A stretch of DNA of 64,000 nt. It comes from a virus. The translations under genes and the position numbers were made by a program. Location: the IMG/VR virus record IMGVR_UViG_3300045988_144754. The stretch is one strand, 5' to 3'. Below are positions 1-64,000 of the stretch, piece by piece (within the stretch, counting starts at the first letter, position 1; the number at the start of each line of letters is the position of its first letter). The notes under the pieces are model-generated. The model saw nothing but the letters and a program-made list of their open reading frames with translations. It was not told the DNA's origin and ran no database searches.

Positions 1-191
1 GCACTGCCCGTCACATATACACGGGCTGTTATCACGTTTGGTTCACTCGACGAGTAGTTCGGAGTGTACACACCCGTGTCGGGGGTGTAAATCTGAGTCT
101 CGCCCTTAGAGCATTGTGTAAAACACTGAACGGCCTTGCCGTCATTGAGGTCAACGATAGTAATCTGACCATTAGCTAATACTTTTGCCAT
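1..191 (-). CDS. 5' part of a CDS that continues beyond the window start (structural protein, N-terminus MAKVLANGQITIVDLNDG)
   Basis: ATG at 189-191 on the minus strand, open to position 1. It directly follows the tail-fibre gene on the same strand. Confidence 0.35.
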   Translation of the reverse strand, partial: MAKVLANGQITIVDLNDGKAVQCFTQCSKGETQIYTPDTGVYTPNYSSSEPNVITARVYVTGS

Positions 192-215
192 AATCGTTTG
201 TTTGTTTTAATATTA

Positions 216-2531
216 TTATATGTTACTATTAATAGTCTTTGTATCTGATACGCACACACTACATCCGAATTGTGCCTGTCTGTCTACGTCGTCACGTGTT
301 ATAAGACAGTTCCGGCCAATCCCCTCATGCAGCTTATTCCATACAGCATCATCTTCGGCATCAGCCGATTGTCGCCACCACGACCATGAGCTGTTGCCCA
401 CGGTGTCGCTTATGTCCTCGCCATTGCGTAGCAGCGTTGCCTTCAGCGTCATTTCGCCCGAACCGTTAATCATCACCGTGCCCGTATCGCTCGTTATCAT
501 TATCTGATAAGCCACGCCGTCCTCGCCCTTGTCTCCCTTCTCGCCTTTGCTTCCAGATAGAACTTTTTTCCATTGTGTCGAGCCGTCAGAAGGCTCACCT
601 GTTACGTCCTCCTCTGAATTGGCAACACACACCCAAACGGCATTATTGTGATTTACTTGGTCGTTCTTATGATAGGTATTTCCTTCTACCCAGTCACCTC
701 TATAATTGATGATATTAATAGTACTGCCGTCATCCGAAATCAATTCAAAGTATGAGGAATTGATTTTCGTTCCACCCTTCGGTGAAGTCTCGAATACCGA
801 CAGAGATACTTCTTTGTTCTCGCCATTTACGCTTTTTGTGATAGTATGCTTGTACTCAGAGATATTAGCATAGCAAGCGATACGAGGAGCATAGTCGCCA
901 GTTGTCTCAAGGATAATCACGTTCTGCCTGTCCGTCTTGTCGTACTCAAGATTGCCATTACGATGTCTGTTGCCGTCCAGCACGATTGTGTCGCCCTCAG
1001 CAGGGTCTCCCTTTATCTCAACAGGCGCATTCTTCTCTGTATATCCGTCTAAGCCTTCGGAATGCTTGCCAACGACAATCCAAGCAAACGCCTGACCATC
1101 GTACAATTCCACCTGTTCTTCTCTCGTCTGCTCCTTACCAGCTTCGTCAAGATAAGTCTCCGTTTTAGTGCCGTATATCTTCTCATTTTGCGTAGAAACG
1201 CCACCATCAGGAATAGTACGCCAGTAACTCTTATTACTTGTATCACTATATGCTCCACCAGCCACAATCTCGCCAATAGTCTGACAGCGCACTTGGTCGC
1301 CCTCCTGCCAGTAGTTCATCGTGGCAGTAGTTCCGTTGTCAGCTAAGAGATAGCATTTCCAGCCAGCGCATTCTGCATCATCCGCAGTTGTTTCTACCCA
1401 AGATATAACACCGTCAGCAGATACCGATTCCTTGACAGGCACAACTTTGATAAGCTTGCTACCAGCTCCAGATAAACAGATGTTGCCTCCAGAATAAGAC
1501 AGCTTGCGTACATCTAATTCGTGGAATATCGCCTTGCCCCAGATGGTGAGGTTCGTAACGAAGGCGTGATATTTTCCGTTATCCTTCTTAACAGCGAAAC
1601 CCTGCTCTGCTTCGTTGTCGTAGTCGATGGACTGTAACGACTCAAAGATGGCACGTCCTGCCTCGTCTATCAACGCTCCTCCCTTACCAAAGTAAGCACC
1701 TCTGTTCAGCTTTACTAAAGCCTCGCTCACCAGTCCTTTGATAAAGGTAATCATGCCGTTTACCGTGTCATCATTCTTTTTGGATAAGAAATGGCGTACA
1801 CCAAACTGCCCAAGGAACTCAGGAGTAACCACTTTGTTGGCTGACGTATCATCGGTGTTTTCTGTCGCTACGCCAACGATTTTATGTCCATTCAAGAAAA
1901 GGGTGGCGATAGTGGCTGTCGCTGCCTTGAGCGTAGTAAATGCTGCCACAGAGATGGTCTTCAGGAACTTGATGGTGTCGTGTACTGACTCATATCTCCA
2001 CCACTGACCCTCGCCGCCGGAAGCTATCGCTTCGTCGGTGGCAAGAGAACCGTATTCCACAGTGAGAGTCCACTCACGATACTTTTCTATGATGTCCTGA
2101 TCGTTCTCATCCTTACCTACATTTTTGGTCAGGACCTCAGAGATTTCTCCTTGCAGATACACATAGTAATAGTCCTCGTTGCCCACCTGCTTGTCCGGAG
2201 ATGCAATAGACTTACCGTAGATGTCAATGCGCTCGCTGGGGAATACCACCATTGCCGTACCGTTGACGCCATTGCTGACGCGCGGAATGGCTACGTAAAC
2301 ATACTTAGCCTTTGCATCAGGAAAGAGAGAGGGATAAGCCACTAACGGCCAACGCTGATAGTTGTGCCCGGCATCGTAGCCCAGACCCTCAATGTCCTGC
2401 ATATAGCATAGAATAGAAGCACCACTCGCCACGCTACACTGGATGTAGTTAGGCTCACCCATTGCGTTGAGTTGGATATAGAGCGCACTGCTCGAAATCC
2501 AATAATTCGTAAGTTTGACTTCTGTTGCCAT
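216..2531 (-). CDS. tail fibre / receptor-binding protein with a collagen-like Gly-X-Y stretch
   Basis: 771-aa ORF with GSKGEKGDKGEDG near the C-terminus, which is typical of phage fibre proteins. It is the last gene of the minus-strand structural operon in the window. Confidence 0.55.
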   Translation of the reverse strand: MATEVKLTNYWISSSALYIQLNAMGEPNYIQCSVASGASILCYMQDIEGLGYDAGHNYQRWPLVAYPSLFPDAKAKYVYVAIPRVSNGVNGTAMVVFPSERIDIYGKSIASPDKQVGNEDYYYVYLQGEISEVLTKNVGKDENDQDIIEKYREWTLTVEYGSLATDEAIASGGEGQWWRYESVHDTIKFLKTISVAAFTTLKAATATIATLFLNGHKIVGVATENTDDTSANKVVTPEFLGQFGVRHFLSKKNDDTVNGMITFIKGLVSEALVKLNRGAYFGKGGALIDEAGRAIFESLQSIDYDNEAEQGFAVKKDNGKYHAFVTNLTIWGKAIFHELDVRKLSYSGGNICLSGAGSKLIKVVPVKESVSADGVISWVETTADDAECAGWKCYLLADNGTTATMNYWQEGDQVRCQTIGEIVAGGAYSDTSNKSYWRTIPDGGVSTQNEKIYGTKTETYLDEAGKEQTREEQVELYDGQAFAWIVVGKHSEGLDGYTEKNAPVEIKGDPAEGDTIVLDGNRHRNGNLEYDKTDRQNVIILETTGDYAPRIACYANISEYKHTITKSVNGENKEVSLSVFETSPKGGTKINSSYFELISDDGSTINIINYRGDWVEGNTYHKNDQVNHNNAVWVCVANSEEDVTGEPSDGSTQWKKVLSGSKGEKGDKGEDGVAYQIMITSDTGTVMINGSGEMTLKATLLRNGEDISDTVGNSSWSWWRQSADAEDDAVWNKLHEGIGRNCLITRDDVDRQAQFGCSVCVSDTKTINSNI

Positions 2532-2697
2532 GATGATTTTTGATTATTTATTTTTAGATGTAGCAAAGTTACCGAAAACACTTTTCTTGATAGGGACAAA
2601 GCATGACGGGAGGGTGACACTTAGATACAAAAAAACGAAGAACACAGCCCTAAAGCCGATGTCCTTTGCCAAACAAACTAAGAAAAAAAGTATTCTA

Positions 2698-3750
2698 TCA
2701 AAGTAAAAGCGAACCATTAATATCGATCACTACTTTAAACGACAAAGCATACATGTTGGTGTTGGTGTCATCCTGGATAGTGGTCTCGTCTTCCAAAAGA
2801 ATGGTGCATGGAATCCAAATGCCGTGCGATAGAATCCATGCGTGTTCGCTCATGGCAAACTCGTGCAGATACCAGTCGAGCCAACTCTCGTCGAGCGGGT
2901 CAGTAGTGAGATTCCAAGTTTCCTGATCATTCTGCTTCTTGACCGACGCACGAGAGAAGGAGTTAAAAGTCTCCTGCTTTGCCACAATATACGATTCTGT
3001 TGTAAGCGCCATCTTACGGCTGTAGGATTTCGGCAGACTGACACTCTCAAGTACACCAAACAGATTGATGAAGCGTATGGTGTAACGGTTGCTCGCCTCT
3101 GTAGCAGGAAGCGCATAGAGTTGGTGAGTACCGACGGTCTGCAGTCCTTCCTGCGTAATCTCCTTAGAGACAGACGTGGGAGGAACCAGGGTCGGACTGT
3201 TACTGAGCAGTTGTTCCGTCTCGTAGGGTGTAGTATAAATAAAGGTGTCACCCACAACGACGGGTTGCGGCAAAGTGTTCGGCTTTCGGGTGAAAGAAAT
3301 GACTCCCTTACTGGGTCCAGACTGAAGGCGCACCATATCAGAGAAAGCACCCGCAATGCAGCGAAGGTTCGTGTTGCCGGTTTCGTCGGGCTCTTGAGGA
3401 TAAAACACCTCGCCTACATTGGTAAATATCTCACCATTGTTATCCATATATTCATCGTAGGCATGGACGTACCAGCTCACGAAAGGATAGGTTGTCGGCT
3501 CGGGAGTATATTTATAGGAGTCGAGTGCCGCACGCAAAGCTGACGATACATCAAGCGATACATCAGTGCCCTCTTTGGTGACGGGTTCATTGAGTTTTAT
3601 GACATCATAGCTGCCGTCATTGTCGAACACGACCTCTACGACGACACGATGAAAAGAAGGCGTATTCTCAAAAGCTGACGGAGAGATGGTAAAAGTAATC
3701 GGGTTGCCAGCAAGGATTGAACCAGATGTAAGTAAAATTTTCTGTGCCAT
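2698..3750 (-). CDS. hypothetical tail-associated protein
   Basis: 350-aa ORF between the ACP gene and the tail-fibre gene, same strand, compact spacing. Confidence 0.45.
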   Translation of the reverse strand: MAQKILLTSGSILAGNPITFTISPSAFENTPSFHRVVVEVVFDNDGSYDVIKLNEPVTKEGTDVSLDVSSALRAALDSYKYTPEPTTYPFVSWYVHAYDEYMDNNGEIFTNVGEVFYPQEPDETGNTNLRCIAGAFSDMVRLQSGPSKGVISFTRKPNTLPQPVVVGDTFIYTTPYETEQLLSNSPTLVPPTSVSKEITQEGLQTVGTHQLYALPATEASNRYTIRFINLFGVLESVSLPKSYSRKMALTTESYIVAKQETFNSFSRASVKKQNDQETWNLTTDPLDESWLDWYLHEFAMSEHAWILSHGIWIPCTILLEDETTIQDDTNTNMYALSFKVVIDINGSLLL

Positions 3751-3813
3751 ATCTATAGATAAAACAGGAGATGAATGTATGTGCTGAGATTTTTCTTGGG
3801 GCTACGAAAGTCG

Positions 3814-4062
3814 CTAAGACATTTTTTTCTCTACGATAGCTGTCACATCAGACACAAGTTGTAAGTCTTTTGCCTCTTCGGGCGAAATCTTGATATGGAA
3901 CATGGTTTCGGTCTGAAGAACGAGATCGAGAAAGTCGATAGACTCAAGAGCGAGATCATCACGCAGGTTGGAGCTGTCGGTCACTTCTGCTGTCGATGCC
4001 CAAGGTGTGCGCAGGCCTTCAACTATATTGAACACCCGCTGGCGAATATCTTCTTTGTTCAT
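3814..4062 (-). CDS. acpP: acyl carrier protein
   Basis: 82 aa. The motif DDLALESIDFLDLVL matches the ACP phosphopantetheine-attachment region (DLGADSLDTVELVM). Its start overlaps the KAS stop (ATGA). Confidence 0.7.
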   Translation of the reverse strand: MNKEDIRQRVFNIVEGLRTPWASTAEVTDSSNLRDDLALESIDFLDLVLQTETMFHIKISPEEAKDLQLVSDVTAIVEKKMS

Positions 4063-5273
4063 AATGATTGGAATTTAGAAATGATGAATGATGAATTGGT
4101 GCCTCCGAAGCCAAAGGCATTACAAAGAATATGGTGTGATAAGTACTCGCGTGACTGCATGACGAGATTGAGCTGTGGAAAAGCATTCTCGGCTGTGGTA
4201 GCCGCACCGAAGATAGTGTCTGTGTTGAGCATCATGGCGGCTTGAACGGCCTGCGATACACCAGCCATCCAGCACTCGTGACCCGTCATACCCTTGGTGG
4301 CTACGATATAAGGGCTCTCGGGGAACACCTTTCCGATGGCTTCTGCCTCTGCAGCATCGCCCTGCTCCGTACCTGTGGCATGGGCGAGGAGTACATCTAT
4401 CATTCCGGCATCGAGTCCAGCCGACTCTATGGCCTTAATCATTGCCACCTCTTCCTGATAAGCATCCGGGGTACAGATGCTTGTGCCGTTAGTGGAAAAG
4501 CCGTAGCCTGAAAGTTCTGCCACGGGCGAGACTTCATAATCCTCGAAACGCAAGCTGTCGGAAGGCTCAAGAATAACACAGGCTGCACCACCCGAAGGAG
4601 CAAGACCATTGCGGGCTTTGCCGAAAGGCTGCACCTTGTCGGGCGAGAAAACGCCCATGGCATCAAACGACAGCATGGAGAAGGGACCAGTCTCCTGTGC
4701 TCCAACGACAATCACCATGTCGGTTTGGCGCGCATCAAGAAGCATCTTGGCAAGACCGATGGCATGACCTCCTCCGGCACAAGCCCCGCTGACGGTAAGC
4801 GAGAGTCCTTTCAGTCCGTAGATAGAGGCGAGGCTCATGCTGACGGTGGAATTGAGTGTGCGGAACACTGCACCTGCCCCTAAACGTCGGGTGTCGCGCT
4901 GTGTAATGGCAGTGGTCATTGCCTGATAGTTGTCTCCCGCCGTAGAGTCGTTGCTGACGATGACCGATACATTGTGAGACTGCAAGAACTCGGGAAGAAT
5001 ATTGGCTTCCACCAGAGCCTCGTTGACGGCAGATAAGGAATATAGGGTCGGTTCGGAAAGACATTGCCGTTGACCCCTGGTGAGTTTTGAAAACTTCCAA
5101 GGGTTCGGATCATTTATCTTTCCGCACAGGTCGGACTGATAACCTTTCTCGCTGCGCGCGGGGTCGTGGTGCAGACCGCACTCTCCATACGCCAGCTTCT
5201 GTGCGACGGAAAAGGTATCGTTGCCAAGACTGGAAACAATACCTGTGCCTGTGATTAATATTTTTCTATCCAT
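4059..5273 (-). CDS. beta-ketoacyl-ACP synthase (FabF/FabB-like KAS)
   Basis: Active-site region GACAGGGHAIG, His motifs HATGTEQGD and KGMTGHECWMAG, and C-terminal NAFGFGGTNSSFII all match KAS I/II. I trimmed the start to the internal Met (MDRKILITGTGIVSSLGN), because the upstream extension overlaps the preceding gene. Confidence 0.8.
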   Translation of the reverse strand: MDRKILITGTGIVSSLGNDTFSVAQKLAYGECGLHHDPARSEKGYQSDLCGKINDPNPWKFSKLTRGQRQCLSEPTLYSLSAVNEALVEANILPEFLQSHNVSVIVSNDSTAGDNYQAMTTAITQRDTRRLGAGAVFRTLNSTVSMSLASIYGLKGLSLTVSGACAGGGHAIGLAKMLLDARQTDMVIVVGAQETGPFSMLSFDAMGVFSPDKVQPFGKARNGLAPSGGAACVILEPSDSLRFEDYEVSPVAELSGYGFSTNGTSICTPDAYQEEVAMIKAIESAGLDAGMIDVLLAHATGTEQGDAAEAEAIGKVFPESPYIVATKGMTGHECWMAGVSQAVQAAMMLNTDTIFGAATTAENAFPQLNLVMQSREYLSHHILCNAFGFGGTNSSFIISKFQSL

Positions 5274-5302
5274 GATTATGTTTGTTTGATTAAAGAATAC
5301 TC

Positions 5303-8116
5303 TTACAAGGCATAGACGGTCAGTTCTACCTCTCCAATGCCTTCCTTGGCCGTGATAGTTGTATTCACCTTGTCGATAAGACATTTCACACCTCCGATGT
5401 TCCACCACGTCTTCCAGTGGTTAGGTATGTCGGCTATCTGTGCGACAGAAGCCGAACAGCGGATGATGTACTTCTTGCGGTTAAGCAGGAAATAGGCGTA
5501 GGGCAGAATGAAGGTATCGAAAAGACCGCGTGAGCGTATCTTGGTTATCACATTGCCGTTAGTGTCCACCTCGTCGGGGGCGCAGAGTGAAACATCCTTA
5601 TATTCAGGCTTACTGAGCCATGACGGCTCTTTGAAAGCACGTATCTTGAGCGAGAAACGTTCACCTTTGCCTCTGCCTTCCTGAATACCATTATAGTCGA
5701 AGACATTGCCCATCATGTCAATAGAGTCGCAAGCAAGAGCATATTCGCCTGCTGCCGTGCGCCACTTGGAAGTACCGAAGTGGTCGTAGTTATAGTCATA
5801 GGGCTCTGTAGTTGCATTCGTACCGCCGCCTCGCATCATGGCCAAGGCAAAGCCCCATCGTGAATCGTCTTGAAGAGGCGAGTTGCCGTCTTCGGTGTTT
5901 GACGGGTCGTAACTTTCGACGAGTTTCAGAGACTGCTGCATGTAGAAATCGCAGAAAGGCGAGGAGATGGTCTGGTTGATGATTTGCTCGACAAACTCAT
6001 GCTCCATGTCCTCATCGACATAGGCGCAGAGGATAGGCTGTCCTTCCTTGATAACGACACCATAGGTTGTTGTCTTTGAATCGTCATAGTACTTTGCCGT
6101 ATGAGAGCCGTAAGCAGCCTCTATCTCCTTGAAATAGTTGACATCATTGAACGGCACGGGGGTGAAGTCGATGGTGATGTCGTGGATGAAGTCTTCATTC
6201 TCCTCGCTGCAATCGCCATACTCCACACCCTTGTACTGGCCTACCTCGAAAAGTACAGGTTTGAGGTCGGCTGTAGTAGTGGCGTCGCCATTCACCTTCA
6301 CGCGATAGGCATTGCCCGTCTTCGGGTCGATGTAGCATCTTTTATCGCCAGAACTTAAATTATGAAAGAAGTCAACGTAATCTCGATCGTAAACCGTTTC
6401 GTTGTCTCCACTTCCCGGTTCGGGATAGTCGATATAGTCGTAGTCGGTAGCATAGCCCATATTTTTATTCTTGCGGCTGTCCTTGACGTTCTGCTGCTGA
6501 TCCTTGGCATCGCTCTCTTCGGAGTATCGCATACGTACACCCGTTATCTTCTCGCTGACGGGAATGATAGAATGAATGTCTGCGCGGAACGTGAGTGCTG
6601 GCTGTCCACTCTCGCGAAGCACGTCACGGATGAGGTAGGCCGTGACTTTCTTTTGCTCATAGTCGTAGGAGAACTTGATGCCAAAGGCGCTCTCCAAAGA
6701 TGAGATAATCGTGCTGACACTCTCATCAGGAAAGTTGTCGCTGTTGGCCACCATATAGAGCACGTTGGCCTGCACGTTGAACTTAGAGATTTGCGCCTCG
6801 ATGCTGATACCTGTCACCTTGCCGCCCTCTTTTGTCGTCTCTCCCACCTGTATGTGTTCGGAAGTTCCTTCGTTAGTGGTAAGGGTGAGCTCGTTGACCG
6901 TCTTGTCCTCTGCCTTTACGATGTTGATTTTTCCACCACAACCGCGCGACTCCAACCAGGAGTTGATATGATCTTGCTTCTTGAAATAACCTTCCTTAAT
7001 CTCGCCTTCCTTCTTTTTCTTGGCGATGACTTCGGGGTCGTCCTTCTTGTAGTATGTTCCGTGATGTGGATGCTCTTTGGTATCGTAGGCGCAAACGGTG
7101 GTGAAGAAACAGAGGTGCTTCATATCCTCTATCTGCATCAGTGCCGACTTGTCGAAGGTGACACCCAAGTGAGCAAACAGGCAGTCGAGAAAATAGAGTA
7201 CATAGAAACAAATGCCCGACTGCGGACGGCGTGCGTCCAACACCCAATAGGGATAAAGATCTTCGTTAGTCCACTTGCAATCCTTTGTGCTGATAATGTC
7301 GCTCGATGTGGTGCCATCGTCTGCCAGTCCGTGGTGCTTGTAGCAGATACGGGCATTGCAATAGGCTGCGGGACGGCCTGCGCCATCAGTCTCGCCATAG
7401 GCTGCCGATGTGTTGATATAGTCGCCATTCTTGGCGATGGCGGGCTCGTTGACTGTATTGCCGTTGGGGTAGGATCGTGACGACTTTCTCTTGGCATCGG
7501 CCTTCATGTGTAAAGGAGAAAGAATGTTGGTGGTGTACTCCTGGCACGATGCAGGATAGGAGAAGCCAAGAGCCTGCGGTTCGAGCACTTTACTCACGCT
7601 TACGTGCTCGGCATGAATGGTTCGGGTGACAGTCTCATCATCCTTATGCTTACCTCCCTCCACGAATACACTGACATTTACAACAGGGTCGCTCTCGATG
7701 TCTACCCTTACATTGCCTATCTTCTCGCCGATGATCAATTCATCCTTGATGGGGATGTCACGGCAGTTTAGCGAACCGATGAGGTCGCTGAAACTCTGTC
7801 TGCCTGCATTAATACTCATAGAGAGCGAGTCTTTTATCTCTTCAGCATCCTGCATGACGAGCGTACCGTTGCGGAAGGGCAGTCCGTCGGCATGAATGCG
7901 CGTAGGCAAATGCTCCATGTTGACAGCACGAAACGATGCCCGCACGTCATCGATGTTCTTTACCAGCCATCGGTTGCCGTCGAGCGGAATGGAAAACGGA
8001 TAGGCGAACATCTCGTTGTCATTGAACACAGGGTTCTGGTCCTCTATATCGATAGAGAAATCATCGGGCAGCGACACGGGGCGGTCGTTGATAAGTATGG
8101 TGAGATGTGAGTTCAT
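5303..8116 (-). CDS. large virion structural protein (tail or baseplate candidate)
   Basis: 937-aa ORF in the structural operon upstream of the ACP/KAS pair. No recognisable motif. Confidence 0.45.
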   Translation of the reverse strand: MNSHLTILINDRPVSLPDDFSIDIEDQNPVFNDNEMFAYPFSIPLDGNRWLVKNIDDVRASFRAVNMEHLPTRIHADGLPFRNGTLVMQDAEEIKDSLSMSINAGRQSFSDLIGSLNCRDIPIKDELIIGEKIGNVRVDIESDPVVNVSVFVEGGKHKDDETVTRTIHAEHVSVSKVLEPQALGFSYPASCQEYTTNILSPLHMKADAKRKSSRSYPNGNTVNEPAIAKNGDYINTSAAYGETDGAGRPAAYCNARICYKHHGLADDGTTSSDIISTKDCKWTNEDLYPYWVLDARRPQSGICFYVLYFLDCLFAHLGVTFDKSALMQIEDMKHLCFFTTVCAYDTKEHPHHGTYYKKDDPEVIAKKKKEGEIKEGYFKKQDHINSWLESRGCGGKINIVKAEDKTVNELTLTTNEGTSEHIQVGETTKEGGKVTGISIEAQISKFNVQANVLYMVANSDNFPDESVSTIISSLESAFGIKFSYDYEQKKVTAYLIRDVLRESGQPALTFRADIHSIIPVSEKITGVRMRYSEESDAKDQQQNVKDSRKNKNMGYATDYDYIDYPEPGSGDNETVYDRDYVDFFHNLSSGDKRCYIDPKTGNAYRVKVNGDATTTADLKPVLFEVGQYKGVEYGDCSEENEDFIHDITIDFTPVPFNDVNYFKEIEAAYGSHTAKYYDDSKTTTYGVVIKEGQPILCAYVDEDMEHEFVEQIINQTISSPFCDFYMQQSLKLVESYDPSNTEDGNSPLQDDSRWGFALAMMRGGGTNATTEPYDYNYDHFGTSKWRTAAGEYALACDSIDMMGNVFDYNGIQEGRGKGERFSLKIRAFKEPSWLSKPEYKDVSLCAPDEVDTNGNVITKIRSRGLFDTFILPYAYFLLNRKKYIIRCSASVAQIADIPNHWKTWWNIGGVKCLIDKVNTTITAKEGIGEVELTVYAL

Positions 8117-8781
8117 TGTTTCTTGATATTTACTTGAGCGTTGTCGTATATAGAGATAAACTGACGGGTGAAGGAGTTGACGACGGCATTACCGAAAGCA
8201 TAAATAGCTCTGTGCCCATGGTCGGTGAGTGTGCCTGCCGTGATGTTGACCACCGACATGTCATAACACTCGGCAGAGGCATTGGTGGTCAGTCGGGACT
8301 GGTTGCGTGCCACGGCGTGACCTTCCTTGACGGTGGCCCGTGAGAAGTCGCGCAACTCTACATGGCAGTCGGGATTCATAACCAGGGCAGAGGCAATGTT
8401 GTGCAGCACGACACGGGCGTTGCCCAGGATATAGGCCGTGTGGGCATGATAGAGGTGGATGGTCTCTGTGCTGTCGCCGATGAGCACATTGCCCGTAGGC
8501 GAGTCCTCGTTGTAGAAGATGCCGGCAGCATTTATCTCATTCTTATAGTCAGGATAGAAGTCCCGAAAAGCTGCCATGACCTGCTGTGGCACTTCGGTTA
8601 TCATGCCGTGCCAATACTTGTGCCACGCAGCGCACATCTGCTGTATGCTCTCCGTGCCACGGAAAGCAAGTTGCGACTCCTGGCAGTTGCCGCTCTGGGC
8701 AAGGATGGCGATACACAATGCCTTAAACTTTTCGGACTTCTCCATATCCTGACTCTTCTCTATTATCGAATTTCCAGTCAT
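8113..8781 (-). CDS. hypothetical protein
   Basis: 222-aa ORF with a 4-nt overlap to the downstream gene. Confidence 0.45.
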   Translation of the reverse strand: MTGNSIIEKSQDMEKSEKFKALCIAILAQSGNCQESQLAFRGTESIQQMCAAWHKYWHGMITEVPQQVMAAFRDFYPDYKNEINAAGIFYNEDSPTGNVLIGDSTETIHLYHAHTAYILGNARVVLHNIASALVMNPDCHVELRDFSRATVKEGHAVARNQSRLTTNASAECYDMSVVNITAGTLTDHGHRAIYAFGNAVVNSFTRQFISIYDNAQVNIKKQ

Positions 8782-8818
8782 TTCTGACTAAAATAAGCAC
8801 TAAAAACAAAACGACATC

Positions 8819-9895
8819 TTAGACTCCCGCTTCGGCGATGGTCTTGGTAAGGATGGCCTCGTAGCCGGTGAGTTCGTCTTCGGTTACGATGTCGGCATAC
8901 TCCTGGCGCAAACGGTCGATACGCTCCTTCAGTCCCTTAACCCTTGCCTTGGTACTTGGCTTGTCCTTGCGGATGATATACTTGATGATGGCATCAGCTT
9001 CGGCCTTGTGCTTGGCTGCCTTGTCGCGTGCGGCTTTCACCTCTGGGCGGTCGGCTGCGATTTTCTCTGCTATGCTGACGGCAAAGCGAGGATCACGCCC
9101 TTGTGCTTTCTCATAGAAGGGCTTGAGCTGGGTACGCAGTTCCTGTGGCGACAAACTGAAAGTCTTTTCCACATAAGCGATGTATTCAGGATCGCCATTG
9201 CGCTGATTCAATCGGAGATACACTTCGCCCATTTCACGGTCCACTGCCATGTAAATATCGGGCAGGATTTGGCTCTCTATCTCTGTGGCGCGGGTGGCGA
9301 GCAGCGCTATCTCGGCTTCAGTGTAGAGGATGCCCTTGTTCTGCTGTTTCGACTTCTCGTTGGCTTCTGCCATCGTCTTGGCTTGTTCGGCCTTGCTTGC
9401 CATCTCGTTGCGGAGGTCACGCACGGTATTGACGCGCTGTTGAAGGGCAGGACTGAGGAAGGGACGTATCTGTGCGAGGTTGGGCATGGTGGCGGCGATG
9501 CTCTCGCCGTTGGGGTTGGCCACAATGCCGCCGTAGGTGAGTGGCTGTACGGCCACGTTGGGCTTTATCTCGGGAAAGAGCGACTGGCGGGCTTCGTCGA
9601 GGGCTTTCTGCTTCTGCTGTTCGTTGTATCGTTCCTGCTCCTCCTTGGTGGGTCGGCCCACGTGGCGCTTGGCTTCGGTGGTGGCGGGTATGGGAATAAT
9701 CTGCAGACTGGTGATCAACTGGCGCACACGGCGGTGGTAGTCACGAAAACGATGTGAGTCGCGCACGAAAGCCTGTGCGCTGGGCACGCTTTCGAGCAGT
9801 GTCAGTCCCTGCTCGAAGGCTTCTTTCTGTTCGGCTGTCAACATTCGGGTGTTGAGTGCCGGCGTGAGTATCTGGATGATTTGCTCTTTGTTCAT
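8819..9895 (-). CDS. hypothetical protein
   Basis: 358-aa ORF in the same operon. Confidence 0.45.
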   Translation of the reverse strand: MNKEQIIQILTPALNTRMLTAEQKEAFEQGLTLLESVPSAQAFVRDSHRFRDYHRRVRQLITSLQIIPIPATTEAKRHVGRPTKEEQERYNEQQKQKALDEARQSLFPEIKPNVAVQPLTYGGIVANPNGESIAATMPNLAQIRPFLSPALQQRVNTVRDLRNEMASKAEQAKTMAEANEKSKQQNKGILYTEAEIALLATRATEIESQILPDIYMAVDREMGEVYLRLNQRNGDPEYIAYVEKTFSLSPQELRTQLKPFYEKAQGRDPRFAVSIAEKIAADRPEVKAARDKAAKHKAEADAIIKYIIRKDKPSTKARVKGLKERIDRLRQEYADIVTEDELTGYEAILTKTIAEAGV

Positions 9896-9925
9896 ATTGT
9901 TGTGTCTTTTATTGTTGTCGGGGTT

Positions 9926-11029
9926 TTAGAACATGAGTGGTGTGACGAATATCTTGCCGCCCTCCTGGTTGTTCTCGTAGCCGCCGGATTTGTCTGCAGC
10001 GGATGATGAGGGAGCGGTGGTGGAAGTGGAGGAGGACGCGGTGGTGTCGGCGGCTTCCTGAGCCTGCTTCTCGGCCTTGAGGAGGCGATAGACGGAATCG
10101 CGGAGCGAGATGGACTCGTTGTGCGCCAACAGTCGGGTAGCCTTGTCGAAGGAGATGACGGTGGTTCGCTCCACGAGGTAGGCAGTCATCAGTCGGCGCA
10201 CCTTGCGGAGGAGCTTGTCGCGGTCATCGGCGTGCTGCAGACGGGTGATGAGCTCGTCGCCGAACACGTCGGCTATGTATTCGTCCTGTATGTAGCGGAG
10301 GTCGGGCAACAGACGGATGAACTTGTCGCGGTTGTCGTAAACGTCGAGGTACTGCTGCAGGATGCTGCACGTGGGGATGAGGAGGTCGTGGTGCAGATAG
10401 TAGTACTTGCTCTCCTGCCACAACAGCACGATCTCCTCGATAGCTGCGAGGCGCTCGGTACTTTCGTCCTGTGGTATGTCGGATTTTCCGTCGTCAGGTA
10501 CTTCTGTACTTTCGTCCTTTGGTACTTCAGTACTTGCGCTGCCGTCTTTCGGGGCGGCTGTTTCGGCTGGCGTGTTGATGCTGACAGCCCAGTTTTCGAG
10601 AAGTATGAGGAGGTTGTTGAGCGACACCATGGCCTCTTTTTTATATCCCGCCACTCCCTTGTCGAGAAGTTTCTCTGTGGCTGGGTCATAGTCGGTAGAG
10701 GAGGCGATGTTGACGCCTGCGCCGTTGACCGAAAGGATTTGCTGGTAGGCGTATCGTGCCATAGCATCGTTGACCACCATACGCTGTGCGAGGACGAGGA
10801 GGACGCTCCATGGCTTCATGACATAGGTGCCGTCGGTCATCTGCTGATAGAAGCCGTCGCCGCCCAGGGTGGTGTAGTATTCGCAGAGCCGTGTGTAGAG
10901 CGGCTTACCCAACTTATCCTGCAGGAAGTCCTTCTCGCTGTTGTCGAGCACGCCCTGCAGGTTGGCTATCTCGTCCACGGCATTGCTGGGCAGGATGAGC
11001 CGGAGTTCTTGATTGGTGGAAAGTATCAT
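9926..11029 (-). CDS. hypothetical protein
   Basis: 367-aa ORF with an acidic Asp/Glu/Ser-rich middle region. Confidence 0.45.
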   Translation of the reverse strand: MILSTNQELRLILPSNAVDEIANLQGVLDNSEKDFLQDKLGKPLYTRLCEYYTTLGGDGFYQQMTDGTYVMKPWSVLLVLAQRMVVNDAMARYAYQQILSVNGAGVNIASSTDYDPATEKLLDKGVAGYKKEAMVSLNNLLILLENWAVSINTPAETAAPKDGSASTEVPKDESTEVPDDGKSDIPQDESTERLAAIEEIVLLWQESKYYYLHHDLLIPTCSILQQYLDVYDNRDKFIRLLPDLRYIQDEYIADVFGDELITRLQHADDRDKLLRKVRRLMTAYLVERTTVISFDKATRLLAHNESISLRDSVYRLLKAEKQAQEAADTTASSSTSTTAPSSSAADKSGGYENNQEGGKIFVTPLMF

Positions 11030-11100
11030 GATGTGTTGTGCTGTTATGTGCTGGGTGAAAAAAGATGTTGTTGCCAGGCGAAAGTCAGGGGAGGGGAGGG

Positions 11101-12894
11101 CTACTCCTGTCCCTGCTTCGTGACGCCTGTCTTCGAGTTGTCGAGGGTGGTAAGCACCTCACGGTCTATCTGCCATTCGAGGTGTGGGTCCCATTCATTG
11201 ATTTCGTCGGTTACCTCCAAGGCGCGGAGCATGAGCTGCTGCAATGGGGCAAACTGTATCTGCTTGACGAGGAAACGCTCGCGGAGGTCAGTGCCGCCCG
11301 ATGAGGTTGCGTCGCCTGGGGTGTTGCCAATGAGCTTGGAGTCGAGACCCATGGCGAAGAAGATGATGCTTGTGATTTCCTGCAGCTCGGTCTTCTCGGC
11401 TTGCGCTTGCGAGTTGGCCTTGCTCTCTATCTCCACAATCTCCCACGCCTTGTGCTCCTTGCCGTCGGTGCCGTTGAACACGGCAGAGATGAGCGCCTGA
11501 CCTGCATTGTCGGGATTGGAGAGCCACGTGTTGATGTCGCTGAACACCTCCTGCTGAAGCTGCGCCATGGTCTTGGTCTTCTTGTCGCCCTGCTGGGTGT
11601 AGAGGTTCTTGAGATATTCCTGGTGAATGTAGATGACGCGACCGATGATGTTGGAGTTGCGCTTACGGGTGAGTCGGTCGTCGACGATGGTGAAGGCATA
11701 CTCGTAGATGCTTCCGGCAAAGATGCTGTGCCAAAGGGCATCGGCATAGTAGGGACCGCCGTAGTCGCGTGGCGACATGATGAAACGGGTGGGGCGGTCC
11801 TTGCGGCTTACCCGCTGCTGACGGGCACGGCGCACGGCGGCCTGGAGGTCTTTCACTGCCGACACGGTGGGAAGATAGGGCACGGCGGCGATGCTCTTGT
11901 CGAGGTCGGCGAACTGAGCGGTGCGGTCTTGCGTGGGGTCGAGCCACTGGTTTGACAAGTAGGCATAGTTGATGCGATAGTTGGTGTCCTGTCGCTCCAG
12001 TCGGGTGGTGAAGATGCTGCGGTGTTTCAGTCCCACTACCTTGGGTGTCCACTGGCTTGTGGGCACGGGTTTGCCTTCGTCGGAGAGTTGTCGCTGGTTG
12101 AGTTGCAGCTCGACGAAGCATTGCGACATGAGCGCCATGTCGCCCGCCATGTTGAGGAAGGTCTGCATCAGGTCGTTGTCCTTCATGAATTTCTTCACCT
12201 CGCGGTTGGTCTGTTCCCACTTGGCGAGGGCGTCCTTCAGGGCTTTCATCTCGTCGCTGTCCTTGGGCTGGCCTTCGGTCTGCTGACTGACGGAATGCAG
12301 AGGGTCGTCGGGGTCGCCGCTGATGCCGTTCTGCTGTTGCTCCTGAAGGTCGGCTTTCTCCTGTGCCTTGAGGTCGGCTATCTGTCCGCGGAGCAGTGTG
12401 CCGGCCGATGCGTAGGGGATGTATTTCTCGGTGATGTTGCCGCCTACGTACTGGGTGTAGTGGTACTTGGGCGAGGGTCCGTGGCCTACGAGTATCTTCT
12501 TGATGAAGTCGACACCGGCTGCGGTGAAGGGCGACATTCGTGAGAGAATCCAGACGAGGTTGGGCAGTCGGTTGCCCACGCCCCATTCCATGTAGCCCAG
12601 TCCGGGTGTTCCCACGCCGTTGGGCTTGGCCTTGTTCTCGCCGCCGCTGGAGGCGAAGATGGTGGAAATCTGTCGTCGTGCTCCCGAAGAGGTGGTCGAG
12701 CTGCCCTGCGCTGTCATGCCGGCTGTCTCGAAGAGCATGGAGCGGACGTAATCGTTCCATGAAAAGACTTGAGCGCCGCTGTTGGGATTGATGAAAGCAG
12801 AGGGCGACACGGCCACATATCCATCGCGCTTCAGTTCCTCACTACGATCTTGGAACTGCTGTAAGTTGGTAACTCTGTTCTTGTTGCGTGACAT
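11101..12894 (-). CDS. hypothetical virion protein (portal-sized; assignment uncertain)
   Basis: 597-aa ORF. Preceded by a TAnnTTTG promoter-like box in the duplicated module at 12925..13010. Confidence 0.4.
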   Translation of the reverse strand: MSRNKNRVTNLQQFQDRSEELKRDGYVAVSPSAFINPNSGAQVFSWNDYVRSMLFETAGMTAQGSSTTSSGARRQISTIFASSGGENKAKPNGVGTPGLGYMEWGVGNRLPNLVWILSRMSPFTAAGVDFIKKILVGHGPSPKYHYTQYVGGNITEKYIPYASAGTLLRGQIADLKAQEKADLQEQQQNGISGDPDDPLHSVSQQTEGQPKDSDEMKALKDALAKWEQTNREVKKFMKDNDLMQTFLNMAGDMALMSQCFVELQLNQRQLSDEGKPVPTSQWTPKVVGLKHRSIFTTRLERQDTNYRINYAYLSNQWLDPTQDRTAQFADLDKSIAAVPYLPTVSAVKDLQAAVRRARQQRVSRKDRPTRFIMSPRDYGGPYYADALWHSIFAGSIYEYAFTIVDDRLTRKRNSNIIGRVIYIHQEYLKNLYTQQGDKKTKTMAQLQQEVFSDINTWLSNPDNAGQALISAVFNGTDGKEHKAWEIVEIESKANSQAQAEKTELQEITSIIFFAMGLDSKLIGNTPGDATSSGGTDLRERFLVKQIQFAPLQQLMLRALEVTDEINEWDPHLEWQIDREVLTTLDNSKTGVTKQGQE

Positions 12895-12924
12895 ATTCTG
12901 TTATCCTTTTTTAGGGTTAATATA

Positions 12925-13010
12925 TGTTGTTGCTTTTTTCGACTACAAAAGTAGGGAGAATTATTTTAATGGTACGGACATGAGTCAGAACAGCGAGAGC
13001 TGCACGGCTC
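12925..13010 (-). repeat. duplicated promoter module carrying a 3' relic of a PF01555-type methyltransferase gene (copy of 14822..14905)
   Basis: About 80% identity to the 3' end plus downstream region of 14877..15647. Encodes ...AVQLSLF* (compare AQLTLF*). Contains TACTTTTG, a TAnnTTTG -7 box. Confidence 0.55.
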
Positions 13011-13246
13011 GGTTGCCTCTTTCGGCGTACCGCGTCTGAGCGAAAAAACTGCGGTCCCGTCGGTTCTCCCTTCCCTTTTCCGCCCACTTCATAGAATTGG
13101 AAAGTTCGAGAGTGTTGGTAGTCTTCGGGAATGGAGCCGTGCGAGCCGCAGTTAATCTAACAATATGTTTCACGTTTTTGCATTATGGCCTATATCAAGA
13201 TGTATTCGGGGTGTCGTGTTGCGTCCGCCTACATATCGTAGTCGTA

Positions 13247-14065
13247 CTATCGTTTGATATTCCACATGTGCTCTGCAGGACCAACGAGCACGTCTATGTT
13301 TGCGCCCTGCTTCAGAGCCACCGTTTCCACCCATTTAAGCTGAATAAACTGCTGCGGGCTAAGATTCATCTCGCTCATATACGCCTTATCTGCCACAGCC
13401 TTTTGGCGCTCGGCCTTCTCGCGAGCCACCTGAACCTCATATTCACGTTCCTGCGTCTGCTTGGCCTGTACCATCTTTGCCGTTCGGTTCATTTCGGCAA
13501 GCTGCTCCTTGTTGGGTGTTGCCTTGCCGATGATAACGTCCTTGATGATGACGGGCATCGGCTTGTGCTTGGAGAGGGCAGCCACGTAATCCTGCATCTG
13601 CTTCAGAATCTTCTTGTCGATGGTGCTCAATACCTGACGGTTGGACATCAAGTCGAACGGACTGTACTGTGAGATATGGTCTCTGACAAGATTACAGAAA
13701 TAGTTGTAGAGGTTGGTGTCAAACCAGTCGCGTCCATAGTTCTGCAACAGCACGGGCGACTTGCCTTGCTCCACCTGAGTGACTATGACAGAATGGAAGT
13801 CGAGCGGCGTGTTATCGTCGGAGAAGATGTCGTCAAGAACAACCTCGTGGCGTACCGGAACAATCTTGAATGTTTCGGCATGAGTACTCAGGGCACACCA
13901 TGTCAAGCCACTCTGTACTGGGTCGTTGTCAACACCTCCGTGTCCGAAGAACCATGGTTTCTTCACCAACACGGTTTCCTCGTCGGCATCGGGCGACACA
14001 AAACGGCACGAGGATAACATCACTACTGCGACAAGCGCAAAAAGAATTGAAAATAATTTTTTCAT
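13247..14065 (-). CDS. lipoprotein
   Basis: Start trimmed to MKKLFSILFALVAVVMLSSC. This is a signal peptide with an LSSC lipobox. Confidence 0.55.
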   Translation of the reverse strand: MKKLFSILFALVAVVMLSSCRFVSPDADEETVLVKKPWFFGHGGVDNDPVQSGLTWCALSTHAETFKIVPVRHEVVLDDIFSDDNTPLDFHSVIVTQVEQGKSPVLLQNYGRDWFDTNLYNYFCNLVRDHISQYSPFDLMSNRQVLSTIDKKILKQMQDYVAALSKHKPMPVIIKDVIIGKATPNKEQLAEMNRTAKMVQAKQTQEREYEVQVAREKAERQKAVADKAYMSEMNLSPQQFIQLKWVETVALKQGANIDVLVGPAEHMWNIKR

Positions 14066-14135
14066 AATTGTTTTTTGTTTATATTGATTCATTAAAATCC
14101 TTATATATGACAATCGTACATTACACCCGCTGCCT

Positions 14136-14690
14136 TTACGACTCAATCTCGGGAGGGTTGCCACCAGGCTTCTGCTCGCCGCCACCCGTGGTGCCGGAAT
14201 CGCCTGTGCCGGGAGCTGCGGGAGCATCCGTTGCAGCAGCATTGCCCACTCGCTTGAACGAGCCGTGCTGTGCGAAGGCAGCGTTGAACTTCTTGGAGAA
14301 GTCGATGGCAACACCTGCGGTGAGGTCCTTTGTGGTGAGGTCGGCGGCGGTAATCTCTCGGTTCACGTCAACGTCCTCGCCTGCTGCCTTACGTGCTTCG
14401 AGCTTCGCCTTGAGCTGGCTCTGAGTGAGCGAGCCGCTGACGGTAGGACGTACCGTCATGCCCTCGGCAGACACCTGTACCTTGGTGCCCAGTGCCAACA
14501 GAAGCGGCAGCTTTTTCTCCAACTGCGTCATCACGGCCATTACGTCCGCTGCGCCTACTGTAGAGTCCTGCGCCATGTAGTCGCAAAACTCAGGAAATGA
14601 CATCTGCTGCAAGTCAACGATCTGTGCGCTTGCCAGCTTCTCCTGTGTGAGGTGGTTCACACGAACTGCAATTCTTGTTTTAATTGCCAT
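14136..14690 (-). CDS. HU-like DNA-binding protein (Bacteroidetes type)
   Basis: N-terminus MAIKTRIAVRVNHLTQEKLA...FPEFCDYMAQDSTVGAADVMAVMTQLEKKLPLLLALGTKVQV resembles Bacteroidetes HU-family proteins. Low-complexity Gly/Thr-rich tail. Confidence 0.5.
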   Translation of the reverse strand: MAIKTRIAVRVNHLTQEKLASAQIVDLQQMSFPEFCDYMAQDSTVGAADVMAVMTQLEKKLPLLLALGTKVQVSAEGMTVRPTVSGSLTQSQLKAKLEARKAAGEDVDVNREITAADLTTKDLTAGVAIDFSKKFNAAFAQHGSFKRVGNAAATDAPAAPGTGDSGTTGGGEQKPGGNPPEIES

Positions 14691-14762
14691 AGGTTATTTT
14701 TTGTTTGGGCGTTAATACTTTCCTCTCTATTTTTACCCGATTCTACAAAGAGGCTTTTTGCA

Positions 14763-14822
14763 ATGTGCTAACACTTTTCATCAAATGTGCTAACACTTTT
14801 CGTCAAATGTGCTAACACATTG
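14763..14822 (-). promoter_or_regulatory. three tandem 22-bp sites AATGTGctaaCAC (GTG-N4-CAC inverted-repeat cores)
   Basis: Three units at exact 22-bp spacing in the 5' leader of the operon starting at 14690. Same site family as 40356..40437. Confidence 0.5.
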
Positions 14823-14905
14823 CTTTTTTTCGACTACAAATGTAGGGAGAAAATTTTGAGCGGTGTGGACATAAATTCAGAACAGCGTGAGCTGTGCTTG
14901 CTCCA
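14822..14905 (-). promoter_or_regulatory. promoter module downstream of the methyltransferase gene (TACATTTG -7 box)
   Basis: Matches the Bacteroidetes TAnnTTTG consensus. Duplicated at 12925..13010. Confidence 0.45.
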
Positions 14906-15647
14906 ACTTGATGCGCTTGCAAGCCTTGTCGTAATACTCCTTGTTGAGCTCGAAGCCGATGAAGTTGCGCTTCTCTTTTATGCAAGCAATGGCGGTGGTG
15001 CCGCTGCCCATGCAGTTGTCTAATATGGTGTCGCCCTCGTTGGAGTAGGTACGGATGAGGTACTGGATGAGAGCGACAGGTTTTTGGGTGGGGTGGAAGC
15101 TGTTGTGAATATCCCTCTGAAATAAGACAATATCGGTTGGATATTTTTCGTCGGTTATAATATCCTTCACTTTGCCATAATTTCCGTAACATCTGTTGGT
15201 TTGCTCTTTCTCTTGCTTTCCTCTGCTGTGATTGCGTTCATGTGGAAGACATTTGCACATTTGTGGATGATAGGTGGGCTGTCCGTCGTAGAAAACGGAA
15301 ATAATCTCCGTTTGCTTTAGAGGCATCTTCTTTGTGTTCAAAAAGCCAGTTGTACGGCATTTATCCCACGTGATATTATAGCGCCACATCTTTTCATTGC
15401 TCATCATCAGTTTTGCCGTGAACATACCCTGTCCGAACAATATTATAGCCGCATTGGGCTTACTGATACGAAGATATTGCTCCCATAAAGAATCAAGTGG
15501 AATAATACTATCCCATCCTCCTCCTTCGCTCTGCTTATTGAGGACACCATACGGCAAATCACACACAATGCAATCCACGCTTCCGTCGGGAATCCTTTTC
15601 ATTCCTTCGAGGCAGTCTTCATTATATATCTTGTTCAGCTCTATCAT
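14877..15647 (-). CDS. DNA methyltransferase, N6-adenine/N4-cytosine (PF01555-like, beta class)
   Basis: CIVCDLPYG (DPPY-type motif IV) near the N-terminus and NCMGSGTTAIA (motif I) near the C-terminus. Paralog of 42701..43450. Confidence 0.8.
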   Translation of the reverse strand: MIELNKIYNEDCLEGMKRIPDGSVDCIVCDLPYGVLNKQSEGGGWDSIIPLDSLWEQYLRISKPNAAIILFGQGMFTAKLMMSNEKMWRYNITWDKCRTTGFLNTKKMPLKQTEIISVFYDGQPTYHPQMCKCLPHERNHSRGKQEKEQTNRCYGNYGKVKDIITDEKYPTDIVLFQRDIHNSFHPTQKPVALIQYLIRTYSNEGDTILDNCMGSGTTAIACIKEKRNFIGFELNKEYYDKACKRIKLEQAQLTLF

Positions 15648-15654
15648 TGTCTTT

Positions 15655-16689
15655 TTACTTTTTCCTTATCTTTTCCATTTCCTCATTCTCCACCGTCAGG
15701 CGTTCCAGGTGCTCCAGGACGAGGGAATAACTCTGGTTGTTCACCTGGTCCTCCGTCAGACCGGCATACTTCTGCATGGTGGCGGTGGTGGCGGTGTATA
15801 TCTCCAAGGGCGTGGAGGGCTTCTGCGACTTGATGGGCTGCACCTTGAACACATGGCGATAACGATGAGCGAGGGTGTGCATCACGCCCGTCCACCAGAA
15901 GAGTATCACCTGCCATGCCGTTTCGGGGAAATCGCGGAAATAGGACTGGTTCGTCTCCCACTGGTTCAACTCATAGTGGAAGTCGTGTTTCACCATGCCC
16001 GTGTTGCTGTCCACATAGTCGGTCGTGCCGTTGAAGATGGTGGCGAGAAACATCGTCCGGGCAGCGTTCACGTTCTTCATCTGCCGCTGCATCTGCTCGT
16101 CGGTGAAAGTGCCGCGCTGCTGCATCTTCAAGAGGCTGTTGCTCAGTCGGGTGTAGGTCTGCATCATGTCGGAGGCGAAGCGATACTGCGCCCACGAAAA
16201 TCCGTCGAGGTCGTTGGCGGGTCCGCTGAACACCTTCTTGCGTCGCCACCATGCGCGGCGTCGCCGGATGACAGGGTAGGGGAAGCGGGTGAGAAAGGCA
16301 CCGTTCTCGTTGTCTATCCAGTCGAGCAAGCCTGCTCCCTGAGCGATGTACTCTGCCGACTTTCGGGCGTCGGTCTTCGCCTTGGGCGTCAGCCAATAGT
16401 TGATCTGCCACAGATACAGCGGAAAGGTGTCGTTGTCCTCGTCGTCCTGCATACGGCAGAGGTAATACTGCTCGCTGATGTCGAGGCGAGAGTCGGGCAG
16501 CGCCACTATCTCCAAGCCCGACAGGGCGAAGAAGATCGCCACCTTCACGTTGCGCATGTCGAAGGGGTGGTATCTGTCCTGCCGCTCCACCTGCTCGCGT
16601 ATCACGTCGGCTATCAGCTCCAGTTGTTCCGTAGTGCAGAGATTCCAATGTCGGGGAAGATGTAAGTCTATTTTTTTTGGATTGTTCAT
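15655..16689 (-). CDS. hypothetical protein
   Basis: 344-aa ORF. Confidence 0.45.
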   Translation of the reverse strand: MNNPKKIDLHLPRHWNLCTTEQLELIADVIREQVERQDRYHPFDMRNVKVAIFFALSGLEIVALPDSRLDISEQYYLCRMQDDEDNDTFPLYLWQINYWLTPKAKTDARKSAEYIAQGAGLLDWIDNENGAFLTRFPYPVIRRRRAWWRRKKVFSGPANDLDGFSWAQYRFASDMMQTYTRLSNSLLKMQQRGTFTDEQMQRQMKNVNAARTMFLATIFNGTTDYVDSNTGMVKHDFHYELNQWETNQSYFRDFPETAWQVILFWWTGVMHTLAHRYRHVFKVQPIKSQKPSTPLEIYTATTATMQKYAGLTEDQVNNQSYSLVLEHLERLTVENEEMEKIRKK

Positions 16690-16704
16690 TTCTACAGAAT
16701 CCTA

Positions 16705-16895
16705 AGTTTTTATCCCAAAAATGCCAAAATTGGACTATTTTAGTACAGAAAAAATCTAAAATTGTACGATTTTATCCAAAAAACGACAAAATTAGACTAT
16801 TTTCGTACAGAAAAAAATCCAAAATTGGACTATTTTATCCCAAAAACGCCAAAATTGGACTATTTTTAATCCAGAAAAATCCAAAAATGGATGGG
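16705..16895. repeat. tandem array of about six 30-bp units (three ~60-bp units)
   Basis: ccaaaaatgccaaaattggactatttt is repeated with minor variation. Sits between the endolysin stop and the next gene start. Confidence 0.7.
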
Positions 16896-16909
16896 AAAGT
16901 TATCAAAAA

Positions 16910-17464
16910 CTACCAGGTGATTTCTCTCCCTCGGTTGTCGACGAGCGAGCCGTATCGGATGCCGTCGAGCCGACGAAGCCATCCGGCGAGGAACCGCTTC
17001 TGTGACGGTTTGTTCTTCGCCAACCGCTCGTAGTACAACTTGCGGCGAGCCTTGAGGCGAGAGAAGAAAGCTTCGGGGTTCTGTCGGTTCAGGGCGGCGA
17101 GGGTGTTCTTTCCCATGATGCCGTCGGCTTTCACACCCAGTATGGCTTGGGTGATGGTGACGGCGGGCGTACCACTGATCCACAGCCAGTCCACAAGGAG
17201 GTTGGCGATGCTCTGGTCATTGATCTCGTCGGCACGGCAGCGACGCCAGTAGCATCGGCGCAGGATTTCCGTAGCATCAGCATCTGAGATAAGTCGGAGG
17301 TCGCGCACGTCTATCCGTCCGTCGCCGTTCTTGTCGTACCCCTGCTGTCGCCATGTGCCGATGGTCACACCCTTGTTGGTGGCACCGCCACGGTCTTTCG
17401 GGTCGTTCACGAAACCGCCCTCAAACGAGAGAATGAATTTAGCTAAAGGTTCAATCTTTACCAT
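16910..17464 (-). CDS. endolysin (GH108 N-acetylmuramidase with PG_binding_3-like domain)
   Basis: ILSFEGGFVNDPKDRGGATNKGVT matches the GH108 signature. The C-terminal region resembles a peptidoglycan-binding domain. Confidence 0.75.
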   Translation of the reverse strand: MVKIEPLAKFILSFEGGFVNDPKDRGGATNKGVTIGTWRQQGYDKNGDGRIDVRDLRLISDADATEILRRCYWRRCRADEINDQSIANLLVDWLWISGTPAVTITQAILGVKADGIMGKNTLAALNRQNPEAFFSRLKARRKLYYERLAKNKPSQKRFLAGWLRRLDGIRYGSLVDNRGREITW

Positions 17465-17776
17465 AGTTTATCGTTTTCTTGTTCTGTTGTTAATAAATGT
17501 AGGGCAAAGATACGAAAACGCCATCCGTCGTGCGGGACAAAAATATCCCAGCTACTTTGTATGACAGACTGCGCACCGGGTTGACGCAGCCGGAAACAAT
17601 GGAAGCCGCAATGCTGCACTCTTCGTGGAGCAAAGCGGCTTCTGAAACGAAATGTTATCCCGAAAAGGCAAGACTACCATTTTGCTGACACCAGCAAAAT
17701 GATATTCGGCTCTTTTTACCTTTTTACTTTTTTGTCTTAGAAATCAGCAAGAAAACTCTTTTTACCTTTTTACTTT

Positions 17777-18280
17777 TCAAACATGGCTCATGTATTCCCA
17801 TACTTTCGTACAGTCGAGTACATCTGTGTCCTTCCAGTCGGCATCACAGAAGTAGAACAAGTATGCGGCCTTGATAATCTCCTCTTCGCTCATCTCGGCG
17901 CAGAGGTCAGCATACATGGCATTGAAGGCTACATACTTGTCCCAACAATTCACCTTGCTTGGGAAGTCGAAGTCCTTGGTGGCTTGCTCAATCTCCGATT
18001 TAGTCCAGTGAGCGCCCCTGCCCATAGGCACACCCTCATCGTCCAACTTGCTGTAGAGAAGTCGGTCGACATCATGATGGGCAAACATCTCGCTGTAGTG
18101 GCGGTCGTAGAGCACGGCATGTTGGTGACGGATTATCTTCCAGTAAAGTTCAGGATCCTCATTCTCCACCTTCATCAGGTCGCACGACAACTGCTCCAAG
18201 GCAGCATTGAGTTTTTTGTCTGTCATCTGTCCGTCAACACGGGCCTGGTTGATTAATTGATTGTACTTCATGATTTTCAT
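17777..18280 (-). CDS. hypothetical protein
   Basis: 167-aa ORF between the holin-like and endolysin genes. Confidence 0.45.
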   Translation of the reverse strand: MKIMKYNQLINQARVDGQMTDKKLNAALEQLSCDLMKVENEDPELYWKIIRHQHAVLYDRHYSEMFAHHDVDRLLYSKLDDEGVPMGRGAHWTKSEIEQATKDFDFPSKVNCWDKYVAFNAMYADLCAEMSEEEIIKAAYLFYFCDADWKDTDVLDCTKVWEYMSHV

Positions 18281-18427
18281 TTACTTTTTAAATAACTAAT
18301 GGTCTAACAATTAGGACAAGCACCACGGAAATGTGGAATGACGGGAAGCGCTTTCGCCTGTCCCGAATCGGGAAGAAAGAAAGAAACTTGCTTCAACTTT
18401 CTTTCTTTCTTATTTTCTTTTAGGTCG

Positions 18428-18754
18428 TCACTCGATGGTTCGGTCAGAGCCTCGGGCATGACCTTCACTTTCTTTTCTTTCATAATCGTATAGTCTTGTG
18501 AATAATCTTTGCAGCACAAGCAGCAAGAGCAAAAGCCAGTTGGAACAATAAGCTGCAAGAATGGACAACAGCGCAGCCCCGACGGGAGAACAACGCATAC
18601 ACACAAGTACGGCAAGCACACTCCAGAACGTAAGGCACTGAGGGCATGATGCCACCTTGCTCAACACCTGGGTTACGGCTTCTGCCAATCCCAGATGCTG
18701 AATGAGCGTCGCGGCCGTCAGGACTGCGAGGGTTACTAACAGATACTCCGTCAT
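18428..18754 (-). CDS. small membrane protein (holin candidate)
   Basis: 108 aa with three hydrophobic helices. One gene upstream of the endolysin. Confidence 0.4.
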   Translation of the reverse strand: MTEYLLVTLAVLTAATLIQHLGLAEAVTQVLSKVASCPQCLTFWSVLAVLVCMRCSPVGAALLSILAAYCSNWLLLLLLVLQRLFTRLYDYERKESEGHARGSDRTIE

Positions 18755-18766
18755 CTTCGTCAGAGT

Positions 18767-19198
18767 TTAAGCGGTCGCTGTGATGGTGAGGGTGAGAGGC
18801 GCATCGCACACAAAGGTCTTACTGCAGCTGCAACAAGCCACACGGGCTATGCCGTTCTGAATCGCACCTACCGAAGCCGATACGGCTGTAATGGCTGTGG
18901 CACTGAACACGGGAATGGTGAAGTCCTGGCTCACCACCTGGGAGCGGGTACAGCACGTGCCGCAGTTGCAGGGTACGTAGTTGATGACACCCTCGACGTG
19001 CATCACCACGAGATACTGCGAAGTACCTACCTTGACAATATTCTTCACCGAAAACTGGGGCACGAACACGGGGGTCTCGTCCACACAGGCAGGTGTGCAG
19101 AGCTGCTGCGTGATGTTCACATCATAATAAGGGGCAGTGGCTGTCGCACCTACTGCCAGAGTAGCCGTAATGACGGCTGGAATGGTTCTTTTGTTCAT
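18767..19198 (-). CDS. cysteine-rich secreted protein
   Basis: Start trimmed to MNKRTIPAVITATLAVGATATA (signal peptide). Ten Cys including CNCGTCC and ACCSCS. Confidence 0.4.
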   Translation of the reverse strand: MNKRTIPAVITATLAVGATATAPYYDVNITQQLCTPACVDETPVFVPQFSVKNIVKVGTSQYLVVMHVEGVINYVPCNCGTCCTRSQVVSQDFTIPVFSATAITAVSASVGAIQNGIARVACCSCSKTFVCDAPLTLTITATA

Positions 19199-19253
19199 AG
19201 TCTTTTTCTTTTTTAATAAAGCGACGCATCTTGGCCGCCGCATTTTTCTTACG

Positions 19254-19676
19254 TTAATGTTTCACCTGATAGCCTGTCGAAGACTCCACAGGTAGGTTCT
19301 TCTGCAGAAGGTCTGCCAGCTCGTCGAGGTCATCTTCGTCGAAGGTGATCATGCCCTCAAGGATAGAGAGCGACCCCTTGAAGCGCAACTGGTCCACCAC
19401 GTCGTGAGCCATCTGCGGAATGCTCTCGTCGGGAATGTTGCCGAAGTACTTGCATAGCAGCGGCGTGACGAGCGCATTCACGATGGGCTGTATCATGGGC
19501 TCCATGTCGGCCTGCAGCGAGTAGTTGCCACTCACCAATCCCATACTGCCGATGGTGGCTTGCAACGACTGGAGCATGGGTAGACGCATCAGGTTGCTGG
19601 CAGCAATCTGCGAAATGGCTGGCCGTGCCCACTCGGACACGACCGCCGCCAAAATCTGAGAATTGGTGTAATCCAT
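19254..19676 (-). CDS. hypothetical protein
   Basis: 140-aa ORF. Confidence 0.45.
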   Translation of the reverse strand: MDYTNSQILAAVVSEWARPAISQIAASNLMRLPMLQSLQATIGSMGLVSGNYSLQADMEPMIQPIVNALVTPLLCKYFGNIPDESIPQMAHDVVDQLRFKGSLSILEGMITFDEDDLDELADLLQKNLPVESSTGYQVKH

Positions 19677-19688
19677 ATCTCACGCCGA

Positions 19689-20201
19689 TTACTGGTTGCA
19701 GCCACAACCGCAGCCGGTCTGGCATACGTTGCTGGAAGGAATAAACACCTTGGTGACACTCGCAAGAGATGCCACCTGTGACTTCAGCACGTCGATGTTG
19801 GCATTGGCAGCAGCATTGTATGCCATCTGCTGTGCGTTGATCGCCTGCTGTGCGTCCTTGTTGGCATCCACCTTGTCTTCTACACGGCGCAACTTCGTGT
19901 CGAGATACTGGGTTACCTCTACCAACTTCTTGTCGGTGTAGTTCTCGCTCTTCTGGATGGCGAGTTCGGTCTTCAGAGTGCTGTTCTCCTGAATGAGGTT
20001 GGTCTCACTCTTGGTCACAAAACGCGCATCGGGGTCGGAAGGGTTGGCAGTAGCCGGACCGCCGTTTCTCGTCATGCCCAACAGCGAAGCACCACCGCCC
20101 AAAAGGCTGGTAGCCAATCCCGCAATACCAAGGCCAAGGGCTGTGTTGCCTAAGCCTTTGCTGGCAACATCATAGTTGCCGTCATTAGTTTTTACTTGCA
20201 T
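19689..20201 (-). CDS. Gly-rich membrane / coiled-coil protein with C-terminal CQTGCGCGCNQ
   Basis: Hydrophobic Gly-rich N-terminus, a coiled-coil middle, and a Cys-Gly repeat at the C-terminus. Confidence 0.45.
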   Translation of the reverse strand: MQVKTNDGNYDVASKGLGNTALGLGIAGLATSLLGGGASLLGMTRNGGPATANPSDPDARFVTKSETNLIQENSTLKTELAIQKSENYTDKKLVEVTQYLDTKLRRVEDKVDANKDAQQAINAQQMAYNAAANANIDVLKSQVASLASVTKVFIPSSNVCQTGCGCGCNQ

Positions 20202-20376
20202 AATGATTGATATTAATAAAATTCTTCCAATATCGGAATCATCTGCAAAAGTAAAGGGAAACAGACAAAAAGAAAAGGGAAGTCTATGAAGTGTTCTTAC
20301 AGAAAAACCAGGAAACAGAAATGCTTATGAAAACATAAACAGGCACAATATATAAAGGTATAATAACAATATCTTT

Positions 20377-21285
20377 TTATCGCATGGCTTCCTCAAGAGT
20401 TCTAATATAAGGTATGGACTCGTTGCGCACAATATCAAGAAAAAGTTGTGCCGACCGCTTCATCGGCACGTCCTTCATCCAGTGGACATTGCTCATCAGG
20501 TCGTGCTCAAGCCCCACGATGGGACGGACGGTAAGGGTAGGGTGGTTCTTTAGGTACAATTTAGGCATGAAAGTGACACAATGGGATTCTTCCACGATGG
20601 CAAGGTCCTCGTTGGGGTCGCTCACAATACATTTTACATTCAGTTTCATAAAATCGTATTTCAGATATTTCTGAAAGGTATTGAACACCCTTTCGCCTAC
20701 ATCGGGCATAATCACGTTGTGCCTTAACAAATCCTCGTATGACACCTTTTCCAGTCGGGACAAAGGATGGGTGTCCCGCATCATCGCATAGATACGGAAA
20801 GGAATACAGGGCTCAGACTCGATGCCCTCATTCTTGTAGGCAGTGTTCAGAGTAAAGGCGAGGTCGAGGGAGTGGCTTCTCAACAGGTGGTTCAGACTCG
20901 TCGCCTTGGTAAACTCGGCGTTGATTCTTACATTCGGGTATCGTTCCATGAAGATAAGTGCCGCCATCCGAATATAAGGTGCGATAAAAGAGCCTACACC
21001 TATCCTCAGCTCGCCCACAAGGCAGTTGTTGAGCGCGTTGATTTGTTCCTTGCAGTCGTCCGTCTGCTTCAGTATCTCCTTGGCGCGAGGCAAAAGCGCC
21101 TCGCCACTCTCAGTGAGCATAATGCTGTGCGAGGTGCGGATAAGCAACTTGCACCTCAGTTCATCCTCAAGAGCCTTGATGTGTTGACTGATGGCGGACT
21201 GAGTGACACAACAGCGCATGGCTGCAATACTGAACGATAAAGTTTCGGCTACATATACAAATGAGCGCAAATGACGAAGTTCCAT
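20377..21285 (-). CDS. LysR-family transcriptional regulator
   Basis: N-terminal HTH MELRHLRSFVYVAETLSFSIAA...QSAISQHIKALEDELRCKLLIRTSHSIMLTESGEALL is a canonical LysR substrate-binding-type regulator. 302 aa. Confidence 0.8.
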   Translation of the reverse strand: MELRHLRSFVYVAETLSFSIAAMRCCVTQSAISQHIKALEDELRCKLLIRTSHSIMLTESGEALLPRAKEILKQTDDCKEQINALNNCLVGELRIGVGSFIAPYIRMAALIFMERYPNVRINAEFTKATSLNHLLRSHSLDLAFTLNTAYKNEGIESEPCIPFRIYAMMRDTHPLSRLEKVSYEDLLRHNVIMPDVGERVFNTFQKYLKYDFMKLNVKCIVSDPNEDLAIVEESHCVTFMPKLYLKNHPTLTVRPIVGLEHDLMSNVHWMKDVPMKRSAQLFLDIVRNESIPYIRTLEEAMR

Positions 21286-21390
21286 AATAGTTAAATGTTA
21301 ATAGACCAATAATAAATTCATGCCGCAAATTTACACAAAATATTTAAAGATAACAGAAACCTCGCATTAAAAATGCTAATATTATAATAA

Positions 21391-21433
21391 CAAAAAACTC
21401 GGTATCATAGACTTATTAGTCAAGATACCGAGT
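21391..21433 (-). terminator. rho-independent terminator on the minus strand
   Basis: 10-bp stem actcggtatc / gataccgagt. On the minus strand it is followed by TTTTTT. Sits downstream of 21658..22272. Confidence 0.55.
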
Positions 21434-21657
21434 CTTTGAATTTATAGATTTTAAATTGTAAATGTTTTGTCTTACAATTTAGAGCGATCAATCATCATCA
21501 ATCAATGTACTGGCGGCGCTTGTCGGAGTTGTACTTGCGTCTGTCGGCTTCACACTTGCAGTGCTCGTCCTTGCTGCAGTCGTTCTCGCAGCCGCTTTCT
21601 TTGCTGCTGATGTTCCTTGATCGGCGGAATCAGTCTCGCTCTTATCAGTTCCGCCCG

Positions 21658-22272
21658 TTATCCCCCCACTGCCTTGGAAGCAAGGAGTGAATCCCAGCCA
21701 TCCGTAGTAGGATCGGTCACGTAGAGGTTAGGATAAAGTACACCGTTCAGTTTTGCCTCAAAGGTGGTTTTACGCTCGTCGCCACTCTTGGCACCAGTGT
21801 CGGTTTTGATGCCGCCATTGTCGAACTTCACCTTGATGTTAGGATCGTACATGATTTGCGTTCTGTCGCCACCCTTACCTGTTACGATGATGAAAACATC
21901 CTGGTTGTTGATAGCGCGGGCCAACTTGCCGCCTGTCTCACTCACAGAGTCGAGAGCAAAGTTAGTTGTAAGATCGAAGCCACCTCTGTAACCAGCCGAA
22001 GAACCCTGGATCTGCTGTGTGTCATCGCTGGCTTCAACCTTGTAAAGTCCCTTACCGCTCTTGAAGGTAGGAGTAGAATAAGTGCTGCCTGTGAGAGTCA
22101 GTGGCGCAGCCAAATCACTCTTCAGACCGATATACACATTATTGCCCATACCTGCGATATTCTCCAAGCACTCGTTTTCGTTCAGTACATCCAAGAGCTC
22201 AGGACATGTTGCTTTTTCTACCATAGTCGTATCTTGTTTTAATGGTTTAATAAAAAAGGCGACGACCGACAT
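21658..22272 (-). CDS. hypothetical virion protein (decoration candidate)
   Basis: 204-aa ORF directly downstream of the capsid candidate. Confidence 0.4.
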   Translation of the reverse strand: MSVVAFFIKPLKQDTTMVEKATCPELLDVLNENECLENIAGMGNNVYIGLKSDLAAPLTLTGSTYSTPTFKSGKGLYKVEASDDTQQIQGSSAGYRGGFDLTTNFALDSVSETGGKLARAINNQDVFIIVTGKGGDRTQIMYDPNIKVKFDNGGIKTDTGAKSGDERKTTFEAKLNGVLYPNLYVTDPTTDGWDSLLASKAVGG

Positions 22273-22334
22273 TTTCCGTCAGGTCAGCCGACCGCCGCCC
22301 GTGATTTTATTATTATGAGCAGTCGTGCCGATGA

Positions 22335-23621
22335 TTACTCACTTGCCTTGAAGAAGGCAGTAAGACCCATACTCATACCGGTAGCGGTGATGGTGATGGA
22401 CTTCTCCTTGCTGCCGTTGCTCCAGTGAGAGAACTTATCCTTTGTACCGTCCTTTGCCTCAAGAGTCAGGATCTGGTTAGGAGTGGTTTCTACGGCCTTG
22501 TCATATTTAGTACCGTTGACGGTTACTGAAGCGTCGGTAATCTCCTTGCCTTCAGTTTCTGCGATAGTCACTACAAGGTTAGAGTTGGTATAGTCGCCAG
22601 ATACAAAGTCAGTGCAGCGCAGCTCACCATCCGTAACAGCCAAAGCCCATGAGAATGGATTTTCGATACCGTAGCCCTGAATACTCTGACACTGGAACTG
22701 CAGGTCACGTGTATCGTTGTCAGAGCCGAGGCGTACATCGACGAAAGTCTGATTACCCTCTGAATCAACAGCGAACACGAGGTTGCCGGCAACAGAGAAG
22801 ATGATGCGGTCGCCTTCACCCATACCGTCTACAGGAGCGATAGTTACCTTTGGCAACTCAGGAATCTTGTAGTTACCATCTGCTACTACGTCGAGTTTGT
22901 GAGTACCGTATGACTGGAGAGCATAAGCATCAGAGATATTGATAGCAGTCTCTGTAGTCATATAAGCGAAAATCTGCTGACGACGAAGACGTGGATCAAG
23001 CTTCATGTAAGCATCACGGAAGTTCTTGTAAGCAGAACTATCTGTGGAAGACGTAGGAGCTGAGATGGCTTCACAATGAATGAGGTTATGGTTAGCCTCA
23101 CTGATCAAGCCGTCCTCGATGTCATGGTTGATACAGGTAATCCAGCCATCAGCCAAGCCCATAGCCTTCTCCTCTTCGGTAGCGCCCTCGTGATCGTTGT
23201 CGATGTCACCCCACCAGGCGTTGTTGTAGATGTCATCTGCATGGGTTTTGATTACGGCCTCTACAGCAACAGTAGAAAGAGGATAAGCACCCTGCGCGTC
23301 TGTACCATGGATTGTCTCGCAATATCTGTCGATATTATCAGAACCATGGAACCAAGTGAGCTTGGCAGTCAGTACACGCTCTTTCAGGAAGCCCACCTCG
23401 CTGTTCATCTTAGGATTGACATCCTTTCGGCGAGTGGTGCCACCTTTACGCAAGAAGATGTTAGTTGTACGCTGATACTGGATGCCACTGATAACTTTTA
23501 CTCCAAGACGCTGCATATCTTCAGGAGCTGCATACTGTGGTCCCATTACAACGCTTTTAAAAACTTGGTTAGCTACCTGCTGAAGGGCATCAATACCAAT
23601 AAAGTTTTTAGGTGTATTCAT
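22335..23621 (-). CDS. major capsid protein candidate
   Basis: 428-aa ORF immediately downstream of the protease-scaffold gene. Called on position and size only. Confidence 0.45.
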   Translation of the reverse strand: MNTPKNFIGIDALQQVANQVFKSVVMGPQYAAPEDMQRLGVKVISGIQYQRTTNIFLRKGGTTRRKDVNPKMNSEVGFLKERVLTAKLTWFHGSDNIDRYCETIHGTDAQGAYPLSTVAVEAVIKTHADDIYNNAWWGDIDNDHEGATEEEKAMGLADGWITCINHDIEDGLISEANHNLIHCEAISAPTSSTDSSAYKNFRDAYMKLDPRLRRQQIFAYMTTETAINISDAYALQSYGTHKLDVVADGNYKIPELPKVTIAPVDGMGEGDRIIFSVAGNLVFAVDSEGNQTFVDVRLGSDNDTRDLQFQCQSIQGYGIENPFSWALAVTDGELRCTDFVSGDYTNSNLVVTIAETEGKEITDASVTVNGTKYDKAVETTPNQILTLEAKDGTKDKFSHWSNGSKEKSITITATGMSMGLTAFFKASE

Positions 23622-23675
23622 AATACTTTACTTTTTAAAAATGTGAATGAAAGTTTGAAAAAAATAGAAATGATG

Positions 23676-25364
23676 TTAGAGAAGACCATTATCACGTTTA
23701 TACTTCTCGATAGCCTTCTTTGAGCCAACAGGATCTGAAGGGTTCCAAGTTGGGTAGGCTGTATGAGGTTCGGTTACCTGTGCGCCTTCTCCGTTGTTGC
23801 CTGGTGCAGTGCCTGCCGCAGGCTCCTTGCCAGCCTCTTCGGTAAGGGCGGCTATCTGGGCGTCCTTGTCGGCAATGGTCTGCTCGGCTGTAGCGAGCGA
23901 TTCCTTTGCGCCTTTCAGTTCCTCTTCGACCTTGGCTTTGTCGGTTGTCAGGGCAGCTATCTCCTCATCCTTTTTGGCAGTAAGAGTTGTCAGTTCCTCG
24001 TTCTTCTTGGCGAGAGTTGCAGCCGTTTCATCAGAAAGAGTCTTAGCTGCGGCGAGTTCTTCCTGAAGAGTATCAAACTTAGCCTGAAGGTCGGCGAGCT
24101 TTTGCTCTGCTGTAGTGGCTTTCTGCTTTGCATCGGCCACAGCCTGCTCGTTGGTGTTCAACTTGGTTTCGAGAGAGTCGAGCAAGGGAGCATTCATGAA
24201 TGTGCCTTCTGCATTGACTTCAATCTCGCCTTCCTTGATACCACAAGCAGCGCTAATCAATGGGTAATTTTTCATATCAATATGAGTTTGGTTAAAATTG
24301 TTGTTGTTATCCTTTTTTGAAGATGGAGCGGTTGTTGGCTCTTGTGCTGAACTGGCTACTGTAGCTGGGGTAGAGGCGTTCTTAGGCTCTTTTTCTGTGC
24401 CTTCGGTATCAGTACCTTGGTCATCAGTGGTGATTTCTCTCTTGATAGGCTTTGCTGTACCATTGTAGAGATCGAAGCATCGGTGGATGCAATCAAGGAA
24501 AGTAGATTGACCATCCACCAAAATACCCTTTGCCTCTTCTGCTGTGAATATCTTTCCATGCAGATGTTCCTTTTTAGCTTTCGGGCAAGCCTTCTTTACA
24601 TCTCTGCGGAACTCTACGCCCAGTTCGGCCAACTCTGCCACGAACTTCTCCGTATTGCCGTCGTTGGCAATATCACGGAAATCGCGATTCTTATCATAAG
24701 ACTCCGGGTCGTAAATCTCGTGATAAGTCTCGTTAGTAAACTTGTTGGTACTGCCGTCGGCCTCAGTATAAAAAGCACCCATCACACCGATGCAGCCTAC
24801 ACCGTCCTTGGGGTGCATGTAATATCGCTCATCGCAGAGAGAAGCGAGATACATACCGGCAGAATAGCAGTCACCATCGATGAAACACAGAACTGGCTGA
24901 CCAAGTGAACGTGCATAATTGATGGCCTGTTCATAATCATTCTTAGCCCATGCTGTACCGCCAGGTGTGTCAACGATAAAGATATGACCACGACACAAAG
25001 GATGATTGGCTGCATTAATCATCATGTTACGATGATCGACGGAACCATACGAGCAGCCGCCGCCATTACGGGTGATAGGACCATCAACTGTAAGGACAGA
25101 GACAAAAGGAAAATTTTGTGCATTCTCATCTTTGAGAGCCCACTGACTTCTCACCTGATTACCATCCTCTGAAATCTGATATTCCTCGGGATAGTAGACG
25201 CATCCGTTCTCGTCTATAGCAGTGACAAAACCGCAAGTCTTCTGAGGCTTCTCGAAAGCAGCATGAGTGTTCAGGTTCTGCTCTAAGGCCTTACGTATTC
25301 CGTGTACGAACTCGGGGTTGATCATCCACTCCTTGTTGGTCATAATTTCAAAAAGACCTTTCAT
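23676..25364 (-). CDS. prohead protease (S49/ClpP-like) fused to a coiled-coil scaffold domain
   Basis: IVDTPGGTAW...CYSAGMYLAS matches SppA/ClpP-type serine peptidases. The C-terminal 180 aa are Ala/Glu/Lys-rich coiled coil. Confidence 0.6.
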   Translation of the reverse strand: MKGLFEIMTNKEWMINPEFVHGIRKALEQNLNTHAAFEKPQKTCGFVTAIDENGCVYYPEEYQISEDGNQVRSQWALKDENAQNFPFVSVLTVDGPITRNGGGCSYGSVDHRNMMINAANHPLCRGHIFIVDTPGGTAWAKNDYEQAINYARSLGQPVLCFIDGDCYSAGMYLASLCDERYYMHPKDGVGCIGVMGAFYTEADGSTNKFTNETYHEIYDPESYDKNRDFRDIANDGNTEKFVAELAELGVEFRRDVKKACPKAKKEHLHGKIFTAEEAKGILVDGQSTFLDCIHRCFDLYNGTAKPIKREITTDDQGTDTEGTEKEPKNASTPATVASSAQEPTTAPSSKKDNNNNFNQTHIDMKNYPLISAACGIKEGEIEVNAEGTFMNAPLLDSLETKLNTNEQAVADAKQKATTAEQKLADLQAKFDTLQEELAAAKTLSDETAATLAKKNEELTTLTAKKDEEIAALTTDKAKVEEELKGAKESLATAEQTIADKDAQIAALTEEAGKEPAAGTAPGNNGEGAQVTEPHTAYPTWNPSDPVGSKKAIEKYKRDNGLL

Positions 25365-25569
25365 ACGGGTTTAAAAATTAAGATTGTAAATGTATGTTAT
25401 CCTGTAAACAATTCTTTTTACCAAAGAATGTACTATGTCAAATGTTTCTGTTTGCAAAGGTAATAGATTGAAGGTAGGCAAAAAGGACAAAAAAACGCCG
25501 CTATCCTCACGGACAACGACGTTGACAACTAAATACTATTTCTGATATTTAACGAATATATCTTAAAAT

Positions 25570-26058
25570 TTATTCCAACTGAATAGGAATAAAATCGGAC
25601 ATTGCTTTACAGGTGGCTGTTACGGTTCTCGTCTCCGAACTGTTTGTAACAGTCGACGATGTGGCAAGTCGAAAAGTATGAGCAAGCGTATAACAGAGCC
25701 AAAACGATTCGTCTCGCCTACGAAGTACTATATAATAGTCCTTACCCTTCATCTGTTTAGACGCTTCGCGTACATTTTTACCACCAGTCACAACATTTAC
25801 ACTCACCTCAAAGGTATAAACAGTTCCGTTTCCACCTTGCGATGGAGTTTCTTTGGCTGTAATACTGCTTGCCAATACCGTATGTTCTCCTTCCGACATG
25901 GCGATATGCAGCGCTGGCTCAGAAAAGTTGCAGTTGTTTATCTGCATAATCTGAGCGACAAAAGGCGGAACAGGGATGGAGGAATGTTCCACATCATGAA
26001 AGTAAACGTCGGTTACGCCATCGAGAAACGTTTCCCTACAATTATCTGGTATAAACAT
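25570..26058 (-). CDS. hypothetical protein
   Basis: 162-aa ORF. Confidence 0.4.
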   Translation of the reverse strand: MFIPDNCRETFLDGVTDVYFHDVEHSSIPVPPFVAQIMQINNCNFSEPALHIAMSEGEHTVLASSITAKETPSQGGNGTVYTFEVSVNVVTGGKNVREASKQMKGKDYYIVLRRRDESFWLCYTLAHTFRLATSSTVTNSSETRTVTATCKAMSDFIPIQLE

Positions 26059-26131
26059 ATATATCGAATATTACATTTAAATTTTTAACTTATTTTGCTT
26101 TTCTTATTAACACATTTTTAAAGGTTGTATT

Positions 26132-26863
26132 TTACAGCCATTGTATCTCGTCAATGTGCATACTGCTTTCTTTAGCATCGCCATACTGCATATCGAAACA
26201 CGAAAACGACTTATAATTGGCGTGTTCAGTACTCAACCAGCGGTTGACGATACGGCGAAGATTATCCTTCTCTTCGGTTGTCGGTTCTATGCCATATCTC
26301 ATTAAGTATCGCTCCTGCGCAGCAGCCCTGGAGCGGGCTATCAGCCGGCCTTTTGACGTGCAATAATCGAAAGTAGACAACGACCACTCTACAATGCTTC
26401 GCTTGAAGTCATTGTTGATGGATGTAAGCAGGCGACGCACACCATTGGTATCAATCGTCCAGGAAGGAGTAACCGACTTTACTACATCTACCATCTCCAC
26501 CTCATTTGGAAGTTTAATGCAAAGATAATCTTCATTAATGGTTTTAGCGTAATCAAGTTTACCATTCAAGTACTGAACTTCGCCATAAGAAAGATATTGG
26601 TGAACATCTCTCTTGATGACAATACTACCACCTAAAGGGTGTCTTCCCTGCATCATGTTTCGCCACTGCTGTTGCGAAAAACAGGTCATGTTGATTTGCT
26701 TACAATTAGCCACAGCCGGGGTCAGTGAATTGCGCAAAATGAAATGCTCCGGCATATAACTGTTAAAGACCAGAGGATCACACTTTGACAATACATGGTT
26801 AGAGTCTCGATTCCTGATAAACTGGCACCGACTCAACGGAAGCCGAAGATAGATATTTGGCAT
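26132..26863 (-). CDS. hypothetical protein
   Basis: 243-aa ORF. Confidence 0.4.
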   Translation of the reverse strand: MPNIYLRLPLSRCQFIRNRDSNHVLSKCDPLVFNSYMPEHFILRNSLTPAVANCKQINMTCFSQQQWRNMMQGRHPLGGSIVIKRDVHQYLSYGEVQYLNGKLDYAKTINEDYLCIKLPNEVEMVDVVKSVTPSWTIDTNGVRRLLTSINNDFKRSIVEWSLSTFDYCTSKGRLIARSRAAAQERYLMRYGIEPTTEEKDNLRRIVNRWLSTEHANYKSFSCFDMQYGDAKESSMHIDEIQWL

Positions 26864-26911
26864 GTTTTTTTATGTTTACTTTTACCTATAAATCAGCAAG
26901 AAAGTCTTTTT

Positions 26912-27898
26912 TTACCTTTTTACCTTTTTACTTTTTTTACCTTTACTTCTATGATAGTACAACAGAATAATATCTGTTACTCTAAAACAATAGTTGGCAG
27001 GATCTTTATCCGCTGTGACCATACATCCCGCCTCTTTCATCACCTTGTCGAGCCTTTCTGTCTGACTGGGCGATAAAGCTTTGACAAGCGATAAAGCATC
27101 TATATACGTTCCTCCACTTTCCGTATGCTTGATAAATTCCTTATCAAAATGGGTTTCATTGTAAAAAAACAGGTTAAGGGCTTCTACCATCTGCTCTGCA
27201 GAGTAGACTGGAAGCTGGGGTGTCAGTTTACGAAGATTTTTGCTGTAGGTGGTCAGACGCTTATTCAGATAGTCGTCGATGCTGTCAGAATAGTCGAAAT
27301 AAAGCTGCGCTTTGGGAGTGTTGTCATTTTCACCTGCAACAGACTTATAAAAGCCGCGAAGTTGCTGTATCATTTTAAGAACACCGTCAAACTGATGGAA
27401 CTCAGTAGTATTACCGAAGACTGCATACATATTCGACCTGACATCCTTCACGACACATTCCAGCATGTCAGAAAGAAACGCTACCTTATCAAGGTTGAGT
27501 GACAATGTATCTACTTTCTCTTGCATACCATCCTGAGAATAATCTACAAAATATCTCAGTAGAGTACCAAAGGAGAAAAAGTCGAAGGTAACGTTAGAAC
27601 GAACATTCGCCAACACAACGGAGGAATACATCGTATAAGCCAGCTCTAAATCGCGCTTCTGTATCTGCTTCACCAAATTTTGAATCTCTGAAGAACCTTG
27701 CTTCAACCTACTTGCCACCTTCGCGAGGTTATTGCGTTTCGTCATCAACTCATTAAAGTCAGGATCACGAAAGAGTAGGTCAAGCGACTCGGTATATTTC
27801 TCCAAAGGTACGTCTTTGAAGTTAATGTAATAAATGGTAGGCTGCGCATAGATGGCATCTATGCGCTTTGCCTCTTGTTGCTTTTTGCTTTTGCCCAT
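26912..27898 (-). CDS. hypothetical protein
   Basis: 328-aa ORF. Confidence 0.4.
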   Translation of the reverse strand: MGKSKKQQEAKRIDAIYAQPTIYYINFKDVPLEKYTESLDLLFRDPDFNELMTKRNNLAKVASRLKQGSSEIQNLVKQIQKRDLELAYTMYSSVVLANVRSNVTFDFFSFGTLLRYFVDYSQDGMQEKVDTLSLNLDKVAFLSDMLECVVKDVRSNMYAVFGNTTEFHQFDGVLKMIQQLRGFYKSVAGENDNTPKAQLYFDYSDSIDDYLNKRLTTYSKNLRKLTPQLPVYSAEQMVEALNLFFYNETHFDKEFIKHTESGGTYIDALSLVKALSPSQTERLDKVMKEAGCMVTADKDPANYCFRVTDIILLYYHRSKGKKSKKVKR

Positions 27899-27988
27899 AT
27901 TAAAATCTACTATTTATCATAACGTCCATTAACGCCCAAACGAAGACGCATCTTTAGCCATGATATATATATATGTTTATATTGATGA

Positions 27989-28885
27989 TTAAATGTCAAA
28001 CTCATCACAATACTGGCGCATACGCTCGATGATGATGTTGCGTATCTTTTCGCCAATAATCTTTGCATTGGGATGCGGCGTGCCCGTCTTGCCATGGAAG
28101 CGAAGGTCAAGAATATGGCTCCAGTCGGAAAGCGTGTAGGTATATGCCACAACGGTATAGGTGTCGAGAGGCAGAACACCTCGTGCGTCCTGCGGCTTCA
28201 AGCCGGACTTCAGAAGTCGGTTGTAGCCCCACTCACACACTCGACATACAAGGCCATACACAAAGCGCTGCCAACGACTGCCTTCTGCGTGCCAATGCGG
28301 ACGTGCTATCTGCACGCCTCCCTTCTTCTCTAAATTGCAATAGCGTGTACTCTGTTCGGCGATGCTGTTGGGCGACGTGCGGTTGAGCTCACGCGATGTA
28401 CTTATCTGCGTGGTTACTACCATCGTCATGCGGATAATAGAGAATGCCTCCTCACACTCGTACTTCAGTGCCTTCTCGATAAACTCGTCTTCGCTGACAC
28501 CATACTGACTAAGCGCATTCATCATGTCCTCGTGCTCAAGCGCAAACTGAGTATTGGTACTGAACCATACCTTATGATTCTTGGTGGCATAGTTGATGTA
28601 AGGCGATGCCTCCAGATATGCCCAGATGTGGTTAGGAAGACCCCTTTCGTTGGGCATAAAGAAATAGACTGTGCCGTGACGAAACATCGAGCGATGTCCG
28701 CTGTCCCAGAAGTCCTTGCAACGTACCTCGTCACGCGTCTGGATGAAATTTTTCACTTCCTCTTCGGTCAATCCTTCTCCGGGCTGCTTGCCCTTTGCCT
28801 TGTAGCATATTCTGCCCACTCTTGCTATATGTTGTGCAAGAGTAGTCTGCTGCCACCATTCTACTTGTGGTTCGATGAATTTCAT
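27989..28885 (-). CDS. thyX: flavin-dependent thymidylate synthase (ThyX-like)
   Basis: GHRSMFRHG matches the ThyX HxSVxEH motif. RTSPNSIAEQSTRY matches the RHRxxSxxxxSxRY signature. Confidence 0.6.
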   Translation of the reverse strand: MKFIEPQVEWWQQTTLAQHIARVGRICYKAKGKQPGEGLTEEEVKNFIQTRDEVRCKDFWDSGHRSMFRHGTVYFFMPNERGLPNHIWAYLEASPYINYATKNHKVWFSTNTQFALEHEDMMNALSQYGVSEDEFIEKALKYECEEAFSIIRMTMVVTTQISTSRELNRTSPNSIAEQSTRYCNLEKKGGVQIARPHWHAEGSRWQRFVYGLVCRVCEWGYNRLLKSGLKPQDARGVLPLDTYTVVAYTYTLSDWSHILDLRFHGKTGTPHPNAKIIGEKIRNIIIERMRQYCDEFDI

Positions 28886-28927
28886 TATGGATGAATTTTA
28901 ATTTGTTATTTAAAAGATAGTGCATTC

Positions 28928-29434
28928 TCATATTTCCCGAAGTTTACACAAAACTCGTCGCTTCACCTTGTCGCACAAACTTTCGAGCGAGCCGTTGTTG
29001 AAGATTACTGCATCGTAGAAGAACAAGGACAGAAGATTGCGCTGTTTGTCGCGGTCTAAGCGTTCCTGCGACACCCCTCGGCGCAGTCGGGGTGCTTCCC
29101 ATGCCGTCACACAAATCTTGAATAGCTCGATGTCGGGGAATTTCTCGCACAAGGCTCTCAGTCCGTCCTCGTCAATGACGTAAATAGCCTTGTCCGTCAC
29201 CTGGTCGATGGTGGTCCAATACTCATAGCCGCCATACTGGGTGTATGCCAACATCTTATCGTGCGGTACGTCGCACTTCTCTACAAAATAATGCTGCCAA
29301 CCGTCAATCTCGCCTTCGCGCTTCGGACGTGTGGTATAAGAACATATCACTTTATAGCCGCCCAAGTCGGACAGCATCTGAGCCACAGTGTCCTTTCCTG
29401 CGCCACTCGGACCAGTAATTGTTATCAGTTTCAT
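28928..29434 (-). CDS. guanylate kinase-like nucleoside monophosphate kinase
   Basis: P-loop ITGPSGAGKDT plus TTRPKREGEIDGWQHYFV, the guanylate kinase signature. Confidence 0.65.
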   Translation of the reverse strand: MKLITITGPSGAGKDTVAQMLSDLGGYKVICSYTTRPKREGEIDGWQHYFVEKCDVPHDKMLAYTQYGGYEYWTTIDQVTDKAIYVIDEDGLRALCEKFPDIELFKICVTAWEAPRLRRGVSQERLDRDKQRNLLSLFFYDAVIFNNGSLESLCDKVKRRVLCKLREI

Positions 29435-29600
29435 ATATTTTTTGTTTGAATTTTAACATTTGAGCAATCAGTAAACAATCAGTAGACATGAAGTAAATAC
29501 GCATAGGCTTCACTTTTTGCGAAAATCAGGGCTTTTTTGCCATTTTTTGAGTTTTCGATTTAACACTTGTGAAAAAAATGTTTTTTGTGATTACGACCCT

Positions 29601-30686
29601 TTAGCCATAGATTTCCTGCATATCCTCCCTCGAAAGTGTTACCTTGGCTCTTTTGCAAAACATGAAAAAAGTATTTGCTCTTACTCTGTCGTATTTTCCG
29701 AATGATTTCCAAGAAGCCACAAAGTCTGATTCACGGTGTCCGTGGTTGGCATCAAAGGGACGGAAACGAGAAACTCGCTTCCACATATCATAGCCTTCAT
29801 TCGAATCGATACTGTATAAAGACATTCCGCATTTAACCCAGTCATCATAGTTTTCCATAATGTCAACAGCATTCTGCTCTACCTTGCGTACAAGAACACG
29901 AGCTTTGCGCAAGATGATGTCGGGTGTATCATTCTCCCAATCACCAGTATAACCCGACCTCTGACCTGACGACGTATTTTCGTAATGCGTAGCGACTTTA
30001 GTTACAGGAATTAGCGATGGCAACACAGCCATATCTTCCAGTCCCTTATACGGCACCACATTTTCATTGATATATATATGTTCGGGATCATCCCATGAGG
30101 CGAAGCGCACACGTCCGATGTTGCTGCAAGCCTTGTCGAGCATGATGCCAATAGCGGCATATTCTTTGAGCAGAGCTTTGAACTGGTCTTTGTGTCTTTC
30201 GGGATAGGCCAGACGAACCAGACCGAAATAACCAGTACCAGAGCAAGACCGCATCATTAATCCTATCTCAGGACGAAAACGGGCAAGCTTAAATATACTT
30301 TCAAAATCAGTTATCTGAAGATTGTCCTGCAGATCAATGTCGATGGCGAGCCAGCCGGTGTGCTGTTTCAGGTGGCTCTCTCGTCGGCTAACCATGACGC
30401 GCTGCCCTGGATGGGTCAGACTGTCATCCTCGTAGAGAGCGAACAAGCCGCTAAGAGTTGCTCCAGGCAAATGCTTCTTGGTATCGATGTACTCGGGCAT
30501 CTTCTTTGCCTTGCTGCCAAATTCCTGACGCATAGCACGAAGGCGCTGCACATACGGCTTCCATCTGTCCGTAAGACAGAACTCGCGGATAGTCATCTGC
30601 TGAATGCACTCACCCGTCTCGCGGTCTACGAAACGACCATAAGCATCTTGGGCAGACTCATAAATAGAGCAAACTTCGTCAAACAT
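29601..30686 (-). CDS. primase-like replication protein (VirE_N / PriCT_2-like)
   Basis: ENYDDWVKCGMSLYS...EGYDMWKRVSRF resembles the primase C-terminal PriCT_2 domain. The N-terminal half resembles the Bacteroides VirE N-domain. Confidence 0.45.
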   Translation of the reverse strand: MFDEVCSIYESAQDAYGRFVDRETGECIQQMTIREFCLTDRWKPYVQRLRAMRQEFGSKAKKMPEYIDTKKHLPGATLSGLFALYEDDSLTHPGQRVMVSRRESHLKQHTGWLAIDIDLQDNLQITDFESIFKLARFRPEIGLMMRSCSGTGYFGLVRLAYPERHKDQFKALLKEYAAIGIMLDKACSNIGRVRFASWDDPEHIYINENVVPYKGLEDMAVLPSLIPVTKVATHYENTSSGQRSGYTGDWENDTPDIILRKARVLVRKVEQNAVDIMENYDDWVKCGMSLYSIDSNEGYDMWKRVSRFRPFDANHGHRESDFVASWKSFGKYDRVRANTFFMFCKRAKVTLSREDMQEIYG

Positions 30687-30710
30687 ATCTTAGTTATTAT
30701 ACTTAGTACT

Positions 30711-30790
30711 TTCGTTGCAAAATTAAGAAATAAAATCAAAATAACAAAATACCTGGGGTATTTTCCTGTATATTTAAGATATATTAAAAG
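30711..30790 (-). promoter_or_regulatory. conserved upstream module with palindromic operator aaaatacc-N3-ggtatttt (copy 1)
   Basis: About 85% identical to 63386..63472. Perfect 8-bp inverted arms at 30747..30764. Immediately upstream of the primase-like gene. Confidence 0.5.
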
Positions 30791-31580
30791 AAATTTAATC
30801 GAAATATCTCAGTTGTTTCACATAATAATAGGTATTTTTGAGTTATGAGAAGGAGAATAAAATAAAATGAGACCAAAATGAAGACTTTGGTCACATTTCA
30901 CAGTACAAAAGTCCCATTTTTCAAAAATGAGCCAAAAAGCAAAAGTCCACTCATCATATTTTTCTCCATTTTAGTCCCATGATTGTCCCACGATTATCAC
31001 CCTGTTGCCCACTTTTTTCTTGCTGTTACTTGCTTAATAATTAGCTTTTTATATTATTTTGGTCTCAAAATGATTATTTTTTTTATAAACTAATATGCGC
31101 ATAAGAAATAAAATATTTATCTAAAAGATATAAAATACAGCAAAATTGGCTCAATTCCGTCTTATGCTTTGCCCCATCTCAATCTTGTAAGTAACTTATT
31201 GTCTGATGTTTACGGCAAAGCCGTTAATGCTACTAACTTCTAAATTGGGGTTAGGGGCTTTTGATTTTAGGAGAATAAAAAAATTACCCAAAATTCTGAT
31301 ATAGTATGCTTAGGATTCATGAAAAATGCGACCAAGACCCCGAAATGCGACCAAAAATGCGAATAAAGTCCCAATAAATGAGTCAGTTATACCACTACCC
31401 TACCCTGTCACATTTATTTTTACGAAATGCGACCAGATTATTCGGATTTCGTACAGAGTATCGTTTGATTGTCGTTCATACCTCACAACGAAAGAAAAAG
31501 ACCGCCACGTTTCACAACGGAACGGTCTCATCAGAAAATACTAACTAATAAATAAGATAAAGAAAATAAAATTCGTAAAT

Positions 31581-34500
31581 TTAGCCCTTGCCTTTCATAA
31601 ACTGATTGGCCTTCGTCATACTGTCGTAAAGATTGCCACGGCCATACATGTCTATCTTTGCGTAGATAGGCTCATTCAGTCTGTCGAGGAGGGTCTTGAC
31701 GGCTTGCAGGAGAGCGGCTTGGCTGGCTGTGTTGTTAGCGATTACATTGTTGGCCGCTGGTGCGCCCAACAGAAGATTACCATTTTCTGCTGTAAAGCCC
31801 GCTGCTGCGTCCCCCATTGCGCTCGCAAGCTCGCCGACATTACCATTGTCAAATGCGCGTCTTGCTGCACGTCTGCCTGAATAGTTTCTGTCGTAGTTGA
31901 CGAGAGCCTTGAGGAGTGCCGGATTGTTCATCATCATGGCTTGCGTGGTTTCACGACCGATGACTATCTCTGGGCCATTCTCTGCTACAAGAGAAGGCTG
32001 ACCATTGATGGTAGTAGCCCTTGGAGTACTAATCATTTGCACGCCAGTTTTTTGTTTGCCGTCATCCTCTGTTGCCCAATAAATCTCGCCATTGTCGGCT
32101 ACAAAGGGCTTCAGGTCTTGCACGTTACCGCTGTCATACGTAAGCATACCTGAAACGAGCTTCGTGTTTTTAGATACAGAAGAAGATTTCTTACTGCTGC
32201 TGCTGAAAGCCGAATTAAGTGCCCACTGAAGCAAGCCCATCAGAGTAGCCATCACTCCTGCTGCAGCAATAGGGCCAGCAATAGGACCTAAGAACTCAAA
32301 ACACTTCGCCATTGCTCCCGCGATAGAGAATGTCACCTCTTGGTCGGTGCGGGCCGCGTCCGAGTTTGCCACATCCTGATTGTTCTGTTCTTTAGCTGCA
32401 AGATTGGTGGTCATAGCCGTCTGGGTCATATCAAGAATGGCATTCTGCGTTATCTCCGTACTCTTACTTTGCTCTTTATTGCCGGCATCGGTGATGTCAG
32501 TTATATTCTTGACACCTTGATGGGTTTCTTTCTCTCTATCCTTAGCTCCCTTTTTAACCTCTTTACTGAGTTCTTTCTGATGCTTCTTTTCTTTCTTGAG
32601 CTGCTTGGCTTTTTCCTTGTCGTCTCCAGTTTTCTTTGAAGAACCGCCAAGAGTGAATTTGGTATTCATCAAGTCACCCACAAGGCTGCCTCCGATACCG
32701 GCTACGGCATCGGACAGAGTAGTACCGCCTGTGATAGCACCAGCAGCGGCTGTTCCCGCTTGAGAGGCGGTATCAATACCGTAAGTCTCCTTGTTATAAT
32801 CATGGATAGTACCGTTTGGATGACGTTTCTTCCATGCAGCAGGAGGCTCAGTATTTGCGAGATTGTTGCCGTTGGCATCAATATACTGACCTCCTACGAC
32901 ACGTACCCACATCGGGTTTTCAGCCGTGCCCAGGTTGCGCCAATCCATATCAATGGTAGCGTTGGCGTTAGCATTGGCTCTCGCCGCATCAATACCAGGC
33001 TGTGCGTTAGCCTTACCTCGTTTGGCTCCGGCATCATTGATGGCTTTCCACATTTGGGTGTTCACGTCATTAAGCGCCATGTTAGCCCAAGACTCAATCA
33101 TAGACTTCAGGGCATTCTTGATACTTTCCTGTGCGCTTGACACGTCAGACTCCATCAGGGCGAAAGCTTTACCTACCTCTGCACCGAAGGTCTCAATAGG
33201 CTGCACGAGTTGCTGCATCTGCGAAAGGCGGTTCTTCATCGCCGTTGCCATCTGATTGGCATAGGCAAGCTCTGCCTCCTGACGAGCCTTGTCTGCTTCA
33301 TCGATGAGCTGCTTATTACGAGAGTTCTTCAGACAGAAGGCATAATAATCTTCTGCCATCTGCATCTTCATCTTCAGTAACTCCACCTCTGGGTCGGCGG
33401 TAAGGTCGGCAAGACCGAGGTTGGAGAGAAAGTTAGTGCGCTTGCCGAAGAGATTGCTTTCCTGCAGCATCTTGCGCAGCTTTGCCTGCTGATCGAGATT
33501 GCGTTTGTTGTTTTTCCAAAGAAAATCAGAAATCTTCTTGGATTCGTCGTATTCTTTTTTCTGTGCAGCAGTATATTCATCAACATATTGGATAAGCTTG
33601 TGATAGAATAGCTTTACATTCTGCTCAGTCTCGCCCATCAACGCAAGAAAGACAGAAGGCATCTGCATATAGTCTTTTCCAAATAAGAACTGAAGCAGCT
33701 TCTGCTTCTCCCCGTTTGTCTCAAAAAGTGCCGCCATTTGTGTGCGAGCCTTTTCCAAAACTTTTATAACATCAGCCCTATCTTTATTTAGCGTTTCAAG
33801 CGAAACGTCTGCAAAACGAGAACTTATTAATCCCAAGAAAGAATTTTGTTGAACTACGCCTGTGTAATCATGTTCAAGTAGCTCCTTCCGACGTTGCTCT
33901 ATGCGTTTTTGGATCACATTGCTTGAATCGTTCTCTTTTGATGAAGCATTCAGCCACATTCGGTCAAGATAAGCACGGTCGCGTTCATCTGACTTATAGC
34001 CGACAACTTGCCCTTTCTTAATTTTAGGCATTTGCTTTAATAAATCAGAACGAAGTTGTGCTACATTAGTATTCAATATGGCATTCTCAAGCATACGAGA
34101 CTGAGATTGTCCAAACTCATCGTCTTTTTCCTTGCGATATTTGTCTATTGATTTTTTAAATTTATCCCAAGTTTTATTTCCAAGGACAATAGACTGCTGC
34201 GCAGCTGCAAGGGCAGCATCCATTTGTATTTGAATGTCATTAACTGCCTGTTCCTGTAATTCTTTCTCTACACCCTTCTTTGAAAGATCCTCAACAGTAG
34301 CTGTCATTTGGCGCTTATAGAAATTCTTTATCTTTGTAATAAACTCAGATATGTTGTTGCGAGCATCATCTTCAGGAGTAGTTGTGTTACCTCCACCACC
34401 ACCGTTGCCGCCATAAACTTTTTGACCTACAACCTTTCCATCTCCTACATCAAGTTTAGCCCCAAACTTTTTTCGTAAGGCTTCTTCTTGTGCGTTTATT

Positions 34501-37500
34501 TCATCCAGTCTTGACTGAGCCTTATCTCGCTCGCGTTTCGCAGCCGCACGTTGTCCTGCCTGTCCGATTGCACCCTGTGCCTGCCCTGGCATCATAGCAC
34601 CACCAGAGGTCTGAATATATCTTCCATTAGGAGCGTTTACGTGTGTATTTGCATACGCATCTTCCTTTTTCTGCAAATCAAGAATAGCATCCACTTTCTC
34701 ACGACCCAATTCTGCCAACTTAGAACGAGCGCCCTCAAGTTCGTAGTAATCTTGTAGACGTTGAAAGTTATCCTCCCATGCCTTAGTGTTTTCCTTAACA
34801 ACACCCGTCTCTGTGTTAATTTTAGCGTTGAGGTTAGGAATAGCGCCATTCAATTTATTCATAGCTTCGAGGCGAAGATTCATTGACGCTGAAGTATCGT
34901 GCATAACATTATGCAGACGCTTCAACGATTCTTGTTCCTCCATAGCCTTGCGCTTACCTTCTTCTTGTACTTCGTTAAGCACGCGCTGTCCTGCGGATAA
35001 ACCGTTCAAAGAGGAAGAATATTCGGCAAGTTTTACGACCAATATACCCAATAATCCAATTAATCCTCCCATAATACCCGCCTGCTTGGCAAACGACAAG
35101 CCATTAAATGCAGCTTTAGTTTTGGCAACGACAGCACCCAGAGACAACATACCTCCTTCTAATCCCTGAACATAAGTAAGCAGTTTTGCAAAGCCACCCG
35201 CTAATCCTGCCATACTAATCATGGTGATCAACGTAGGAAGTATGCTCAATAGCATCTTTATAGAGGCAAAGAGCAGCGCTAACGCTACACGAACCTCTGT
35301 CATAAAACTCATACTGGTTGTAAGTTCCTTTACAACTTCAAACCAAGCTTTTGCTATATCACGAATAGGTCCCGAAGCCGCACTTGAAGAAACAAACTGT
35401 TTTTCAAGAAGGTTGTTAGCCCTCTCCATATACGCGGCTGCAGTTTCCTGCTGCATATTATACTCAACCGTAACAGCAGAACCTTCATTAAAAGCTTTAT
35501 TAGACTCCTTTACCGCTTTAGTAAGCATACCATTCTTGGCAGCCATTGTTACCATAGTTTTTACCAAACGAGCGCCATCTGAGCCTAAGTCCTTAAATAA
35601 GCCATCAAGAGCAAAAAGGTTTTTAGTTTCGCCCATTCTGCGGAAAATGGTTAAGATTGCATCCATACCTCTTCCACTCTCGATCATCTTCTTCAAAGAA
35701 CCAGAAGCTATACCGAGTGATTTTTCAATAGGGCTTGTACCTTTACGAAGCTCTACAACCAACTTTCCAAAAGCTGTTGCTGCAACTTCTGGCTCAAGGG
35801 CCATTGAGTCAACAGCCGCACCAAGAGCCAAAATATCTGGGGTTGTTAAAGCCGCCTGTTCGCCCAATGCAAGCATACGATTAGAGAAATCCACAATCTT
35901 TCCGCTTGTCGCTGTAGATGTAGATGCCAGTCGGAAAATCGCAGAGCCTGTTTTCAGCATAGCCTGCTCCACTCCATATTTATCCGCAAGACCCATCACC
36001 TCAGTAATCTTAGCAAGAGCCGTCAACGCTTCATCGCCCAAATCCTCTTTCAATGCGACGTTCACCTGGTCTGCGGCACGGACGAAGCCAGCTAAATTTT
36101 GAGTTGTAATACCAAGTTTAGCTCCCGCCCAGGCCAAGTTGTTCAGTTCTTCTATGCTTGTACGGGTATCGATTTTAGCAAGTTCCTTTGATAAATTTGC
36201 TACTTCGTCAGTTGTAGATAAAGCGACCTTACGAATATTAGTAAGCTGTTCGCTATACTTCATATTAAGACGAAACAAATCTATAAAGTACGTTTTAAGC
36301 TGATTGAACATCGCAAACAATCCGACATAAGCCGTAAGGTTCTTCAGTGCTGTCTGCCATGCGCTGCCATGCTTGTTGGCTGCACCCGTCGCCTCGTCGA
36401 TGTTCTTCTTCAGTTCTTTCATCGACTTCTGCTTGTCGGCAAACTCCTTGCTCTTGGTGTTAATTTGATTCAGTTCCTCCTCAAGCTGTTTGTAGGCACG
36501 GCGCAGTTCGTCGAGGGAAGCCTTGCCCTGCTTGCTACGAGTGAGAATGTCGTTAAGGGCACTCTGCGACATACGGGTGCCTTTGAGAGTCTGTTCGAGC
36601 ATGGAGTATTGGCGACGGAGGTCAGCTACATACTTGCTGCCAGCAGGGAGTTGCTGTATCTTCTGCTGTATCACTTCCATCGTGTGCTTGATGTCTTCGC
36701 CAGAAGCCCTGTTGGGTTCAGCCAACACCTGCTTCATCTGCTTCCAGCTCATTGATGCTTTCTGAGCCTTACCCGACACAGCCTCCAGTCGCTTCTCTAT
36801 CTCCTGAAGCTCTTTGTTGTATTGCGCAATGTCGCCAGTATTTCCTGTAGGAGTATTGTCGCGAGCCTCGGTAATAGTAGCCTTGGCTCGACGCAAATCG
36901 GATGCCGAAGCGTTTTGACTGGTTACGGTCTGGCGAGCTTCCACGATGCCCATCTTGCCCTTGCGTCTATCTTCCTCAGCTTCAAGCTGCTTCAATGTGG
37001 CGAGATTCTGCTGATAGCTGGCATCCGATTTTTGCAGCGAGCCCACGAGGTCGCGCTGTTGCTTGATAGCCTTGTCGAGCCACTGGTCTGACTGATTGGA
37101 AACGTTCTTTAGTCCGTCGGCTATCTTGACGTATTGACCTTCGATAAGACGCATTTGATCACCCACCTGCTTCATCTCGCCTCGTATCTGCTCTGCCCTC
37201 TTCAGGTCGGCATCCGATCCAGTGAGTTTAGCAAGAGCCGACTTGCCCGAACCCATAGCGCGGCGCAGGTCACGGAGCTTAGTATTGGTAAGGTCTTGCA
37301 CCACCTCACCCAGTCGCTTTGTGTCCTCGATATTGTCGCGCTGATACTGCGACAGGGCTTTTAGTACACTTTCCGATTGCTTACATTCGGCTGTGTTCGC
37401 TTTTCCTGCCGCCGTTAGTTCCTGAACGTGATTGGTATATTTCACGATAAGCTGGTCAAACTCCTCCATTACCTTTTTAGCGGTAGTGGCATTCGCAGTG

Positions 37501-37532
37501 ACGATTACTTTAGCTAATCTTTGGTTTGCCAT
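31581..37532 (-). CDS. tape-measure-like protein (1983 aa, coiled-coil with central TM segments)
   Basis: Very long Ala/Lys/Gln/Glu-rich coiled-coil ORF with hydrophobic segments around aa 740-830 and Gly-rich stretches. Its position upstream of the head genes is atypical for a tape measure. Confidence 0.45.
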   Translation of the reverse strand: MANQRLAKVIVTANATTAKKVMEEFDQLIVKYTNHVQELTAAGKANTAECKQSESVLKALSQYQRDNIEDTKRLGEVVQDLTNTKLRDLRRAMGSGKSALAKLTGSDADLKRAEQIRGEMKQVGDQMRLIEGQYVKIADGLKNVSNQSDQWLDKAIKQQRDLVGSLQKSDASYQQNLATLKQLEAEEDRRKGKMGIVEARQTVTSQNASASDLRRAKATITEARDNTPTGNTGDIAQYNKELQEIEKRLEAVSGKAQKASMSWKQMKQVLAEPNRASGEDIKHTMEVIQQKIQQLPAGSKYVADLRRQYSMLEQTLKGTRMSQSALNDILTRSKQGKASLDELRRAYKQLEEELNQINTKSKEFADKQKSMKELKKNIDEATGAANKHGSAWQTALKNLTAYVGLFAMFNQLKTYFIDLFRLNMKYSEQLTNIRKVALSTTDEVANLSKELAKIDTRTSIEELNNLAWAGAKLGITTQNLAGFVRAADQVNVALKEDLGDEALTALAKITEVMGLADKYGVEQAMLKTGSAIFRLASTSTATSGKIVDFSNRMLALGEQAALTTPDILALGAAVDSMALEPEVAATAFGKLVVELRKGTSPIEKSLGIASGSLKKMIESGRGMDAILTIFRRMGETKNLFALDGLFKDLGSDGARLVKTMVTMAAKNGMLTKAVKESNKAFNEGSAVTVEYNMQQETAAAYMERANNLLEKQFVSSSAASGPIRDIAKAWFEVVKELTTSMSFMTEVRVALALLFASIKMLLSILPTLITMISMAGLAGGFAKLLTYVQGLEGGMLSLGAVVAKTKAAFNGLSFAKQAGIMGGLIGLLGILVVKLAEYSSSLNGLSAGQRVLNEVQEEGKRKAMEEQESLKRLHNVMHDTSASMNLRLEAMNKLNGAIPNLNAKINTETGVVKENTKAWEDNFQRLQDYYELEGARSKLAELGREKVDAILDLQKKEDAYANTHVNAPNGRYIQTSGGAMMPGQAQGAIGQAGQRAAAKRERDKAQSRLDEINAQEEALRKKFGAKLDVGDGKVVGQKVYGGNGGGGGNTTTPEDDARNNISEFITKIKNFYKRQMTATVEDLSKKGVEKELQEQAVNDIQIQMDAALAAAQQSIVLGNKTWDKFKKSIDKYRKEKDDEFGQSQSRMLENAILNTNVAQLRSDLLKQMPKIKKGQVVGYKSDERDRAYLDRMWLNASSKENDSSNVIQKRIEQRRKELLEHDYTGVVQQNSFLGLISSRFADVSLETLNKDRADVIKVLEKARTQMAALFETNGEKQKLLQFLFGKDYMQMPSVFLALMGETEQNVKLFYHKLIQYVDEYTAAQKKEYDESKKISDFLWKNNKRNLDQQAKLRKMLQESNLFGKRTNFLSNLGLADLTADPEVELLKMKMQMAEDYYAFCLKNSRNKQLIDEADKARQEAELAYANQMATAMKNRLSQMQQLVQPIETFGAEVGKAFALMESDVSSAQESIKNALKSMIESWANMALNDVNTQMWKAINDAGAKRGKANAQPGIDAARANANANATIDMDWRNLGTAENPMWVRVVGGQYIDANGNNLANTEPPAAWKKRHPNGTIHDYNKETYGIDTASQAGTAAAGAITGGTTLSDAVAGIGGSLVGDLMNTKFTLGGSSKKTGDDKEKAKQLKKEKKHQKELSKEVKKGAKDREKETHQGVKNITDITDAGNKEQSKSTEITQNAILDMTQTAMTTNLAAKEQNNQDVANSDAARTDQEVTFSIAGAMAKCFEFLGPIAGPIAAAGVMATLMGLLQWALNSAFSSSSKKSSSVSKNTKLVSGMLTYDSGNVQDLKPFVADNGEIYWATEDDGKQKTGVQMISTPRATTINGQPSLVAENGPEIVIGRETTQAMMMNNPALLKALVNYDRNYSGRRAARRAFDNGNVGELASAMGDAAAGFTAENGNLLLGAPAANNVIANNTASQAALLQAVKTLLDRLNEPIYAKIDMYGRGNLYDSMTKANQFMKGKG

Positions 37533-37552
37533 TGTTCTGTTATTTTGTGTTG

Positions 37553-38080
37553 TTAAATTGAAAAGTGGATTTCGTTGTCCTCGAAAGCCTTGAGAAGCAT
37601 AGTCTCGCCCTGGAAACCATAGAAGTCAACGAGATAGTTTTGCATACGCGTTTGCAGGTGTCGAAGCTCCATCATAATGGCAGGACGCTGAGAGCGACCC
37701 GCTCCATAACGTTTCCATGAACGAATGTAACGGCGAGAGTAGTTGGCCTTTCGTGCACTATCCACATCGTCGTACTTAGTACCGAGACCTACACCCATAT
37801 CCACGAAGCGCATATAGTCGTTGTAGGTAAACTCGTAGGTCCAGCCTTCGGGAGTATCGTTTACAATCCTGCCTTGGAAAGAGTTTACGCCTACTCCTTC
37901 GGCGTGCCATTGACCGCGTGCCGCACGAGCCGCATTGACAGCTCTGAATCCGCTATAGATTTCCTTCGGATAGATACATTGCGTTTCGGTGTTAATCTTG
38001 AGCTGACGCAATACGTCGCCAAGATACCATTGTGCGGTGTCCTTGAAATCAAAGGCCGGGGCTTGTATTGGTTTTGGCAT
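37553..38080 (-). CDS. hypothetical protein
   Basis: 175-aa ORF. Confidence 0.4.
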   Translation of the reverse strand: MPKPIQAPAFDFKDTAQWYLGDVLRQLKINTETQCIYPKEIYSGFRAVNAARAARGQWHAEGVGVNSFQGRIVNDTPEGWTYEFTYNDYMRFVDMGVGLGTKYDDVDSARKANYSRRYIRSWKRYGAGRSQRPAIMMELRHLQTRMQNYLVDFYGFQGETMLLKAFEDNEIHFSI

Positions 38081-38086
38081 GATGTT

Positions 38087-38692
38087 TTACTTTTTATTAT
38101 CATCCGTGTTTTCGTCTTCCGGCACGATATACTTGCCGTTGCTGCCACACGCGAAGTTGTAGAGCGGTTGCAGGCTCTTCCAGTCCATGCCCACGACAAG
38201 CCATTGTCCGGCGTAGATGTCACCCACCATGCCGAAGGAGATGCTGCTGGTGTCGATACTTTGCAGCTCTGCCATCACCATGGCATCGTCGGCAAAACTG
38301 CGCTTTGTGACGGGACAGCGGCCTGTGCGCTTCACTTCGATAAGCCAGGCTATGAGATCCTTGCAGTAGTCGGTGAGGTCGTTGGCCGTGCGCTCTATCT
38401 TGTTGCCGTCGTAACGGCCAAGAGTCTGCGGCGTGTCCTTCACCTTAGCGAGAAACCACACCTGGTGAGAGACAGATGCCTTCTTTGCGTCAACGAGTTC
38501 GCCGGTGGTCAGTACGCTGTATAGCATACACGGCGAGTGAACGACGTTGGCGTTTCGGGAGAAAATGTTCTCAAGGTCGATGTAGCGGATGCGGAAGAAA
38601 CTCTGGTCTTCGAGGCGCTTGCTCTCGGGGTTGTGAGAAAAAGGCTTGTAAATGGAAGCCCAATGCTCAAGGATATTGCTTATTGTTGCCAT
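38087..38692 (-). CDS. hypothetical protein
   Basis: 201-aa ORF. Confidence 0.4.
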   Translation of the reverse strand: MATISNILEHWASIYKPFSHNPESKRLEDQSFFRIRYIDLENIFSRNANVVHSPCMLYSVLTTGELVDAKKASVSHQVWFLAKVKDTPQTLGRYDGNKIERTANDLTDYCKDLIAWLIEVKRTGRCPVTKRSFADDAMVMAELQSIDTSSISFGMVGDIYAGQWLVVGMDWKSLQPLYNFACGSNGKYIVPEDENTDDNKK

Positions 38693-38738
38693 TCTCTTTT
38701 CACTTTATTAGGGTTTATGGGCGGCGATACCCATGCTA

Positions 38739-39269
38739 CTATTCGGGGTCGGGGGATTTTTCTTTATTCATATCTTCCTCATCCCGCATGAGTTCCTTCA
38801 ACTTGATGTTGAAGTGGCGCTCGGTCTTGTCGGCCACTATCTTCTGCATCACTCGCGCCCACCCTGCTCCGTTGCAGGTGCTTTCGTTCTCAAGGATACT
38901 GACAAACTGGACTCCGCAGTAAAGGGCGGCGAGATAATTGGCGAGATGGAGCGGATTCATGTAGTCGAGTACGATGGTGTCGATGGCGGTGGCGAGGAAG
39001 ATGGCGAGGATGAGGACGGAGAAGTCCTGCACCATCTTGGTCATCTTCTTGGATTTCAGCTTGCCGTCCATCTGGCATTTAGGATTCTTCTTGATAGCCT
39101 CACGAAATCGGCTGTAGATACGGCGGTTGAGCCGCCATGCCGTGTAGCAATCCAGTAGAAGGGCGAAGAAGCATACACCGATGTAGTTGAGTGAGGGTTC
39201 GATGTAACACCACAGCAGACCTATTGCGGCTGCTATGAATCGGGTAATGTTGGGTAAGATCGTTTGCAT
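38739..39269 (-). CDS. membrane protein
   Basis: 176 aa with several hydrophobic helices. First gene of the minus-strand block. Confidence 0.4.
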   Translation of the reverse strand: MQTILPNITRFIAAAIGLLWCYIEPSLNYIGVCFFALLLDCYTAWRLNRRIYSRFREAIKKNPKCQMDGKLKSKKMTKMVQDFSVLILAIFLATAIDTIVLDYMNPLHLANYLAALYCGVQFVSILENESTCNGAGWARVMQKIVADKTERHFNIKLKELMRDEEDMNKEKSPDPE

Positions 39270-39433
39270 TGTTGTGTTTGATTTTTAATGTGTGATGTAA
39301 ATGTGAAGTGTTATCCTGTTTTGATTAAGATACGATGCAAAGGTAATGAAAGGAGAAAAAACGGGTGGGACATACTTTTTTCTCCATGCGGACAGGCAGA
39401 GAGGTATGTCCCAATCGTTTTTGGATGATTTCG

Positions 39434-39441
39434 TAACTTTG
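39434..39441 (+). promoter_or_regulatory. Bacteroidetes-type -7 box TAACTTTG
   Basis: Exact TAnnTTTG about 27 nt upstream of the ATG at 39468. It lies in the divergent region between the two blocks. Confidence 0.4.
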
Positions 39442-39467
39442 CCGACGTAACAAACAACATAAACAAG

Positions 39468-40274
39468 ATGAGTCAGATAACACAAGGCACATTGGCACGC
39501 ATCGACAAATGGTTGGCGCAAGGCATCAGTATCGAGACGATGTTCCCGAACCTGGAGCAGCGCTATCGTATGCAGATATGTGCGGAATATTACAAAAGGT
39601 GGGTGCAGAACAAGGACATCGACCCTCGTACCACCTGTCGCAACATTGCCCGACGTGACTACGAGTTGTTCATCAACCAAGCCGCACAGGGCAACAAGGA
39701 GGCTGTGGCGATGATTCAGGCTCTGGGCATCACGGTGGACGATGAGGGTAATGTGAAAAATCGCACCATCACGGAGCTCAACAACGACGTGGCGGTGTGC
39801 AATCATATCATCCGCTTCTTCACCACCGACGAGAGTCCGCGCCACAAGGCCATGTACCTCAATTCGGCAGAATGGTTGATACGCACGGGCAAACAGCAGA
39901 ACAACGACCGTGCCGTGGATAAGGGTATGCAGGCCTTGGCCAACATATACGGCAACTTCATCGAGGAGAAGGATGCTACGGACGAGATGCCGGACATGAG
40001 TCGCATTGCCATCACGCAGGACGTGAGCATCGTAAAGCGCGACCGCATCAACTACACTGAGGAGGAGAAGCTGCGTCTGGCCCGCAAGTATGGTCTTACG
40101 GCAAAGGATATGCGGGATATAGCCGAAGAGGAATCCCTGCAGGCTGTAGGCAAAGACACTGAGCCGGACTACTTCGAGTACATGGAGCAGAAGGACGAGG
40201 AGGATGTGATTAGACACGGGTACATGAAAGAAAGCGAATTGACGGATTCGGAAAAGACGGATGATGCGGAATGA
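39468..40274 (+). CDS. hypothetical protein with acidic C-terminus
   Basis: 268-aa ORF. It is more protein-like than the longer antisense ORF 39285..40412. Confidence 0.45.
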   Translation: MSQITQGTLARIDKWLAQGISIETMFPNLEQRYRMQICAEYYKRWVQNKDIDPRTTCRNIARRDYELFINQAAQGNKEAVAMIQALGITVDDEGNVKNRTITELNNDVAVCNHIIRFFTTDESPRHKAMYLNSAEWLIRTGKQQNNDRAVDKGMQALANIYGNFIEEKDATDEMPDMSRIAITQDVSIVKRDRINYTEEEKLRLARKYGLTAKDMRDIAEEESLQAVGKDTEPDYFEYMEQKDEEDVIRHGYMKESELTDSEKTDDAE

Positions 40275-40355
40275 GTGAAAATGAAACAGAAGTATCTGTT
40301 TGATGCAAACAATGGGCATCGTTTGATATAAACAATGGGCATCGTTTGAAAAGCG

Positions 40356-40437
40356 AATGTGCCGACACATTAAAACGAAGGTGTTAGCACTTTTTGCCAA
40401 AAGTGTTAGCACATTTTACCAAAAGTGTTAGCACATG
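40356..40437 (+). promoter_or_regulatory. four GTG-N4-CAC inverted-repeat sites at about 23-bp spacing
   Basis: aATGTGccgaCACATt, then three GTGttagCAC units, upstream of the PAPS-reductase-family gene. Confidence 0.5.
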
Positions 40438-40540
40438 GGAAAAACGGAGGTTCGGCTGATTTCGCCAAAAGAGTCGAACCTCGGCAAATATATAGTGCAT
40501 AAATGCGCTATAAAAACACTATAAAAAGACTATAAAAAAT

Positions 40541-41392
40541 ATGTTAAACGAACAACTGCAGAAAAAGGTAAAACAGTCGATAAAACTCCTGCAGAGTGTG
40601 CAGAAGCGATACGACGGCGAGATAGAGATAGCATACTCGGGCGGTAAGGACTCCGACGTGCTCCTTCAACTGGCGAAAGAGGCCGGCATCAAGTATCGGG
40701 CCATATACAAGAATACGACCATCGACCCGCCAGGCACGTTGGGGCACGTCAGGGAGATGGGAGTGGAGATACTGAGGGCCAAGACTTCCTTCTTTCATCT
40801 CGTGGCGCAGAAAGGATTTCCATCTCGCTTTACTCGTTTCTGTTGTGAAAAACTGAAGGAATATAAGGTGCTCGACAAAAGTATTATCGGCGTGCGCAAG
40901 GCTGAGAGCCGGAAACGAAACGAAATATACAACGAGCCGACAGAGTGCCGATACTACGGAGCGAAGAAAGAGGAAAATCACGTAGAACAGATTTATCCTA
41001 TTCTGGAATGGACCGATGAGGACGTGCGCGACTTCATTATAGACAGAAAGTTGAAACTCGCACCCATTTATTACAATTCGGGGGGGCAAATCGACGTGTC
41101 GAAACGTCTCGGCTGCATGTGCTGCCCTCTCGCATCAAGGCGCAAGCGCATTATCGAGTTTCAGAAATATCCCAAGATAGCAAAGGCGTATCTCCGTGCG
41201 GGGCAACGATTTATGGAAACGCATCCTGACAGCAAGGCGTGCCAGAGGTACGACAACGTTTACGAATGGTTCACCCGCGACGTGTTTTACAGCTCCAATG
41301 CAGATTGGAACAAGGTAAGCACAGGGCTGTTCGGTAAGCCGGACTTCAAGAAGTTCTTGGAGGATAAGTTCGGTATTGACTTGACATTATAA
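40541..41392 (+). CDS. PAPS reductase-family protein (phosphoadenosine phosphosulfate reductase / DndC-like PP-loop ATPase)
   Basis: PP-loop SGGKDS, a RFCCEKLKE motif, and ILEWTDEDVRDFI, the PLxxWTxxDVWxYI signature of the CysH family. Confidence 0.7.
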   Translation: MLNEQLQKKVKQSIKLLQSVQKRYDGEIEIAYSGGKDSDVLLQLAKEAGIKYRAIYKNTTIDPPGTLGHVREMGVEILRAKTSFFHLVAQKGFPSRFTRFCCEKLKEYKVLDKSIIGVRKAESRKRNEIYNEPTECRYYGAKKEENHVEQIYPILEWTDEDVRDFIIDRKLKLAPIYYNSGGQIDVSKRLGCMCCPLASRRKRIIEFQKYPKIAKAYLRAGQRFMETHPDSKACQRYDNVYEWFTRDVFYSSNADWNKVSTGLFGKPDFKKFLEDKFGIDLTL

Positions 41393-41413
41393 ACAACACA
41401 AAACAATAACGAT

Positions 41414-41743
41414 ATGGCAAAGATTATTTATTTCGGGACAGAAGGCAACGGGCAGGCAGGACACTACCCTATGGGTATCGACAAATACCTTACCCTCGAA
41501 GAATGCAAAATATGGACTGAATGTGACAACGAGACGTGGATCAATAACATCTACAAGAATCCCGGTCGTCACTTGATAAAACATCACGGTGTTGGATATA
41601 CCAACTATGCCGTGCCGTTCTCCGTAGATGATGAAAGGGGTATGTCGCATACTGAAGTATTTTGGGAAGGAATACACTCCGAGGAGGAAATGATAGAGCT
41701 TATTAAAAGCAACACTTTCTTGAAAAAACAATTCAAAATGTAA
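41414..41743 (+). CDS. hypothetical protein
   Basis: 109-aa ORF. Confidence 0.4.
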   Translation: MAKIIYFGTEGNGQAGHYPMGIDKYLTLEECKIWTECDNETWINNIYKNPGRHLIKHHGVGYTNYAVPFSVDDERGMSHTEVFWEGIHSEEEMIELIKSNTFLKKQFKM

Positions 41744-41749
41744 GCGACA

Positions 41750-42031
41750 ATGATAACAATAAAAATCAAGACATGGAAGGACTGGAAGAAGGACTTCATC
41801 GATTGGGTAAAGGAGCCAGGGCGCAAGACGTGCAAGGAGTATGTGGACTATATGGAGGCTTTACAAAAACAGACTCTCTACCAAATAATAGAGGACACTT
41901 GTGATAAATACAACAATATGCGTGAGGATCAAATCAAAGACATCACAGAAGCAGTAGAAAAATGCGTGGCTGCTTGTGCTGAAGAAACACGCAAGTTAAT
42001 CGATGAATGTCAGCCCGCAAAATTCTTCTAA
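41750..42031 (+). CDS. hypothetical protein
   Basis: 93-aa ORF. Confidence 0.35.
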   Translation: MITIKIKTWKDWKKDFIDWVKEPGRKTCKEYVDYMEALQKQTLYQIIEDTCDKYNNMREDQIKDITEAVEKCVAACAEETRKLIDECQPAKFF

Positions 42032-42072
42032 GACTGGAACTTTCATTATAAGCAACAAAAACTCTACACAAC

Positions 42073-42681
42073 ATGAATAACAACATAAAAAGAAAGGACT
42101 GGGTAGGCGGCTCGGCTGCTGTATTCAAGACGTTGGGCGCAAGCAACCATACGAATGCGGATAGACAGCGGGAGGATTACTATGCCACTGAGCCAAAGGC
42201 GACGGAATGGCTGTGTAAGCTGGAGAGGTTTGAGGGCAGGATTCTTGAGCCTTCGTGTGGCGAGGGTCACATGAGTAGAGTATTGGAGGCAGCAGGGTAT
42301 GAGGTGGTGAGCCGCGATCTTGTGGATAGAGGGTACGGTGAGGTTGCCGACTTTCTCTCTATTGACAATATGGAATGGGACGGCAACATCGTTACCAATC
42401 CTCCATACAAATATGCGCAGCAGTTTGTGGAGAAGGCTCTGAGCATCATCCCCGAAGGAAAGAAGGTGGCGATGTTCCTGAAGCTGACTTTCCTCGAAGG
42501 CAAGGGTCGACGCGCTCTCTTCCGTTCTACCCCACCCATTCGTGTTTGGGTAAGCTCGTCAAGACTGAAATGCGCTATGAATGGCGACTTCGACAAATAC
42601 GGCAGCAGCGCTGCGGCTTACGCCTGGTTCGTGTGGGAGAAAGGATATAAAGGCGAGACAACTGTGAAATGGTTTAACTGA
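42073..42681 (+). CDS. small SAM-dependent methyltransferase with NPPY motif (putative N6-adenine DNA MTase)
   Basis: LEPSCGEGHM (motif I-like) followed by NPPYKYAQQF (motif IV). Confidence 0.55.
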   Translation: MNNNIKRKDWVGGSAAVFKTLGASNHTNADRQREDYYATEPKATEWLCKLERFEGRILEPSCGEGHMSRVLEAAGYEVVSRDLVDRGYGEVADFLSIDNMEWDGNIVTNPPYKYAQQFVEKALSIIPEGKKVAMFLKLTFLEGKGRRALFRSTPPIRVWVSSSRLKCAMNGDFDKYGSSAAAYAWFVWEKGYKGETTVKWFN

Positions 42682-42700
42682 TAGAAAAAAACAATAGAGC

Positions 42701-43450
42701 ATGATAGAACTGAATAAGATATATAATGAAGACTGCCTGGAAGGGATGAAAAGGATTCCGGACGGGAGTGTGGATTGCATCGTGTGCGATTTGCCATATG
42801 GCACTACCGCTTGTGCTTGGGATAGCGTTCTTCCGTTTGATAAGTTGTGGGAGCAATACAGAAGAATTACAAAACGAAACGCTCCTATTGTTCTGTTCGG
42901 AAATGAACCTTTTAGCACATTTCTAAGAGTCTCAAATATTAAGTATTGGAAATATGACTGGATTTGGGACAAGAAAATGAAAGGGGGTTTCTTGAACGCA
43001 AAGAAAAGACCCCTCAAGCAGTATGAAAATATATCTGTTTTCAGTTATGGTGATTGCATCTACAATCCTCAAATGACTAAAGGTGTATTTAGAAACAAAA
43101 AGTCGTATAATAATAGAGAGGGAAATGGGGATGGCGTGTATCGTAAGTTTGGAAACATTGATGTAAAAAATGACATTTACTATCCTTCAAACATTTTGGA
43201 GTATAGCAATGCCGCACAGAAAGGCAAGATCCATCCCACACAAAAGCCCGTAGATCTCATTCAGTACCTCATCCGTACCTACTCCAATGAGGGCGACACC
43301 ATATTAGACAACTGCATGGGTAGCGGCACAACTGCCATTGCAGCCATCCGCGAGAAGCGTAACTTCATCGGCTTCGAGCTCAATAAGGAGTATTACGACA
43401 AGGCTTGCAAGCGCATTAAATTGGAGATGGCGCAGCCGACCCTCTTCTAA
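42701..43450 (+). CDS. DNA methyltransferase, N6-adenine/N4-cytosine (PF01555-like)
   Basis: The first 34 aa and last 60 aa are nearly identical to the 14877..15647 protein. Motifs CDLPYG and MGSGTT. Confidence 0.8.
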   Translation: MIELNKIYNEDCLEGMKRIPDGSVDCIVCDLPYGTTACAWDSVLPFDKLWEQYRRITKRNAPIVLFGNEPFSTFLRVSNIKYWKYDWIWDKKMKGGFLNAKKRPLKQYENISVFSYGDCIYNPQMTKGVFRNKKSYNNREGNGDGVYRKFGNIDVKNDIYYPSNILEYSNAAQKGKIHPTQKPVDLIQYLIRTYSNEGDTILDNCMGSGTTAIAAIREKRNFIGFELNKEYYDKACKRIKLEMAQPTLF

Positions 43451-43484
43451 CAACATAACTAACAATTAACACAAAAATCAACAC

Positions 43485-43715
43485 ATGAGTAACAACCGAC
43501 ACAAATACTTTAACAAGGTACCGCCGTTCAAGCCGGACCCCGAGCACTACACTCGCAAGCAGCGCTCATGGAAGGCGAAGGAATCCTACGAGACGGAGGA
43601 TGATGCTTGGGAATATCTCAATCAGAATCCGAAGCTACTGGCGCAGGGCATGACGGTGTACCGATGCAGGACGTGCAACAAATGGCATGTGGGGCATAAG
43701 ACGCACAGCGAATAA
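43485..43715 (+). CDS. small zinc-ribbon-like protein
   Basis: 76 aa with CRTCNKWHVGH. Confidence 0.35.
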   Translation: MSNNRHKYFNKVPPFKPDPEHYTRKQRSWKAKESYETEDDAWEYLNQNPKLLAQGMTVYRCRTCNKWHVGHKTHSE

Positions 43716-43745
43716 GAAACACAACACAAAATCAGGATAACAACA

Positions 43746-45740
43746 ATGCAGCAAGCACATAACATTTACTTAACCAAATTCCAGCAGCAGTCGCTATACA
43801 TGGGAGCCAAGGACGAGCGAGTGATTGCTGCCCGTCGTGTGGGTAAGACCGACGGACTGGTGGCTCCCTATGTCTGGACGGCATCAAACTCCATGCCTGG
43901 TATGCTGGGTGCATGGGTGGCGGTGAGCCGTCAGCAAGGCTTCGGCAAGACCATACCAAGCACCATGGCCGCCATGGAACGTATGTTCGGCTTTACGCAG
44001 GGCATACACTTCGGTTGGGGTCGCCCACCGAAACATGCTCGCGAGAGTATCTTCAAACCTAAGAACTACGACAACTACATCTGGTTTGCCAATGGTTCCG
44101 GTTGGGTGCTTATCTCGCTCTCGCAGACCGCCTCTGCAAACTCTTACACGTTCTCGGCCATGGTAGGCGACGAGGCGAGGTTCTTTCCCTATAAGAAAGT
44201 AACGGACGAGTTGATGCCGGCGCTTTCAGGACAGACGCATCCCTTGGGCGACATCAACTTCTCCGACCACAACCCGATGTATAAAAGTACACGCTTCCTA
44301 TCCGATGCCTCGCTCACAGCCAAAGGGTCGTGGCTGGAGAAAGAGGAGGAAAAGTTGGACTTGACGGTGGAGACGGGAACATACAAGGGCCATACCTACC
44401 GATGGGTGCAGGAGCAGTTGGAAGATTACGCCAACAAGGTGATACGCTACAACGACCTGCTGTATAACGCCAAGAAGACCAGTCACTCGGTTCATGTGGT
44501 GCCGAAGGAGTTGCGCAAGATGATCCGTGCCGTGGCTCTGAAGATGATGAAGCATGAGGGACAGTTCCGCATTATGCCCAACCATGGCCAACACGTCACA
44601 AAAGGCATGGTGGAGATGGCCGTGAACTATAAACTCATTTCGCAGGACGATGCCGAACTGATTTACGATTACGAATACCTTATCACGCCGGAAGAGGATT
44701 TCGAGATGCAGATGTTCCAGCGCTCGAAGAAATTCTCCGAAAACTATCTGCGTGAGCTGCGCCGTGTGGCTTTCTGTGTGCGCCGTGCGTCATCGCTCGA
44801 CAATGTGGACATTCTGGGTGAAGACTATATCCGTCAGATGAAGCGAGATCTTCCACCCTACACTTTCGCCGTTTCAATTCTAAATGTAAAGATTCAAAAA
44901 AGTAATGACGGCTTTTACTCCAACCTCGACATCGATCATGTCCACGGATATATCCCCGACGAGATAGACCCTTTATCGTCTGCAAAATTCACTACGCAAA
45001 AGGTATCGGGCATCATCGGTGGTAAGAAAGTCACGAGCGAGAGTTATCAACCCGACTTCAAGGAGTTGGGCGAGCGAAACGACTCGCGCCAGGATTCCGA
45101 CTGCATCAACTCCCTTCCTCTGTATATAGCCCTCGACTATAATGCCAATATCAATACGTTGGTGGTCGGGCAGATGTATGAGCGTGACGGCATGGAATGT
45201 CTGAACGTCATCAAGAGTTTCTATGTGAAGAACGAGCGCAAGCTGCGTGATGTGATAGCCGATTTCTCCGACTATTACGCACCGAAGCGAGCCATCAACC
45301 GTGACGTGACGTATTTCTATGATGCCACGGCAAAGCAGGGAGCGTCGTATGCTTCGTCGGACGAGCGATTCTACATGACCGTGATTGAAGAGTTGGAGAA
45401 GCACGGTTGGAACGTGACGGCCATAGATATGGGTGCTCCCGAAAAGCACGAGGTGAAGCACAAAATCATCAACGACGGCTTGGCTCACCTCTCCTACCCT
45501 GCCATCCGCATCAACCAACCGAACAACCCCGATCTAATCATTGCCATGCAGCTCTGTGAGGTGCAGATTTCGTACAAGGGATTTCACAAAGACAAAAGCC
45601 AAGAGAAGAAGCCCGAGAGCGAGGACACGCTGCCCTTGCAGCAACGTACCGACTTCACGGATGCCTTCGATACGCTGTACTTAGGTTGCAAGTTCTTCCG
45701 AGTCGGTGGCGGTTGGTTTGTGCTGCCGAGTGGCAGATAG
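43746..45740 (+). CDS. terminase large subunit candidate
   Basis: 664 aa with an N-terminal Walker A-like AARRVGKTDG. It is the last gene of the plus-strand block and is followed by a bidirectional terminator. Confidence 0.5.
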   Translation: MQQAHNIYLTKFQQQSLYMGAKDERVIAARRVGKTDGLVAPYVWTASNSMPGMLGAWVAVSRQQGFGKTIPSTMAAMERMFGFTQGIHFGWGRPPKHARESIFKPKNYDNYIWFANGSGWVLISLSQTASANSYTFSAMVGDEARFFPYKKVTDELMPALSGQTHPLGDINFSDHNPMYKSTRFLSDASLTAKGSWLEKEEEKLDLTVETGTYKGHTYRWVQEQLEDYANKVIRYNDLLYNAKKTSHSVHVVPKELRKMIRAVALKMMKHEGQFRIMPNHGQHVTKGMVEMAVNYKLISQDDAELIYDYEYLITPEEDFEMQMFQRSKKFSENYLRELRRVAFCVRRASSLDNVDILGEDYIRQMKRDLPPYTFAVSILNVKIQKSNDGFYSNLDIDHVHGYIPDEIDPLSSAKFTTQKVSGIIGGKKVTSESYQPDFKELGERNDSRQDSDCINSLPLYIALDYNANINTLVVGQMYERDGMECLNVIKSFYVKNERKLRDVIADFSDYYAPKRAINRDVTYFYDATAKQGASYASSDERFYMTVIEELEKHGWNVTAIDMGAPEKHEVKHKIINDGLAHLSYPAIRINQPNNPDLIIAMQLCEVQISYKGFHKDKSQEKKPESEDTLPLQQRTDFTDAFDTLYLGCKFFRVGGGWFVLPSGR

Positions 45741-45764
45741 GGGGGTGAGTTTTGAATAAAAGGC

Positions 45765-45802
45765 GAAGGGCAGGCGTTATCACAACGGCTGCCCTTCTTT
45801 TT
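45765..45802. terminator. bidirectional rho-independent terminator
   Basis: Stem gaagggcag / ctgcccttc (9 bp) followed by TTTTT, with an A-run on the other side. Sits between convergent genes. Confidence 0.6.
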
Positions 45803-45844
45803 GAATAAACAATTCAGGATATTTTGATGTAATATAATTAGATA

Positions 45845-46489
45845 TTACTTATTTCTTTGTTTACCATGACGATATTTGTGCGTCTTAAAAAGAGGACGAG
45901 TAAGTCTTGCGGAGACTGAGTAAGAAGACGGAGTATTGAATACCTCTGCTTTAAATCTTACCGTATAGCCCACCTTCTTTATATAGCCGTTGATGTGCTT
46001 CACATCCTCCATCGTGAGGGTCGCCATTATGTATGTCTCCCGTAGACACAAAAGCGCATACCTGCCGATAAGATTAAAGAAACCCATCGAATAGTCGCTA
46101 TATGGCATCGGCAAAGTATCGTCTGCCACATAGAAGGTCTCAACGTTGTTCGACTCGTGTATCAAAAAAGCATAACACATGACCATCTTTCCTTTCTCAC
46201 AGGGACTTTTCAAAATGGCAATAATATACGTCCCAGGATGTTCGGAATCTAAAAACTTGTAATATATGCCGTTAGCAGCATCATAACGGTCGCGGTCTCC
46301 AGGGGCAGCACTCCCCATACTAAACTCTATATTCTTGTTCCTCTCAGCACCACTGCCATTTGCGGACAACTGGCTTATGCGCTGTTCCAGCTCTTTAATG
46401 CTCTTAGCGTGCTCGTCGAGCGTGTCTATCACAGACCCCATATTGTCCATCAATGCCTGCAATAGTTTTTCTTTTAATTGTTTACACAT
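45845..46489 (-). CDS. hypothetical protein
   Basis: 214-aa ORF. Confidence 0.4.
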   Translation of the reverse strand: MCKQLKEKLLQALMDNMGSVIDTLDEHAKSIKELEQRISQLSANGSGAERNKNIEFSMGSAAPGDRDRYDAANGIYYKFLDSEHPGTYIIAILKSPCEKGKMVMCYAFLIHESNNVETFYVADDTLPMPYSDYSMGFFNLIGRYALLCLRETYIMATLTMEDVKHINGYIKKVGYTVRFKAEVFNTPSSYSVSARLTRPLFKTHKYRHGKQRNK

Positions 46490-46565
46490 ATCTTTTTATG
46501 TTTTAAAATTTACTCTTTTTCTTCCTTCAGCATTACAAATTGCTTTGTGGATTGGGATGTTATCA

Positions 46566-47192
46566 TTACAAGAACACTGGCAGTCTGCGCCACACGCCAC
46601 CATTCGGCTGAAACTCCTCCTGCCATTCCCGATATTCCACTTCAAACTTTGCACCATAAAAAGCCAAACCTTTGAGATGAAGGCTCTCGATGAATTTCTC
46701 CTGCTCCTCACGAGTCATAAAGTCATTAGGCATGAGGATGATGCGGTTGCTACGGACATGGATGAAGAACTCTGGCGCAAAATCTCGCTTCGTCAGCATC
46801 TTTTTAATCGCCGCATAGTCGCACTTGTTTTTAGGCGAAAAGTTTATGCCATCCACATAGGTAAAGAGTTGATTGTAGTGGACCATTACTTCCTCGTTGA
46901 GAAACATCCATCTACCAGAAGTGTAGATATATAGCTGCTTGATGTTAGGATAATCATGGCGCAGGTGTGAGCATATATCTATGATACCTGTCACATAGAA
47001 TGGGTCTCCACCAGTGAGCATAACGGTATGTGCAGCCTTCAGCTCCTCTACGGTAGCCACTGGCACCGTATCGAGGTCGTACTGCTTGTTGCAGCAAAAC
47101 GGACAAGAGTTACCACACCATCTGTTAATCATCAAATGAATGGCTCCCTTATCGGCTCCCGGCTCGTCAGTATATTTACGTTTTGTTTCCAT
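46566..47192 (-). CDS. radical SAM 4Fe-4S protein (NrdG/QueE/PflA-activase-like)
   Basis: CGNSCPFC is a CxxxCxxC cluster, followed by TGGDPF. Confidence 0.6.
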   Translation of the reverse strand: METKRKYTDEPGADKGAIHLMINRWCGNSCPFCCNKQYDLDTVPVATVEELKAAHTVMLTGGDPFYVTGIIDICSHLRHDYPNIKQLYIYTSGRWMFLNEEVMVHYNQLFTYVDGINFSPKNKCDYAAIKKMLTKRDFAPEFFIHVRSNRIILMPNDFMTREEQEKFIESLHLKGLAFYGAKFEVEYREWQEEFQPNGGVWRRLPVFL

Positions 47193-47218
47193 ATTATATA
47201 AATTGTTTAATTCAATCT

Positions 47219-47878
47219 TTAATCTTCCAATCTATTCCGCATCATCGACAGCCAGCTCACCACCGATTGATAGTCAGTAGAGCGAAAACGATAACGCTTG
47301 TAGTTGGCTGTTATCTCGCCGACCCAGCGGATGCGCTGCGACTTCACGAAGCCGATACCTCGGACAACATGACCTGCAGAGCCCCTGCCTTTCTGCTCGC
47401 GTCCTTTTGCGTCGCGCTGTATCTCCTGATAGATAGTGCCGGTACGACGGGCACCGCGTGAATGAGAGGAAATAATCGGCTCGTTCTGAGGGGCAAAATC
47501 TTTCATCATAGTTAGCATTTTATAAGCCTTTTCCCCTACTTGTCTGCGATATTCAGGCGATTTTTTTAATTTGTATTTATAAGCCAATCTCGCCAAAGCG
47601 AGTTCGCCTATACCCAAATATAACATTAACTTAGAATTTGGCATGGTGGCGTAATTGTCGCACAGCCATTTCACTTGACTGCCCGTAATTCTGTCGCCTC
47701 GCGCCCTCATCATTGCCATTGTAGCACGATCTTTTTCCCATCCATGCGAAACAGCAAGATGATGTAATCCGGCACGGCTAATATCATACTGTGAACAGAG
47801 CATGACATTCGCAGTAGTCGGATAAACCAAAGAGAGAGAATGAATCTCGTCTTCGGAAAGAGAGCTATAGTGTCGCAT
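47219..47878 (-). CDS. hypothetical protein
   Basis: 219-aa ORF. Confidence 0.4.
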   Translation of the reverse strand: MRHYSSLSEDEIHSLSLVYPTTANVMLCSQYDISRAGLHHLAVSHGWEKDRATMAMMRARGDRITGSQVKWLCDNYATMPNSKLMLYLGIGELALARLAYKYKLKKSPEYRRQVGEKAYKMLTMMKDFAPQNEPIISSHSRGARRTGTIYQEIQRDAKGREQKGRGSAGHVVRGIGFVKSQRIRWVGEITANYKRYRFRSTDYQSVVSWLSMMRNRLED

Positions 47879-47888
47879 ATCTTTTCTT

Positions 47889-48935
47889 TTATTTATTGTT
47901 TTCTTCCTTTACCGCACTGGTCGCAGGCTTCTCATAAATATCGAATTTGCGTTTGGTTGGACACCAACAGATTCCGGCGGCGTGCAGCGCATTGTCTATT
48001 GTGATTTCAGTCGCAAGATCGGCTGGAATGATAGACAGAGGGACACCATCTTGGCAGAGGTGGTCGAGATAGATACATGGACCAAAGTATATGCCGTCAT
48101 TAAAACCAATAAAGGTCATGCTGTACTCAAAACCTCCAATATCTTTGTTTTTCTTCACCATGGAATACAGGTGGACGGTTCTGTTCTCTACATCGTAGCA
48201 GTTGAAAATGGCTGCATAAGAAGCCAGTCCGCAGCCAGGCTTTGCGTAGGTAAGCTCTACGTACTGACCAGTCTCGAATGGCGGAAGGAGTTCAAAACCT
48301 TTACGACTGGAGAAAAGACGACCCGTGAATTTTTCGATTTTACGGTAAAACTCTCGGGTGTCTTCTTCGTTGAGTCTGCAGTAACTATTGACGGAAATCT
48401 TACACTTTTCGCCATCCGAGGTCTTGGGGCATTCCTTTATACTCTGGATGTCTGAATAACTGTCCTCAAAAACTTCCACCAGCGGGATAAAAGTGTTATA
48501 ATCATCATTGTTTACCTTATCGACAATAAAGAATGGGCCGTCGTATTCGTAAGGACGTCTCACTACCGTGCCCTTGCGCCACGTCAGCACGTCCCATTTC
48601 GCTTTACTTGGATTAGGATGTATCACACAGTCGGAACCTAAAAGGTCTGAGATTTCGATGTTTCCTACTTTGAGTTTCAAACAGCCCTCCTTATTGAACG
48701 TAAGGTAGGCGGTCTTGGGGTCGGCTTCTTTATCGGCGATGGCACAGAAAATCTCGTCATCCGTCACGTCTATCAACGTCATCCAACCGCACAGGTCGCA
48801 CCACACTTGCATTCCTGCCCTGCCGTATTGAAACAGAACCTCCTTCACGTTTTCTAAATTTCTCTGGCTCATAATATATACATTTAACAAATTGATTAAA
48901 CATTCTGTTCTCTTTACTGGTCGCTGTCCGAACAT
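47889..48935 (-). CDS. hypothetical protein
   Basis: 348-aa ORF. Confidence 0.4.
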   Translation of the reverse strand: MFGQRPVKRTECLINLLNVYIMSQRNLENVKEVLFQYGRAGMQVWCDLCGWMTLIDVTDDEIFCAIADKEADPKTAYLTFNKEGCLKLKVGNIEISDLLGSDCVIHPNPSKAKWDVLTWRKGTVVRRPYEYDGPFFIVDKVNNDDYNTFIPLVEVFEDSYSDIQSIKECPKTSDGEKCKISVNSYCRLNEEDTREFYRKIEKFTGRLFSSRKGFELLPPFETGQYVELTYAKPGCGLASYAAIFNCYDVENRTVHLYSMVKKNKDIGGFEYSMTFIGFNDGIYFGPCIYLDHLCQDGVPLSIIPADLATEITIDNALHAAGICWCPTKRKFDIYEKPATSAVKEENNK

Positions 48936-48968
48936 GAAAAACAGTCCACGAGTTTTAGTTCTATTTCA

Positions 48969-49619
48969 TCACTCATCGGCAGGAAAACTGACCTTTGCCT
49001 CTGCCATTCTGATCTTGCAGATCACACCAAGGCCTTCAATGACACCCAGGAATGAGCTACATTCATGACAGAGCTTAAAACCTACAACAGGACGGTCTTG
49101 TTCATAACCGCAGGACGATTCTTTTTTCATGTAGAGTTTTTTGTCCTCCACTAAGTAGTGAAATTCTTTTACAATCCTCTTCAGCTTCACATTTTCCAAT
49201 TCCAGTTCATTGCAATGGTCGCGCATCTGCTGCATCTCTTCCTGCGTCTGCTTCGACGGCGCTTCCACTTGTGGCGCATCCTTACTGCTCAACTGGTGAA
49301 CTACGTCATTGTAGTCGGCCGTGAGTTGATGCACGCGCTGCTCAAGTTCTCCGTTCTTTCTTTCCAGTTCGTCGCAATGATCACGCATCTTCAGCATCTC
49401 GCCAAGCGTCTGCTTTGACGAGTCTTCATCCTTGCGCTTCTCCAGTCCGTGCTGTTGGCGCACGGCTTCGTTGTAGTCATCCGTGAGCTGATGCACGCGC
49501 TGCGTCATCTCAATGTTCTCTGCCTTCAGGTCGGCTACGATATAGGAAAGAGCCAACATGCGTTTGTTTTCTTCTGTTGTCATTGTTTCTTGGGTTTTAT
49601 GTTTGTTACTCATATTCAT
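48969..49619 (-). CDS. coiled-coil protein with an internal ~50-aa repeat and a Cys-containing C-terminus
   Basis: ELERKNGELEQRVHQLTADYNDVVHQL is repeated at the protein and nucleotide level. Confidence 0.4.
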   Translation of the reverse strand: MNMSNKHKTQETMTTEENKRMLALSYIVADLKAENIEMTQRVHQLTDDYNEAVRQQHGLEKRKDEDSSKQTLGEMLKMRDHCDELERKNGELEQRVHQLTADYNDVVHQLSSKDAPQVEAPSKQTQEEMQQMRDHCNELELENVKLKRIVKEFHYLVEDKKLYMKKESSCGYEQDRPVVGFKLCHECSSFLGVIEGLGVICKIRMAEAKVSFPADE

Positions 49620-49779
49620 ATACTATATGCGGTGTGGTATTGCCCAGTCCGTCGCGAGGATCAGTAACACCCCCCGACCATTGAGGTTACGGCATGGGCT
49701 ATCAGCTTGCGCGGTCGGCTCTTTACGAGGCCCTTGCCGTCCTTGCCGCTGCGTACCCATCCGATGTAATACTTGTCAG
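49607..49779. repeat. direct repeat R1 (~175 bp, about 88% identical to 51678..51843)
   Basis: Shared sequence actatatgcggtgtggtattgcccagtccgtcgcgagg...ccgatgtaatacttgtca. Carries a small ORF. Confidence 0.7.
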
Positions 49780-49783
49780 TCAT
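49661..49783 (-). CDS. small repeat-borne ORF (MTDKYYIGWVRSGKDGKGLVK...)
   Basis: 39-aa ORF inside repeat R1. Its paralog at 51668..51846 differs mostly at synonymous or conservative positions. Confidence 0.35.
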   Translation of the reverse strand: MTDKYYIGWVRSGKDGKGLVKSRPRKLIAHAVTSMVGGCY

Positions 49784-50588
49784 CGGTCTGTGGTAAGGTC
49801 AGATATATTCGTTCGTTAGCCTTGCACGACTCCCCTTGCATTCTACCTGCCTCTAACCCTGCTTTCTTTAGAGCTTCGTCACGCTCATGCTCCAGTTTTA
49901 TGCAATATTCAGTTAGGCGATTGTATTCTTTCTGCAAGGCGTTGAAATCCTCGCGCAGTTGCTCGGGAGTGTGAATCTCTGAATCTAATGGCACAAGACG
50001 CTGCTTTCTCTTGTCCCATATTTTCCCGATTCTCTCCACGGCATTGTTGAGAAGTTTTTCTTCCGTAGGCGTGGCGTATCTCAGTTCGATGCTTACTTCT
50101 TCTGCGCATGTACCGAGAAGATCAAGATGGACGTTAGGAGTAAGTTCGTCGCTGTTTTTGCACAAGCAGGCGTATGTTCTTATCTTGGGATAAGAATCTA
50201 TAAATTCCACTTCGTTGAAAATCACAACGAAGGTCAGAATGTTGCCATCTTTATTCTTAATATCCATTGCCACGATGTCACCGGGCTGGAAGTTGAGCAC
50301 ATTCCAACTTCGGTAAAGATGCGATAGAAACAGCATACACTCTCCTCTTTCAAAGTTCGCTAAACGCCCATTGCAACGAAAAAGAATGTCGTATGCTTCA
50401 TCCTCGTCTGGATTAGGTCGGCCCATCTCAATGCCCGAAGCATTTGTTTTTTTCACATTCAGATAGCCGAACAAAGGTGAGTAAAGCGTGTCACCTTCAG
50501 TCAAACCGTAGAGGAAGGCTGCCATTTTTTCGATCTCGAAAAATTTAGCTTTTATCTCAGAGAAGCTTCTTGTTGCTCTTTGTTTCAT
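49776..50588 (-). CDS. hypothetical protein
   Basis: 270-aa ORF. Confidence 0.4.
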   Translation of the reverse strand: MKQRATRSFSEIKAKFFEIEKMAAFLYGLTEGDTLYSPLFGYLNVKKTNASGIEMGRPNPDEDEAYDILFRCNGRLANFERGECMLFLSHLYRSWNVLNFQPGDIVAMDIKNKDGNILTFVVIFNEVEFIDSYPKIRTYACLCKNSDELTPNVHLDLLGTCAEEVSIELRYATPTEEKLLNNAVERIGKIWDKRKQRLVPLDSEIHTPEQLREDFNALQKEYNRLTEYCIKLEHERDEALKKAGLEAGRMQGESCKANERIYLTLPQTDD

Positions 50589-50641
50589 TATGTTTCTATT
50601 TTAAATTATTACTCATATTCTATCTTGTGATGTTATTCATA

Positions 50642-50932
50642 TTACCCTTTTTCTACTAATTCCCATGTCTTTTCATCGTGAGAGGAATAGACGGTATAGG
50701 TAAGTTCACAACAGTTCTTGGCTGTCCTCACTTCATGCAACATTTCTCTCGTATAGAAGCAACGCTCCATAAGGTACGCCAATGCCTTAAACTGGTCTTG
50801 AGTAAGAAAGACCTCCTGGTCGCCACAAGTGATGCCTACGTTGTCAGTAATGGTAGAATAGAAGATCTTTACGTCCTCTTCCTTTCCTGTGTCCTCGTTC
50901 TTTACGATTATCTTTTCTGTATTAAAACTCAT
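50642..50932 (-). CDS. hypothetical protein
   Basis: 96-aa ORF. Confidence 0.35.
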   Translation of the reverse strand: MSFNTEKIIVKNEDTGKEEDVKIFYSTITDNVGITCGDQEVFLTQDQFKALAYLMERCFYTREMLHEVRTAKNCCELTYTVYSSHDEKTWELVEKG

Positions 50933-50948
50933 TAATTATTTCTCCTTT

Positions 50949-51062
50949 TATTTATAATTCAACAAACACGCAAATTCCACCACTTGCAGCGATCAGTGCG
51001 TTTACAAGCTTACTCCCATCCTCGCCATTCGAGCCGATGGCTAACGGGATGCACGGAAATGT
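50949..51062. repeat. repeat A+B (contiguous copy). A is the 3' end of a paralog of the 55063..55386 ORF, and B is its upstream region.
   Basis: A matches 55059..55122 and B matches 55447..55497. In this copy the ORF body between A and B is missing. Confidence 0.6.
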
Positions 51063-51076
51063 AGATGTGGGTCATG

Positions 51077-51538
51077 TTACTCTTGAAGATACTCGCCGTA
51101 TAGTTTCCACTCCTTATCATGGATGTTGCCGACAACCTCAAAGCTCTTCATCTTCTCTTGCAAGAGATCATCTGGGATGCCGTCTTCAAGACCACCTACG
51201 TCAGAGTAGGGATTTTTTACCGTAACGATACCAAAGCAAGCTTTCTTCTCACAATAATACACTACGGCATAGTAGTCGTCGCAAGTATTGTATTCGATTC
51301 TGCTATACGGATATTCGTTCGATCGCAATACGTCGCCTTCATAAATCTCCTTGCCGTTCTTGTCGGTGAAGCCAGTGAACTGGCATACAGTAGAGGGGTC
51401 AACAGCAAACGTAAAAACAGGCCGTCCATCACTGACTGGATTATTTTTTACGAGAGTTTGGTCACCCACATGGGACAAATCGCCGTAATTCCACTTCCCG
51501 TCCTCTATACTCTTACCCTTAAACTTAATTGTTCTCAT
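51077..51538 (-). CDS. YopX-family protein
   Basis: Start trimmed to MRTIKFKGK. CQFTGFTDKNGKEIYEGDVLRS is the YopX signature. Paralog of 56949..57389. Confidence 0.6.
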   Translation of the reverse strand: MRTIKFKGKSIEDGKWNYGDLSHVGDQTLVKNNPVSDGRPVFTFAVDPSTVCQFTGFTDKNGKEIYEGDVLRSNEYPYSRIEYNTCDDYYAVVYYCEKKACFGIVTVKNPYSDVGGLEDGIPDDLLQEKMKSFEVVGNIHDKEWKLYGEYLQE

Positions 51539-51667
51539 TCTATAAATCCTTTTATATTTAATTAGAAACCAAAGATACAACCTCCGACATATTTCTGAGC
51601 CATATAAACGGTCACAGGGATGCAACCATCATAGGCTTCTTTCGGGATAATTCTCAATTTCATGTCT

Positions 51668-51846
51668 TATTCAAATTTATATACTATATGCGGTGTGGTA
51701 TTGCCCAGTCCGTCGCGAGGGTCGGCAATACCTCTCCCGACCATTGTCGTCACAGCATTGGCTATCAGCTTGCGCGGTCGGTACTTTACGAGGCCCTTGC
51801 CGTCCTTGCCGGAACGTACCCATCCGATGTAATACTTGTCAATCAT
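51668..51846 (-). CDS. small repeat-borne ORF (MIDKYYIGWVRSGKDGKGLVKYRPRK...)
   Basis: 58-aa paralog of 49661..49783 inside repeat R1-prime. Confidence 0.35.
51678..51843. repeat. direct repeat R1-prime
   Basis: See 49607..49779. Confidence 0.7.
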
Positions 51847-52040
51847 ATTCTATCAATACAATGGTGTGCTGTCCGTGCTCGTCGTAGAGTCCTGCCCATC
51901 CGTCGTAGCGTGCGGACAGTGCGGTGGAGTACCCCCGGACGTGGGCAGAGATAGGATGTGCGTTGCACGAAAGGGATTTGTTTAATCATACGTTATCAAT
52001 ACCATGTTGTCTTTGCCAACCGAGGTGAGAGTGTTGGTTG

Positions 52041-52051
52041 TCCCCCCCCCC
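52041..52051. repeat. poly-C homopolymer tract (11 nt)
   Basis: tgtcccccccccccgttt, seen directly. Confidence 0.9.
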
Positions 52052-52137
52052 GTTTATCTCCATTCGCTGACAGAAGCGTCCGTTGGAGGGATGCTTGCGG
52101 TCGGACGGATTGTCGGGGTCACGGCCTCGGAAGGCTG

Positions 52138-52635
52138 CTATGCGAAAGTGTAGCATAGGAGGTTGTCTTTTGTTACTGTTGTTATCGAATTGCTCCACGC
52201 CCACGGACTTGGGCGGTGATACTTGTCGCTGTATTTGCACCCTCCCCGGTCGCCATGTTCACGACGGAAGGCTTTGGCTTCCTCGGTGCGGTAGTGGACG
52301 AGGACGGAACGATTAATCATACTCTATCAATATTTTCGGTTTATCCACGTCGTGACCTTTACCTCCCCCGGCTATGCACAAGGCTATGCCGCGCGGCGAC
52401 ACGATGATGCCGTTCTGCGAGGGGCTGTAGGAGCCGAGGATGATGGGGCGAGGGTTGTTATTCATATATTACAATTACGCCAGTGGCTTTGAAATTTGCT
52501 CCTTGGGTTGAAACGTCAAGAACATCGTATGCACCCTTCTTGAAATAATTGGCTTTGATAGTGCGTGATGTGCCATCGGATTCGGTGTTGAAAGGGAATG
52601 TCATAATTCTACTGCTACAAAGAACACGTCGCTGC
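52138..52635 (-). pseudogene. frameshifted fragments of a C5-cytosine methyltransferase C-terminal half (TRD, motifs IX and X)
   Basis: Three overlapping short ORFs in three frames. They carry SRTIKANYFKKGAYDVL (compare RTLTARYHKDGSEILI), SPRGIALCIAGGGKG (compare M.HhaI GISITLSAYGGG), and a degenerate TEEAKAFR...WSNSITTV (motifs IX and X). Confidence 0.45.
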
Positions 52636-52779
52636 AATCGGTGCGCGACATGATAGTTATTGCTATACCGTGAAATGCTCCGTTGAAGCGTTCTGCGCTG
52701 AACATCGAGGCAGGGCAGGTGAGCAAACTACCCCCCAATCATATCAGCTATGATACGGATTACACGGTCGGGTGGATTA

Positions 52780-54096
52780 TCAGTTCTCATTCTTCCTCTC
52801 CATATTCTCCTTGAACATTTCTCCGAAACCATCCCAATAATGAGCGTCCATCCATTCGGGCGAGGATAAAAACTGCTCATACATCATTGTCGCAGGTATC
52901 GTCCGTAGGTATTTCTCGCAAGCCTTAACGTCTTTGTCCCACAAATCCATCCGCTCCATTTCTATCTGAAAATACGTCTTGAGGAACATTGCCGCCTCAT
53001 GTGTCGGTGGCAGGTCGAATTGAAGGAATAAGGCATTGTCGGAGTCGTTTGCCTTGAGGAACTTGCTCACGGCATCGTCCTTGAGGAAATAGCGGTCAGA
53101 CACTTCCTCTTCGAGCACGTCTTCCAATCGGGTAAGCAGCTCGAAAGGTTCTGGGAACTGATAGTCGAATGCCACGTCTCGGCGCATGGAGAGGCAGAAA
53201 ACACGGTCGCGGTTTTGTGGCACACCGTAGTTCTTGGCGTTGAGTCGCGTCCAACGGCTCACATAGCCGAGCGACGAGAGTTTGTCGAGCCACTTCTGAA
53301 AGTCTGGCAAGAACTTCTGGCTTACCAGTGCCGCCACGTTCTCCTGCAAGAGATACTTCGGGCGAAGCACCTCCACAGCATCCGCCACACGCCAAAGCAG
53401 TGCGCTTCGGGTGTCGCTGCCCTCCTGCAAGCCCATTTGCTTGCCCGCCTGACTGATGTCCTGGCAAGGCGAGGAATAGGTGAAGAGGTCTACTTCGCGG
53501 CCTTCGAGCGAGCTTTCCACCTCGTGCCAGTCAATCTTGGTGATGTCGCCCAGGGCGCAGTCGGCAAACTGAGGGAAGACGAGGTTGTGCATCTGACAGG
53601 CGTATTTGTCGATGTCGCTCCATCCTATACATGTCCATCGGAAGTCGGGATGCCACTCGCGGAGCACATCGGCTGCCATAAGCTGCGAGTCGTAGCCGGA
53701 GAACGTGGTAAGGAATATCTTCTCCTCGTTCTTGTTGGCTGCGGTGGGCGGCAGGGCGGGTAATGTGTCTTCGAGGTCGTCGAAGAGCGAGAGTTGCTTT
53801 TGCTTACGAGGTTTGGGCGTAGGATAGAAAAGTTGCTCGTAGATGTGGGCCAACACGTCCACCACGATGCTGTTTCCGGCTTGCTTGTACTGCTGTGAGG
53901 CAGATATAGCCATGTCTTCGGGCTTGCCCTTGCCTTTCCAGTCGGGCAGACGTTCGGCTGCTTGAGCATTGCTGCTCTGCATCGTGCCGATTACATTGTC
54001 ACGAACGCCCATCAGACGAAAACACTCCTTGGGTGTGAGCTTGCGGATGGCATAGCTCTTGATGGTGCGGTCGGTGAAATTGAGTTTTGTAATCAT
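52780..54096 (-). CDS. DNA (cytosine-5)-methyltransferase with permuted motif order
   Basis: N-terminus carries motif IX (IRKLTPKECFRLMG) and motif X (QYKQAGNSIVVDVL). Then come motifs I (FSGYDS), IV (SSPCQDIS), VI (LQENVAAL) and VIII (QNRDRVFCL). Confidence 0.65.
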   Translation of the reverse strand: MITKLNFTDRTIKSYAIRKLTPKECFRLMGVRDNVIGTMQSSNAQAAERLPDWKGKGKPEDMAISASQQYKQAGNSIVVDVLAHIYEQLFYPTPKPRKQKQLSLFDDLEDTLPALPPTAANKNEEKIFLTTFSGYDSQLMAADVLREWHPDFRWTCIGWSDIDKYACQMHNLVFPQFADCALGDITKIDWHEVESSLEGREVDLFTYSSPCQDISQAGKQMGLQEGSDTRSALLWRVADAVEVLRPKYLLQENVAALVSQKFLPDFQKWLDKLSSLGYVSRWTRLNAKNYGVPQNRDRVFCLSMRRDVAFDYQFPEPFELLTRLEDVLEEEVSDRYFLKDDAVSKFLKANDSDNALFLQFDLPPTHEAAMFLKTYFQIEMERMDLWDKDVKACEKYLRTIPATMMYEQFLSSPEWMDAHYWDGFGEMFKENMERKNEN

Positions 54097-54267
54097 ATTG
54101 TTGCTGTTATTATTCGTATTCTATTAAAATTCCTGGAGCATGATTATCTGCCTTGACGCATCTATTTATTCCTTCTAACGGAGGTCTTTTATAGTCAGGC
54201 GAAACATTCCAATAAATGCTCGATATTGCATGAGCGTGATAGTCTATTGTGATGTTATTCATATTCT

Positions 54268-54642
54268 TCAATCAAAAGAACGCTTCAGATTGCAAGTCGC
54301 CAATATAACAATAACGCTGCACTTCGTATTCGCTGATAAACATTCGCCAATTCTGTTCGTCATGATCGAAATGTTCATGTACGAAGCATGTACACCGAGT
54401 CGCCAACAGAGAAGCGATCCTATGCAATGCGGTTGTTCTCTGGCTGGATGCCATAACTGAACGATATTACGATATTCGGCTCTTTTATCCGTTTCTACAT
54501 CGTCAGACAAGGAATCCTTAAAACTCACGCCTTTTTTGTCGGAATCGACAAAAACGCAATTATCCGTAGTCTGACTTTCCAACAAGTCGGTAGCATCCCT
54601 TGACATGAGTATCACGTCGGGCAGTCTGTATTCTCTTTTCAT
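54268..54642 (-). pseudogene. frameshifted paralog of 55509..55880
   Basis: The N-terminal 90 aa align with the 55509..55880 protein. The conserved C-terminus (DEQNWRMFISEYEVQRYCYIGDL) is in another frame, at ORF 54272..54454. Confidence 0.4.
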
Positions 54643-54671
54643 AAATCTTATTAGTTAAATGTTCTATAAGC

Positions 54672-55043
54672 CTATTCAGCTACTCTTTTTACTGTATTCA
54701 AATTATACAAGGACAAATCTAAAACGTGTTTGAACTCATACGATACGACATTTTCATAATGCGTTCCTTCACCATCGGTCATTATTACGTTGATATAATC
54801 TTTATTTACAGACGAAACAACCTGCTTGACATCCGAGGCTCTGTGCAAATCGCATCCACCACCTTTGGTAAACACACACAAGAAATACCCATCACAATTC
54901 TGATAGTCTATTTCTCTATCATTTTTTATCTCTGTCTTTAGCTTTCGCTCTGTCCACCAAATGTAAGCCATAAACAAAATTGTTACGACAAACGTAAACA
55001 ACATTGATGCGAGCCAGAGCCGCCAATCATTCGTTATAATCAT
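54672..55043 (-). CDS. small membrane protein
   Basis: 123 aa with an N-terminal TM helix. Confidence 0.35.
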   Translation of the reverse strand: MIITNDWRLWLASMLFTFVVTILFMAYIWWTERKLKTEIKNDREIDYQNCDGYFLCVFTKGGGCDLHRASDVKQVVSSVNKDYINVIMTDGEGTHYENVVSYEFKHVLDLSLYNLNTVKRVAE

Positions 55044-55062
55044 AATTTATTTCTCATTTTAT

Positions 55063-55386
55063 TTATAATTCAACAAACACGCAGATTCCGCCACTTGCAG
55101 CGGTCAGTGCGTTTACGAGTTTACCCCCACCGACTGTGCGGCTGCGCCTTAGAGCTGAAGACGGATAACTGAGGTCGGCTGCTCCTGGGCATGGGCAGTC
55201 GGTGTAGCCAAGTTCGGTGGCTTGACGTATGCGAAGAAACGTTGCGCCGTCTCGGTCCACCAACTGAAGGAACGGTCGGTCGGTGGTGGAGTAGATTCGG
55301 TAGAGCGATCCGTCGGGATAGCGGCCATACAGCTTGCCGTCCTTGCGGATAGTACCGCGCTTGTAGTGAGGATCAATCATATTCAA
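55063..55386 (-). CDS. small hypothetical protein (MIDPHYKRGTIRKDGK...)
   Basis: 107 aa. Its C-terminal coding sequence is repeated as a start-less relic at 50949..51012. Confidence 0.4.
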   Translation of the reverse strand: MNMIDPHYKRGTIRKDGKLYGRYPDGSLYRIYSTTDRPFLQLVDRDGATFLRIRQATELGYTDCPCPGAADLSYPSSALRRSRTVGGGKLVNALTAASGGICVFVEL

Positions 55387-55508
55387 TCATTATACAGTGT
55401 GGGCATTTGTGGTCGGTGGCTCGAAGAGCGGGCGAGAAGTTTTCCCCCCATCCTCGCCATTCAAGCCGATGGCTAATGGGATGCACCGAAATCTTAATGT
55501 CAGTCATA

Positions 55509-55880
55509 TCAAACGAACCATTCGGGTTCCAAATTAGAAATATAGCAATAACGCTTTATGTTGTTAGTGCTGATGAATAAATGCCAATTTTCATCGTCAT
55601 GGCTGTAATGGTTGTGTACGAAAAATTTTCCGTCTTGACACCAACAGAGAAGTTGACCTATGCAATGAGGCTTTTCTGTGGCAGGGGACCACAACGAAAC
55701 GATGTTGCGATACTCGGCTGTAATGTCCATCGTTACACCTTCCGAAGGTTCGTCCTTGAAACTTACACTTTGTCCGTCAGATTCAACGCAGATGCAAGCA
55801 TCCTGGGTTGAGTTTGACATAAAAGTGGATGCTTTATCCGACATTAACAGCACGTCGGGCAGTCGTTTTTCTCTTTTCAT
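55509..55880 (-). CDS. hypothetical protein (intact paralog of 54268..54642)
   Basis: 123 aa. Confidence 0.45.
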   Translation of the reverse strand: MKREKRLPDVLLMSDKASTFMSNSTQDACICVESDGQSVSFKDEPSEGVTMDITAEYRNIVSLWSPATEKPHCIGQLLCWCQDGKFFVHNHYSHDDENWHLFISTNNIKRYCYISNLEPEWFV

Positions 55881-55928
55881 AATTATTTGAGTTTTATAAT
55901 GTTAATCATTCGTCCGCTTCCACCACTT

Positions 55929-56480
55929 TCAACCCATGTCTTGCTGCTTCCGTTTCTGTCCTTCCTTGCAAACTATCTTGCCTCTGCCCTTCAGTCGGAG
56001 ACAGAAATATTCACAATTCCAACATGCGCAGCTATCCACTCTTACTGTTTCGGGATTATCTTTGCAGAACGGGTCCCCCATCTCCACCATATCGTGAGGA
56101 CATTCGGTGTTCTTGACGAAAGTGAATCCTTTTTCCTCAAGCAAGTCGATAAGTTTGCTGCACTCTTGCTTTAAGTTCACGTTCTCGCTTCGCATTTTGA
56201 CAAGCGCTTTTCTGAGGTTGTCGGTCTCACGCCCTTGCGCCATGTTAGCGTTGCAGACGTTGGAGTAAGCTTTATGCAATTTCTCGAAATTAGCCGTCTT
56301 CATGTCCAGTTCCACTAACACATCCTTATGCTTTTCTTCCAGATTGTGGAGTTTTTTTACTACCCTGTTATTGTCTCTGGCAAGACGATGAATTTTGAGT
56401 TCCATCGCCACATTTTCGACTTCCAATTCTCCCAAACGTCTTGCATAGGCAACACGATTTCTAAATTTCTGATGTTTCAT
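55929..56480 (-). CDS. coiled-coil protein with Cys-rich C-terminus
   Basis: 183 aa. C-terminus CPHD...CKDN...CACWNCEYFC. Confidence 0.4.
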   Translation of the reverse strand: MKHQKFRNRVAYARRLGELEVENVAMELKIHRLARDNNRVVKKLHNLEEKHKDVLVELDMKTANFEKLHKAYSNVCNANMAQGRETDNLRKALVKMRSENVNLKQECSKLIDLLEEKGFTFVKNTECPHDMVEMGDPFCKDNPETVRVDSCACWNCEYFCLRLKGRGKIVCKEGQKRKQQDMG

Positions 56481-56485
56481 TGTCT

Positions 56486-56914
56486 CTATTGTTTTATCCC
56501 ACGTAAAACTTTTCTTTTTCCTGCAAGGCCCTCCTCAAGTTGTCTGTTAAAATTTATCCAGTCCTGCAACTGCTCATCATATTCAATATCACCAAGTGTA
56601 TATATCAAACCGTAGGTATCGCATACTGGATGAGATAACGGTAAGGGTGCTTTTGGCTCACTATAACATATAATGGTAGTTCCATCGTTGTATTGTGCAG
56701 TTTTTTGCTCTCCGTATTTCAGCAAGAAGATCAAGCCCTTCTGCATCTCGTATTTCAGTTCAGACATAGAGAACCTTCGTCCTAAATATCCGTTCACAAC
56801 ATAACCTCCTGCATAATACTGGTAGGAAGCTCCATCGAGTTGATGGCGATAGAGGGTAAGTTTAGCTCGTGATAAGAGAGATTTAAGTACTCTGCGAGTT
56901 GCGAATTTTCCCAT
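56486..56914 (-). CDS. hypothetical protein
   Basis: 142-aa ORF. Confidence 0.4.
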   Translation of the reverse strand: MGKFATRRVLKSLLSRAKLTLYRHQLDGASYQYYAGGYVVNGYLGRRFSMSELKYEMQKGLIFLLKYGEQKTAQYNDGTTIICYSEPKAPLPLSHPVCDTYGLIYTLGDIEYDEQLQDWINFNRQLEEGLAGKRKVLRGIKQ

Positions 56915-56948
56915 AACTTTATCATTTATTTTTAAGGTTCAACTTCTC

Positions 56949-57389
56949 CTACCATTCTGGGTCGTGGATGCAGCCGACCAACTCACAGTCCTCAAGTTTC
57001 TGTTGCGTGATTTCGTCAGAGATGCCGTCAGAAATGCCACGCACAGCGGATTTCGGGTTTTTGACACAGGTGAGCAGAAACATCGCCTCTTCATCACTCC
57101 ACTCTATAATGCCGAAGTAATTATCACGCGCATCATCCTCCATGCAACTGAAGGGGTATTCGTCCGAGCGAAGAATATCGCCCTCATAAATCTCCCTACC
57201 GCTCTTGTCGAGGAAGCCGGTGAACTGGCAGACGGTATCAGGGGCAACTTTGTAGGGGATGTTTCTATTCAACATACATTCCTTTTGTCTATCCTCGATA
57301 ATGTAGGTGTTACCATTCTCCTTGTAGAAGAATCCACAAATCCATTCTTGATTATCAAGGCGTTTAGCCTTAAACTTAATTGTTCTCAC
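56949..57389 (-). CDS. YopX-family protein
   Basis: MRTIKFKAKRLDNQEW...CQFTGFLDKSGREIYEGDILRS. Confidence 0.6.
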   Translation of the reverse strand: MRTIKFKAKRLDNQEWICGFFYKENGNTYIIEDRQKECMLNRNIPYKVAPDTVCQFTGFLDKSGREIYEGDILRSDEYPFSCMEDDARDNYFGIIEWSDEEAMFLLTCVKNPKSAVRGISDGISDEITQQKLEDCELVGCIHDPEW

Positions 57390-57423
57390 TATTCCCTATA
57401 TTTTCGTTAATACTCATATCGTT

Positions 57424-57687
57424 TTATCTCTTTCTTCGCTTCGCCTTGCGTCGTTCTTGCAGATTGTGCCGCACAAGTGGCGTAATGGTAAACGATGGCG
57501 ACCCATCTGACATGATAAAACGGACAATCCTCTTTATATTGCCTTCAAGAAAATCGTCTATAGTATCCACTACAGCGCTGAGAATCTCGATTTGCGATTT
57601 CTTCTCACCAGTCTGCTGCTCATACAAATAACGGATATATTCCGAATTAACGGTCACAATGTATTGTCTTCCTTTATGTATCTTCAT
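57424..57687 (-). CDS. hypothetical protein
   Basis: 87-aa ORF. Confidence 0.3.
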   Translation of the reverse strand: MKIHKGRQYIVTVNSEYIRYLYEQQTGEKKSQIEILSAVVDTIDDFLEGNIKRIVRFIMSDGSPSFTITPLVRHNLQERRKAKRRKR

Positions 57688-57713
57688 TGTCCTCTATATT
57701 TTTGTGAATACAG

Positions 57714-58115
57714 TTATTTGAATTTTATGATAAAGAACTCGGTATCGAGCCATTTGTCGGGACACATACCTTTCTTAGGCTTACCGATGCTGATACTGTC
57801 AATCTCCTTTTCTACCTTTGGACTATCGTCATAGTAGCCGTTCTTGAAGAGAACGTGAGTGAATGGTACGAACTTCATTGTACCATTATTCAGTTTCTCC
57901 TTGATGGTATCGATGTCTATAAGCATCTCAAAAGTCTTACCGATATGAAGCTTATCGTACTTATCGAAATCTTTGCATTCCTCATCCTTGATAAGGAGAA
58001 GGCGACTCATCCAAAAGTCTTTAATTATCCGATACTCCTCGGTCTTTTCGCCAGTCACAATCATGTCGAACCATTGCTTGCTGACTGTGAGGGTAAGAAC
58101 CTTTTCTGTTTTCAT
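57714..58115 (-). CDS. hypothetical protein
   Basis: 133-aa ORF. Confidence 0.4.
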   Translation of the reverse strand: MKTEKVLTLTVSKQWFDMIVTGEKTEEYRIIKDFWMSRLLLIKDEECKDFDKYDKLHIGKTFEMLIDIDTIKEKLNNGTMKFVPFTHVLFKNGYYDDSPKVEKEIDSISIGKPKKGMCPDKWLDTEFFIIKFK

Positions 58116-58127
58116 ACGCTACTCTTC

Positions 58128-58913
58128 TTAATCTTTTGGCTTTTCAATCAAGAATCCGATGCTGGCATGAATGTTACCAAGCTTATACCACTTTTGGCTG
58201 ATAGTCATTACGTAACTGCTGAAGGCTTTATCTTCAATTTCCAATTCAAATTCCTCATCGGTATCAGGCTCGCCGTGTCTTACGTAACCTTTACCAGGAG
58301 TATAGATTAGACGATGATAACCACCATTCTGACAGAGATACAGACCGCTGTTCTCATAATCCGAACTCCAAAATTCCGGCTTATTTATATAGCAGAGCAT
58401 CACATCACCATCGTAGATAGGGATATGTGATTTCTTGCCTTCGTTCTCACCTACATACTCCCTGGCATCAACATAATCTACCTGTCGGGCGGTAGTCATC
58501 AATACATAGCCATTTTTTATCATTTCGGCTATCTCGACAAACGAAGCCTGACATTGCAGATCAAACTCCTTCTGGATACATTCATCACCTTTTTCAAATA
58601 TGGCAAGGATTCTTGAATTTCCATACGCACCAGAGGCAGAGGAATCTTTAACAAGACTATTCAGCATCTGTAATTTGCGAGCTTCCTGCGCCATACTTAT
58701 CATAGTGTGAAAATAGTCGTCTGATTTATCGTTGATACACCAATACAGCCCGGAAGCCACCTTGCGCAAATAGCCGTACATATCCATCGCCACACGCTCC
58801 GAAATGCCATGCTGCATACACACGAACTTGTATTGATCTGGATAAAAATGTTCTACCAAATTGCAGAATGCCTGCATATTTTTGATGGTGCTTACATATT
58901 CTTCTGTTTTCAT
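58128..58913 (-). CDS. hypothetical protein
   Basis: 261-aa ORF. Confidence 0.4.
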   Translation of the reverse strand: MKTEEYVSTIKNMQAFCNLVEHFYPDQYKFVCMQHGISERVAMDMYGYLRKVASGLYWCINDKSDDYFHTMISMAQEARKLQMLNSLVKDSSASGAYGNSRILAIFEKGDECIQKEFDLQCQASFVEIAEMIKNGYVLMTTARQVDYVDAREYVGENEGKKSHIPIYDGDVMLCYINKPEFWSSDYENSGLYLCQNGGYHRLIYTPGKGYVRHGEPDTDEEFELEIEDKAFSSYVMTISQKWYKLGNIHASIGFLIEKPKD

Positions 58914-58916
58914 ACG

Positions 58917-59312
58917 CTACTCATTTATTTTTAACTTCTCAAAATAGAACACTACAGGGGCATCAAATGCAGGAATAAGTAAACCGTATGCAATACTCAT
59001 GTTTACTTGAAATTTAGCTGCACCTCTCAGCAACCCTTCTGCCTGTTGCTTGATGGCATTTCTGAACTGCTCGACGCTCATATCACGTTTGCGAAAATTA
59101 CAGGCACGGCAAGAAGGCATATAGTTGCTGATTTTATCTTCTCCGTGGGAAACTATGAATTTCCCATCCTTAGCACTCCAGCGAGAGTAATAACCTCTAT
59201 TTTTGGGAACAATATGATCGACCTGCATGTCCTCGTACTTTATCGATTTTCCACAATAAGCACAATGACCATCATACATTTTGTAAACGCGAAGCCGTTC
59301 TTCTTTCTTCAC
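58917..59312 (-). CDS. HNH endonuclease
   Basis: CAYCGKSIKYEDMQVDHIVPKNRG...CRACNFRK is the HNH motif with its zinc-ligand cysteines. Confidence 0.75.
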   Translation of the reverse strand: MKKEERLRVYKMYDGHCAYCGKSIKYEDMQVDHIVPKNRGYYSRWSAKDGKFIVSHGEDKISNYMPSCRACNFRKRDMSVEQFRNAIKQQAEGLLRGAAKFQVNMSIAYGLLIPAFDAPVVFYFEKLKINE

Positions 59313-59315
59313 ACG

Positions 59316-59711
59316 CTATTCCTCCAACTTTAAAGAAGTACCGCTTATCTTGCTTTCTTTAATAAAGTTATTAACGTCTTCTTTTAAATTGTTTCCACAA
59401 TCTTTTTGCAACTCTGCTATCTTTTTGTAGCCGAACCCGGCTTCTCTACAGAGTTCTGCAGCTATCTGGTAGTCCTGGACAAAACTAATAACGTTCTGAA
59501 TGACTGACCACTGGCCTCGCTCAAAGTCGGTAATGCTGTCATTTTTAGGAATACCTAACGCCTTATTGCACAACCCGCATACTCTGACCATTTCTTTTTC
59601 AAGCTGTTCAAAAGAGTACTGCCTCCAGTGATATGTAAGATAGCTTGCACTACCCAATGCTTCTTTAACTTTTTTATCCATAACTAATCCTCCTCTTTCA
59701 TATAAGGACAA
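59316..59711 (-). CDS. hypothetical protein
   Basis: 131-aa ORF. Confidence 0.4.
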   Translation of the reverse strand: MSLYERGGLVMDKKVKEALGSASYLTYHWRQYSFEQLEKEMVRVCGLCNKALGIPKNDSITDFERGQWSVIQNVISFVQDYQIAAELCREAGFGYKKIAELQKDCGNNLKEDVNNFIKESKISGTSLKLEE

Positions 59712-59780
59712 GCAACTACCTTTCGATAGTACTTACACTTATCCTTGTAATCACAAAAATCGCAAAAACAATACGCCATA

Positions 59781-60188
59781 CTATTCAACTTTTACGCCAA
59801 ATGGAACTCCGTCAGCAAAAACAAATCTACCGAAAATCTCTGCGAAAGATATAACAGTTGGCGAATCATACGAAACACCAGTGGTAGCCACCTTTGTGAT
59901 ACTATCTCTTATATTATTAAGCCTATCATACGTATATCCAAACGGTTGATGTTTTTGCATTTCCTGCCAGCACTCTTCTGCATTTGCAAATGGGCGATAC
60001 TTTGGTTCTTGCTCTGGCTTGATGCGATACTCATGACCTTTCATATACCACAAATCTTTTACCTCAGTCCAATCATCCGAAAAACCAGAACCTTTTATAA
60101 AATCTGGTTTTAGCCTACACTTAATTACCTTTCCTTCAGCAAAAGCCTGCAGGATAGGATAAAATTCTTTTGCTTGATTTCTATCCAT
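59781..60188 (-). CDS. hypothetical protein
   Basis: 135-aa ORF. Confidence 0.4.
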   Translation of the reverse strand: MDRNQAKEFYPILQAFAEGKVIKCRLKPDFIKGSGFSDDWTEVKDLWYMKGHEYRIKPEQEPKYRPFANAEECWQEMQKHQPFGYTYDRLNNIRDSITKVATTGVSYDSPTVISFAEIFGRFVFADGVPFGVKVE

Positions 60189-60243
60189 AATTAATCATTT
60201 TTATATTCTTCCTATCCATTCTCCCATAAGGGATGATTAGTTA

Positions 60244-60456
60244 CTAAAACTCATCAAACTCTTTCCGAAATCTCTGTTCTGTTTCTGATACAAGTTGCGA
60301 GAATTTAGCGTTGAACTCTTTGTCGCATTTGAGCAAAACATCAAGACACTCTCCAAGTGTTATCTTACCAGCAGTTTCTGGCATTGTTAGCCTTTCCGCT
60401 TTTGGAATTAAACTTTTAGCTAAAAGATTAGCACGTTCTAATTGTTCTTTATTCAT
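60244..60456 (-). CDS. hypothetical protein
   Basis: 70-aa ORF. Confidence 0.3.
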   Translation of the reverse strand: MNKEQLERANLLAKSLIPKAERLTMPETAGKITLGECLDVLLKCDKEFNAKFSQLVSETEQRFRKEFDEF

Positions 60457-60487
60457 TGTTATTCTTTTTATGCCCGAGAGCGATTAG

Positions 60488-61252
60488 TTACTCAATACCG
60501 TATGCCTCTGGCAACTTCTTGATAATATCACCGCCATAAGCATCTTGCGTTAATTTGACGAACTCACGAACGGATGTCTTACCATCAAGGGATAACCCTT
60601 TGTTTGACATAAAAGCTTCTCTGCCCATACGACAGGAGCCGGTAAGCACGTGGTGATAGACGAACAAATCCATGTTGTCATACTTAACATCGTACTCAGG
60701 AAACTGCTTCTTGAAAGCTTCGATTCGTTCCTCTTCGGTGCTGTCGTCGTACAGCTTTTCCTGAAGAGACATGAAAGCATCTTTTAGAGTGAAGCCATGA
60801 GCAAACTGATTGTTCTCTTTGACAATATAGCAAGGTTCAAATTGTAGGTCATTTTTAACGATGAAGCCTTTCGCTATATTATTACGGATTGACTTAAATA
60901 TAGTAGGAATATCGTCTACCATATAGATTTCTTTACCATTAATTTCTTTTATGCCATCACCATAGCCTTTGCCAGAGCCTGTGCAATATAAGGATCCAGA
61001 GCCACAATCATTGCCATCGTCATAGGTGCCATAGGTGCTATAGTTAGAGCCATGACCTAAGCCAGAGTCAGAACCATAACCCATGCCATCACCAGAGCCA
61101 TCGCCATCTCCATCGCCATTTCCAGAGCAACCACCCCCAGAGCCTTTGCCATAGAAATCGCAAGAGCCATAGCCATCGCCAGAGCCATAGCCATCGCCAT
61201 AGCCAACATCAACAGCTAAGAACTTCTTAATTTTCTCCTCTAACATTTCCAT
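60488..61252 (-). CDS. protein with N-terminal Gly/Asp/Tyr/Ser low-complexity repeat
   Basis: GYGDGYGSGDGYGS...GNGDGDGDGSGDGMGYGSDSG, followed by a globular C-terminal domain. Confidence 0.4.
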   Translation of the reverse strand: MEMLEEKIKKFLAVDVGYGDGYGSGDGYGSCDFYGKGSGGGCSGNGDGDGDGSGDGMGYGSDSGLGHGSNYSTYGTYDDGNDCGSGSLYCTGSGKGYGDGIKEINGKEIYMVDDIPTIFKSIRNNIAKGFIVKNDLQFEPCYIVKENNQFAHGFTLKDAFMSLQEKLYDDSTEEERIEAFKKQFPEYDVKYDNMDLFVYHHVLTGSCRMGREAFMSNKGLSLDGKTSVREFVKLTQDAYGGDIIKKLPEAYGIE

Positions 61253-61536
61253 ACTTCAACATCCTCAATAGATTTGATTGCCTTGTCTGTACAAGGGATA
61301 ATCTCAATAGCATCTAAGATAGTGATGCTATCTACAGTTACCGTAAACTTGCAAGATGATGGATCCGTTGTTCCGTCCTTGGCAAGCTGAGACAAGGAAG
61401 CCGCTCCAGCCCAAAACCAAATGCGGCGAGCATCCTTCAAAGTTACCTCTCTACCTTTGTGTTCTACAAGTTCTCCAAACTCCACTCCGCTTTTGTCGCC
61501 GCGGATGATTACTTTCTTTCCGATATTTGTTTCCAT
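61240..61536 (-). CDS. hypothetical protein
   Basis: 98-aa ORF. Confidence 0.35.
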   Translation of the reverse strand: METNIGKKVIIRGDKSGVEFGELVEHKGREVTLKDARRIWFWAGAASLSQLAKDGTTDPSSCKFTVTVDSITILDAIEIIPCTDKAIKSIEDVEVWKC

Positions 61537-61560
61537 TATTTGAAATATTTTTTGATTAAT

Positions 61561-62178
61561 TTATTTTTTGTTGTTTTGACTGAAGACGTAAACAGGGAGG
61601 GCGTTGGGATGAGGAAGATACCATCCAGGCTTGTTAATTTCGCAACGAGTGAAAATTTCTGTACCTTCTCCTGTTGTATATACCCATAAATAACCGTAGT
61701 CAGCAGGAACCTGCCAACACAGCAATGCTATCGTCCAATATAACTGAACCTCCCAAGGCTTCTCGTTAGAGAAAGGAAAGGAACTCCGACAGACGAAGGG
61801 GATATTACTCCAGAAAGACATCACGTCGCTTGCCAACTTGCGCGTCCAGAAAACTGAATTTTCGCACGTCGCCTCAAGATGGAAACCTAAAGGGTCACAG
61901 TAATAAACACGGCGGTGGTGAGCCAGAGATATACTGTTATCAGAAGGCATGTCTAATTTTTGAGTGATTAAATCTCTTTTATCTGCTATCCACACGTCAC
62001 AGCCGAGTCCTGATGGTACTCCGTCTGCAGCGGTGTCCACGTCCACTTGAAGTCTCCTCCATGCTAAGTTCAGTTGTTCTTTATCATCAATGCCTCCTAT
62101 TTTCATTGCGCTGTCAATGAAGTCGGAAGGTAGGTCGAAAGTTTCCATCTCGTTAAAAAATACAGATTTCATATACAC
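61561..62178 (-). CDS. hypothetical protein
   Basis: 205-aa ORF. Confidence 0.4.
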   Translation of the reverse strand: MYMKSVFFNEMETFDLPSDFIDSAMKIGGIDDKEQLNLAWRRLQVDVDTAADGVPSGLGCDVWIADKRDLITQKLDMPSDNSISLAHHRRVYYCDPLGFHLEATCENSVFWTRKLASDVMSFWSNIPFVCRSSFPFSNEKPWEVQLYWTIALLCWQVPADYGYLWVYTTGEGTEIFTRCEINKPGWYLPHPNALPVYVFSQNNKK

Positions 62179-62804
62179 TCTGCCTGATCCTTGTTCAGTT
62201 CCTGGTACTCCTTCTCTTTCTGCTCCAACAGCTCTTCAAGCGACAGGGTGGTATTGACGAGTCGAGCAGTGATATCGTTGTATGGCAGACAGAAGCTGTA
62301 ACCTTCGTTGTCGGTAGTGCGGAAAGGATAATGGTCCTCACGGTCGTCATGCCATGCAAAGATGGCAGCACGCCATTCGGAGTTTCGGAAGTCGCGGACA
62401 AGCACTTTCTCGAAAGGATCAAACTTGTATGTCTGCATAGCATTCATAAAACCTCTAAGTTCTATCAGATAACGCTCGTGAAGTCGACGTTCCAGTTCTT
62501 TCTTCGTCTCGTCAAGCTCATTTTTTACATATTCCCCGGCAAAATCGCCGTTTTGATTATCGTCACTCTTGTTCAGGAAACAAGACAGACGGGAAACAGC
62601 AAACTTGATAATATCCATCACGAAGATGATGACAAACAACACATTGAATATTGCCACGCAGCATGAACGGTATATCGGCAAGTCCACGTCGGGGAAAAGC
62701 TTCACTACGAACATTTCGAATAAAACTACGGCGGTCAAAATCGCTGCAAATACTATCAGAGCTGTTACTAAACTGGCACTGATGGTTTTAAATATTTTCT
62801 TCAT
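62169..62804 (-). CDS. membrane protein
   Basis: 211 aa with two N-terminal TM helices. Confidence 0.4.
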   Translation of the reverse strand: MKKIFKTISASLVTALIVFAAILTAVVLFEMFVVKLFPDVDLPIYRSCCVAIFNVLFVIIFVMDIIKFAVSRLSCFLNKSDDNQNGDFAGEYVKNELDETKKELERRLHERYLIELRGFMNAMQTYKFDPFEKVLVRDFRNSEWRAAIFAWHDDREDHYPFRTTDNEGYSFCLPYNDITARLVNTTLSLEELLEQKEKEYQELNKDQAECI

Positions 62805-62861
62805 TTGATGTTTATTGATGTTTTTATTATTCTTTTTATATTAGTTGACATTTTCTCTTTT

Positions 62862-63251
62862 TCACTCTTCCTCTGGGAAGAGTGACGGATTAGCCAGCTT
62901 CCGCTTCGCCTCCATCGCAGCCATCTCCTTGATGCGTTCCGACCGCAGGCGAAACTCCTCGGCCTTGAGTGCTTTCTTCAGTTCAGCGCGATCGACTCGG
63001 TTGTTGGCCTGTACGACACGGATGAAACGCTCCCTGCCCAACTTTTTGTAAGATGGAATAAACTCGCTGTCTATCAGGTCGGCTGGCTCATTGGGCGGTA
63101 TGTACGTCCAGTTTCGGTTGCCCTCCTTGTTGACAACATAAAAGGTATGTTGCTTGCCATCGTCGCCTTTCACGACGATACCGCCCGTATGTCGGGCGAT
63201 GCTGAAGCAGGAAGTCATCCAACTCTCCTTGGTCATTAATATACTTTTCAT
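62862..63251 (-). CDS. hypothetical protein
   Basis: 129-aa ORF. Preceded by the conserved promoter/operator module at 63386..63472. Confidence 0.4.
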   Translation of the reverse strand: MKSILMTKESWMTSCFSIARHTGGIVVKGDDGKQHTFYVVNKEGNRNWTYIPPNEPADLIDSEFIPSYKKLGRERFIRVVQANNRVDRAELKKALKAEEFRLRSERIKEMAAMEAKRKLANPSLFPEEE

Positions 63252-63385
63252 GCCGAAAACTCCTCACATTTTTCTATCCGTTGATACTGCAGGTCAGACA
63301 AACGAGGCAAGACAATGAAGTCTGCGATAAGTTGTAGTGGTTTTTGTTTACCATATTGTAATATCTCGAATATGTTATTATTTAT

Positions 63386-63472
63386 TTCGTTGCAAATTTA
63401 AGAAATAAAGTCGTAATCACAAAATATCTCGGGTATTTTGTTGTACTTTTCGGTGATATTTAAGATATTTTT
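63386..63472 (-). promoter_or_regulatory. conserved upstream module with palindromic operator (copy 2)
   Basis: aaaatatc-tcg-ggtatttt at 63421..63439. Upstream of 62862..63251. Confidence 0.5.
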
Positions 63473-64000
63473 AACAATAGTCCGTTGATAAGTCAGAAAT
63501 GTGGTTAGCAGATATGTATATAATAGCAATACGCCCTGAAGGAGCAGAAGCTCTTACAGGGCGTACTGATTGTGCCCATAACAATCAAGGGCTAAGAGCT
63601 GCTGCCCTTTCAGGACGTGTAGGGAAGAACAACTTTATCACTACCCTTCTCGGTAGAAGTCGTCATTATCGCTAAACCGCGACTTGCTTGTGTCCTTCTT
63701 CTCGTCATCACCTGGCTCGGGCTTGCCGAACAGTGTGAGCAAACAGGCAATGACGAAAGTACACAACATATAGATAAAAAACAAATACACGATGAAATTC
63801 AACATACGCGTCCTAATCTTCGTCGCTGCCGTGGCTGCTCACGAGCGACGACTTGACATCATCATACATAGCCATTTCCAACTTCTCTCCGTCGTAATGA
63901 CCAACAGCCAAGAGCTGTCCGTTCTCCTCGGTGGCAGAGTCGGCGGTGGTAGCAGACGCACGGATGATGAGAATGTCGAACTCACGTATCAGATTAGGCA

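Follow-up and report, generated by a model that had tools for sequence, protein, structure and literature searches.

A ketosynthase and acyl carrier protein gene pair is a mobile cassette in a clade of human-gut phages

A widespread but uncultured clade of human-gut phages, with a genome of about 100 kb, has among its fixed core genes a pair coding for a beta-ketoacyl synthase (KS) and an acyl carrier protein (ACP). We have studied this pair in a window of 64,000 nucleotides, which is the whole stretch of DNA analysed (IMG/VR virus record IMGVR_UViG_3300045988_144754). When other phages are also considered the pair is a mobile, phage-adapted accessory cassette. As judged from its sequence, the KS is neither FabB nor FabF; it is a member of a FabB-like clade of ketosynthases associated with biosynthetic clusters. 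With regard to function, the chances are about even that this is an auxiliary cassette which runs a private chain elongation with host enzymes, probably altering an envelope lipid of the host.

The cassette and its flanks have the following features, given from the upstream to the downstream side:

8113-8116: overlap of the p222 and p937 genes
5303..8116, minus strand: p937, 937 aa, conserved flank of the insertion site
5274..5302, minus strand: upstream cassette junction, a 29-nt spacer behind the p937 stop (sequence read)
4059..5273, minus strand: KS, beta-ketoacyl synthase, 404 aa, start ATG at 5273, stop at 4059-4061
4944..4952, minus strand: codons of Asn108-Asp109-Ser110, clade signature
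4779..4781, minus strand: codon of Cys165 (active site; motif VSGACAGGGH), aligned to FabB C163, invariant in 66 phage KS
4380..4382, minus strand: codon of the catalytic His298 in the motif AHATGT, aligned to FabB H298, invariant
4278..4295, minus strand: codons of Lys327-His332 (ATKGMTGH), aligned to FabB K328 and H333, followed by the clade signature E-C-W-M
4059-4062, minus strand: ATGA overlap of KS and ACP
3814..4062, minus strand: ACP, acyl carrier protein, 82 aa, with ATGA shared between its start and the KS stop
3940..3942, minus strand: codon of Ser41, predicted phosphopantetheine attachment site (LESID)
3751..3813, minus strand: downstream cassette junction, a 63-nt spacer ahead of p350 (sequence read)
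2698..3750, minus strand: p350, flank on the opposite side, a probable structural protein of the beta-sandwich type

Coordinates and quoted motifs of the original prediction are exact: DLALESIDFLDLV, GACAGGGHAIG and GFGGTNSS are all found. The two cassette genes are intact and lie on the minus strand of the window sequence. It had also been said that stops and starts overlap along the operon. This is the case for KS/ACP and for p222/p937 only; gaps of 29 nt and 63 nt separate p937 from the KS and the ACP from p350. In a scan of the cassette for terminators and for promoters of the sigma-70 type, as opposed to those of Bacteroidota, nothing exceeded the chance level.

The name of virion protein, given earlier to p937, is a putative one. 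The identity of p937 across the window clade is 69–99%; it has no match in Pfam, PHROG or PDB, also when a profile search is made against the PDB sequences, and none by tblastn. Its AlphaFold2 model has a pLDDT of 27. Homologues of p350 are confined to the phage clade of the window and have no Pfam match; a profile search of p350 against the PDB sequences found nothing. Its AlphaFold2 model (pLDDT 58) is beta-rich, with weak and non-significant matches of the Ig, FN3 or macroglobulin type, which suggests that p350 is probably formed by beta-sandwich repeats and is not an enzyme. A tail-fibre-like gene is indeed found near the cassette, as predicted: a downstream protein of 771 aa has a tail-fibre-like C-terminus (phrog_17422, E=1.6e-33; phrog_2929, E=1.5e-11). 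The KS, the ACP and their neighbours match no PADLOC defence model, and the window contains no Rfam family and no tRNA.

The gene order portal ... p937-KS-ACP-p350-tail fibre is found in 57 IMG/VR phage contigs of 5–110 kb, nearly all of them 50–110 kb long; two further syntenic contigs are present in ENA/Logan assemblies. Homologues in the databases number several thousand at E<=1e-10, and the closest ones are on phage contigs of about 100 kb. Across the syntenic clade the KS has an identity of 59–99%. The divergence of the cassette matches that of its flanks (KS 59–64%, p350 54–60%, p222 56–68%), and its GC and GC3 are within the range of the neighbouring genes. No close bacterial copy of the KS was found: the best cellular identity is 41%. 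The search of related phage genomes for the same insertion, which had been proposed, thus gave identical synteny in 57 contigs; together with a composition which matches the flanks, it establishes the cassette as part of the phage genome and not a host contamination or a chimera.

With respect to the host, the source names of the phage proteins point to Prevotella/Segatella, a group which carries the bacterial cluster described below. Terminase and portal have only remote matches, in Bacteroidota phages and in one uncultured faecal contig. No GenBank phage DNA matches the cassette region. LoVEphage appears to be a poor candidate for the lineage, as judged from its paper, which names neither these genes nor Prevotella, and from limited GenBank searches, which gave no match. 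The genes are not mentioned in the Flandersviridae paper either, and nothing specific was found in the literature on KS or ACP in gut or Prevotella phages. GenBank records labelled as phage and matching the KS were also rejected as phage copies. Most of them are clearly host fragments. The exception, MT837464, has a KS which falls among the cluster ketosynthases of Bacteroidales and is probably bacterial.

The KS has Pfam matches with PF00109 (E=2e-26, 93.6 bits) and PF02801 (E=2.4e-20, 73.1 bits), both above the cut-off of 20.8. FabB structures are its top matches in PDB (E=3e-49 to 1e-39), led by Vibrio cholerae FabB (4xox, E=3e-49), which aligns over residues 3-404. The PHROG search gave no family for it. 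Alignment with E. coli FabB places C163, H298, K328, H333 and F392 at Cys165, His298, Lys327, His332 and Phe389 of the phage protein; T300, T302 and E309 are likewise kept. Conservation was studied in 57 other homologues of the window clade and nine other phage ketosynthases. The catalytic triad and Lys327 are invariant in these 66 sequences, Phe389 in 65; the single Leu is found among the nine copies outside the window clade. The gene is under purifying selection along its entire length (dN/dS 0.12). The claim of a complete Cys-His-His ketosynthase was therefore confirmed, and the sequence predicts a decarboxylating condensing enzyme of the thiolase fold with an intact catalytic set.

The enzyme had also been named KAS I/II, a name which we do not retain. 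It scores 192.6 bits with the FabB model NF005935, which has a cut-off of 630, and 179.4 bits with the FabF model TIGR03150, with a cut-off of 493.75. The phylogeny that had been asked for was obtained by neighbour-joining (400 columns, 200 bootstrap replicates) and groups the KS with ketosynthases of arylpolyene-like clusters, apart from FabB and FabF. The phage KS falls inside a clade with biosynthetic-cluster ketosynthases which has 95% bootstrap; all phage copies are monophyletic (89%). Branching inside the 95% clade is weak (38–52%), and this neighbour-joining tree does not separate a Bacteroidales origin from an origin in another cluster-bearing bacterium. ApeR and ApeO each join other ketosynthases of locus L071, in clades of their own (96% and 99%). 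Orthology of the KS with either of them was rejected: among the references of the tree these two lie farthest from it, at distances of 2.2–2.3. A KS-CLF heterodimer of the type II PKS kind was also rejected, as neither the window nor the flanks of its relatives contain a further KS-like ORF.

Two motifs characterize the clade. The first one is N-D-S, at positions which align to pocket-lining residues of FabB and FabF: 109-110 correspond to FabB G106-G107, and 110 to the isoleucine I108 of FabF (column 109 counting the start codon). D109 is present in all phage KS (66/66), in all Bacteroidales cluster KS (80/80) and in the other cluster KS (5/5). The values for S110 are 65/66, 80/80 and 4/5. 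N108 is found in all 58 window-clade and 80 Bacteroidales copies, in six of the nine other phage KS and in 4/5 of the other cluster KS. The columns aligned to 109-110 read G-G in FabB, G-I in FabF and S-T in ApeR and ApeO. The second motif is H-E-[C/M]-W-M (332-336). E333, W335 and M336 occur in 66/66 phage KS; among the cluster KS (80 Bacteroidales and five other) E333 and W335 are invariant, with M336 in 81/85. Where phage and cluster KS read H-E-x-W-M, we find H-x-L-G-A in FabB, FabF, ApeR and ApeO; none of these four has either full motif. The phage KS has in addition 12 phage-specific substitutions, including CAGGGH instead of CASGSH beside the active-site Cys, and is strongly diverged (193 vs 373 bits on the FabB model). 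Both features suggest that its specificity may have changed.

The closest cellular relatives, with 41% identity, head a conserved arylpolyene-like lipid cluster found in at least 80 Bacteroidales genomes, which include Prevotella, Bacteroides, Parabacteroides and Phocaeicola. The order of the cluster is KS, ACP, two dehydratases, MMPL exporter, FAD oxidoreductase, ketoreductase, LolA and thioesterase; it has neither an aryl-activating enzyme nor a chain-length factor. Every other cellular member of the clade that we examined is in an arylpolyene-like cluster or beside its FAD oxidase. The head of the Bacteroidales cluster (P0123/P0271 family; loci L068-L151) resembles the phage pair by the shared 95% clade and by the order KS-then-ACP, and the two KS have in common N-D-S, H-E-x-W-M and the Cys-His-His triad. 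Its bearers, the Bacteroidales, are also the likely host phylum of the phage. However, the phage KS is only about 40% identical, the ACPs 21%, and the KS has its 12 own substitutions. Eight to nine other cluster genes are absent from the phage; they code for a GNAT-like protein, for dehydratases of the ApeP-like and ApeI-like kinds, and for MMPL, FAD oxidase, ketoreductase, LolA and thioesterase.

Other known systems are less similar. E. coli FabB (KAS I) and FabF (KAS II), which work with AcpP, have the same fold, length and catalytic residues, but the phage KS branches apart from them, differs in the pocket-aligned residues and in the motif after the second His, and has scores far below their cut-offs; the order acpP-fabF is reversed with respect to KS-ACP. 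The aryl polyene synthase of E. coli CFT073 (ApeO-ApeC, a KS with its chain-length factor; ApeR; the ACPs ApeE and ApeF) has a pathway logic in common with related bacterial clusters: a type II KS, a dedicated ACP and dehydratases of the ApeP/ApeI type, together with MMPL, LolA and thioesterase. In comparison the phage lacks a chain-length-factor partner and an aryl-activating enzyme, and its KS is not the orthologue of ApeO or ApeR. Arylpolyene lipids are reported in two papers as outer-membrane lipids which affect oxidative-stress tolerance and biofilm formation (PMC13532178, PMC8253772).

The second gene codes for a genuine ACP, as had been predicted: its PF00550 score is above the cut-off (22.7 vs 20.8 bits) and Ser41 stands at the start of helix II in a D/E-S-[LI] motif. 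It also matches phrog_5934, 'acyl carrier protein' (E=4e-8); the best ACP in PDB has E=2e-8. When the protein is aligned with solved ACPs and with E. coli AcpP, ApeE and ApeF, Ser41 falls on their DSL serine; it is invariant in 56 phage ACPs, and the gene is under purifying selection (dN/dS 0.17). The residue before Ser41 is acidic and kept as Glu. In E. coli ACP the charge loss D35N blocks modification by AcpS (bioRxiv 10.1101/2025.01.28.635281); by analogy this Glu would be compatible with the predicted phosphopantetheinylation. Pairwise identity with any reference ACP is only 15–30% (21% with the cluster ACP, 30% with ApeF), and the sequence does not appear to reveal the pathway served.

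The cassette is found in several genomic contexts. In four relatives (L307, L312, L322, L325) the p937/p350 site is empty: about 15 nt lie between the stop of the p937 homologue and the start of the p350 homologue, without a cassette. KS and ACP are found behind the tape-measure gene in L156, L328, L330, L332 and L335, and between methylase and primase in L158 and L327. In L157 they are preceded by a FabG-like ketoreductase, and in the 160-kb phage L337 they lie among nucleotide-metabolism genes. A position near a terminase gene also occurs. No neighbouring gene is common to the different contexts. The tape-measure/primase junction has no KS in 79 of 80 primase-bearing relatives, and a scan with the invariant motifs found no KS in the 65 of these 79 contigs which are outside the KS clade of the window. 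In the window itself this junction has no ACP or KS remnant. The idea that the pair is carried as a moron is thus supported by the empty junction in relatives and by the presence of the pair in at least four other contexts in other phages. The tail-fibre context is incidental, because distant relatives have empty junctions, the cassette is placed differently elsewhere and no further lipid gene turned up in the window or in about 96% of the genome of a close relative.

The partners of a complete pathway are missing. Neither the window nor about 96% of the close relative contig 151591 contains a phosphopantetheinyl transferase, FabD, ketoreductase, dehydratase, enoyl reductase, acyltransferase or thioesterase domain. 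The same holds for ApeP/ApeI-like dehydratases, MMPL, FAD oxidase and LolA. Host partners are therefore required. Among the readings that we have weighed, modification of a host envelope lipid is the favoured one, although we would give it no better than an equal chance of being right. In an infected or lysogenised cell, a host phosphopantetheinyl transferase would activate Ser41 of the phage ACP and host FabD would load malonate onto it. Cys165 of the phage KS would accept a primer, either acyl or enoyl, which the KS would condense with malonyl-ACP; His298 and His332 would serve the decarboxylation. The 3-ketoacyl-ACP would then be processed by host reductases and dehydratases, either those of fatty-acid synthesis or those of the host arylpolyene-like cluster. 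The phage would in this way control an extra condensing step and a carrier pool, so that an envelope lipid of the host would change in quantity or in chain length. We infer the host partners, the substrate and the product, as well as the benefit for the phage, which might be a remodelled cell surface, the exclusion of superinfection or a better tolerance of stress, to name some examples. Some observations count against envelope-lipid modification: the tight packing in a probable late structural operon, which is unusual for a metabolic gene, the 15–30% identity of the ACP to its references, the KS branching values of 38–52%, the divergence of the KS, and the lack of an aryl-activating enzyme and a chain-length factor in the Bacteroidales cluster.

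The best surviving alternative, although rather unlikely, is that the pair acts as an additional FabB/FabF-AcpP, working with the type II synthase of the host to sustain or shift the supply of acyl chains for membrane fatty acids or lipid A. FabB and FabF are indeed the best matches among solved structures and in NCBIfam, the functions which the phage lacks could come from the fatty-acid synthase, ubiquitous in hosts, and L157 adds its FabG-like ketoreductase. There are also precedents: Rhodobacteraceae prophages are predicted to carry fabG-acpP-fabF (PMC8224337) and a phage ACP is predicted to bind host FabZ (bioRxiv 10.64898/2026.03.01.708874). However, scores of 193/630 and 179/494 are far under the FabB and FabF equivalog cut-offs, the tree puts the KS with biosynthetic-cluster ketosynthases and not with E. 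coli FabB or FabF, D-S occupies the positions of FabB G106-G107 and FabF I108 as in cluster KS, and the gene order is that of the cluster, not acpP-then-fabF. The known lipid morons of phages (ACPs of phrog_5934; the roseobacter prophage genes, PMC8224337) likewise have an incomplete pathway with presumed host enzymes. Here the KS is of the cluster type and not a fabF product, it has no PHROG family and a large clade of gut phages carries it as a fixed gene; the cassette is a mobile two-gene unit found in several lineages, with an empty site as a control.

Decarboxylase-type ketosynthases (KSQ/CLF proteins) normally replace the active-site Cys. In the phage KS the full condensing set is invariant in 66 copies, including the acyl-accepting Cys165, which a decoy would not need. 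This observation, purifying selection over the whole length and the ketoreductase added in one lineage, which is sensible only for real synthesis, make it quite doubtful that the pair acts by interference. ACP and KS would then titrate host FabD, AcpS or dehydratases, or burn malonyl-ACP, and so stop lipid or cluster output or alter ACP-linked signalling. It would fit such a role that the phage carries only the two proteins which touch malonyl-ACP, without downstream enzymes, and that the KS is strongly diverged, with phage-specific substitutions around the active-site Cys.

The acylation of a virion component had been proposed from the tail-fibre context. In a wider form of this reading the pair would supply an acyl group to a tail, fibre or baseplate protein, or would itself be virion-borne. 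In the window clade the cassette does have conserved genes on both sides, behind spacers of 29 and 63 nt, in what is probably a structural operon, and in five other contigs it is directly behind the tape-measure gene; ACP-dependent protein acylation exists elsewhere, as in the case of IacP and the Salmonella translocon (PMC5279801). Nevertheless we consider the proposal very improbable. The same monophyletic cassette is found in tape-measure, replication, nucleotide-metabolism and terminase surroundings which share no neighbour gene, so that the context lends it no support. Relatives have p937 and p350 without the cassette, so neither protein needs it; p350 shows no enzyme-like fold, the window and about 96% of the close relative's genome gave no acyltransferase, and ketosynthases do not move acyl groups onto proteins. 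Finally, that host DNA was mis-assembled into a phage contig is practically excluded, in spite of the many GenBank phage records which are clearly host fragments: it is refuted by the identical junctions in 57 independent IMG/VR contigs, two further syntenic ENA/Logan contigs, the divergence in step with the flanks, a GC and GC3 in the range of the neighbours and a best cellular identity of 41%.

Phages are well known to carry auxiliary genes for photosynthesis and for the metabolism of nucleotides and sulfur. To our knowledge lipid or polyketide condensing enzymes are barely documented in phages. The cassette is also a warning against reading function from a position in a structural operon. 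The fixation of KS-ACP in an abundant gut-phage clade and its recurrence elsewhere argue for a selectable effect on the envelope of Bacteroidales/Prevotella. A bolder view, which we hold to be unlikely, is that several lineages of Bacteroidales gut phages of about 100 kb make or re-tailor an envelope lipid absent from the uninfected host, by means of a private module of the polyketide type, of an enzyme family found elsewhere at the head of a polyene-lipid cluster for the host outer membrane. If it were true, phages would manipulate the specialised-lipid (type II PKS) metabolism of bacteria. The changed cell surface might block superinfection or alter vesicle or oxidative-stress behaviour; a lipidated virion or injection component would be the least likely outcome. 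If the effect on the envelope is real, the cassette would give a handle on the products and role of the widespread arylpolyene-like clusters in gut Bacteroidales, and on the remodelling of host surface lipids by gut phages.

The minus strand carries every gene of this part of the window, and the gene pair coding for a ketosynthase (KS) and an acyl carrier protein (ACP) is found there exactly at the coordinates of the original prediction. Neighbouring genes are named by their protein length in amino acids; starting from the portal-like gene we find:

11101-12894, minus: portal-like protein, 597 aa, with remote tblastn matches to annotated portal proteins
between the portal-like gene and p358, minus: p367, DUF6712
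between p367 and p937, minus: p358, followed by p222
5303-8116, minus: p937, directly upstream of KS
5273 to 4059, minus: KS, 404 aa, PF00109 (E=2e-26) and PF02801 (E=2.4e-20)
4062 to 3814, minus: ACP, 82 aa, above the PF00550 cut-off and matching phrog_5934 'acyl carrier protein'
2698-3750, minus: p350, next after ACP
216-2531, minus: 771-aa protein with a tail-fibre-like C-terminus, phrog_17422 (E=1.6e-33) and phrog_2929 (E=1.5e-11)

KS starts with the ATG at 5273; a longer GTG-initiated reading frame was rejected, as it overlaps p937 and is not conserved. An ATGA overlap joins the KS stop to the ACP start, with spacers of 29 nt between p937 and KS and 63 nt between ACP and p350. The predicted model of p350 consists of beta-sandwich repeats and gave no enzyme-like match. 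In the 771-aa protein we find a short collagen-like run of G-x-x (GSKGEKGDKGEDG), and it matches CBM_5_12 weakly. Its N-terminal two-thirds are highly variable among relatives which are otherwise 94-99% identical (just 63% in the relative L006), a pattern which suggests swapping of receptor-binding modules.

Along its full length KS can be aligned with FabB enzymes of solved structure (4xox, E=3e-49; about 1e-40 for the enzyme of E. coli). Alignment with E. coli FabB places Cys165, His298, Lys327, His332, Phe389, Thr300, Thr302 and Glu309 at its catalytic positions, and Ser41 of the ACP matches the phosphopantetheine serine of reference ACPs. The triad and Lys327 are invariant in the phage copies, 65 of the 66 keep the gatekeeper Phe389, and the phosphopantetheine serine is invariant among phage ACPs. 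Median pairwise dN/dS is 0.12 for KS and 0.17 for ACP.

By the curated models of NCBI the enzyme is neither FabB nor FabF, in contrast to the KAS I/II assignment originally proposed. It scores 192.6 bits against the NCBI curated FabB model (cut-off 630) and 179.4 against the FabF model (cut-off 493.75). The references were fabB, fabF and acpP of E. coli, with the ape cluster of CFT073. A neighbour-joining tree unites the ketosynthases of the phages with the cluster-associated ones in a clade at 95%, apart from FabB/FabF and far from ApeR/ApeO. Two motifs mark this clade: N108-D109-S110, where FabB has S-G-G, FabF S-G-I and ApeR/ApeO S-S-T, and H332-E-[C/M]-W-M, where all four have H-x-L-G-A. 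Every one of the 66 phage, 80 Bacteroidales and 5 other cluster ketosynthases keeps D109, E333 and W335, and the adjoining motif positions are nearly as constant. Position 110 falls opposite the isoleucine of FabF numbered I108 here (column 109 including the start codon), which we take to line the acyl pocket. Twelve substitutions are specific to the phage enzymes, such as CAGGGH versus CASGSH beside the catalytic Cys. The ACP is 15-30% identical to every reference, and typing is not possible.

The nearest cellular relatives of KS (41% identity) are the P0123/P0271 proteins from gut Bacteroidales contigs. They head a cluster KS-ACP-ApeP-like-ApeI-like dehydratases-MMPL-FAD amine-oxidase-like-ketoreductase-LolA-4HBT thioesterase, preceded by a GNAT-like gene in both genomes checked. 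When one genome of each species was scanned, over 560 stretches matched; the top 80 come from Prevotella, Prevotellaceae, Bacteroides, Parabacteroides, Phocaeicola, Paludibacteraceae and others, and nearly all of them have the same cluster. This conserved set of ten genes (loci L068-L151, for example L114:8745-18073 and L126:8847-16998) contains neither a chain-length factor nor an aryl-activating enzyme, so its product, in an arylpolyene-like setting, is probably something else. Canonical arylpolyene clusters are described as having a two-KS architecture (PMC8358021). We met no description of the Bacteroidales cluster in the literature searched, which was not aimed at it. The other cellular clade members that we examined have comparable arylpolyene-like surroundings: P0131, whose large cluster also holds ApeR-like and ApeO-like ketosynthases, P0132, and P0125, which adjoins the FAD oxidase.

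The window also encodes a 1983-aa tape-measure protein, a head-protease-like protein, terminase, primase, ThyX, methylases, a GH108 lysin and a holin. Scanning IMG/VR with KS gave 59 loci, on contigs mostly of 50-110 kb; 57 of them keep all or part of the block portal-p367-p358-p222-p937-KS-ACP-p350-fibre. In distant subclades KS identity falls to 59%, in parallel with p350 (54-60%) and p222 (56-68%). GC and GC3 of the two genes lie inside the range of their neighbours. Such synteny, parallel divergence and base composition exclude contamination or a chimera; the cassette is long-standing in this phage clade. The protein database holds several thousand KS homologues at E<=1e-10, the closest on contigs of about 100 kb; a few are named by source as Prevotella or Candidatus Segatella MAG proteins, or as 'Bacteriophage sp.'. 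Among GenBank 'phage' records, just MT837464 (6.8 kb, 'Bacteriophage sp.') has a KS that is fairly close (40%). We rejected it as a phage carrier: its KS groups with the Bacteroidales cluster enzymes (100% bootstrap), outside the phage clade, and it is probably a mislabelled bacterial fragment.

Four more distant relatives were found by a scan with the conserved p937. In them, with p937 homologues of 49% (L307) or 38% identity (L312, L322, L325), the site is empty: the p350 homologue follows about 15 nt after p937, with no KS or ACP. Several of the closest non-identical ketosynthases, drawn from a search of 1.8 billion representative proteins, lie on other phage-like contigs at differing places:

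L156, L328, L330, L332, L335: tape measure, ACP-KS, then primase and ThyX (L156 is a short contig ending inside the tape-measure gene)
L158, L327: methylase, ACP-KS, then primase
L157: ketoreductase-KS-ACP
L337, a 160-kb phage: KS-ACP among dNMP kinase, exonuclease and terminase
L500: another phage-like contig with KS

These contexts have no neighbour genes in common. All phage ketosynthases cluster together (89%, neighbour-joining). The empty sites, the varied contexts and this single group indicate that KS-ACP is a mobile accessory cassette, kept by some lineages of a large family of gut phages (about 90-105 kb) and missing from many others; its place in the structural operon is incidental. 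The window itself has an unusual layout (31581-37532 to 29601-30686, minus): behind the tape-measure gene come primase, ThyX and further replication genes in the same orientation, and the portal/p937/fibre block lies another 17 kb along. In sister phages the ACP-KS pair stands exactly at the tape-measure/primase boundary. No remnant was seen at this junction in the window, and KS is missing there from 79 of 80 relatives that bear a primase; 65 of those 79 contigs, outside the window's KS clade, gave no match in a scan with the invariant peptides TGHECWM and FGFGGTN.

Phosphopantetheinyl transferase, malonyl transferase, ketoreductase, dehydratase, enoyl reductase, acyltransferase and thioesterase domains are absent from the 58 other ORFs of the window, from 10 window-edge ORFs of a close relative (L004, L066) and from 27 ORFs of the rest of relative contig 151591, which together bring the searched share to about 96% of 100.6 kb. 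The pair must therefore rely on enzymes of the host. It would provide a condensing step controlled by the phage, with a private carrier pool: a host transferase would make holo-ACP, host FabD would load malonyl, KS would condense through acyl-Cys165, and reductases and dehydratases of host fatty-acid synthesis or of the cluster would process the product. Since KS retains the signature of the cluster clade, we favour an action on a host arylpolyene-like envelope lipid. Its substrate and product, and what the phage gains from it, are inferred. Published work describes arylpolyenes as lipids of the outer membrane which affect oxidative-stress tolerance and biofilm formation (PMC13532178, PMC8253772).

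An ordinary booster of fatty-acid synthesis is rather unlikely; it has a precedent in predicted roseobacter prophages with fabG-acpP-fabF (PMC8224337). Interference with the host pathway, or a decoy, seems less probable still. Acylation of a virion component, also put forward originally, is very improbable: no acyltransferase was found among the ORFs searched, the context of the cassette varies and relatives free of it still have p937 and p350. An artefact is hardly conceivable.

Other genes may bear on the life of these phages. A full-length LysR-type regulator (20377-21285, minus; HTH_1 E=2.5e-20, substrate-binding domain E=4.5e-26) matches phrog_3736, a family of unknown function; such a ligand-sensing regulator could be tied to the metabolic cassette. 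The 94-99% relative IMGVR_UViG_3300045988_151591 has a ParA-like partition ATPase (L239:918-1790, AAA_31 E=1.4e-34) and several small Cro/CI-type HTH ORFs in its stretches L239 and L160, in whose ORFs no integrase domain was seen. The phage may be temperate or maintain itself as a phage-plasmid, in which case the cassette could be expressed in lysogeny. An SPFH/Band_7 (flotillin-like membrane-scaffold) protein (13247-14242, minus; phrog_200) lies just upstream of the portal gene, and the unrelated KS-bearing contig L157 has a Band_7 gene (15496-16281) 4 kb from its ketoreductase-KS-ACP; the recurrence may be due to chance or may reflect a theme linked to membranes. Accessory genes at 40541-41392 (plus), 27989-28885 (minus), 52780-54096 (minus) and 42701-43450 (plus) are PAPS-reductase-like, ThyX, a C5 cytosine methylase and an N6/N4 methylase, and the window also gave a guanylate-kinase and a weak Radical_SAM match, without ORF assignment.

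We found no paper describing this cassette in the literature searched, and PHROGs has no family for KS. The cassette is a phage auxiliary gene or moron, which is not a categorically new kind of element. It is noteworthy as a module of specialised-lipid or type II PKS type, fixed in an abundant clade of gut phages and recurring across several lineages, with an empty-site control.

Follow-up and report, generated by a model that had tools for sequence, protein, structure and literature searches.

The segment studied here lies in a 352-nt non-coding stretch of the window, that is, of the whole 64,000 nucleotides of viral DNA that were analysed. Every gene in this region is on the minus strand, and the repeat described below was read on that strand. 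In that direction, the order is a 344-aa gene, a PF01555 methylase gene, the genes for an HU-HIG protein and an SPFH lipoprotein, the non-coding stretch and a 597-aa gene. The features are as follows:

15655..16689, minus strand, 344-aa gene, the first in the local order
14877..15647, minus strand, intact PF01555 (N6_N4) DNA methylase gene of 256 aa (Pfam E 2.2e-32; PHROG 67), product ending in KRIKLEQAQLTLF before the stop
14820..14894, minus strand, copy B of the repeat, comprising the last 18 nt of the PF01555 methylase gene with the stop (14894..14877), 5 nt, the predicted promoter P_B and 17 nt shared with copy A
14837..14871, minus strand, predicted promoter P_B, with TGTCC at 14871..14867 and the -7 box TACATTTG at 14844..14837
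14762..14827, minus strand, three 22-nt repeats in tandem, located after P_B in the leader of the HU-like gene; the near-palindrome AATGTGTTAGCACATT is present in each
14136..14690, minus strand, HU-HIG DNA-binding protein gene (PF18291)
13247..14065, minus strand, SPFH/Band-7 lipoprotein gene (PF01145), with the probable true start at MKKLFSILFALVAVVMLSSC
13043..13151, minus strand, imperfect hairpin of 103 nt (13151..13049) followed by T6 (13048..13043)
12985..13025, minus strand, dead methylase remnant of 41 nt (38 nt and a TGA stop), from a D12-class (PF02086) 3′ end and reading ...(A)ERGNRAVQLSLF-stop
12946..12980, minus strand, predicted promoter P_A of the portal gene, with TGTCC at 12980..12976, a 22-nt spacer and the -7 box TACTTTTG at 12953..12946
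12930..12945, minus strand, 16 nt following the -7 box (TAGTCGAAAAAAGCAA), common to copy B, which has one extra A
12895..12929, minus strand, remainder of the 5′ leader of the portal gene, found in copy A only and variable (pi 0.081), containing AAGGATAAC
11101..12894, minus strand, 597-aa gene downstream of P_A, putative portal gene

No Pfam or PHROG family matched the 597-aa protein. By tblastn it was 22-28% identical (E 1e-11) to the annotated portals of Polaribacter phage Leef_1 and a Microcystis phage, and it is probably the portal protein; the gene is so called below. For the SPFH gene, a 355-aa frame with a GTG start (13247..14314) was rejected, as it overlaps the HU-like gene by 179 nt; the start is most likely at 14065, where the predicted product has a lipoprotein signal peptide. 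The 22-nt tandem repeats look like operators and accompany P_B also in the relatives L033, L251 and others. Genomes with a 160-aa variant of the HU-like protein had a different triple repeat (ACGATGCCCATTGTT; e.g. L001 3090..3160), so that the type of repeat seems to follow the type of DNA-binding protein, suggesting auto-regulation.

The hairpin (RNA fold -43.1 kcal/mol, z -2.0) was the most conserved segment of the region, with a pi of 0.014 as compared with 0.026-0.036 in the flanking coding sequence. A plain terminator would usually be shorter; together with the T6 run the hairpin would likely act as the intrinsic terminator closing the HU-like/SPFH unit. No Rfam family was found in 12500..15200, the hairpin included, and a built-in terminator scan did not return it because its stem and loop exceed the limits of that scan. 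None of its four variable positions was usable for covariation. In relatives such as L032 a hairpin, a T-run, the promoter and the portal gene follow one another in this order without the stub.

Alignment of copy A (13002..12930) with copy B (14894..14820) gave 62 matches in 76 columns (82%), including 4 gap columns. The local score was 46; when the intergenic region (352 nt) was shuffled 200 times, scores were 15.7 ± 2.0 with a maximum of 22. The repeat was also recovered by a repeat search and by MAFFT, with two copies in the window. This bore out the sequence-only reading, in which a repeat with a gene tail and a promoter had been placed upstream of the 597-aa gene. As two small corrections to its estimate of about 85 bp, the length came to 73-76 nt and the coding tail to only 18 nt plus the stop. 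Exactly two occurrences in the 64 kb were counted both for a 29-nt core (TCTCCCTACNTTTGTAGTCGAAAAAAGCA; 0.00 expected) and for the 18-nt tail (CAGCTCNCGCTGTTCTGA; 0.24 expected), and the two copies agree at 17 of 18 tail bases when the stop codon is counted in. Low-complexity sequence was absent except for one A6 run.

Both copies carry an exact TAnnTTTG box, as had been read at the outset. A scan for TGTCC-N(20-30)-TAnnTTTG found 7 sites in the window, as compared with 0.35 expected from block shuffles; the spacer was exactly 22 nt in all seven, and all were intergenic, each facing a gene (first base of TGTCC and strand: 2598-, 12980-, 14871-, 17539-, 25489-, 39372- and 39407+). The pair at 39372 and 39407 is divergent. 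What the seven have in common is the boxes only, and the pair formed by copies A and B goes beyond that: in the stretch that surrounds and follows the -7 box (TTCTCCCTACNTTTGTAGTCGAAAAAAGCAA), these two agree at 30 of 31 bases, which are lacking in the other five. Since they share far more than the boxes of the class, copies A and B are true homologues. Among 77 relatives with a full-length portal locus, 67 had the motif, always with N22, at most 105 nt upstream of the portal gene, with at least 4 unrelated spacer sequences; at the remaining 10 loci the 344-aa gene directly abuts the portal gene, and the HU-like/SPFH accessory unit (13247..14690, minus strand) is absent there. The TGTCC box, the -7 box and the 16 nt of 12930..12945 were all invariant in eight sequences of the close clade. 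The homology between A and B ends with these 16 nt, which probably hold the transcription start and the first transcribed bases. To judge from the recurrence and conservation of the motif, P_A would restart transcription of the portal gene and of the structural genes behind it, and it is a diverged homologue of P_B, which would drive the HU-like/SPFH unit. In L033 a promoter of the copy B type follows an unrelated gene without any methylase tail, which indicates that the promoter module begins at ATGTCC and that promoter and tail are separable. TGTCC-N22-TAnnTTTG may be used for annotating transcription units in this phage family.

It was also noticed that a motif, (C/A)AGGATAAC, recurs 5-41 nt upstream of start codons (25396..25404 and 39310..39318 on the minus strand, 43733..43741 on the plus strand) and is seen in the portal leaders of many relatives. 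Exact copies of CAGGATAAC numbered 3, as compared with 0.43 expected; in the portal leader of the window AAGGATAAC occupies 12901..12909 (minus strand).

Upstream of P_A, a start-less frame ends in ...RAVQLSLF at the TGA 12987..12985, and the PF01555 gene at 14877..15647 ends in ...AQLTLF, both as originally described. The stub had been taken for the 3′ end of a third PF01555 methylase gene, and in this the sequence-only reading has to be corrected. BLAST of copy A against the fetched loci revealed that the similarity of the stub to a real gene end continues past 13002, to 13025; it matched the 3′ end of an intact 376-aa methylase gene at 39 of 42 nt (93%) in L001 and L071 and at 40 of 43 nt in L002. 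The stub peptide, ...AERGNRAVQLSLF-stop, corresponds to the end of this D12-class protein, ...HQTERGNRTVQLTLF-stop, and fits the D12 tail pattern ...ERGNR[TA]VQL[TS]LF-stop; about 25 genes of the D12 family end in ERGNRA[IV]QLSLF-stop, comparable with ERGNRAVQLSLF-stop in the stub. The PF01555 tail (AAGCGCATCAAGTTGGAGCAAGC[AG], reading KEYYDKACKRIKLEQAQLTLF-stop) is nearly invariant in about 25 relatives and has only its final 18 nt in common with the stub; at 13025..13003 the stub has CCGAAAGAGGCAACCGAGCCGTG and the PF01555 tail has AAGCGCATCAAGTTGGAGCAAGCA, with no resemblance and no alignment between them. As it matches the D12 tail and not the PF01555 tail, the stub is identified, from these sequence matches, as a remnant of a D12-class (PF02086) DNA adenine methylase gene. 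The proposal of a gene stub fused to a duplicated promoter thus stood as regards the fusion to a promoter homologous with P_B, but not as regards the parent. No other pieces of a D12 gene were found in the window, where tblastn of the D12 protein matched residues 365-377 only, and the 220-nt stretch that separates the SPFH gene from the stub had no likeness to any D12 locus or other relative.

The stub varied at 8 of its 41 columns among eight distinct clade sequences (pi 0.078, as compared with 0.026-0.036 in the flanking coding sequence) and was the least conserved segment. In L002, L003, L004 and L252 there is an in-frame TGA eleven codons before the end of the stub, and the last residues are QLSQF. 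The stub is, on this pattern of variation, non-functional and without constraint.

The D12-class parent in L001 (1898..3028, 376 aa) matched PF02086 (E 5e-13, in the N-terminal motif region only) and PHROG 56, 'DNA methyltransferase' (E 3e-28); no PF01555 match and no PDB relative by sequence were found for this protein. The gene is intact in L001, L002, L253 and L071 and frameshifted in L251, and in sibling phages it fills the slot that the PF01555 gene holds in the window. In L251 the frameshift splits it (3258..4377) in the central region. An alternative frame of the central D12 region in L001 (2406..2756) resembles the downstream frame of L251, and the long L001 frame may therefore not be true throughout. 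About 25 further members of the D12 family, located elsewhere in related phages, end in ...ERGNRAIQLSLF-stop with differing codons. PF01555 genes across the family had about 92% nucleotide identity in the first 90 nt and about 95% in the last 66 nt, with a mean of 72% (57-90%) in the body. These genes are mosaic in the phage family and occupy two slots, one on either side of the portal gene (in L030-L080 just downstream of it), and in L050 two are in tandem. A second PF01555 gene of the window (42701..43450) ends in AQPTLF-stop. Other modification or nucleotide genes of the window encode a C5 cytosine methylase, a PAPS-reductase-domain protein, a protein with a weak radical-SAM match and ThyX, and there is also a LysR-type regulator; together these genes are at 52780..54096 (minus), 40541..41392 (plus), 46566..47192 (minus), 27989..28885 (minus) and 20377..21285 (minus).

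For comparison with related phages, 80 loci around homologues of the 597-aa protein were fetched from IMG/VR, where 138 relatives were found (77 of the 80 being the full-length portal loci considered above), and five human-gut metagenome contigs of about 100 kb were added. Megablast of 11000..17000 against GenBank phages gave no match, which points to a lineage without a close sequenced isolate. The window belongs to a close clade of ten genomes, in which the portal protein is 96-98% identical. Copy A was present in all ten, whereas the copy B slot, following the 344-aa gene, varied: 1) the window, L003, L004, L143, L250 and L252 have the PF01555 gene, P_B and an HU gene of 184 aa, 2) L251 has the D12 gene, P_B and an HU gene of 184 aa, and 3) L001, L002 and L253 have the D12 gene, a different promoter of the TGTCC class and an HU gene of 160 aa, so that copy A is present there and the P_B copy absent. 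In L251 the D12 methylase is directly followed by P_B, and the direct repeat with copy A extends to 97 nt (score 68), since each of the two sites has the complete D12 tail. The SPFH protein was 93-97% identical in amino acids in phages whose portal protein was only 73-75% identical to that of the window (L022, L032, L035, L038, L040, L049, L050, L078 and L080, at about 3550..4400), which indicates recent lateral exchange of the SPFH gene.

In the comparison with related phages, which had been recommended for deciding the ancestral copy, neither collection yielded an intermediate genome. An intact D12 methylase gene directly upstream of P_A was seen in none of the viral contigs, metagenome contigs and 80 portal loci, and no contig had the HU-SPFH unit popped out among viral contigs searched with TACNTTTGTAGTCGAAAAAA and metagenome contigs searched with GTTCTGACTCATGTCCGTACC. 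These searches, and one of the 80 portal loci with the D12 protein, returned only window-like layouts. A scan of the viral contigs for CTGTTCTGAN{2,6}ATGTCC gave 120 matches, mostly by chance, of which only L143 and L144 were relevant. Modular shuffling inside this phage had been proposed from the window itself, and the sibling genomes agree with it: to judge from their gene content, the region is clearly a cassette hot spot, in which a methylase gene, an HU-like gene and an SPFH gene would be exchanged with breakpoints at the methylase tail.

The tail itself required attention, as QL[ST]LF is found at the very C-terminus of both PF01555 and PF02086 (D12) methylases, as QLTLF-stop or QLSLF-stop, and is preserved by the stub (window 14877..14894 and 12985..13002; L001 3011..3028; gene ends in L206-L241; at window 43433..43450 as QPTLF-stop). 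In the D12 family it comes after a polar linker and is kept with varied codons (CAACTTTCATTATTTTAA, CAGCTTTCGCTCTTCTAA and others), and among the best 120 PF01555 homologue clusters from a database of 5.8 billion proteins, a Q[LP]x[L]F ending was present in 87. Because this ending is common to both families, the match between RAVQLSLF and AQLTLF, which had been read as a sign that copy A was copied from copy B, is no evidence for it. The pentapeptide coincides with the consensus for binding to the bacterial beta clamp, QL(S/D)LF, which is usually C-terminal (PMC9690074, citing Dalrymple 2001). The methylase tails are like it in having QL[ST]LF at the extreme C-terminus, and unlike it in frequently having T in place of S or D; QP[TS]LF variants also occur commonly. 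An AF2 monomer model placed the tail at the end of the C-terminal helix and not in a core strand (pLDDT about 71), and an assignment of QLTLF to strand beta-3 of the methylase fold was dropped on this ground. A literature search found no report of clamp-binding bacterial or phage methylases. By analogy, we tentatively propose, as an idea that is rather less likely than likely to be right, that QL[ST]LF in these two unrelated families (PF01555 of the beta class and PF02086 of the alpha class) is a candidate beta-sliding-clamp-binding motif, and that tail and promoter double as a homology arm for methylase cassette swaps. If so, orphan methylases would travel with the host replisome and methylate phage DNA during its synthesis, much as DNMT1 does with PCNA, but in bacteria. 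A clamp-binding-like C-terminus in two methylase families thus offers a testable idea for methylase access to newly replicated DNA.

Taken together, the flagged segment is with good confidence a composite that recombination has left behind in a hot spot of cassette exchange, in an uncultured human-gut phage of about 100 kb. Read 5′ to 3′ on the minus strand, it consists of a terminator-like hairpin with its U-run, the 41-nt D12 remnant and, four bases on, the predicted TGTCC-N22-TAnnTTTG promoter of the family. The history that we prefer is truncation in place: a D12 methylase gene would once have been the immediate upstream neighbour of the portal promoter, and all but its last 41 nt would have been lost, either by deletion or when it recombined illegitimately with a relative that had the HU-SPFH-terminator unit. 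This order of events is inferred from a contrast in divergence. There are 3-4 differences from D12 tails in the 41 positions of the stub (7-10%), and 9-13 differences from P_B in the 27 unconstrained positions of the promoter (33-48%; Fisher p 0.0002-0.026 relative to the stub). As the stub is closer to D12 tails than the promoter is to P_B, truncation in place is weakly favoured, in a contrast that is biased because the tail on the copy B side stays under selection while both spacers drift, and that is partly expected even if tail and promoter were duplicated together.

Such a joint duplication is the main alternative for the order of events, a possible but clearly less probable one. The last 41 nt of the D12 gene and the promoter would then have been copied as one piece from the B slot to the front of the portal gene, maybe by unequal crossover when the HU-SPFH unit was gained, and the lineage of the window would later have exchanged D12 for PF01555. 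That the 97-nt repeat in L251 includes the full stub, that the distance from the stub end to TGTCC is nearly equal (4 nt at A, 5 nt at B) and that the 16 nt after the -7 box are identical would all be accounted for in this way; the lower divergence of the stub relative to the promoter parts would not, and the occurrence of P_B in L033 without any methylase tail shows that the modules need not travel together.

Another proposal, which would add to truncation in place rather than replace it, is that the methylase tail and promoter, with the hairpin at copy A, form an active recombination cassette of the kind known as PeSLs, through which neighbouring accessory genes would be gained, lost and exchanged; we consider this possible but rather unlikely. 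The three combinations of methylase, promoter and HU gene among ten near-identical genomes, with breakpoints at the shared tail, are in its favour, as are the high identity of PF01555 gene ends (92-95%) relative to the body (72%), the near-identity of the SPFH protein in phages with distant portal proteins and the PeSL precedent itself (PMC2839356). However, each genome has only two copies of high similarity, the viral and metagenome contigs yielded no pop-out product, and the conserved gene ends also coincide with catalytic motifs.

Far less probable is the original interpretation, in which the stub is a third PF01555 3′ end and copy A was copied directly from copy B inside this phage. The 17 of 18 tail bases and 62 of 76 columns in common gave it its appeal, yet in the 23 nt that precede the 18-mer the agreement is with the D12 tail and not with the near-invariant PF01555 tail, the QL[ST]LF ending belongs to both methylase families, and L001, L002 and L253 have copy A without a P_B copy. 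Less credible still is a likeness of A and B without common descent, due only to QLxLF codons and promoter-class boxes. The D12 tail motif is indeed conserved as protein with varied codons, and TGTCC and TAnnTTTG do recur in seven otherwise dissimilar promoters, but the 30 of 31 bases of TTCTCCCTACNTTTGTAGTCGAAAAAAGCAA are missing from the other five members of the class, and the stub, which has no start codon and is not part of any gene, corresponds over 41 nt to the tail of a real one. Equally implausible is that the stub ends a functional small gene with a clamp-binding-like QLSLF tail (a 62-codon frame at 12985..13173 with a GTG start), for although this frame is open in the window, L001, L143, L249, L250, L251 and L253, it has the in-frame TGA and QLSQF ending in L002, L003, L004 and L252, crosses the conserved hairpin and U-run, has no PHROG match and includes the least conserved segment.

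The segment, a composite of hairpin, remnant and promoter, is a real but ordinary scar of phage mosaicism and cassette shuffling, of a sort common in phage genomes. In itself it matters little, and the promoter architecture and the tail common to two methylase families are of more use. It does provide a well-bounded example of swaps of accessory cassettes (methylases, HU-like and SPFH genes) around the portal gene in an abundant uncultured gut phage lineage, with the promoter kept in front of an essential gene after the swaps.

Gene remnants and 'morons' occur at mosaic joints of tailed-phage genomes (the Hendrix/Juhala concept). The HU-SPFH unit is like a moron in that it has its own predicted promoter (P_B), its genes and a terminator-like hairpin, which would act together, and in that it lies between genes, those of the 344-aa protein and the portal, that are adjacent in L053, L055, L065 and others. 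A truncated gene end marks the joint here, as at the joints of morons and mosaics. Unlike in a moron, the remnant is fused to a second, homologous promoter, so that the HU-SPFH unit is bracketed by direct repeats of 75-97 nt.

The Bacteroidota promoter consensus consists of a -33 TTTG and a -7 TAnnTTTG (TAHHTTTG) element, the -33 element being weak in Flavobacterium (PMC6847099). P_A and P_B resemble this housekeeping promoter in that the -7 box is exact and neither of its two free positions is G (TACTTTTG and TACATTTG); the boxes are correctly placed, 52 and 147 nt upstream of the start codons. They differ from it upstream, where neither has the sigma-ABfr -33 element, TTTG at 19-21 nt from the -7 box, and TGTCC is present instead at about -39 to -35, with a fixed distance of 22 nt; the TGTCC box was specific to this phage family in the data examined. 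Judged by promoter type, the host is probably a member of the Bacteroidales. A sigma70-type match (CTGACT-17-AATAAT, 12988..12960) was set aside as irrelevant for a Bacteroidota-type system.

PeSLs of T4-type phages are short regulatory cassettes between accessory genes in hyperplastic regions; they carry sigma70-type early promoters, are present in many copies and have been shown experimentally to work and to form mini-circles (PMC2839356, PMC4122927). Recombination between them explains insertions, deletions and replacements among close relatives (Arbiol et al. 2010, PMC2839356; Comeau et al. 2014, PMC4122927). The repeat described here differs from PeSLs in that the promoter is of the Bacteroidota type, only two close copies are present per genome and not many dispersed near-identical ones (TACNTTTGTAGTCGAAAAAA occurs 1-2 times per whole viral contig), and copy B has a gene tail, not a stem-loop, upstream: at copy A a hairpin with T6 lies about 60 nt upstream of TGTCC, and at copy B that place is taken by coding sequence. 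In role, however, the two are alike, as the repeat would likewise be a short regulatory cassette between accessory genes.

Follow-up and report, generated by a model that had tools for sequence, protein, structure and literature searches.

The sites lie in a minus-strand gene cluster of a viral genome fragment of 64,000 nucleotides (IMG/VR record IMGVR_UViG_3300045988_144754; the whole stretch is called the window below). All genes around them are on the minus strand and, in the order of transcription, an N6/N4 DNA methyltransferase gene (14877–15647, minus) is followed by a conserved promoter block, 15 nt, three dyad sites, a 71-nt leader and the ATG at 14690 of a gene for a 184-amino-acid protein of the HU-HIG family (14136–14690, minus; Pfam PF18291). 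Genes for an SPFH protein and then a portal-like protein come next, and the HU-HIG gene is part of the head and portal cluster. The initial annotation had placed the sites between a Bacteroidota-type -7 box and an HU-like gene, and this position is correct once the whole unit is read on the minus strand, with the gene start at 14690(-). The promoter block, TCTCCCTACATTTGTAGTCGAAAAAAAGC (29 nt; 14822–14850, minus), ends in TACATTTG, a -7 box of the Bacteroidota sigma-A type that we identified by motif match and by reading the sequence (14837–14844, minus). The block has two matches in the window against zero expected. Its second copy (12931–12959, minus) lies upstream of the portal-like gene and has no array after it, which indicates that the array is an addition to one leader rather than a part of the promoter. 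The segment 12931–13010 holds a duplicated remnant of a methyltransferase 3′ end plus the promoter. The Bacteroidota sigma-A box TAnnTTTG occupies positions -12 to -5 (PMC9723704), which places the predicted transcription start near 14830–14832(-) and the sites at approximately +11 to +70. Between the array and the ATG, the leader contains an inverted repeat, CCTCTTTGT ... ATAGAGAGG (14722–14753, minus; 9 pairs, 14-nt loop), that is kept in relatives of types A, B and F (see below).

Direct reading of the sequence revealed three copies of AATGTGCTAACAC at 14762, 14784 and 14806 with a spacing of exactly 22 bp, and Tandem Repeats Finder reported the same array (14762–14818, period 22, 2.6 copies, 97% matches), in agreement with the three repeats at 22-bp spacing that had been annotated. 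The letters from 14762 to 14821 read aatgtgctaacacttttcatca / aatgtgctaacacttttcgtca / aatgtgctaacacatt, and the spacers between units in the window are TGACGAAAA, TGATGAAAA and TTRCCAAAA. When the flanks are included, each unit extends to a 16-bp dyad, AATGTGYTARCACATT, with arms AATGTG/CACATT; its length is even, so that the dyad axis falls between two bases. Site 1, which is proximal to the promoter (14806–14821, minus; AATGTGTTAGCACATT; approximately +11 to +26), has perfect 6-bp arms. Site 2 (14784–14799, minus) and site 3 (14762–14777, minus) both read AAAGTGTTAGCACATT and follow at successive distances of 22 bp, the latter 71 nt before the ATG. Inverted TGTG/CACA arms had been described for every unit; they are strict only in the promoter-proximal copy, whereas GTG-N4-CAC is present in all three. 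As 22 bp corresponds to two helical turns, the sites lie on one face of the helix. When two or fewer mismatches to the 13-mer were allowed, we found 9 matches in the window compared with 1.6 expected, and none of 100 shuffled sequences reached 9. Eight of the nine fall into two clusters (14762–14821 and 40356–40437), with a lone outlier at 42909, and both clusters lie within the roughly 12% of the window that has no same-strand ORF cover. The motif is therefore more frequent than chance predicts and is concentrated in leaders. The two array loci are 25.6 kb apart; their absolute orientations are opposite, and both face their downstream gene in the same way.

The second locus lies before the DNA-modification genes, as had been proposed, and before the terminase gene of the same operon. 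Here, GTGTTAGCAC occurs three times (at 40381, 40403 and 40425) with the same 22-bp spacing, and the resulting array (40378–40437, plus) is headed by the palindrome AATGTGCCGACACATT (40356–40371, plus), a B-type unit with a CG centre. The same composite intergenic region contains 23-bp repeats of AACAATGGGCATC, termed M type (40298–40349, plus; Tandem Repeats Finder), and further units of about 22–24 bp, GGTTCGGCTGA and GAGTCGAACC (40447–40483, plus), which resemble the G and E cores and jointly form an inverted repeat. AT-rich 11-bp repeats, CTATAAAAACA in 2.8 copies (40508–40538, plus), abut the start codon at 40541. Units of M, B, A, G-like and E-like families are thus combined at this locus, and the entire 267-bp region (40275–40540) is periodic, with the AT-rich 11-mers at its end. 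No clean TAnnTTTG box was found upstream of the second array. The region is preceded by a gene for a 268-amino-acid protein (39468–40274, plus) and followed by a PAPS-reductase-like gene (40541–41392, plus), the first of an operon that runs through methyltransferases to a putative large terminase (43746–45740, plus; weak PHROG match). The 268-amino-acid protein had no match in Pfam, PHROG, NCBIfam or the PDB and no small-terminase signature, and its structure model (pLDDT 58) gave no informative fold match. Apart from the weak terminase match, PHROG and NCBIfam scans of the neighbours returned only faint RinA/sigma hints (E of about 0.02) for a 93-amino-acid ORF at 41750–42031.

A similarity search of cultured phages returned methyltransferase fragments only and no close relative. 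Assemblies in IMG/VR and ENA/Logan, by contrast with cultured phages, contained a large family of related contigs of 50–110 kb, and the source annotations of these contigs point to Prevotella as the likely host. In the relatives, the slot between the -7 box and the HU-HIG ATG holds one to three units at 22–23-bp spacing with a core that is specific to the lineage. All copies of this HU-HIG gene that we saw had an array between the TAnnTTTG box and the ATG, and the arrangement of box, array and ATG recurs behind three different promoter types, as judged by promoter motifs. The core types are A, GTGTTAGCAC (GTG-TTAG-CAC); B, GTGTCGGCAC (GTG-TCGG-CAC); E, GGTTCGAACC; F, GGGGATAGCCCC; F′, GGGCTAGCCC; G, GTCGGCTGA; and G′, GTTAGCTGA. 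All seven are palindromic or half-palindromic, and the lineage cores of the slot include GTYRGCTGA. Copy number across the relatives ranges from one (L017) to five or more. In L106 and L109, three to four copies of another dyad, GATGCCCATTGTT, follow a TAACTTTG box upstream of an HU-like gene of a different kind, and the array in front of this gene is built from the M-type unit. The arrays lie at junctions of exchanged cassettes, with different methyltransferases upstream and different HU genes downstream. Scans of genomes and metagenomes for the A array returned, besides the relatives, unrelated 22-bp arrays from Sulfitobacter, Planctomycetota and Aminicenantes and, in WLWD/WLWI contigs, a repeat of satellite-like type. 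Iteron-like arrays are very numerous, and the most likely reason for these matches is that a 10-mer is shared by coincidence.

The two slots behave differently across the family. A-type arrays persist in relatives whose HU-HIG gene has been truncated or lost (L002, L006, L008, L009 and L205). The composite repeat region in relatives is always directly 3′ of the 268-amino-acid gene, which is conserved; in L341 and L347, three unit types can occur together in this region, each in three intact copies. L025, L055 and many other relatives have no array at the second slot. A cognate type is common to both slots in the A lineage and in part of the B lineage. In genome 104445, the HU slot carries an A array and the second slot other cores, and a strict pattern scan of two E-type genomes found no second E array.

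Comparison of close relatives revealed how the cores change. Over 6.5 kb around the slot, contig 134987 and the window share about 94% identity, and all three cores of this contig are B rather than A. The change from TTAG to TCGG amounts to a replacement of TA by CG at the dyad centre; it is symmetric and is found in all three copies. In the G′/G pair of arrays, which is unrelated to A/B, a TA/CG switch has likewise occurred in all three units. In both pairs, the units switch in concert while their flanks and the leader are unchanged. We also observed inverted units inside arrays (unit 2 of L018, unit 1 of G/G′ and the palindrome at 40356 in the window). Symmetric core changes and inverted units fit recognition of double-stranded DNA by symmetric dimers and argue against a loop-specific RNA element. 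The comparative data thus favour a sequence-specific dimeric DNA-binding protein as the reader of the units. This conclusion, together with the dyad units and the two-turn phasing, supports the dimeric regulator that the initial annotation had proposed, and the geometry would fit the cooperative binding that went with the proposal.

The HU-HIG protein encoded directly downstream is the best candidate for the binder, judging from its sequence and those of its homologues. It matches PF18291 with 33.4 bits against a cutoff of 26.2 over residues 1–99, has a weak match to TIGR01201 and carries a glycine-rich C-terminal tail. Its gene is the single HU-HIG gene in the window, where no matching HU variant exists for the M, B, G-like and E-like units at 40.4 kb. 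In an alignment of the query and 120 homologues listed (121 sequences), the entropy of residues 5–23 is 0.67 bit per site compared with 0.10 elsewhere, with peaks at residues 11, 13, 14 and 23. The part of the protein that aligns to the HU core and arms is invariant, and residues 5–23 are the sole hypervariable part of an almost invariant protein. Between types, pN in codons 5–23 (14622–14678, minus) is 0.07–0.14 versus 0.005–0.03 over the other codons of the gene; among sequences of one type it is 0.023 although their synonymous sites have diverged, and pN/pS of the patch is below 1. Several patches have extra synonymous differences, which indicates mosaic ancestry. An AlphaFold model of the protein was unusable (pLDDT 36) because all retrieved homologues were more than 80% identical, and PDB sequence searches with this protein and with the 268-amino-acid protein found no match.

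Residues 11, 13, 14 and 23 of this patch covary with the core of the array. V11 with H13-L14 accompanies type A; V11 with N13-F14, type B; S11 with S13-I14, types E and G; and D or E at position 11 with H13-L14, types F, F′ and G′. Residues 13–14 follow the dyad centre: His-Leu occurs with TA (A, G′, F and F′), and Asn-Phe or Ser-Ile with CG-centred units (B, G and E). All 26 distinct haplotypes fit this rule (26/26), an association to which linkage contributes, as the array is only about 110–200 bp from codons 5–23. A/B and G′/G, two separate sister pairs, both follow the rule. In a comparison of L324 (A) with L327 (B), the patch differs at codons 13, 14, 19 and 20 only, and the flanking codons are identical. 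The specificity of HU-HIG therefore appears, on these comparisons, to be set by the hypervariable N-terminal residues 5–23, of which residues 13–14 may contact the DNA and read the dinucleotide at the dyad centre.

We also considered other candidate binders. The LysR protein had been suggested as the regulator, and its gene (20377–21285) is a conserved core gene of the phage family; Pfam scans of about 60 ORFs found no other classical regulator. Residues 1–100 of LysR, including the helix-turn-helix, are identical in an A genome (14943_26) and a B genome (156455), which indicates that LysR does not set the specificity. The usual LysR box, T-N11-A, is a dyad of odd length, unlike the even 16-bp palindrome found here. 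The suggestion of LysR as the binder was thus not upheld. A and B genomes are collinear at 94–97% over positions 10.4–30.9 kb and 37.6–45.2 kb of the window, with no replaced gene seen in these stretches; several cassettes differ in the early region. Among these differences is a 265-amino-acid ORF in L101 that looks helix-turn-helix-like by eye and has no counterpart in the window. A ribbon-helix-helix lead from an unrelated inovirus-like contig with the same 10-mer (L004, L005) has no homologue in the window. Two coiled-coil paralogues (48969–49619 and 55929–56480) gave a faint bZIP match with no real support. No tRNA was found in a tRNA scan. Because gene strand and a block of unusual composition at 4–14 kb both confound GC skew, we did not use it as evidence.

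Our preferred reading is that the array consists of cognate binding sites of the HU-HIG dimer and is probably an autogenous operator, to which, arguing from sequence comparison, we assign a probability of about one half. Under such a model, the three units would be double-stranded DNA sites for dimers of the HU-HIG protein that is encoded 71 nt downstream. Once HU-HIG protein had accumulated sufficiently, the initial transcribed region would be occupied by three dimers, which, by hindering promoter escape or elongation, would repress rather than activate the gene, providing negative feedback on a DNA-binding protein of the head cluster. The sites at 40.4 kb could put the operon for DNA modification and terminase under the same HU-HIG protein or, alternatively, could serve as loading sites for it. 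More tentatively, with somewhat less confidence than we place in the operator itself, we suggest that phage HU-HIG proteins might be programmable sequence-specific DNA binders in which residues 5–23 form a coded recognition module. In this putative code, His-Leu at residues 13–14 would choose TA and Asn-Phe or Ser-Ile would choose CG, and recognition of the outer arms would fall to residues 5–11 and 23. Related phages may swap these specificities as lambdoid phages swap immunity, each with a matched phased array in its own leader, and the region beside the terminase operon could be a multi-specificity hub.

Several observations count against the assignment of the arrays to HU-HIG: the A arrays without an intact HU-HIG gene, the M, B, G-like and E-like units in the window without a matching HU variant, and the two E-type genomes in which the strict scan found no second E array, together with the mismatched second slot of genome 104445. 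The published judgement on sequence specificity in the HU-HIG clade (PMC5499826; see below) also speaks against it. Close linkage of array and patch also means that some association is expected from co-inheritance alone. We give a limited, though real, chance to the idea that the sites are operators for a different, unrecognised dimeric regulator, of phage or host, and that the match with HU-HIG reflects linkage disequilibrium. The position, symmetry and phasing of the sites fit any dimeric DNA-binding protein, the second slot holds many core types whatever the HU type, and such a regulator could hide among the phage ORFs, most of which have no family assignment, or in the approximately 25–35 kb of genome outside the window. 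However, none was found in the roughly 60 ORFs scanned, LysR does not covary, and the collinear A and B genomes show no replaced gene in the compared stretches. Linkage alone also does not explain why TA/CG switches together with His-Leu or non-His-Leu in two unrelated array families. We regard as fairly improbable a role of the arrays as nucleoprotein assembly sites, either replication-origin iterons or a cosB-like packaging region, possibly with HU-HIG as a specificity or bending factor. Iterons classically consist of direct repeats phased at 22 bp; origins with two loci exist in SPP1 (oriL/oriR) and P4 (ori/crr), and lambda cosB is a site of packaging recognition. Direct repeats with a period of 22 bp in three copies at two loci would suit such a role, as would the many unrelated 22-bp arrays in plasmid-like or phage-like contigs. 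The second region is periodic throughout, ends in AT-rich 11-mers (array 1 has no AT-rich region) and always lies between the 268-amino-acid gene and the large-terminase operon; its kept sets of three intact units with several specificities resemble an essential cis site more than an operator, and the HU-HIG gene itself is in the head and portal cluster. By contrast, primase-helicase and clamp genes lie beyond the right end of the window (>64 kb) with no such array there, and the neighbours of the arrays (methyltransferase, HU-HIG, SPFH, portal-like and PAPS-reductase-like genes) include no initiator gene. The array of the HU slot is always in the leader between promoter and ATG and travels with the HU gene cassette, copy number falls to one in L017, and the second-slot array is missing in L025 and L055. 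For a pac or cos site, two loci 25.6 kb apart in opposite absolute orientation, rather than a single site, would be unusual, and the 268-amino-acid neighbour showed no small-terminase signature in the searches described above.

It is very improbable that the transcribed tandem palindromes act as RNA by forming a long hairpin in the 5′ leader through which the stability of the mRNA or the translation of HU-HIG is controlled. The sites do lie downstream of the predicted transcription start, and folding scores are strong (-37 kcal/mol, z of -5.2 for the leader of array 1; z of -6.7 for the 40.4-kb region), but such scores are automatic for tandem palindromes. The change from A to B falls in the would-be loop and is dyad-symmetric, the inverted units (L018 unit 2 and G unit 1) either do not preserve the hairpin or have an altered loop, and copy number varies from one to five or more. 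An Rfam scan of the 64 kb gave no match at the gathering score, and RNA pairing between array units and the coding patch was no better for cognate than for foreign combinations. We give hardly any credence to the notion that the repeats are functionless, either scars of recombination or short selfish repeats located between the modules of a very mosaic phage family. Their position at cassette-exchange junctions and the duplicated methyltransferase remnant plus promoter at 12931–13010 are what scars might leave; however, the units of an array are kept identical and switch together, seven unrelated cores all retain dyad symmetry, and the phasing is fixed at 22–23 bp.

Several known systems resemble the arrangement in part. 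Autogenous tandem operators of phage regulators include lambda OR1–OR3 with CI/Cro and the CI sites of coliphage 186 at pR. As in these operators, several promoter-adjacent dyad sites are present here, putatively for dimers, relatives differ in specificity, and the regulator would control its own gene. By contrast, the sites described here are wholly downstream of the predicted start (+11 to +70) rather than over the -35/-10 region, their spacing is strictly 22 bp, the proposed binder has an HU fold rather than being a helix-turn-helix repressor, and the gene belongs to the late head cluster rather than to an immunity region. Theta-replicating plasmids and phage origins (R6K, pPS10, RK2, P1 and lambda ori) provide another parallel, with three to seven direct repeats of about 17–22 bp at 22-bp phasing that are lineage-specific and matched to their binder and, in some systems, a related inverted repeat that serves as an operator. 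Unlike iterons, the arrays here have no adjacent initiator gene, are found in late-gene leaders and are dispensable in many relatives, and every unit is itself a palindrome. Ribbon-helix-helix proteins act on tandem repeats in Arc/Mnt, omega of pSM19035 and ParR-parC; the residues of their N-terminal beta-strand set specificity, and their dimers bind cooperatively to short repeats near their own promoter. The protein here instead matches the HU-HIG family, no ribbon-helix-helix homologue was found in the window, and there was no partition ATPase among the scanned ORFs. The layout appears, by analogy, to work like the tandem autogenous operators of temperate phages with specificity swapping, on an iteron-like geometry.

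Within the HU/IHF superfamily, the IHF site consensus is asymmetric (WATCAANNNNTTR), and it is absent from the units in the window. IHF sites are single and are read mainly through DNA shape by the beta-arms, whereas the sites here are even palindromes in phased arrays; the apparent specificity residues lie in an N-terminal extension (5–23), and the arm region is invariant. What the HU-HIG protein would share with IHF is the recognition of a defined DNA sequence by an HU-fold dimer, IHF being a sequence-specific member of the superfamily (PDB 1IHF; PMC5499826; bioRxiv 10.1101/2024.06.24.600358). As the units lack defining features of LysR boxes, IHF sites and Rfam families, we do not assign them to any of these classes. 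The protein resembles the HU-HIG clade of Bacteroidota (structure 4FMR) in passing the Pfam threshold, in its glycine-rich C-terminal tail and in its rapid diversification. Burroughs et al. (2017) argued that HU-HIG proteins probably do not act as sequence-specific transcription factors and suggested that they take part in conflicts with mobile elements (PMC5499826). Unlike the clade as judged there, the phage member described here has a matched phased array in its own leader.

Among the unexplained protein expansions of gut Bacteroidota and their phages, that of the HU-HIG proteins is one of the largest. The sole detailed analysis of the family (PMC5499826) concluded that they are probably not sequence-specific regulators, and a matched pair of site and protein such as the one proposed here would differ from that picture. 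The relation between two residues and two bases gives a direct prediction. Should packaging or loading prove to be the function of the second locus, the way in which a phage directs a nucleoid protein of its own to its genome would become apparent. The arrays would also offer a first handle on gene control in abundant uncultured gut phages of approximately 85–105 kb, in which almost no proteins are assigned to families. If the HU-HIG reading is true, it would provide a concrete biochemical function for the large, rapidly diversifying HU-HIG expansion of Bacteroidota.

The promoter block, the conserved 29-nt segment with a -7 box ahead of array 1 (the A-type dyad-site array in front of the HU-HIG gene), occurs a second time upstream of the portal-like gene, accompanied by a methyltransferase 3'-end remnant (cagctctcgctgttctga; 12931-13010, minus strand). 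This arrangement suggests that the HU-HIG/SPFH cassette was inserted at this promoter by recombination. Seven relatives (L002, L006, L008, L009, L019, L020 and L205) retain the promoter and an A-type array of two to three copies, some of them degenerate, ahead of a damaged HU-HIG gene: either its HU domain is missing, or a deletion extends as far as its terminator. We also observed that base composition changes close to array 1. The head-gene block at 4000-14000 has a G+C content of 51-58%, compared with 40-47% elsewhere, and its GC skew is opposite to that of the other minus-strand blocks.

The composite intergenic repeat region near 40.4 kb, which carries a second A-type array, also contains an inverted repeat, GGAGGTTCG...CGAACCTC (40447-40483). 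With a T run following it on the minus strand, this element looks like an intrinsic terminator of antisense transcripts. The same nucleotides can also be read as two further units of about 22-24 bp, of the G and E core types.

A different repeat array, containing CCAAAATTGGACTA, separates the GH108 endolysin gene from a 344-aa gene (16708-16891); it can be parsed as a 32-bp unit repeated 5.6 times or as a 62-bp unit present in 3 copies. Relatives L106, L107 and L109 keep it with 5-7 copies, and it probably represents a further regulatory array, with a period of three helical turns. The 8-mer CTTTTTAC / TTTTTACC forms short runs in two intergenic regions of the window (17712-17777 and 26909-26948); comparable runs precede methyltransferase genes in L106, L109 and the compared contig L073.

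Most metagenome matches to the array pattern came from a satellite-like dispersed repeat with many copies of GTGTTAGCAC per contig (WLWD01/WLWI01 contigs L191-L270), which is unrelated to the phage. Three inovirus-like elements on contigs of about 9.7 kb (L004, L005 and L228), which encode a rolling-circle Rep as well as a Zot-like ATPase, carry three copies of GTGTTAGCAC plus two degenerate ones, in 11-bp phase and directly preceding a gene for a 57-aa ribbon-helix-helix-like protein. Since these elements are unrelated to the window, the 10-mer common to both is probably a coincidence.

The two N6/N4 methyltransferase paralogues (14877-15647, minus strand, and 42701-43450, plus strand) are 62% identical overall, with nearly identical N and C termini and divergent middles, a pattern that would fit an exchange of the target-recognition part. 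A run of 46-60-aa ORFs (51667-52604 and 54110-54262, minus strand) flanks the C5 cytosine methyltransferase gene (52780-54096), and several terminate in ...ILIEYD, ...ILIEYE or ...VIVIYE. These ORFs could represent target-recognition modules that are split or spare, and L101, a close relative, has a comparable run.

The early-region cassette that in the window holds a YopX gene and a 142-aa gene is occupied in L101 by a 265-aa ORF instead (15062-15859), whose sequence looks helix-turn-helix-like, judged by eye alone. Among the late genes, the window encodes a full-length LysR-type regulator (HTH_1 and LysR_substrate domains; 20377-21285, minus strand). This regulator is conserved at 75-100% identity across at least 119 related viral contigs, an unusual trait in a phage core gene.

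Follow-up and report, generated by a model that had tools for sequence, protein, structure and literature searches.

The window (the whole stretch of DNA analysed here, 64,000 nucleotides) is part of a gut phage genome of ~100 kb. Its genes lie almost entirely on the minus strand, apart from a single plus-strand operon, 40541..45740, in which a PAPS-reductase-like gene is followed by two small ORFs, a methyltransferase (MT)-like gene with an NPPY motif, the gene MT-B in fifth place, a 76-aa ORF and a large terminase-like gene (Table 1). There are four methyltransferase genes in these 64 kb. Two of them, MT-A and MT-B, concern us here, and both ORFs were found where the initial annotation had placed them, MT-A on the minus strand and MT-B on the plus strand. 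MT-A is separated by 7 nt from the 344-aa minus-strand ORF that precedes it (15655..16689). The segment between MT-A and MT-B had been described as carrying lysis, head, nucleotide and tape-measure genes, and an endolysin, a head protease/capsid-like protein, ThyX, a primase and a tape measure protein are indeed encoded in it. No tRNA genes were found in the window. A human gut metagenome yielded a 102,542-bp contig on which both exact proteins, MT-A and MT-B, are likewise encoded 27 kb apart.

Table 1. Features of the window that bear on the analysis of MT-A and MT-B.
Feature	Position	Strand	Evidence or remark
Tail fibre	216..2531		Gene identification
HU-HIG family DNA-binding protein gene	14136..14690	-	Pfam PF18291, E 5e-8; same family in the neighbourhood listing for exact MT-A; downstream of first array
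First array, three GTGTTAGCAC sites, 22-bp pitch	14765..14818	-	Motif search; inverted repeat pairs
Promoter-like box CCCTACATTTGTAGTCGAAAAAA, contains TAnnTTTG	14825..14847	-	Direct repeat; second copy 12934-12956
MT-A, 256-aa beta-class N6A/N4C DNA methyltransferase	14877..15647	-	ORF; Pfam PF01555, E 2e-32
Inverted repeat arm, MT-A C end (codons 184-256: HPTQKP, motif I, C-terminal helix)	14879..15097		Repeat search: 219 nt, 86%; partner 43230-43448
Variable middle of MT-A, codons 35-183, recognition type cluster 4	15099..15545	-	Alignment to MT-B
Inverted repeat arm, MT-A N end (codons 1-34 plus 17 nt upstream)	15547..15664		Repeat search: 118 nt, 86%; partner 42684-42801
Endolysin	16910..17464		Between MT genes
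Head protease/capsid-like gene	23676..25364		Between MT genes
ThyX	27989..28885		Between MT genes
Primase	29601..30686		Between MT genes
1983-aa tape measure protein	31581..37532		Between MT genes
Second array, three exact GTGTTAGCAC sites (40381-40434) and a degenerate fourth, GTGCCGACAC, at 40359	40359..40434	+	Motif search
PAPS-reductase-like gene, first of plus operon	40541..41392	+	Pfam PF01507, E 1e-13
Small methyltransferase-like gene, 202 aa, NPPY motif, unrelated to MT-A/MT-B	42073..42681	+	Weak Methyltransf_23 match; adjoins MT-B upstream
Partner arm, MT-B N end	42684..42801		Repeat search: 118 nt, 86%
MT-B, 249-aa MT-A paralog, different central region	42701..43450	+	ORF; Pfam PF01555, E 4e-31
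Variable middle of MT-B, codons 35-176, recognition type cluster 8	42803..43228	+	Alignment
Partner arm, MT-B C end	43230..43448		Repeat search: 219 nt, 86%
Large terminase-like gene, last of plus operon	43746..45740	+	Weak phrog_2 match; tblastn
C5-cytosine methyltransferase, outside the repeats	52780..54096	-	Pfam PF00145, E 1e-49; phrog_116

Using the tblastn algorithm, the terminase-like gene matched annotated terminase large subunit genes of Microcystis and Porphyromonas phages, and its protein is nearest to those of phages of Porphyromonas, Polaribacter, Flavobacterium and Microcystis. These relatives, together with the TAnnTTTG box that stands upstream of two genes of the window, make a Bacteroidota host likely. 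In an unrelated element that bears an integrase (L119-L121), a PAPS-reductase-like gene likewise lies close to a methyltransferase of the MT-A/MT-B family.

The initial annotation had reported GTG-N4-CAC arrays in inverted orientation next to both MT genes. The arrays are real and opposite in orientation, and the first does adjoin MT-A, about 50 nt past the stop codon; the second, however, is not adjacent to MT-B but lies 2.3 kb upstream of it, at the head of the operon. Each GTGTTAGCAC forms the centre of an 18-bp imperfect palindrome. The first array is placed between the promoter-like box and the HU-HIG gene, and the second in a divergent intergenic region upstream of the plus operon that starts at 40541. 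Both read GTGTTAGCAC on the coding strand and so have the same polarity relative to the downstream genes; their opposite orientation arises because each sits upstream of one of two transcription units on opposite strands. They look like operators, predicted to answer to a common regulator. The CCCTACATTTGTAGTCGAAAAAA box occurs twice where no occurrence is expected by chance, and the second copy is upstream of the gene 11101..12894. TAnnTTTG is the -7 promoter consensus of Bacteroidota, and we take the box to be a promoter from what is generally known of promoters in this phylum. Among the relatives described below, L005 alone has the same site. The arrays of L091 and L075 have other central bases, and that of L091, made of GTGCCGACAC, is at the place of the second array, upstream of the plus operon. 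Since the arrays are absent or altered in other relatives, they are best seen as lineage-specific operators that are not linked to the methyltransferases.

MT-A and MT-B had been called paralogous methyltransferases, and Pfam and BLASTP bear this out: both belong to the beta class (PF01555, N6_N4_Mtase), scoring 113.2 and 109.2 bits against a cut-off of 26.7, and they are 62% identical to each other overall (E 1e-109). In both, the motifs come in the permuted order of this class, with motif IV N-terminal, motif I C-terminal and the recognition region in between. Motif IV (DLPYG) occupies residues 30-34 in both proteins; MT-A has HPTQKP at 185-190 and motif I (MGSGTT) at 213-218, and in MT-B motif I (MGSGTT) is at 206-211. 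The core of motif IV is thus DLPY, in which Leu replaces the first Pro of the canonical (D/N/S)PP(Y/F). The same variant is present in all of the 69 distinct family genes that were inspected, so it is a trait of the family and not a sign of decay. From the Asp in motif IV, MT-A and MT-B are probably N6-adenine enzymes, and we presume that they are active.

Sequence matches of MT-A in the PDB are M.BceJIV, DpnA/M1.HpyAVI, M.RsrI, M.MboIIA and CcrM (the PDB entry for M1.HpyAVI was deposited as DpnA). The best such match of MT-B is M.MboIIA, over residues 1-235, and the alignments of the MTs to M.BceJIV and M.MboIIA span the full length. An AlphaFold model of MT-A (pLDDT 83, low at residues 34-47 and about 140-170) gave as top Foldseek matches 1g60 (M.MboIIA), 8urk (M.BceJIV) and 6pbd (CcrM), with E values of 1e-16 to 1e-18 and a TM score of about 0.7. 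The model of MT-B has a pLDDT of 76, falling below 50 at residues 127-159. Both models are confident for the scaffold but of low confidence from about residue 125 to HPTQKP, the stretch in which MT-A and MT-B differ most. No specificity could be read from the structures, in which the recognition regions are modelled at a pLDDT of about 40-60. MT-A and MT-B thus share Pfam family and fold with the PF01555 orphan methyltransferases of phages and with M.MboIIA, M.BceJIV, M.RsrI and CcrM, but have DLPY in motif IV where those enzymes have DPPY.

Homologs that are ~50% identical, annotated as DNA methylases, are found in many cultured phages of Lactococcus, Staphylococcus, Geobacillus and Bacillus. 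A nucleotide search of cultured phages with the MT-A region gave distant methyltransferase matches only and no related genome, and the nearest relatives of MT-A and MT-B are all on uncultured gut phage contigs. Annotation of homologs gave no specificity: there are thousands of them in a large protein database, essentially all without names.

How alike are the two genes, and where? The initial annotation had noted near-identical N- and C-terminal protein segments, and alignment gives 34 identical residues of 34 at the N end and 67 of 73 (92%) at the C end. The ~90% nucleotide identity it had reported over ~110 bp of the 5' ends was measured as 89% over 102 nt; the C ends are 86% identical over 219 nt. 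The longest exact runs shared by the ends are 32, 32, 26, 23 and 23 nt. The middles, by contrast, are only 41% identical in protein and 51% in nucleotides, with saturated dS and a dN of 0.59. The N ends differ at 11 synonymous and no non-synonymous positions (dS 1.09), and the C ends have a dS of 0.73 and a dN of 0.06. Because the differences are nearly all synonymous and dS is this high, the similarity of the ends reflects conservation of the protein and not recent duplication or homogenization.

The middle of MT-A includes motifs V-VIII, and the presumed target recognition domain (TRD) begins at about codon 120. Since the 'middle' as delimited here holds motifs V-VIII too, part of its divergence is unrelated to DNA recognition. 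The type of middle found in MT-A (cluster 4) recurs at 88-93% identity in relatives L001-L005, and that of MT-B (cluster 8) at 95% identity in L080, L081 and L082. Middles like that of MT-B (65-67% amino acid similarity) are also found in distant methyltransferases (L094, L106) whose ends are only 52-62% identical in nucleotides. The recognition types are therefore older than the shared ends. The two enzymes likely methylate different sequences, because their divergence sits where the target recognition domain lies. Diverged specificity, which had been put forward from the two genes, is accordingly plausible, and the pattern across the family, described next, strengthens it.

Related genes number hundreds in IMG/VR and thousands in the large protein database. 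Our sample consisted of 115 IMG/VR loci onto which the window genes were mapped, and from which 119 full-length homologs were extracted, genes outside the phage group included. Gene order around the methyltransferases is stable, and two slots could be defined. Slot S1, in the tail-side block, has the order 11101>MT>9926; slot S2, in the oppositely oriented operon, has the order 42073>MT>43485>terminase (TerL) and is where MT-B is found. A homolog of 42073..42681 precedes the S2 methyltransferase in most relatives. Both slots are filled on several contigs, 36-44 kb apart and inverted with respect to each other. A slot holds one to three copies among the relatives, with tandem pairs in L004, L020 and L080. 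In the window, S1 is without a methyltransferase. MT-A is instead at a third position, S3 (15655>MT-A>HU gene), which was seen only in contigs of the same phage (L006, L117); from this site peculiar to the phage it is clear that movement affects whole genes and not domains alone. In all seven two-copy genomes (the window and six related contigs) the two copies differ in the type of their middle.

Two relatives, L004 and L082, have genes with in-frame stops, caused by single TGG>TGA and TGG>TAG changes, one per gene. Recoding of stop codons was considered for these in-frame stops and rejected, as there is one stop per gene and none in the neighbouring terminase gene of L082. The stops more likely represent nonsense mutations or sequencing errors.

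Comparison of the 119 homologs revealed a mosaic. Their middles form 30 clusters at 80% amino acid identity, and within the phage group the ends are 82-98% identical in nucleotides whichever middle they enclose. In sliding windows, genes with different types of middle are 85-98% identical at both ends and 25-60% identical in the centre, and the change is abrupt, near codon 35-50 on one side and codon 180 on the other. The ends have dS values of 0.1-0.5 between genes whose middles are saturated. For instance, MT-A and the L097 gene have a dS of 0.11 at the N end and 0.41 at the C end, and middles that are 32% identical in protein; MT-A and the L004_10801 gene have a C-end dS of 0.29 with a dN of 0, and middles that are 37% identical. 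With such low end dS alongside middles only 32-37% identical, the ends can be far younger than the middles.

The same types of middle are shared between slots. Cluster 0 is found in 3 S1 and 34 S2 genes, cluster 1 in 14 and 3, and cluster 3 in 5 and 1; cluster 4 occurs in S1 and in S3 of the window. Cluster 0 middles from S1 (L009) and S2 (L012, L015) are 90-98% identical in nucleotides. The C-terminal tail, in contrast, tracks the slot and not the recognition type in 75 of 82 genes: it reads ..EQAQLTLF in 26 of 27 S1 genes and ..E[ML][AM]QP[ST]LF in 49 of 55 S2 genes. MT-A has a tail of the S1 type. Judged by these slot-specific tails and by end dS, the recognition and non-recognition parts of the genes are incongruent. 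The same C-terminal tail is also found on more distant methyltransferase backbones (L021, L025, L034, L098), and a two-gene pair of a methyltransferase with a g41414-like gene, present in S1 at four loci, is seen in both slots. In the C end there is a 15-nt stretch with frozen synonymous sites. Within genomes, no clear signal of homogenization of the ends was found: same-genome pairs have identities of 0.80-0.94 at the N end and 0.86-0.91 at the C end, which reaches or slightly exceeds the top of the 5-95% range for S1 and S2 genes from different genomes (N end 0.79-0.94, C end 0.72-0.90). Taken as a whole, this pattern in the sequences indicates that recognition domains are probably exchanged by homologous recombination.

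There is precedent for such exchange in bacteria. According to Furuta and Kobayashi (2012; PMC3467074), the TRDs of the Type III mod genes of Helicobacter pylori move between non-orthologous loci, and the mechanism proposed is homologous recombination in sequences coding for conserved motifs. The mod gene of Haemophilus influenzae likewise has a hypervariable central region (PMC1557822). Like the H. pylori genes, MT-A, MT-B and their relatives are of the beta class, have motif IV before motif I with the recognition domain between them, vary only in the centre while the motif-coding flanks remain similar, have the same recognition type at different loci and show disagreement between recognition and non-recognition parts, which in H. 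pylori was seen in trees (PMC3467074). The phage enzymes differ in being small (about 250 aa, compared with about 400-650 aa for Mod chains in the PDB) and in standing alone, with neither a res partner nor a phase-variation repeat tract. Their loci are two opposite-strand slots of a ~100 kb genome, and exchange is across a gut phage population and not among bacterial strains. No restriction-enzyme or helicase domains were found in the genes neighbouring MT-A and MT-B. In view of this and of their small size, the mechanism is analogous to that of mod but the genes lie outside Type III systems. In the literature searched, the coverage of which was incomplete, we found no description of recognition-domain exchange among beta-class orphan methyltransferases of phages.

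Could the two genes simply be a recent duplicate pair, made in this genome, whose recognition regions then diverged rapidly in place under diversifying selection? Ends that are near-identical in protein around middles with a dN of 0.59 would fit such a history, and the tandem pairs of L004, L020 and L080 are of the same family. End dS, however, has already reached 0.7-1.1, which largely refutes it. Moreover, each type of middle has close orthologs (88-95%) in other phages, middles like that of MT-B are carried by distant methyltransferases with very different ends, and the ends of MT-A and of MT-B are each nearer to genes elsewhere that have the same slot and another middle than they are to one another. 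We regard a recent duplication as extremely improbable. It is unlikely too, if a little less so, that the enzymes serve the phage's own regulation, for instance by marking DNA to be packaged, replicated or transcribed late, each of the two specificities having its own task. MT-B does share an operon with a terminase-like gene and MT-A is in a late/lysis block, and orphan methyltransferases with regulatory roles, such as Dam and CcrM, are well known. But a regulatory task predicts a fixed specificity, whereas among close relatives no part of the gene varies more than the recognition region; nonsense copies are tolerated in L004 and L082, and a slot may hold anything from one to three copies.

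The initial annotation had taken the MT pair as the mark of an invertible 27 kb segment. The inverted MT ends, perhaps together with the arrays, would then be substrates for inversion of 25-27 kb, giving two genome isomers. Three inverted repeat pairs of 73, 118 and 219 nt, at 84-86% identity, do flank the segment, and a crossover between the copies would leave both methyltransferases intact, as chimeras. Recombination within the MT ends is evident on evolutionary time scales, also between oppositely oriented slots; given such exchange the copies do pair, and a crossover would then invert what lies between them. The repeats are nevertheless 11-14% diverged, with an exact match of 32 nt at most. 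Exact copies of the MT-A protein were found on 6 contigs and of the MT-B protein on 10, each contig being 50-200 kb long, and in a context search that lists distinct neighbourhoods separately each exact protein had one neighbourhood, and thus one gene context. Hybrid junctions, the expected product of a crossover between the copies, would combine an S1 flank on one side of the gene with flanks of S2 alone on the opposite side (for instance 11101>MT>43485 or 42073>MT>9926); none was seen among the 76 related loci with informative flanks on both sides. In about 60 ORFs of the window scanned against Pfam, PHROGs or both, no invertase, integrase or recombinase was found, many small ORFs matching nothing. 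The arrays share one polarity relative to the genes downstream, as promoter-proximal operators should.

Two independent contigs, L006 and L007, break at the same nucleotide in the C-terminal repeat; repeats have this effect on assemblers, and the break could also hide alternative junctions. L006, which is from the same phage and ends inside MT-A, was examined as a candidate inversion junction. Its last 28 nt match neither MT copy nor the rest of the window, and IMG/VR stores the contig only from that point; its end, probably an assembly break or a trimming boundary, says nothing about inversion.

The MT locus resembles the G segment of phage Mu, the C segment of P1 and the Type I hsdS shufflons in that inverted repeats of coding sequence flank a DNA segment; in the hsdS shufflons the repeats are also in specificity genes. 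Those systems have a dedicated site-specific recombinase, short and well-conserved crossover sites, and both orientations in sequence data, and none of these three features was found at the MT-A/MT-B locus. With divergent repeats, no recombinase found, single contexts and no hybrid junctions, the claim of an invertible segment is not supported, and we consider inversion highly improbable, close to a recent duplication in this respect. Inverted products are not the consensus in any sampled genome, although rare isoforms may exist in the population. MT-A and MT-B have opposite orientations because they sit in operons on opposite strands.

The explanation that we favour, and hold to be quite probable, is that MT-A and MT-B belong to a modular family of phage amino-methyltransferases whose TRD regions are exchanged by recombination, with a role against restriction and without recent duplication. 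The enzymes have a common scaffold for catalysis and AdoMet binding, made up of the N end with motif IV and of the C end, which holds HPTQKP, motif I and the terminal helix. The central recognition region differs between them, so that they would most likely methylate different sequences. In this explanation, repeated homologous recombination in the conserved coding ends would carry recognition regions from one phage to another and among two or three fixed slots of the genome, leaving the sharp contrast between conserved ends and divergent middle. The inverted orientation would come from one slot lying in a minus-strand late/structural block and the other in a plus-strand operon of modification and packaging genes.

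What would such enzymes be for? Most likely their function is to protect phage DNA from host restriction, as is usually assumed for phage enzymes of this kind. We base this on the family to which they belong, on the variability of the recognition region and on the nonsense alleles tolerated in relatives. MT-A, MT-B and the two other methyltransferases of the window may together protect progeny DNA from several host restriction systems. No restriction gene was found near MT-A or MT-B.

It is also possible, though we put this forward tentatively and think it more doubtful than probable, that the conserved ends are kept as portable handles for recombination, by which recognition cassettes are exchanged between co-infecting genomes and between opposite slots. 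The presence of the same tail on unrelated backbones, the occurrence of the MT plus g41414-like cassette at both slots and the frozen 15-nt stretch all fit this reading. If it is true, the phages would have a recombinase-free system for diversifying anti-restriction specificity, in which crossovers between slots would rarely invert the segment as a side product.

Phages often carry several orphan methyltransferases. Taken alone, then, this locus is ordinary, and paralogs on opposite strands call for no special explanation. Shuffling of TRDs between slots at the level of the family modestly extends to gut phages a mechanism that is already known. A practical warning is that the conserved MT ends break contigs in assembly. 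The finding describes a large group of uncultured gut phages of ~100 kb, probably infecting Bacteroidota, in which one scaffold is combined with many recognition regions that move between slots. Such a family provides naturally occurring swaps of recognition domains, by which sequence could be linked to methylation motif, and it can serve as a marker of arms races with the restriction systems of gut hosts.

Gene blocks do not keep the same order among the related phages, as comparison of the whole window with the relatives L001, L049, L078 and L091 shows. In L078, early-type genes lie between the counterparts of genes 15655 and 13247 (window genes named by start coordinate), and in L049 the head/lysis block contains the unit 11101-methyltransferase-9926. 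The comparison points to extensive shuffling of modules in this group, not dependent on the methyltransferase repeats.

Two genes of the window stand out by content. The beta-ketoacyl synthase gene, an uncommon phage auxiliary gene, sits within the tail-gene block, flanked by 5303..8116 and 2698..3750; no homologue (0) was found at this place in the related loci, where gene order is otherwise kept. The gene for a full-length LysR-type regulator is located amid late/lysis genes and is kept in relatives at 63-94% identity (L049, L006). Short direct repeats take up the space that separates the endolysin gene from the ORF 15655..16689. Numerous short paralogous stretches (direct repeats D2-D5, D7-D9, D11, and the two YopX-domain genes) are found among small minus-strand genes at 49.3-57.3 kb, an early-gene block that has grown via duplication.

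Coordinates of features in the window and in related loci (L-numbers)
Feature	Location	Strand	Details
Beta-ketoacyl synthase gene	4059..5408	-	PF00109, E 2.5e-26; PF02801, E 3e-20
LysR-type transcriptional regulator gene	20377..21285	-	HTH_1 and LysR_substrate
Direct repeats	16698-16879		n=4, ~30 nt each, containing CCAAAATTGGACTATTTT
YopX-domain genes	51077..51625; 56949..57389	-	n=2
Methyltransferase C-end stretch TATTACGACAAGGCT	14922-14936 (-); 43391-43405 (+)		15 nt, encodes YYDKA
GTG-N4-CAC palindrome-core arrays	14765-14818; 40359-40434		exact 22-bp pitch
Arrays in relatives	L091 8319-8350; L075 7617-7670; L005 6067-6098		
CCCTAC[AT]TTTGTAGTCGAAAAAA	12934-12956; 14825-14847	-	two copies; chance expectation, none
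Methyltransferase copies with in-frame stop	L004 10001-10768; L082 10001-10747		one stop each, at a Trp codon

In two IMG/VR contigs from different samples, L006 (~9263; 3300014943_000026) and L007 (2197; 3300030040_000137), the match to MT-A, the minus-strand methyltransferase gene of the window, is lost at the identical point, directly after GGCAGCGGCACC in motif I. There L007 stops, and L006 runs on for 28 nt of unrelated sequence to the end of the stored region; it is likely that the repeated, conserved methyltransferase end disrupts assemblies. The in-frame stops in the methyltransferase copies of L004 and L082 arise from one TGG>TGA change (codon 45) and one TGG>TAG change (codon 87), and the affected copy in L004 is in tandem with an intact copy of a different recognition type. 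Recoding was rejected as their cause, there being a single stop per copy; each is either an inactivated allele or an error of sequencing.

Of the 69 distinct family genes, 66-69 retain the same codons across TATTACGACAAGGCT at the C end, with adjacent synonymous sites freely variable. This may reflect a nucleotide-level constraint or else a hot spot of recombination.

One palindrome array of the window precedes the HU-HIG gene, the other the modification/terminase operon. Since the central bases of the cores differ in relatives (CCGA, CTTG), the arrays suggest a putative regulator that changes specificity in step with its sites. Both CCCTAC[AT] boxes, one upstream of 11101..12894 and one upstream of the HU-HIG gene, include a TAnnTTTG box and are probably a type of phage promoter.

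Directly upstream of the slot-2 methyltransferase gene (the one preceding the terminase), four loci have distant methyltransferases of ~35% overall identity (L021, L025 and L034 near 10000-10230; L098 near 10000-10280). They terminate in the same C-terminal tail of 30-45 residues, containing KRNFIGFELNKEYYDKACKRI, so the tail module has spread past the family. Another element, which carries an integrase (L119-L121), holds a methyltransferase whose recognition region is of the MT-A type (84% identical) and whose tail is of the slot-2 type, close to a PAPS-reductase-like gene; neighbouring genes in L119 have cellular-type domains (AsnA, DNA polymerase III gamma/tau). The pairing of the methyltransferase family with a PAPS-reductase-like gene is thus a recurrent one across unrelated elements.
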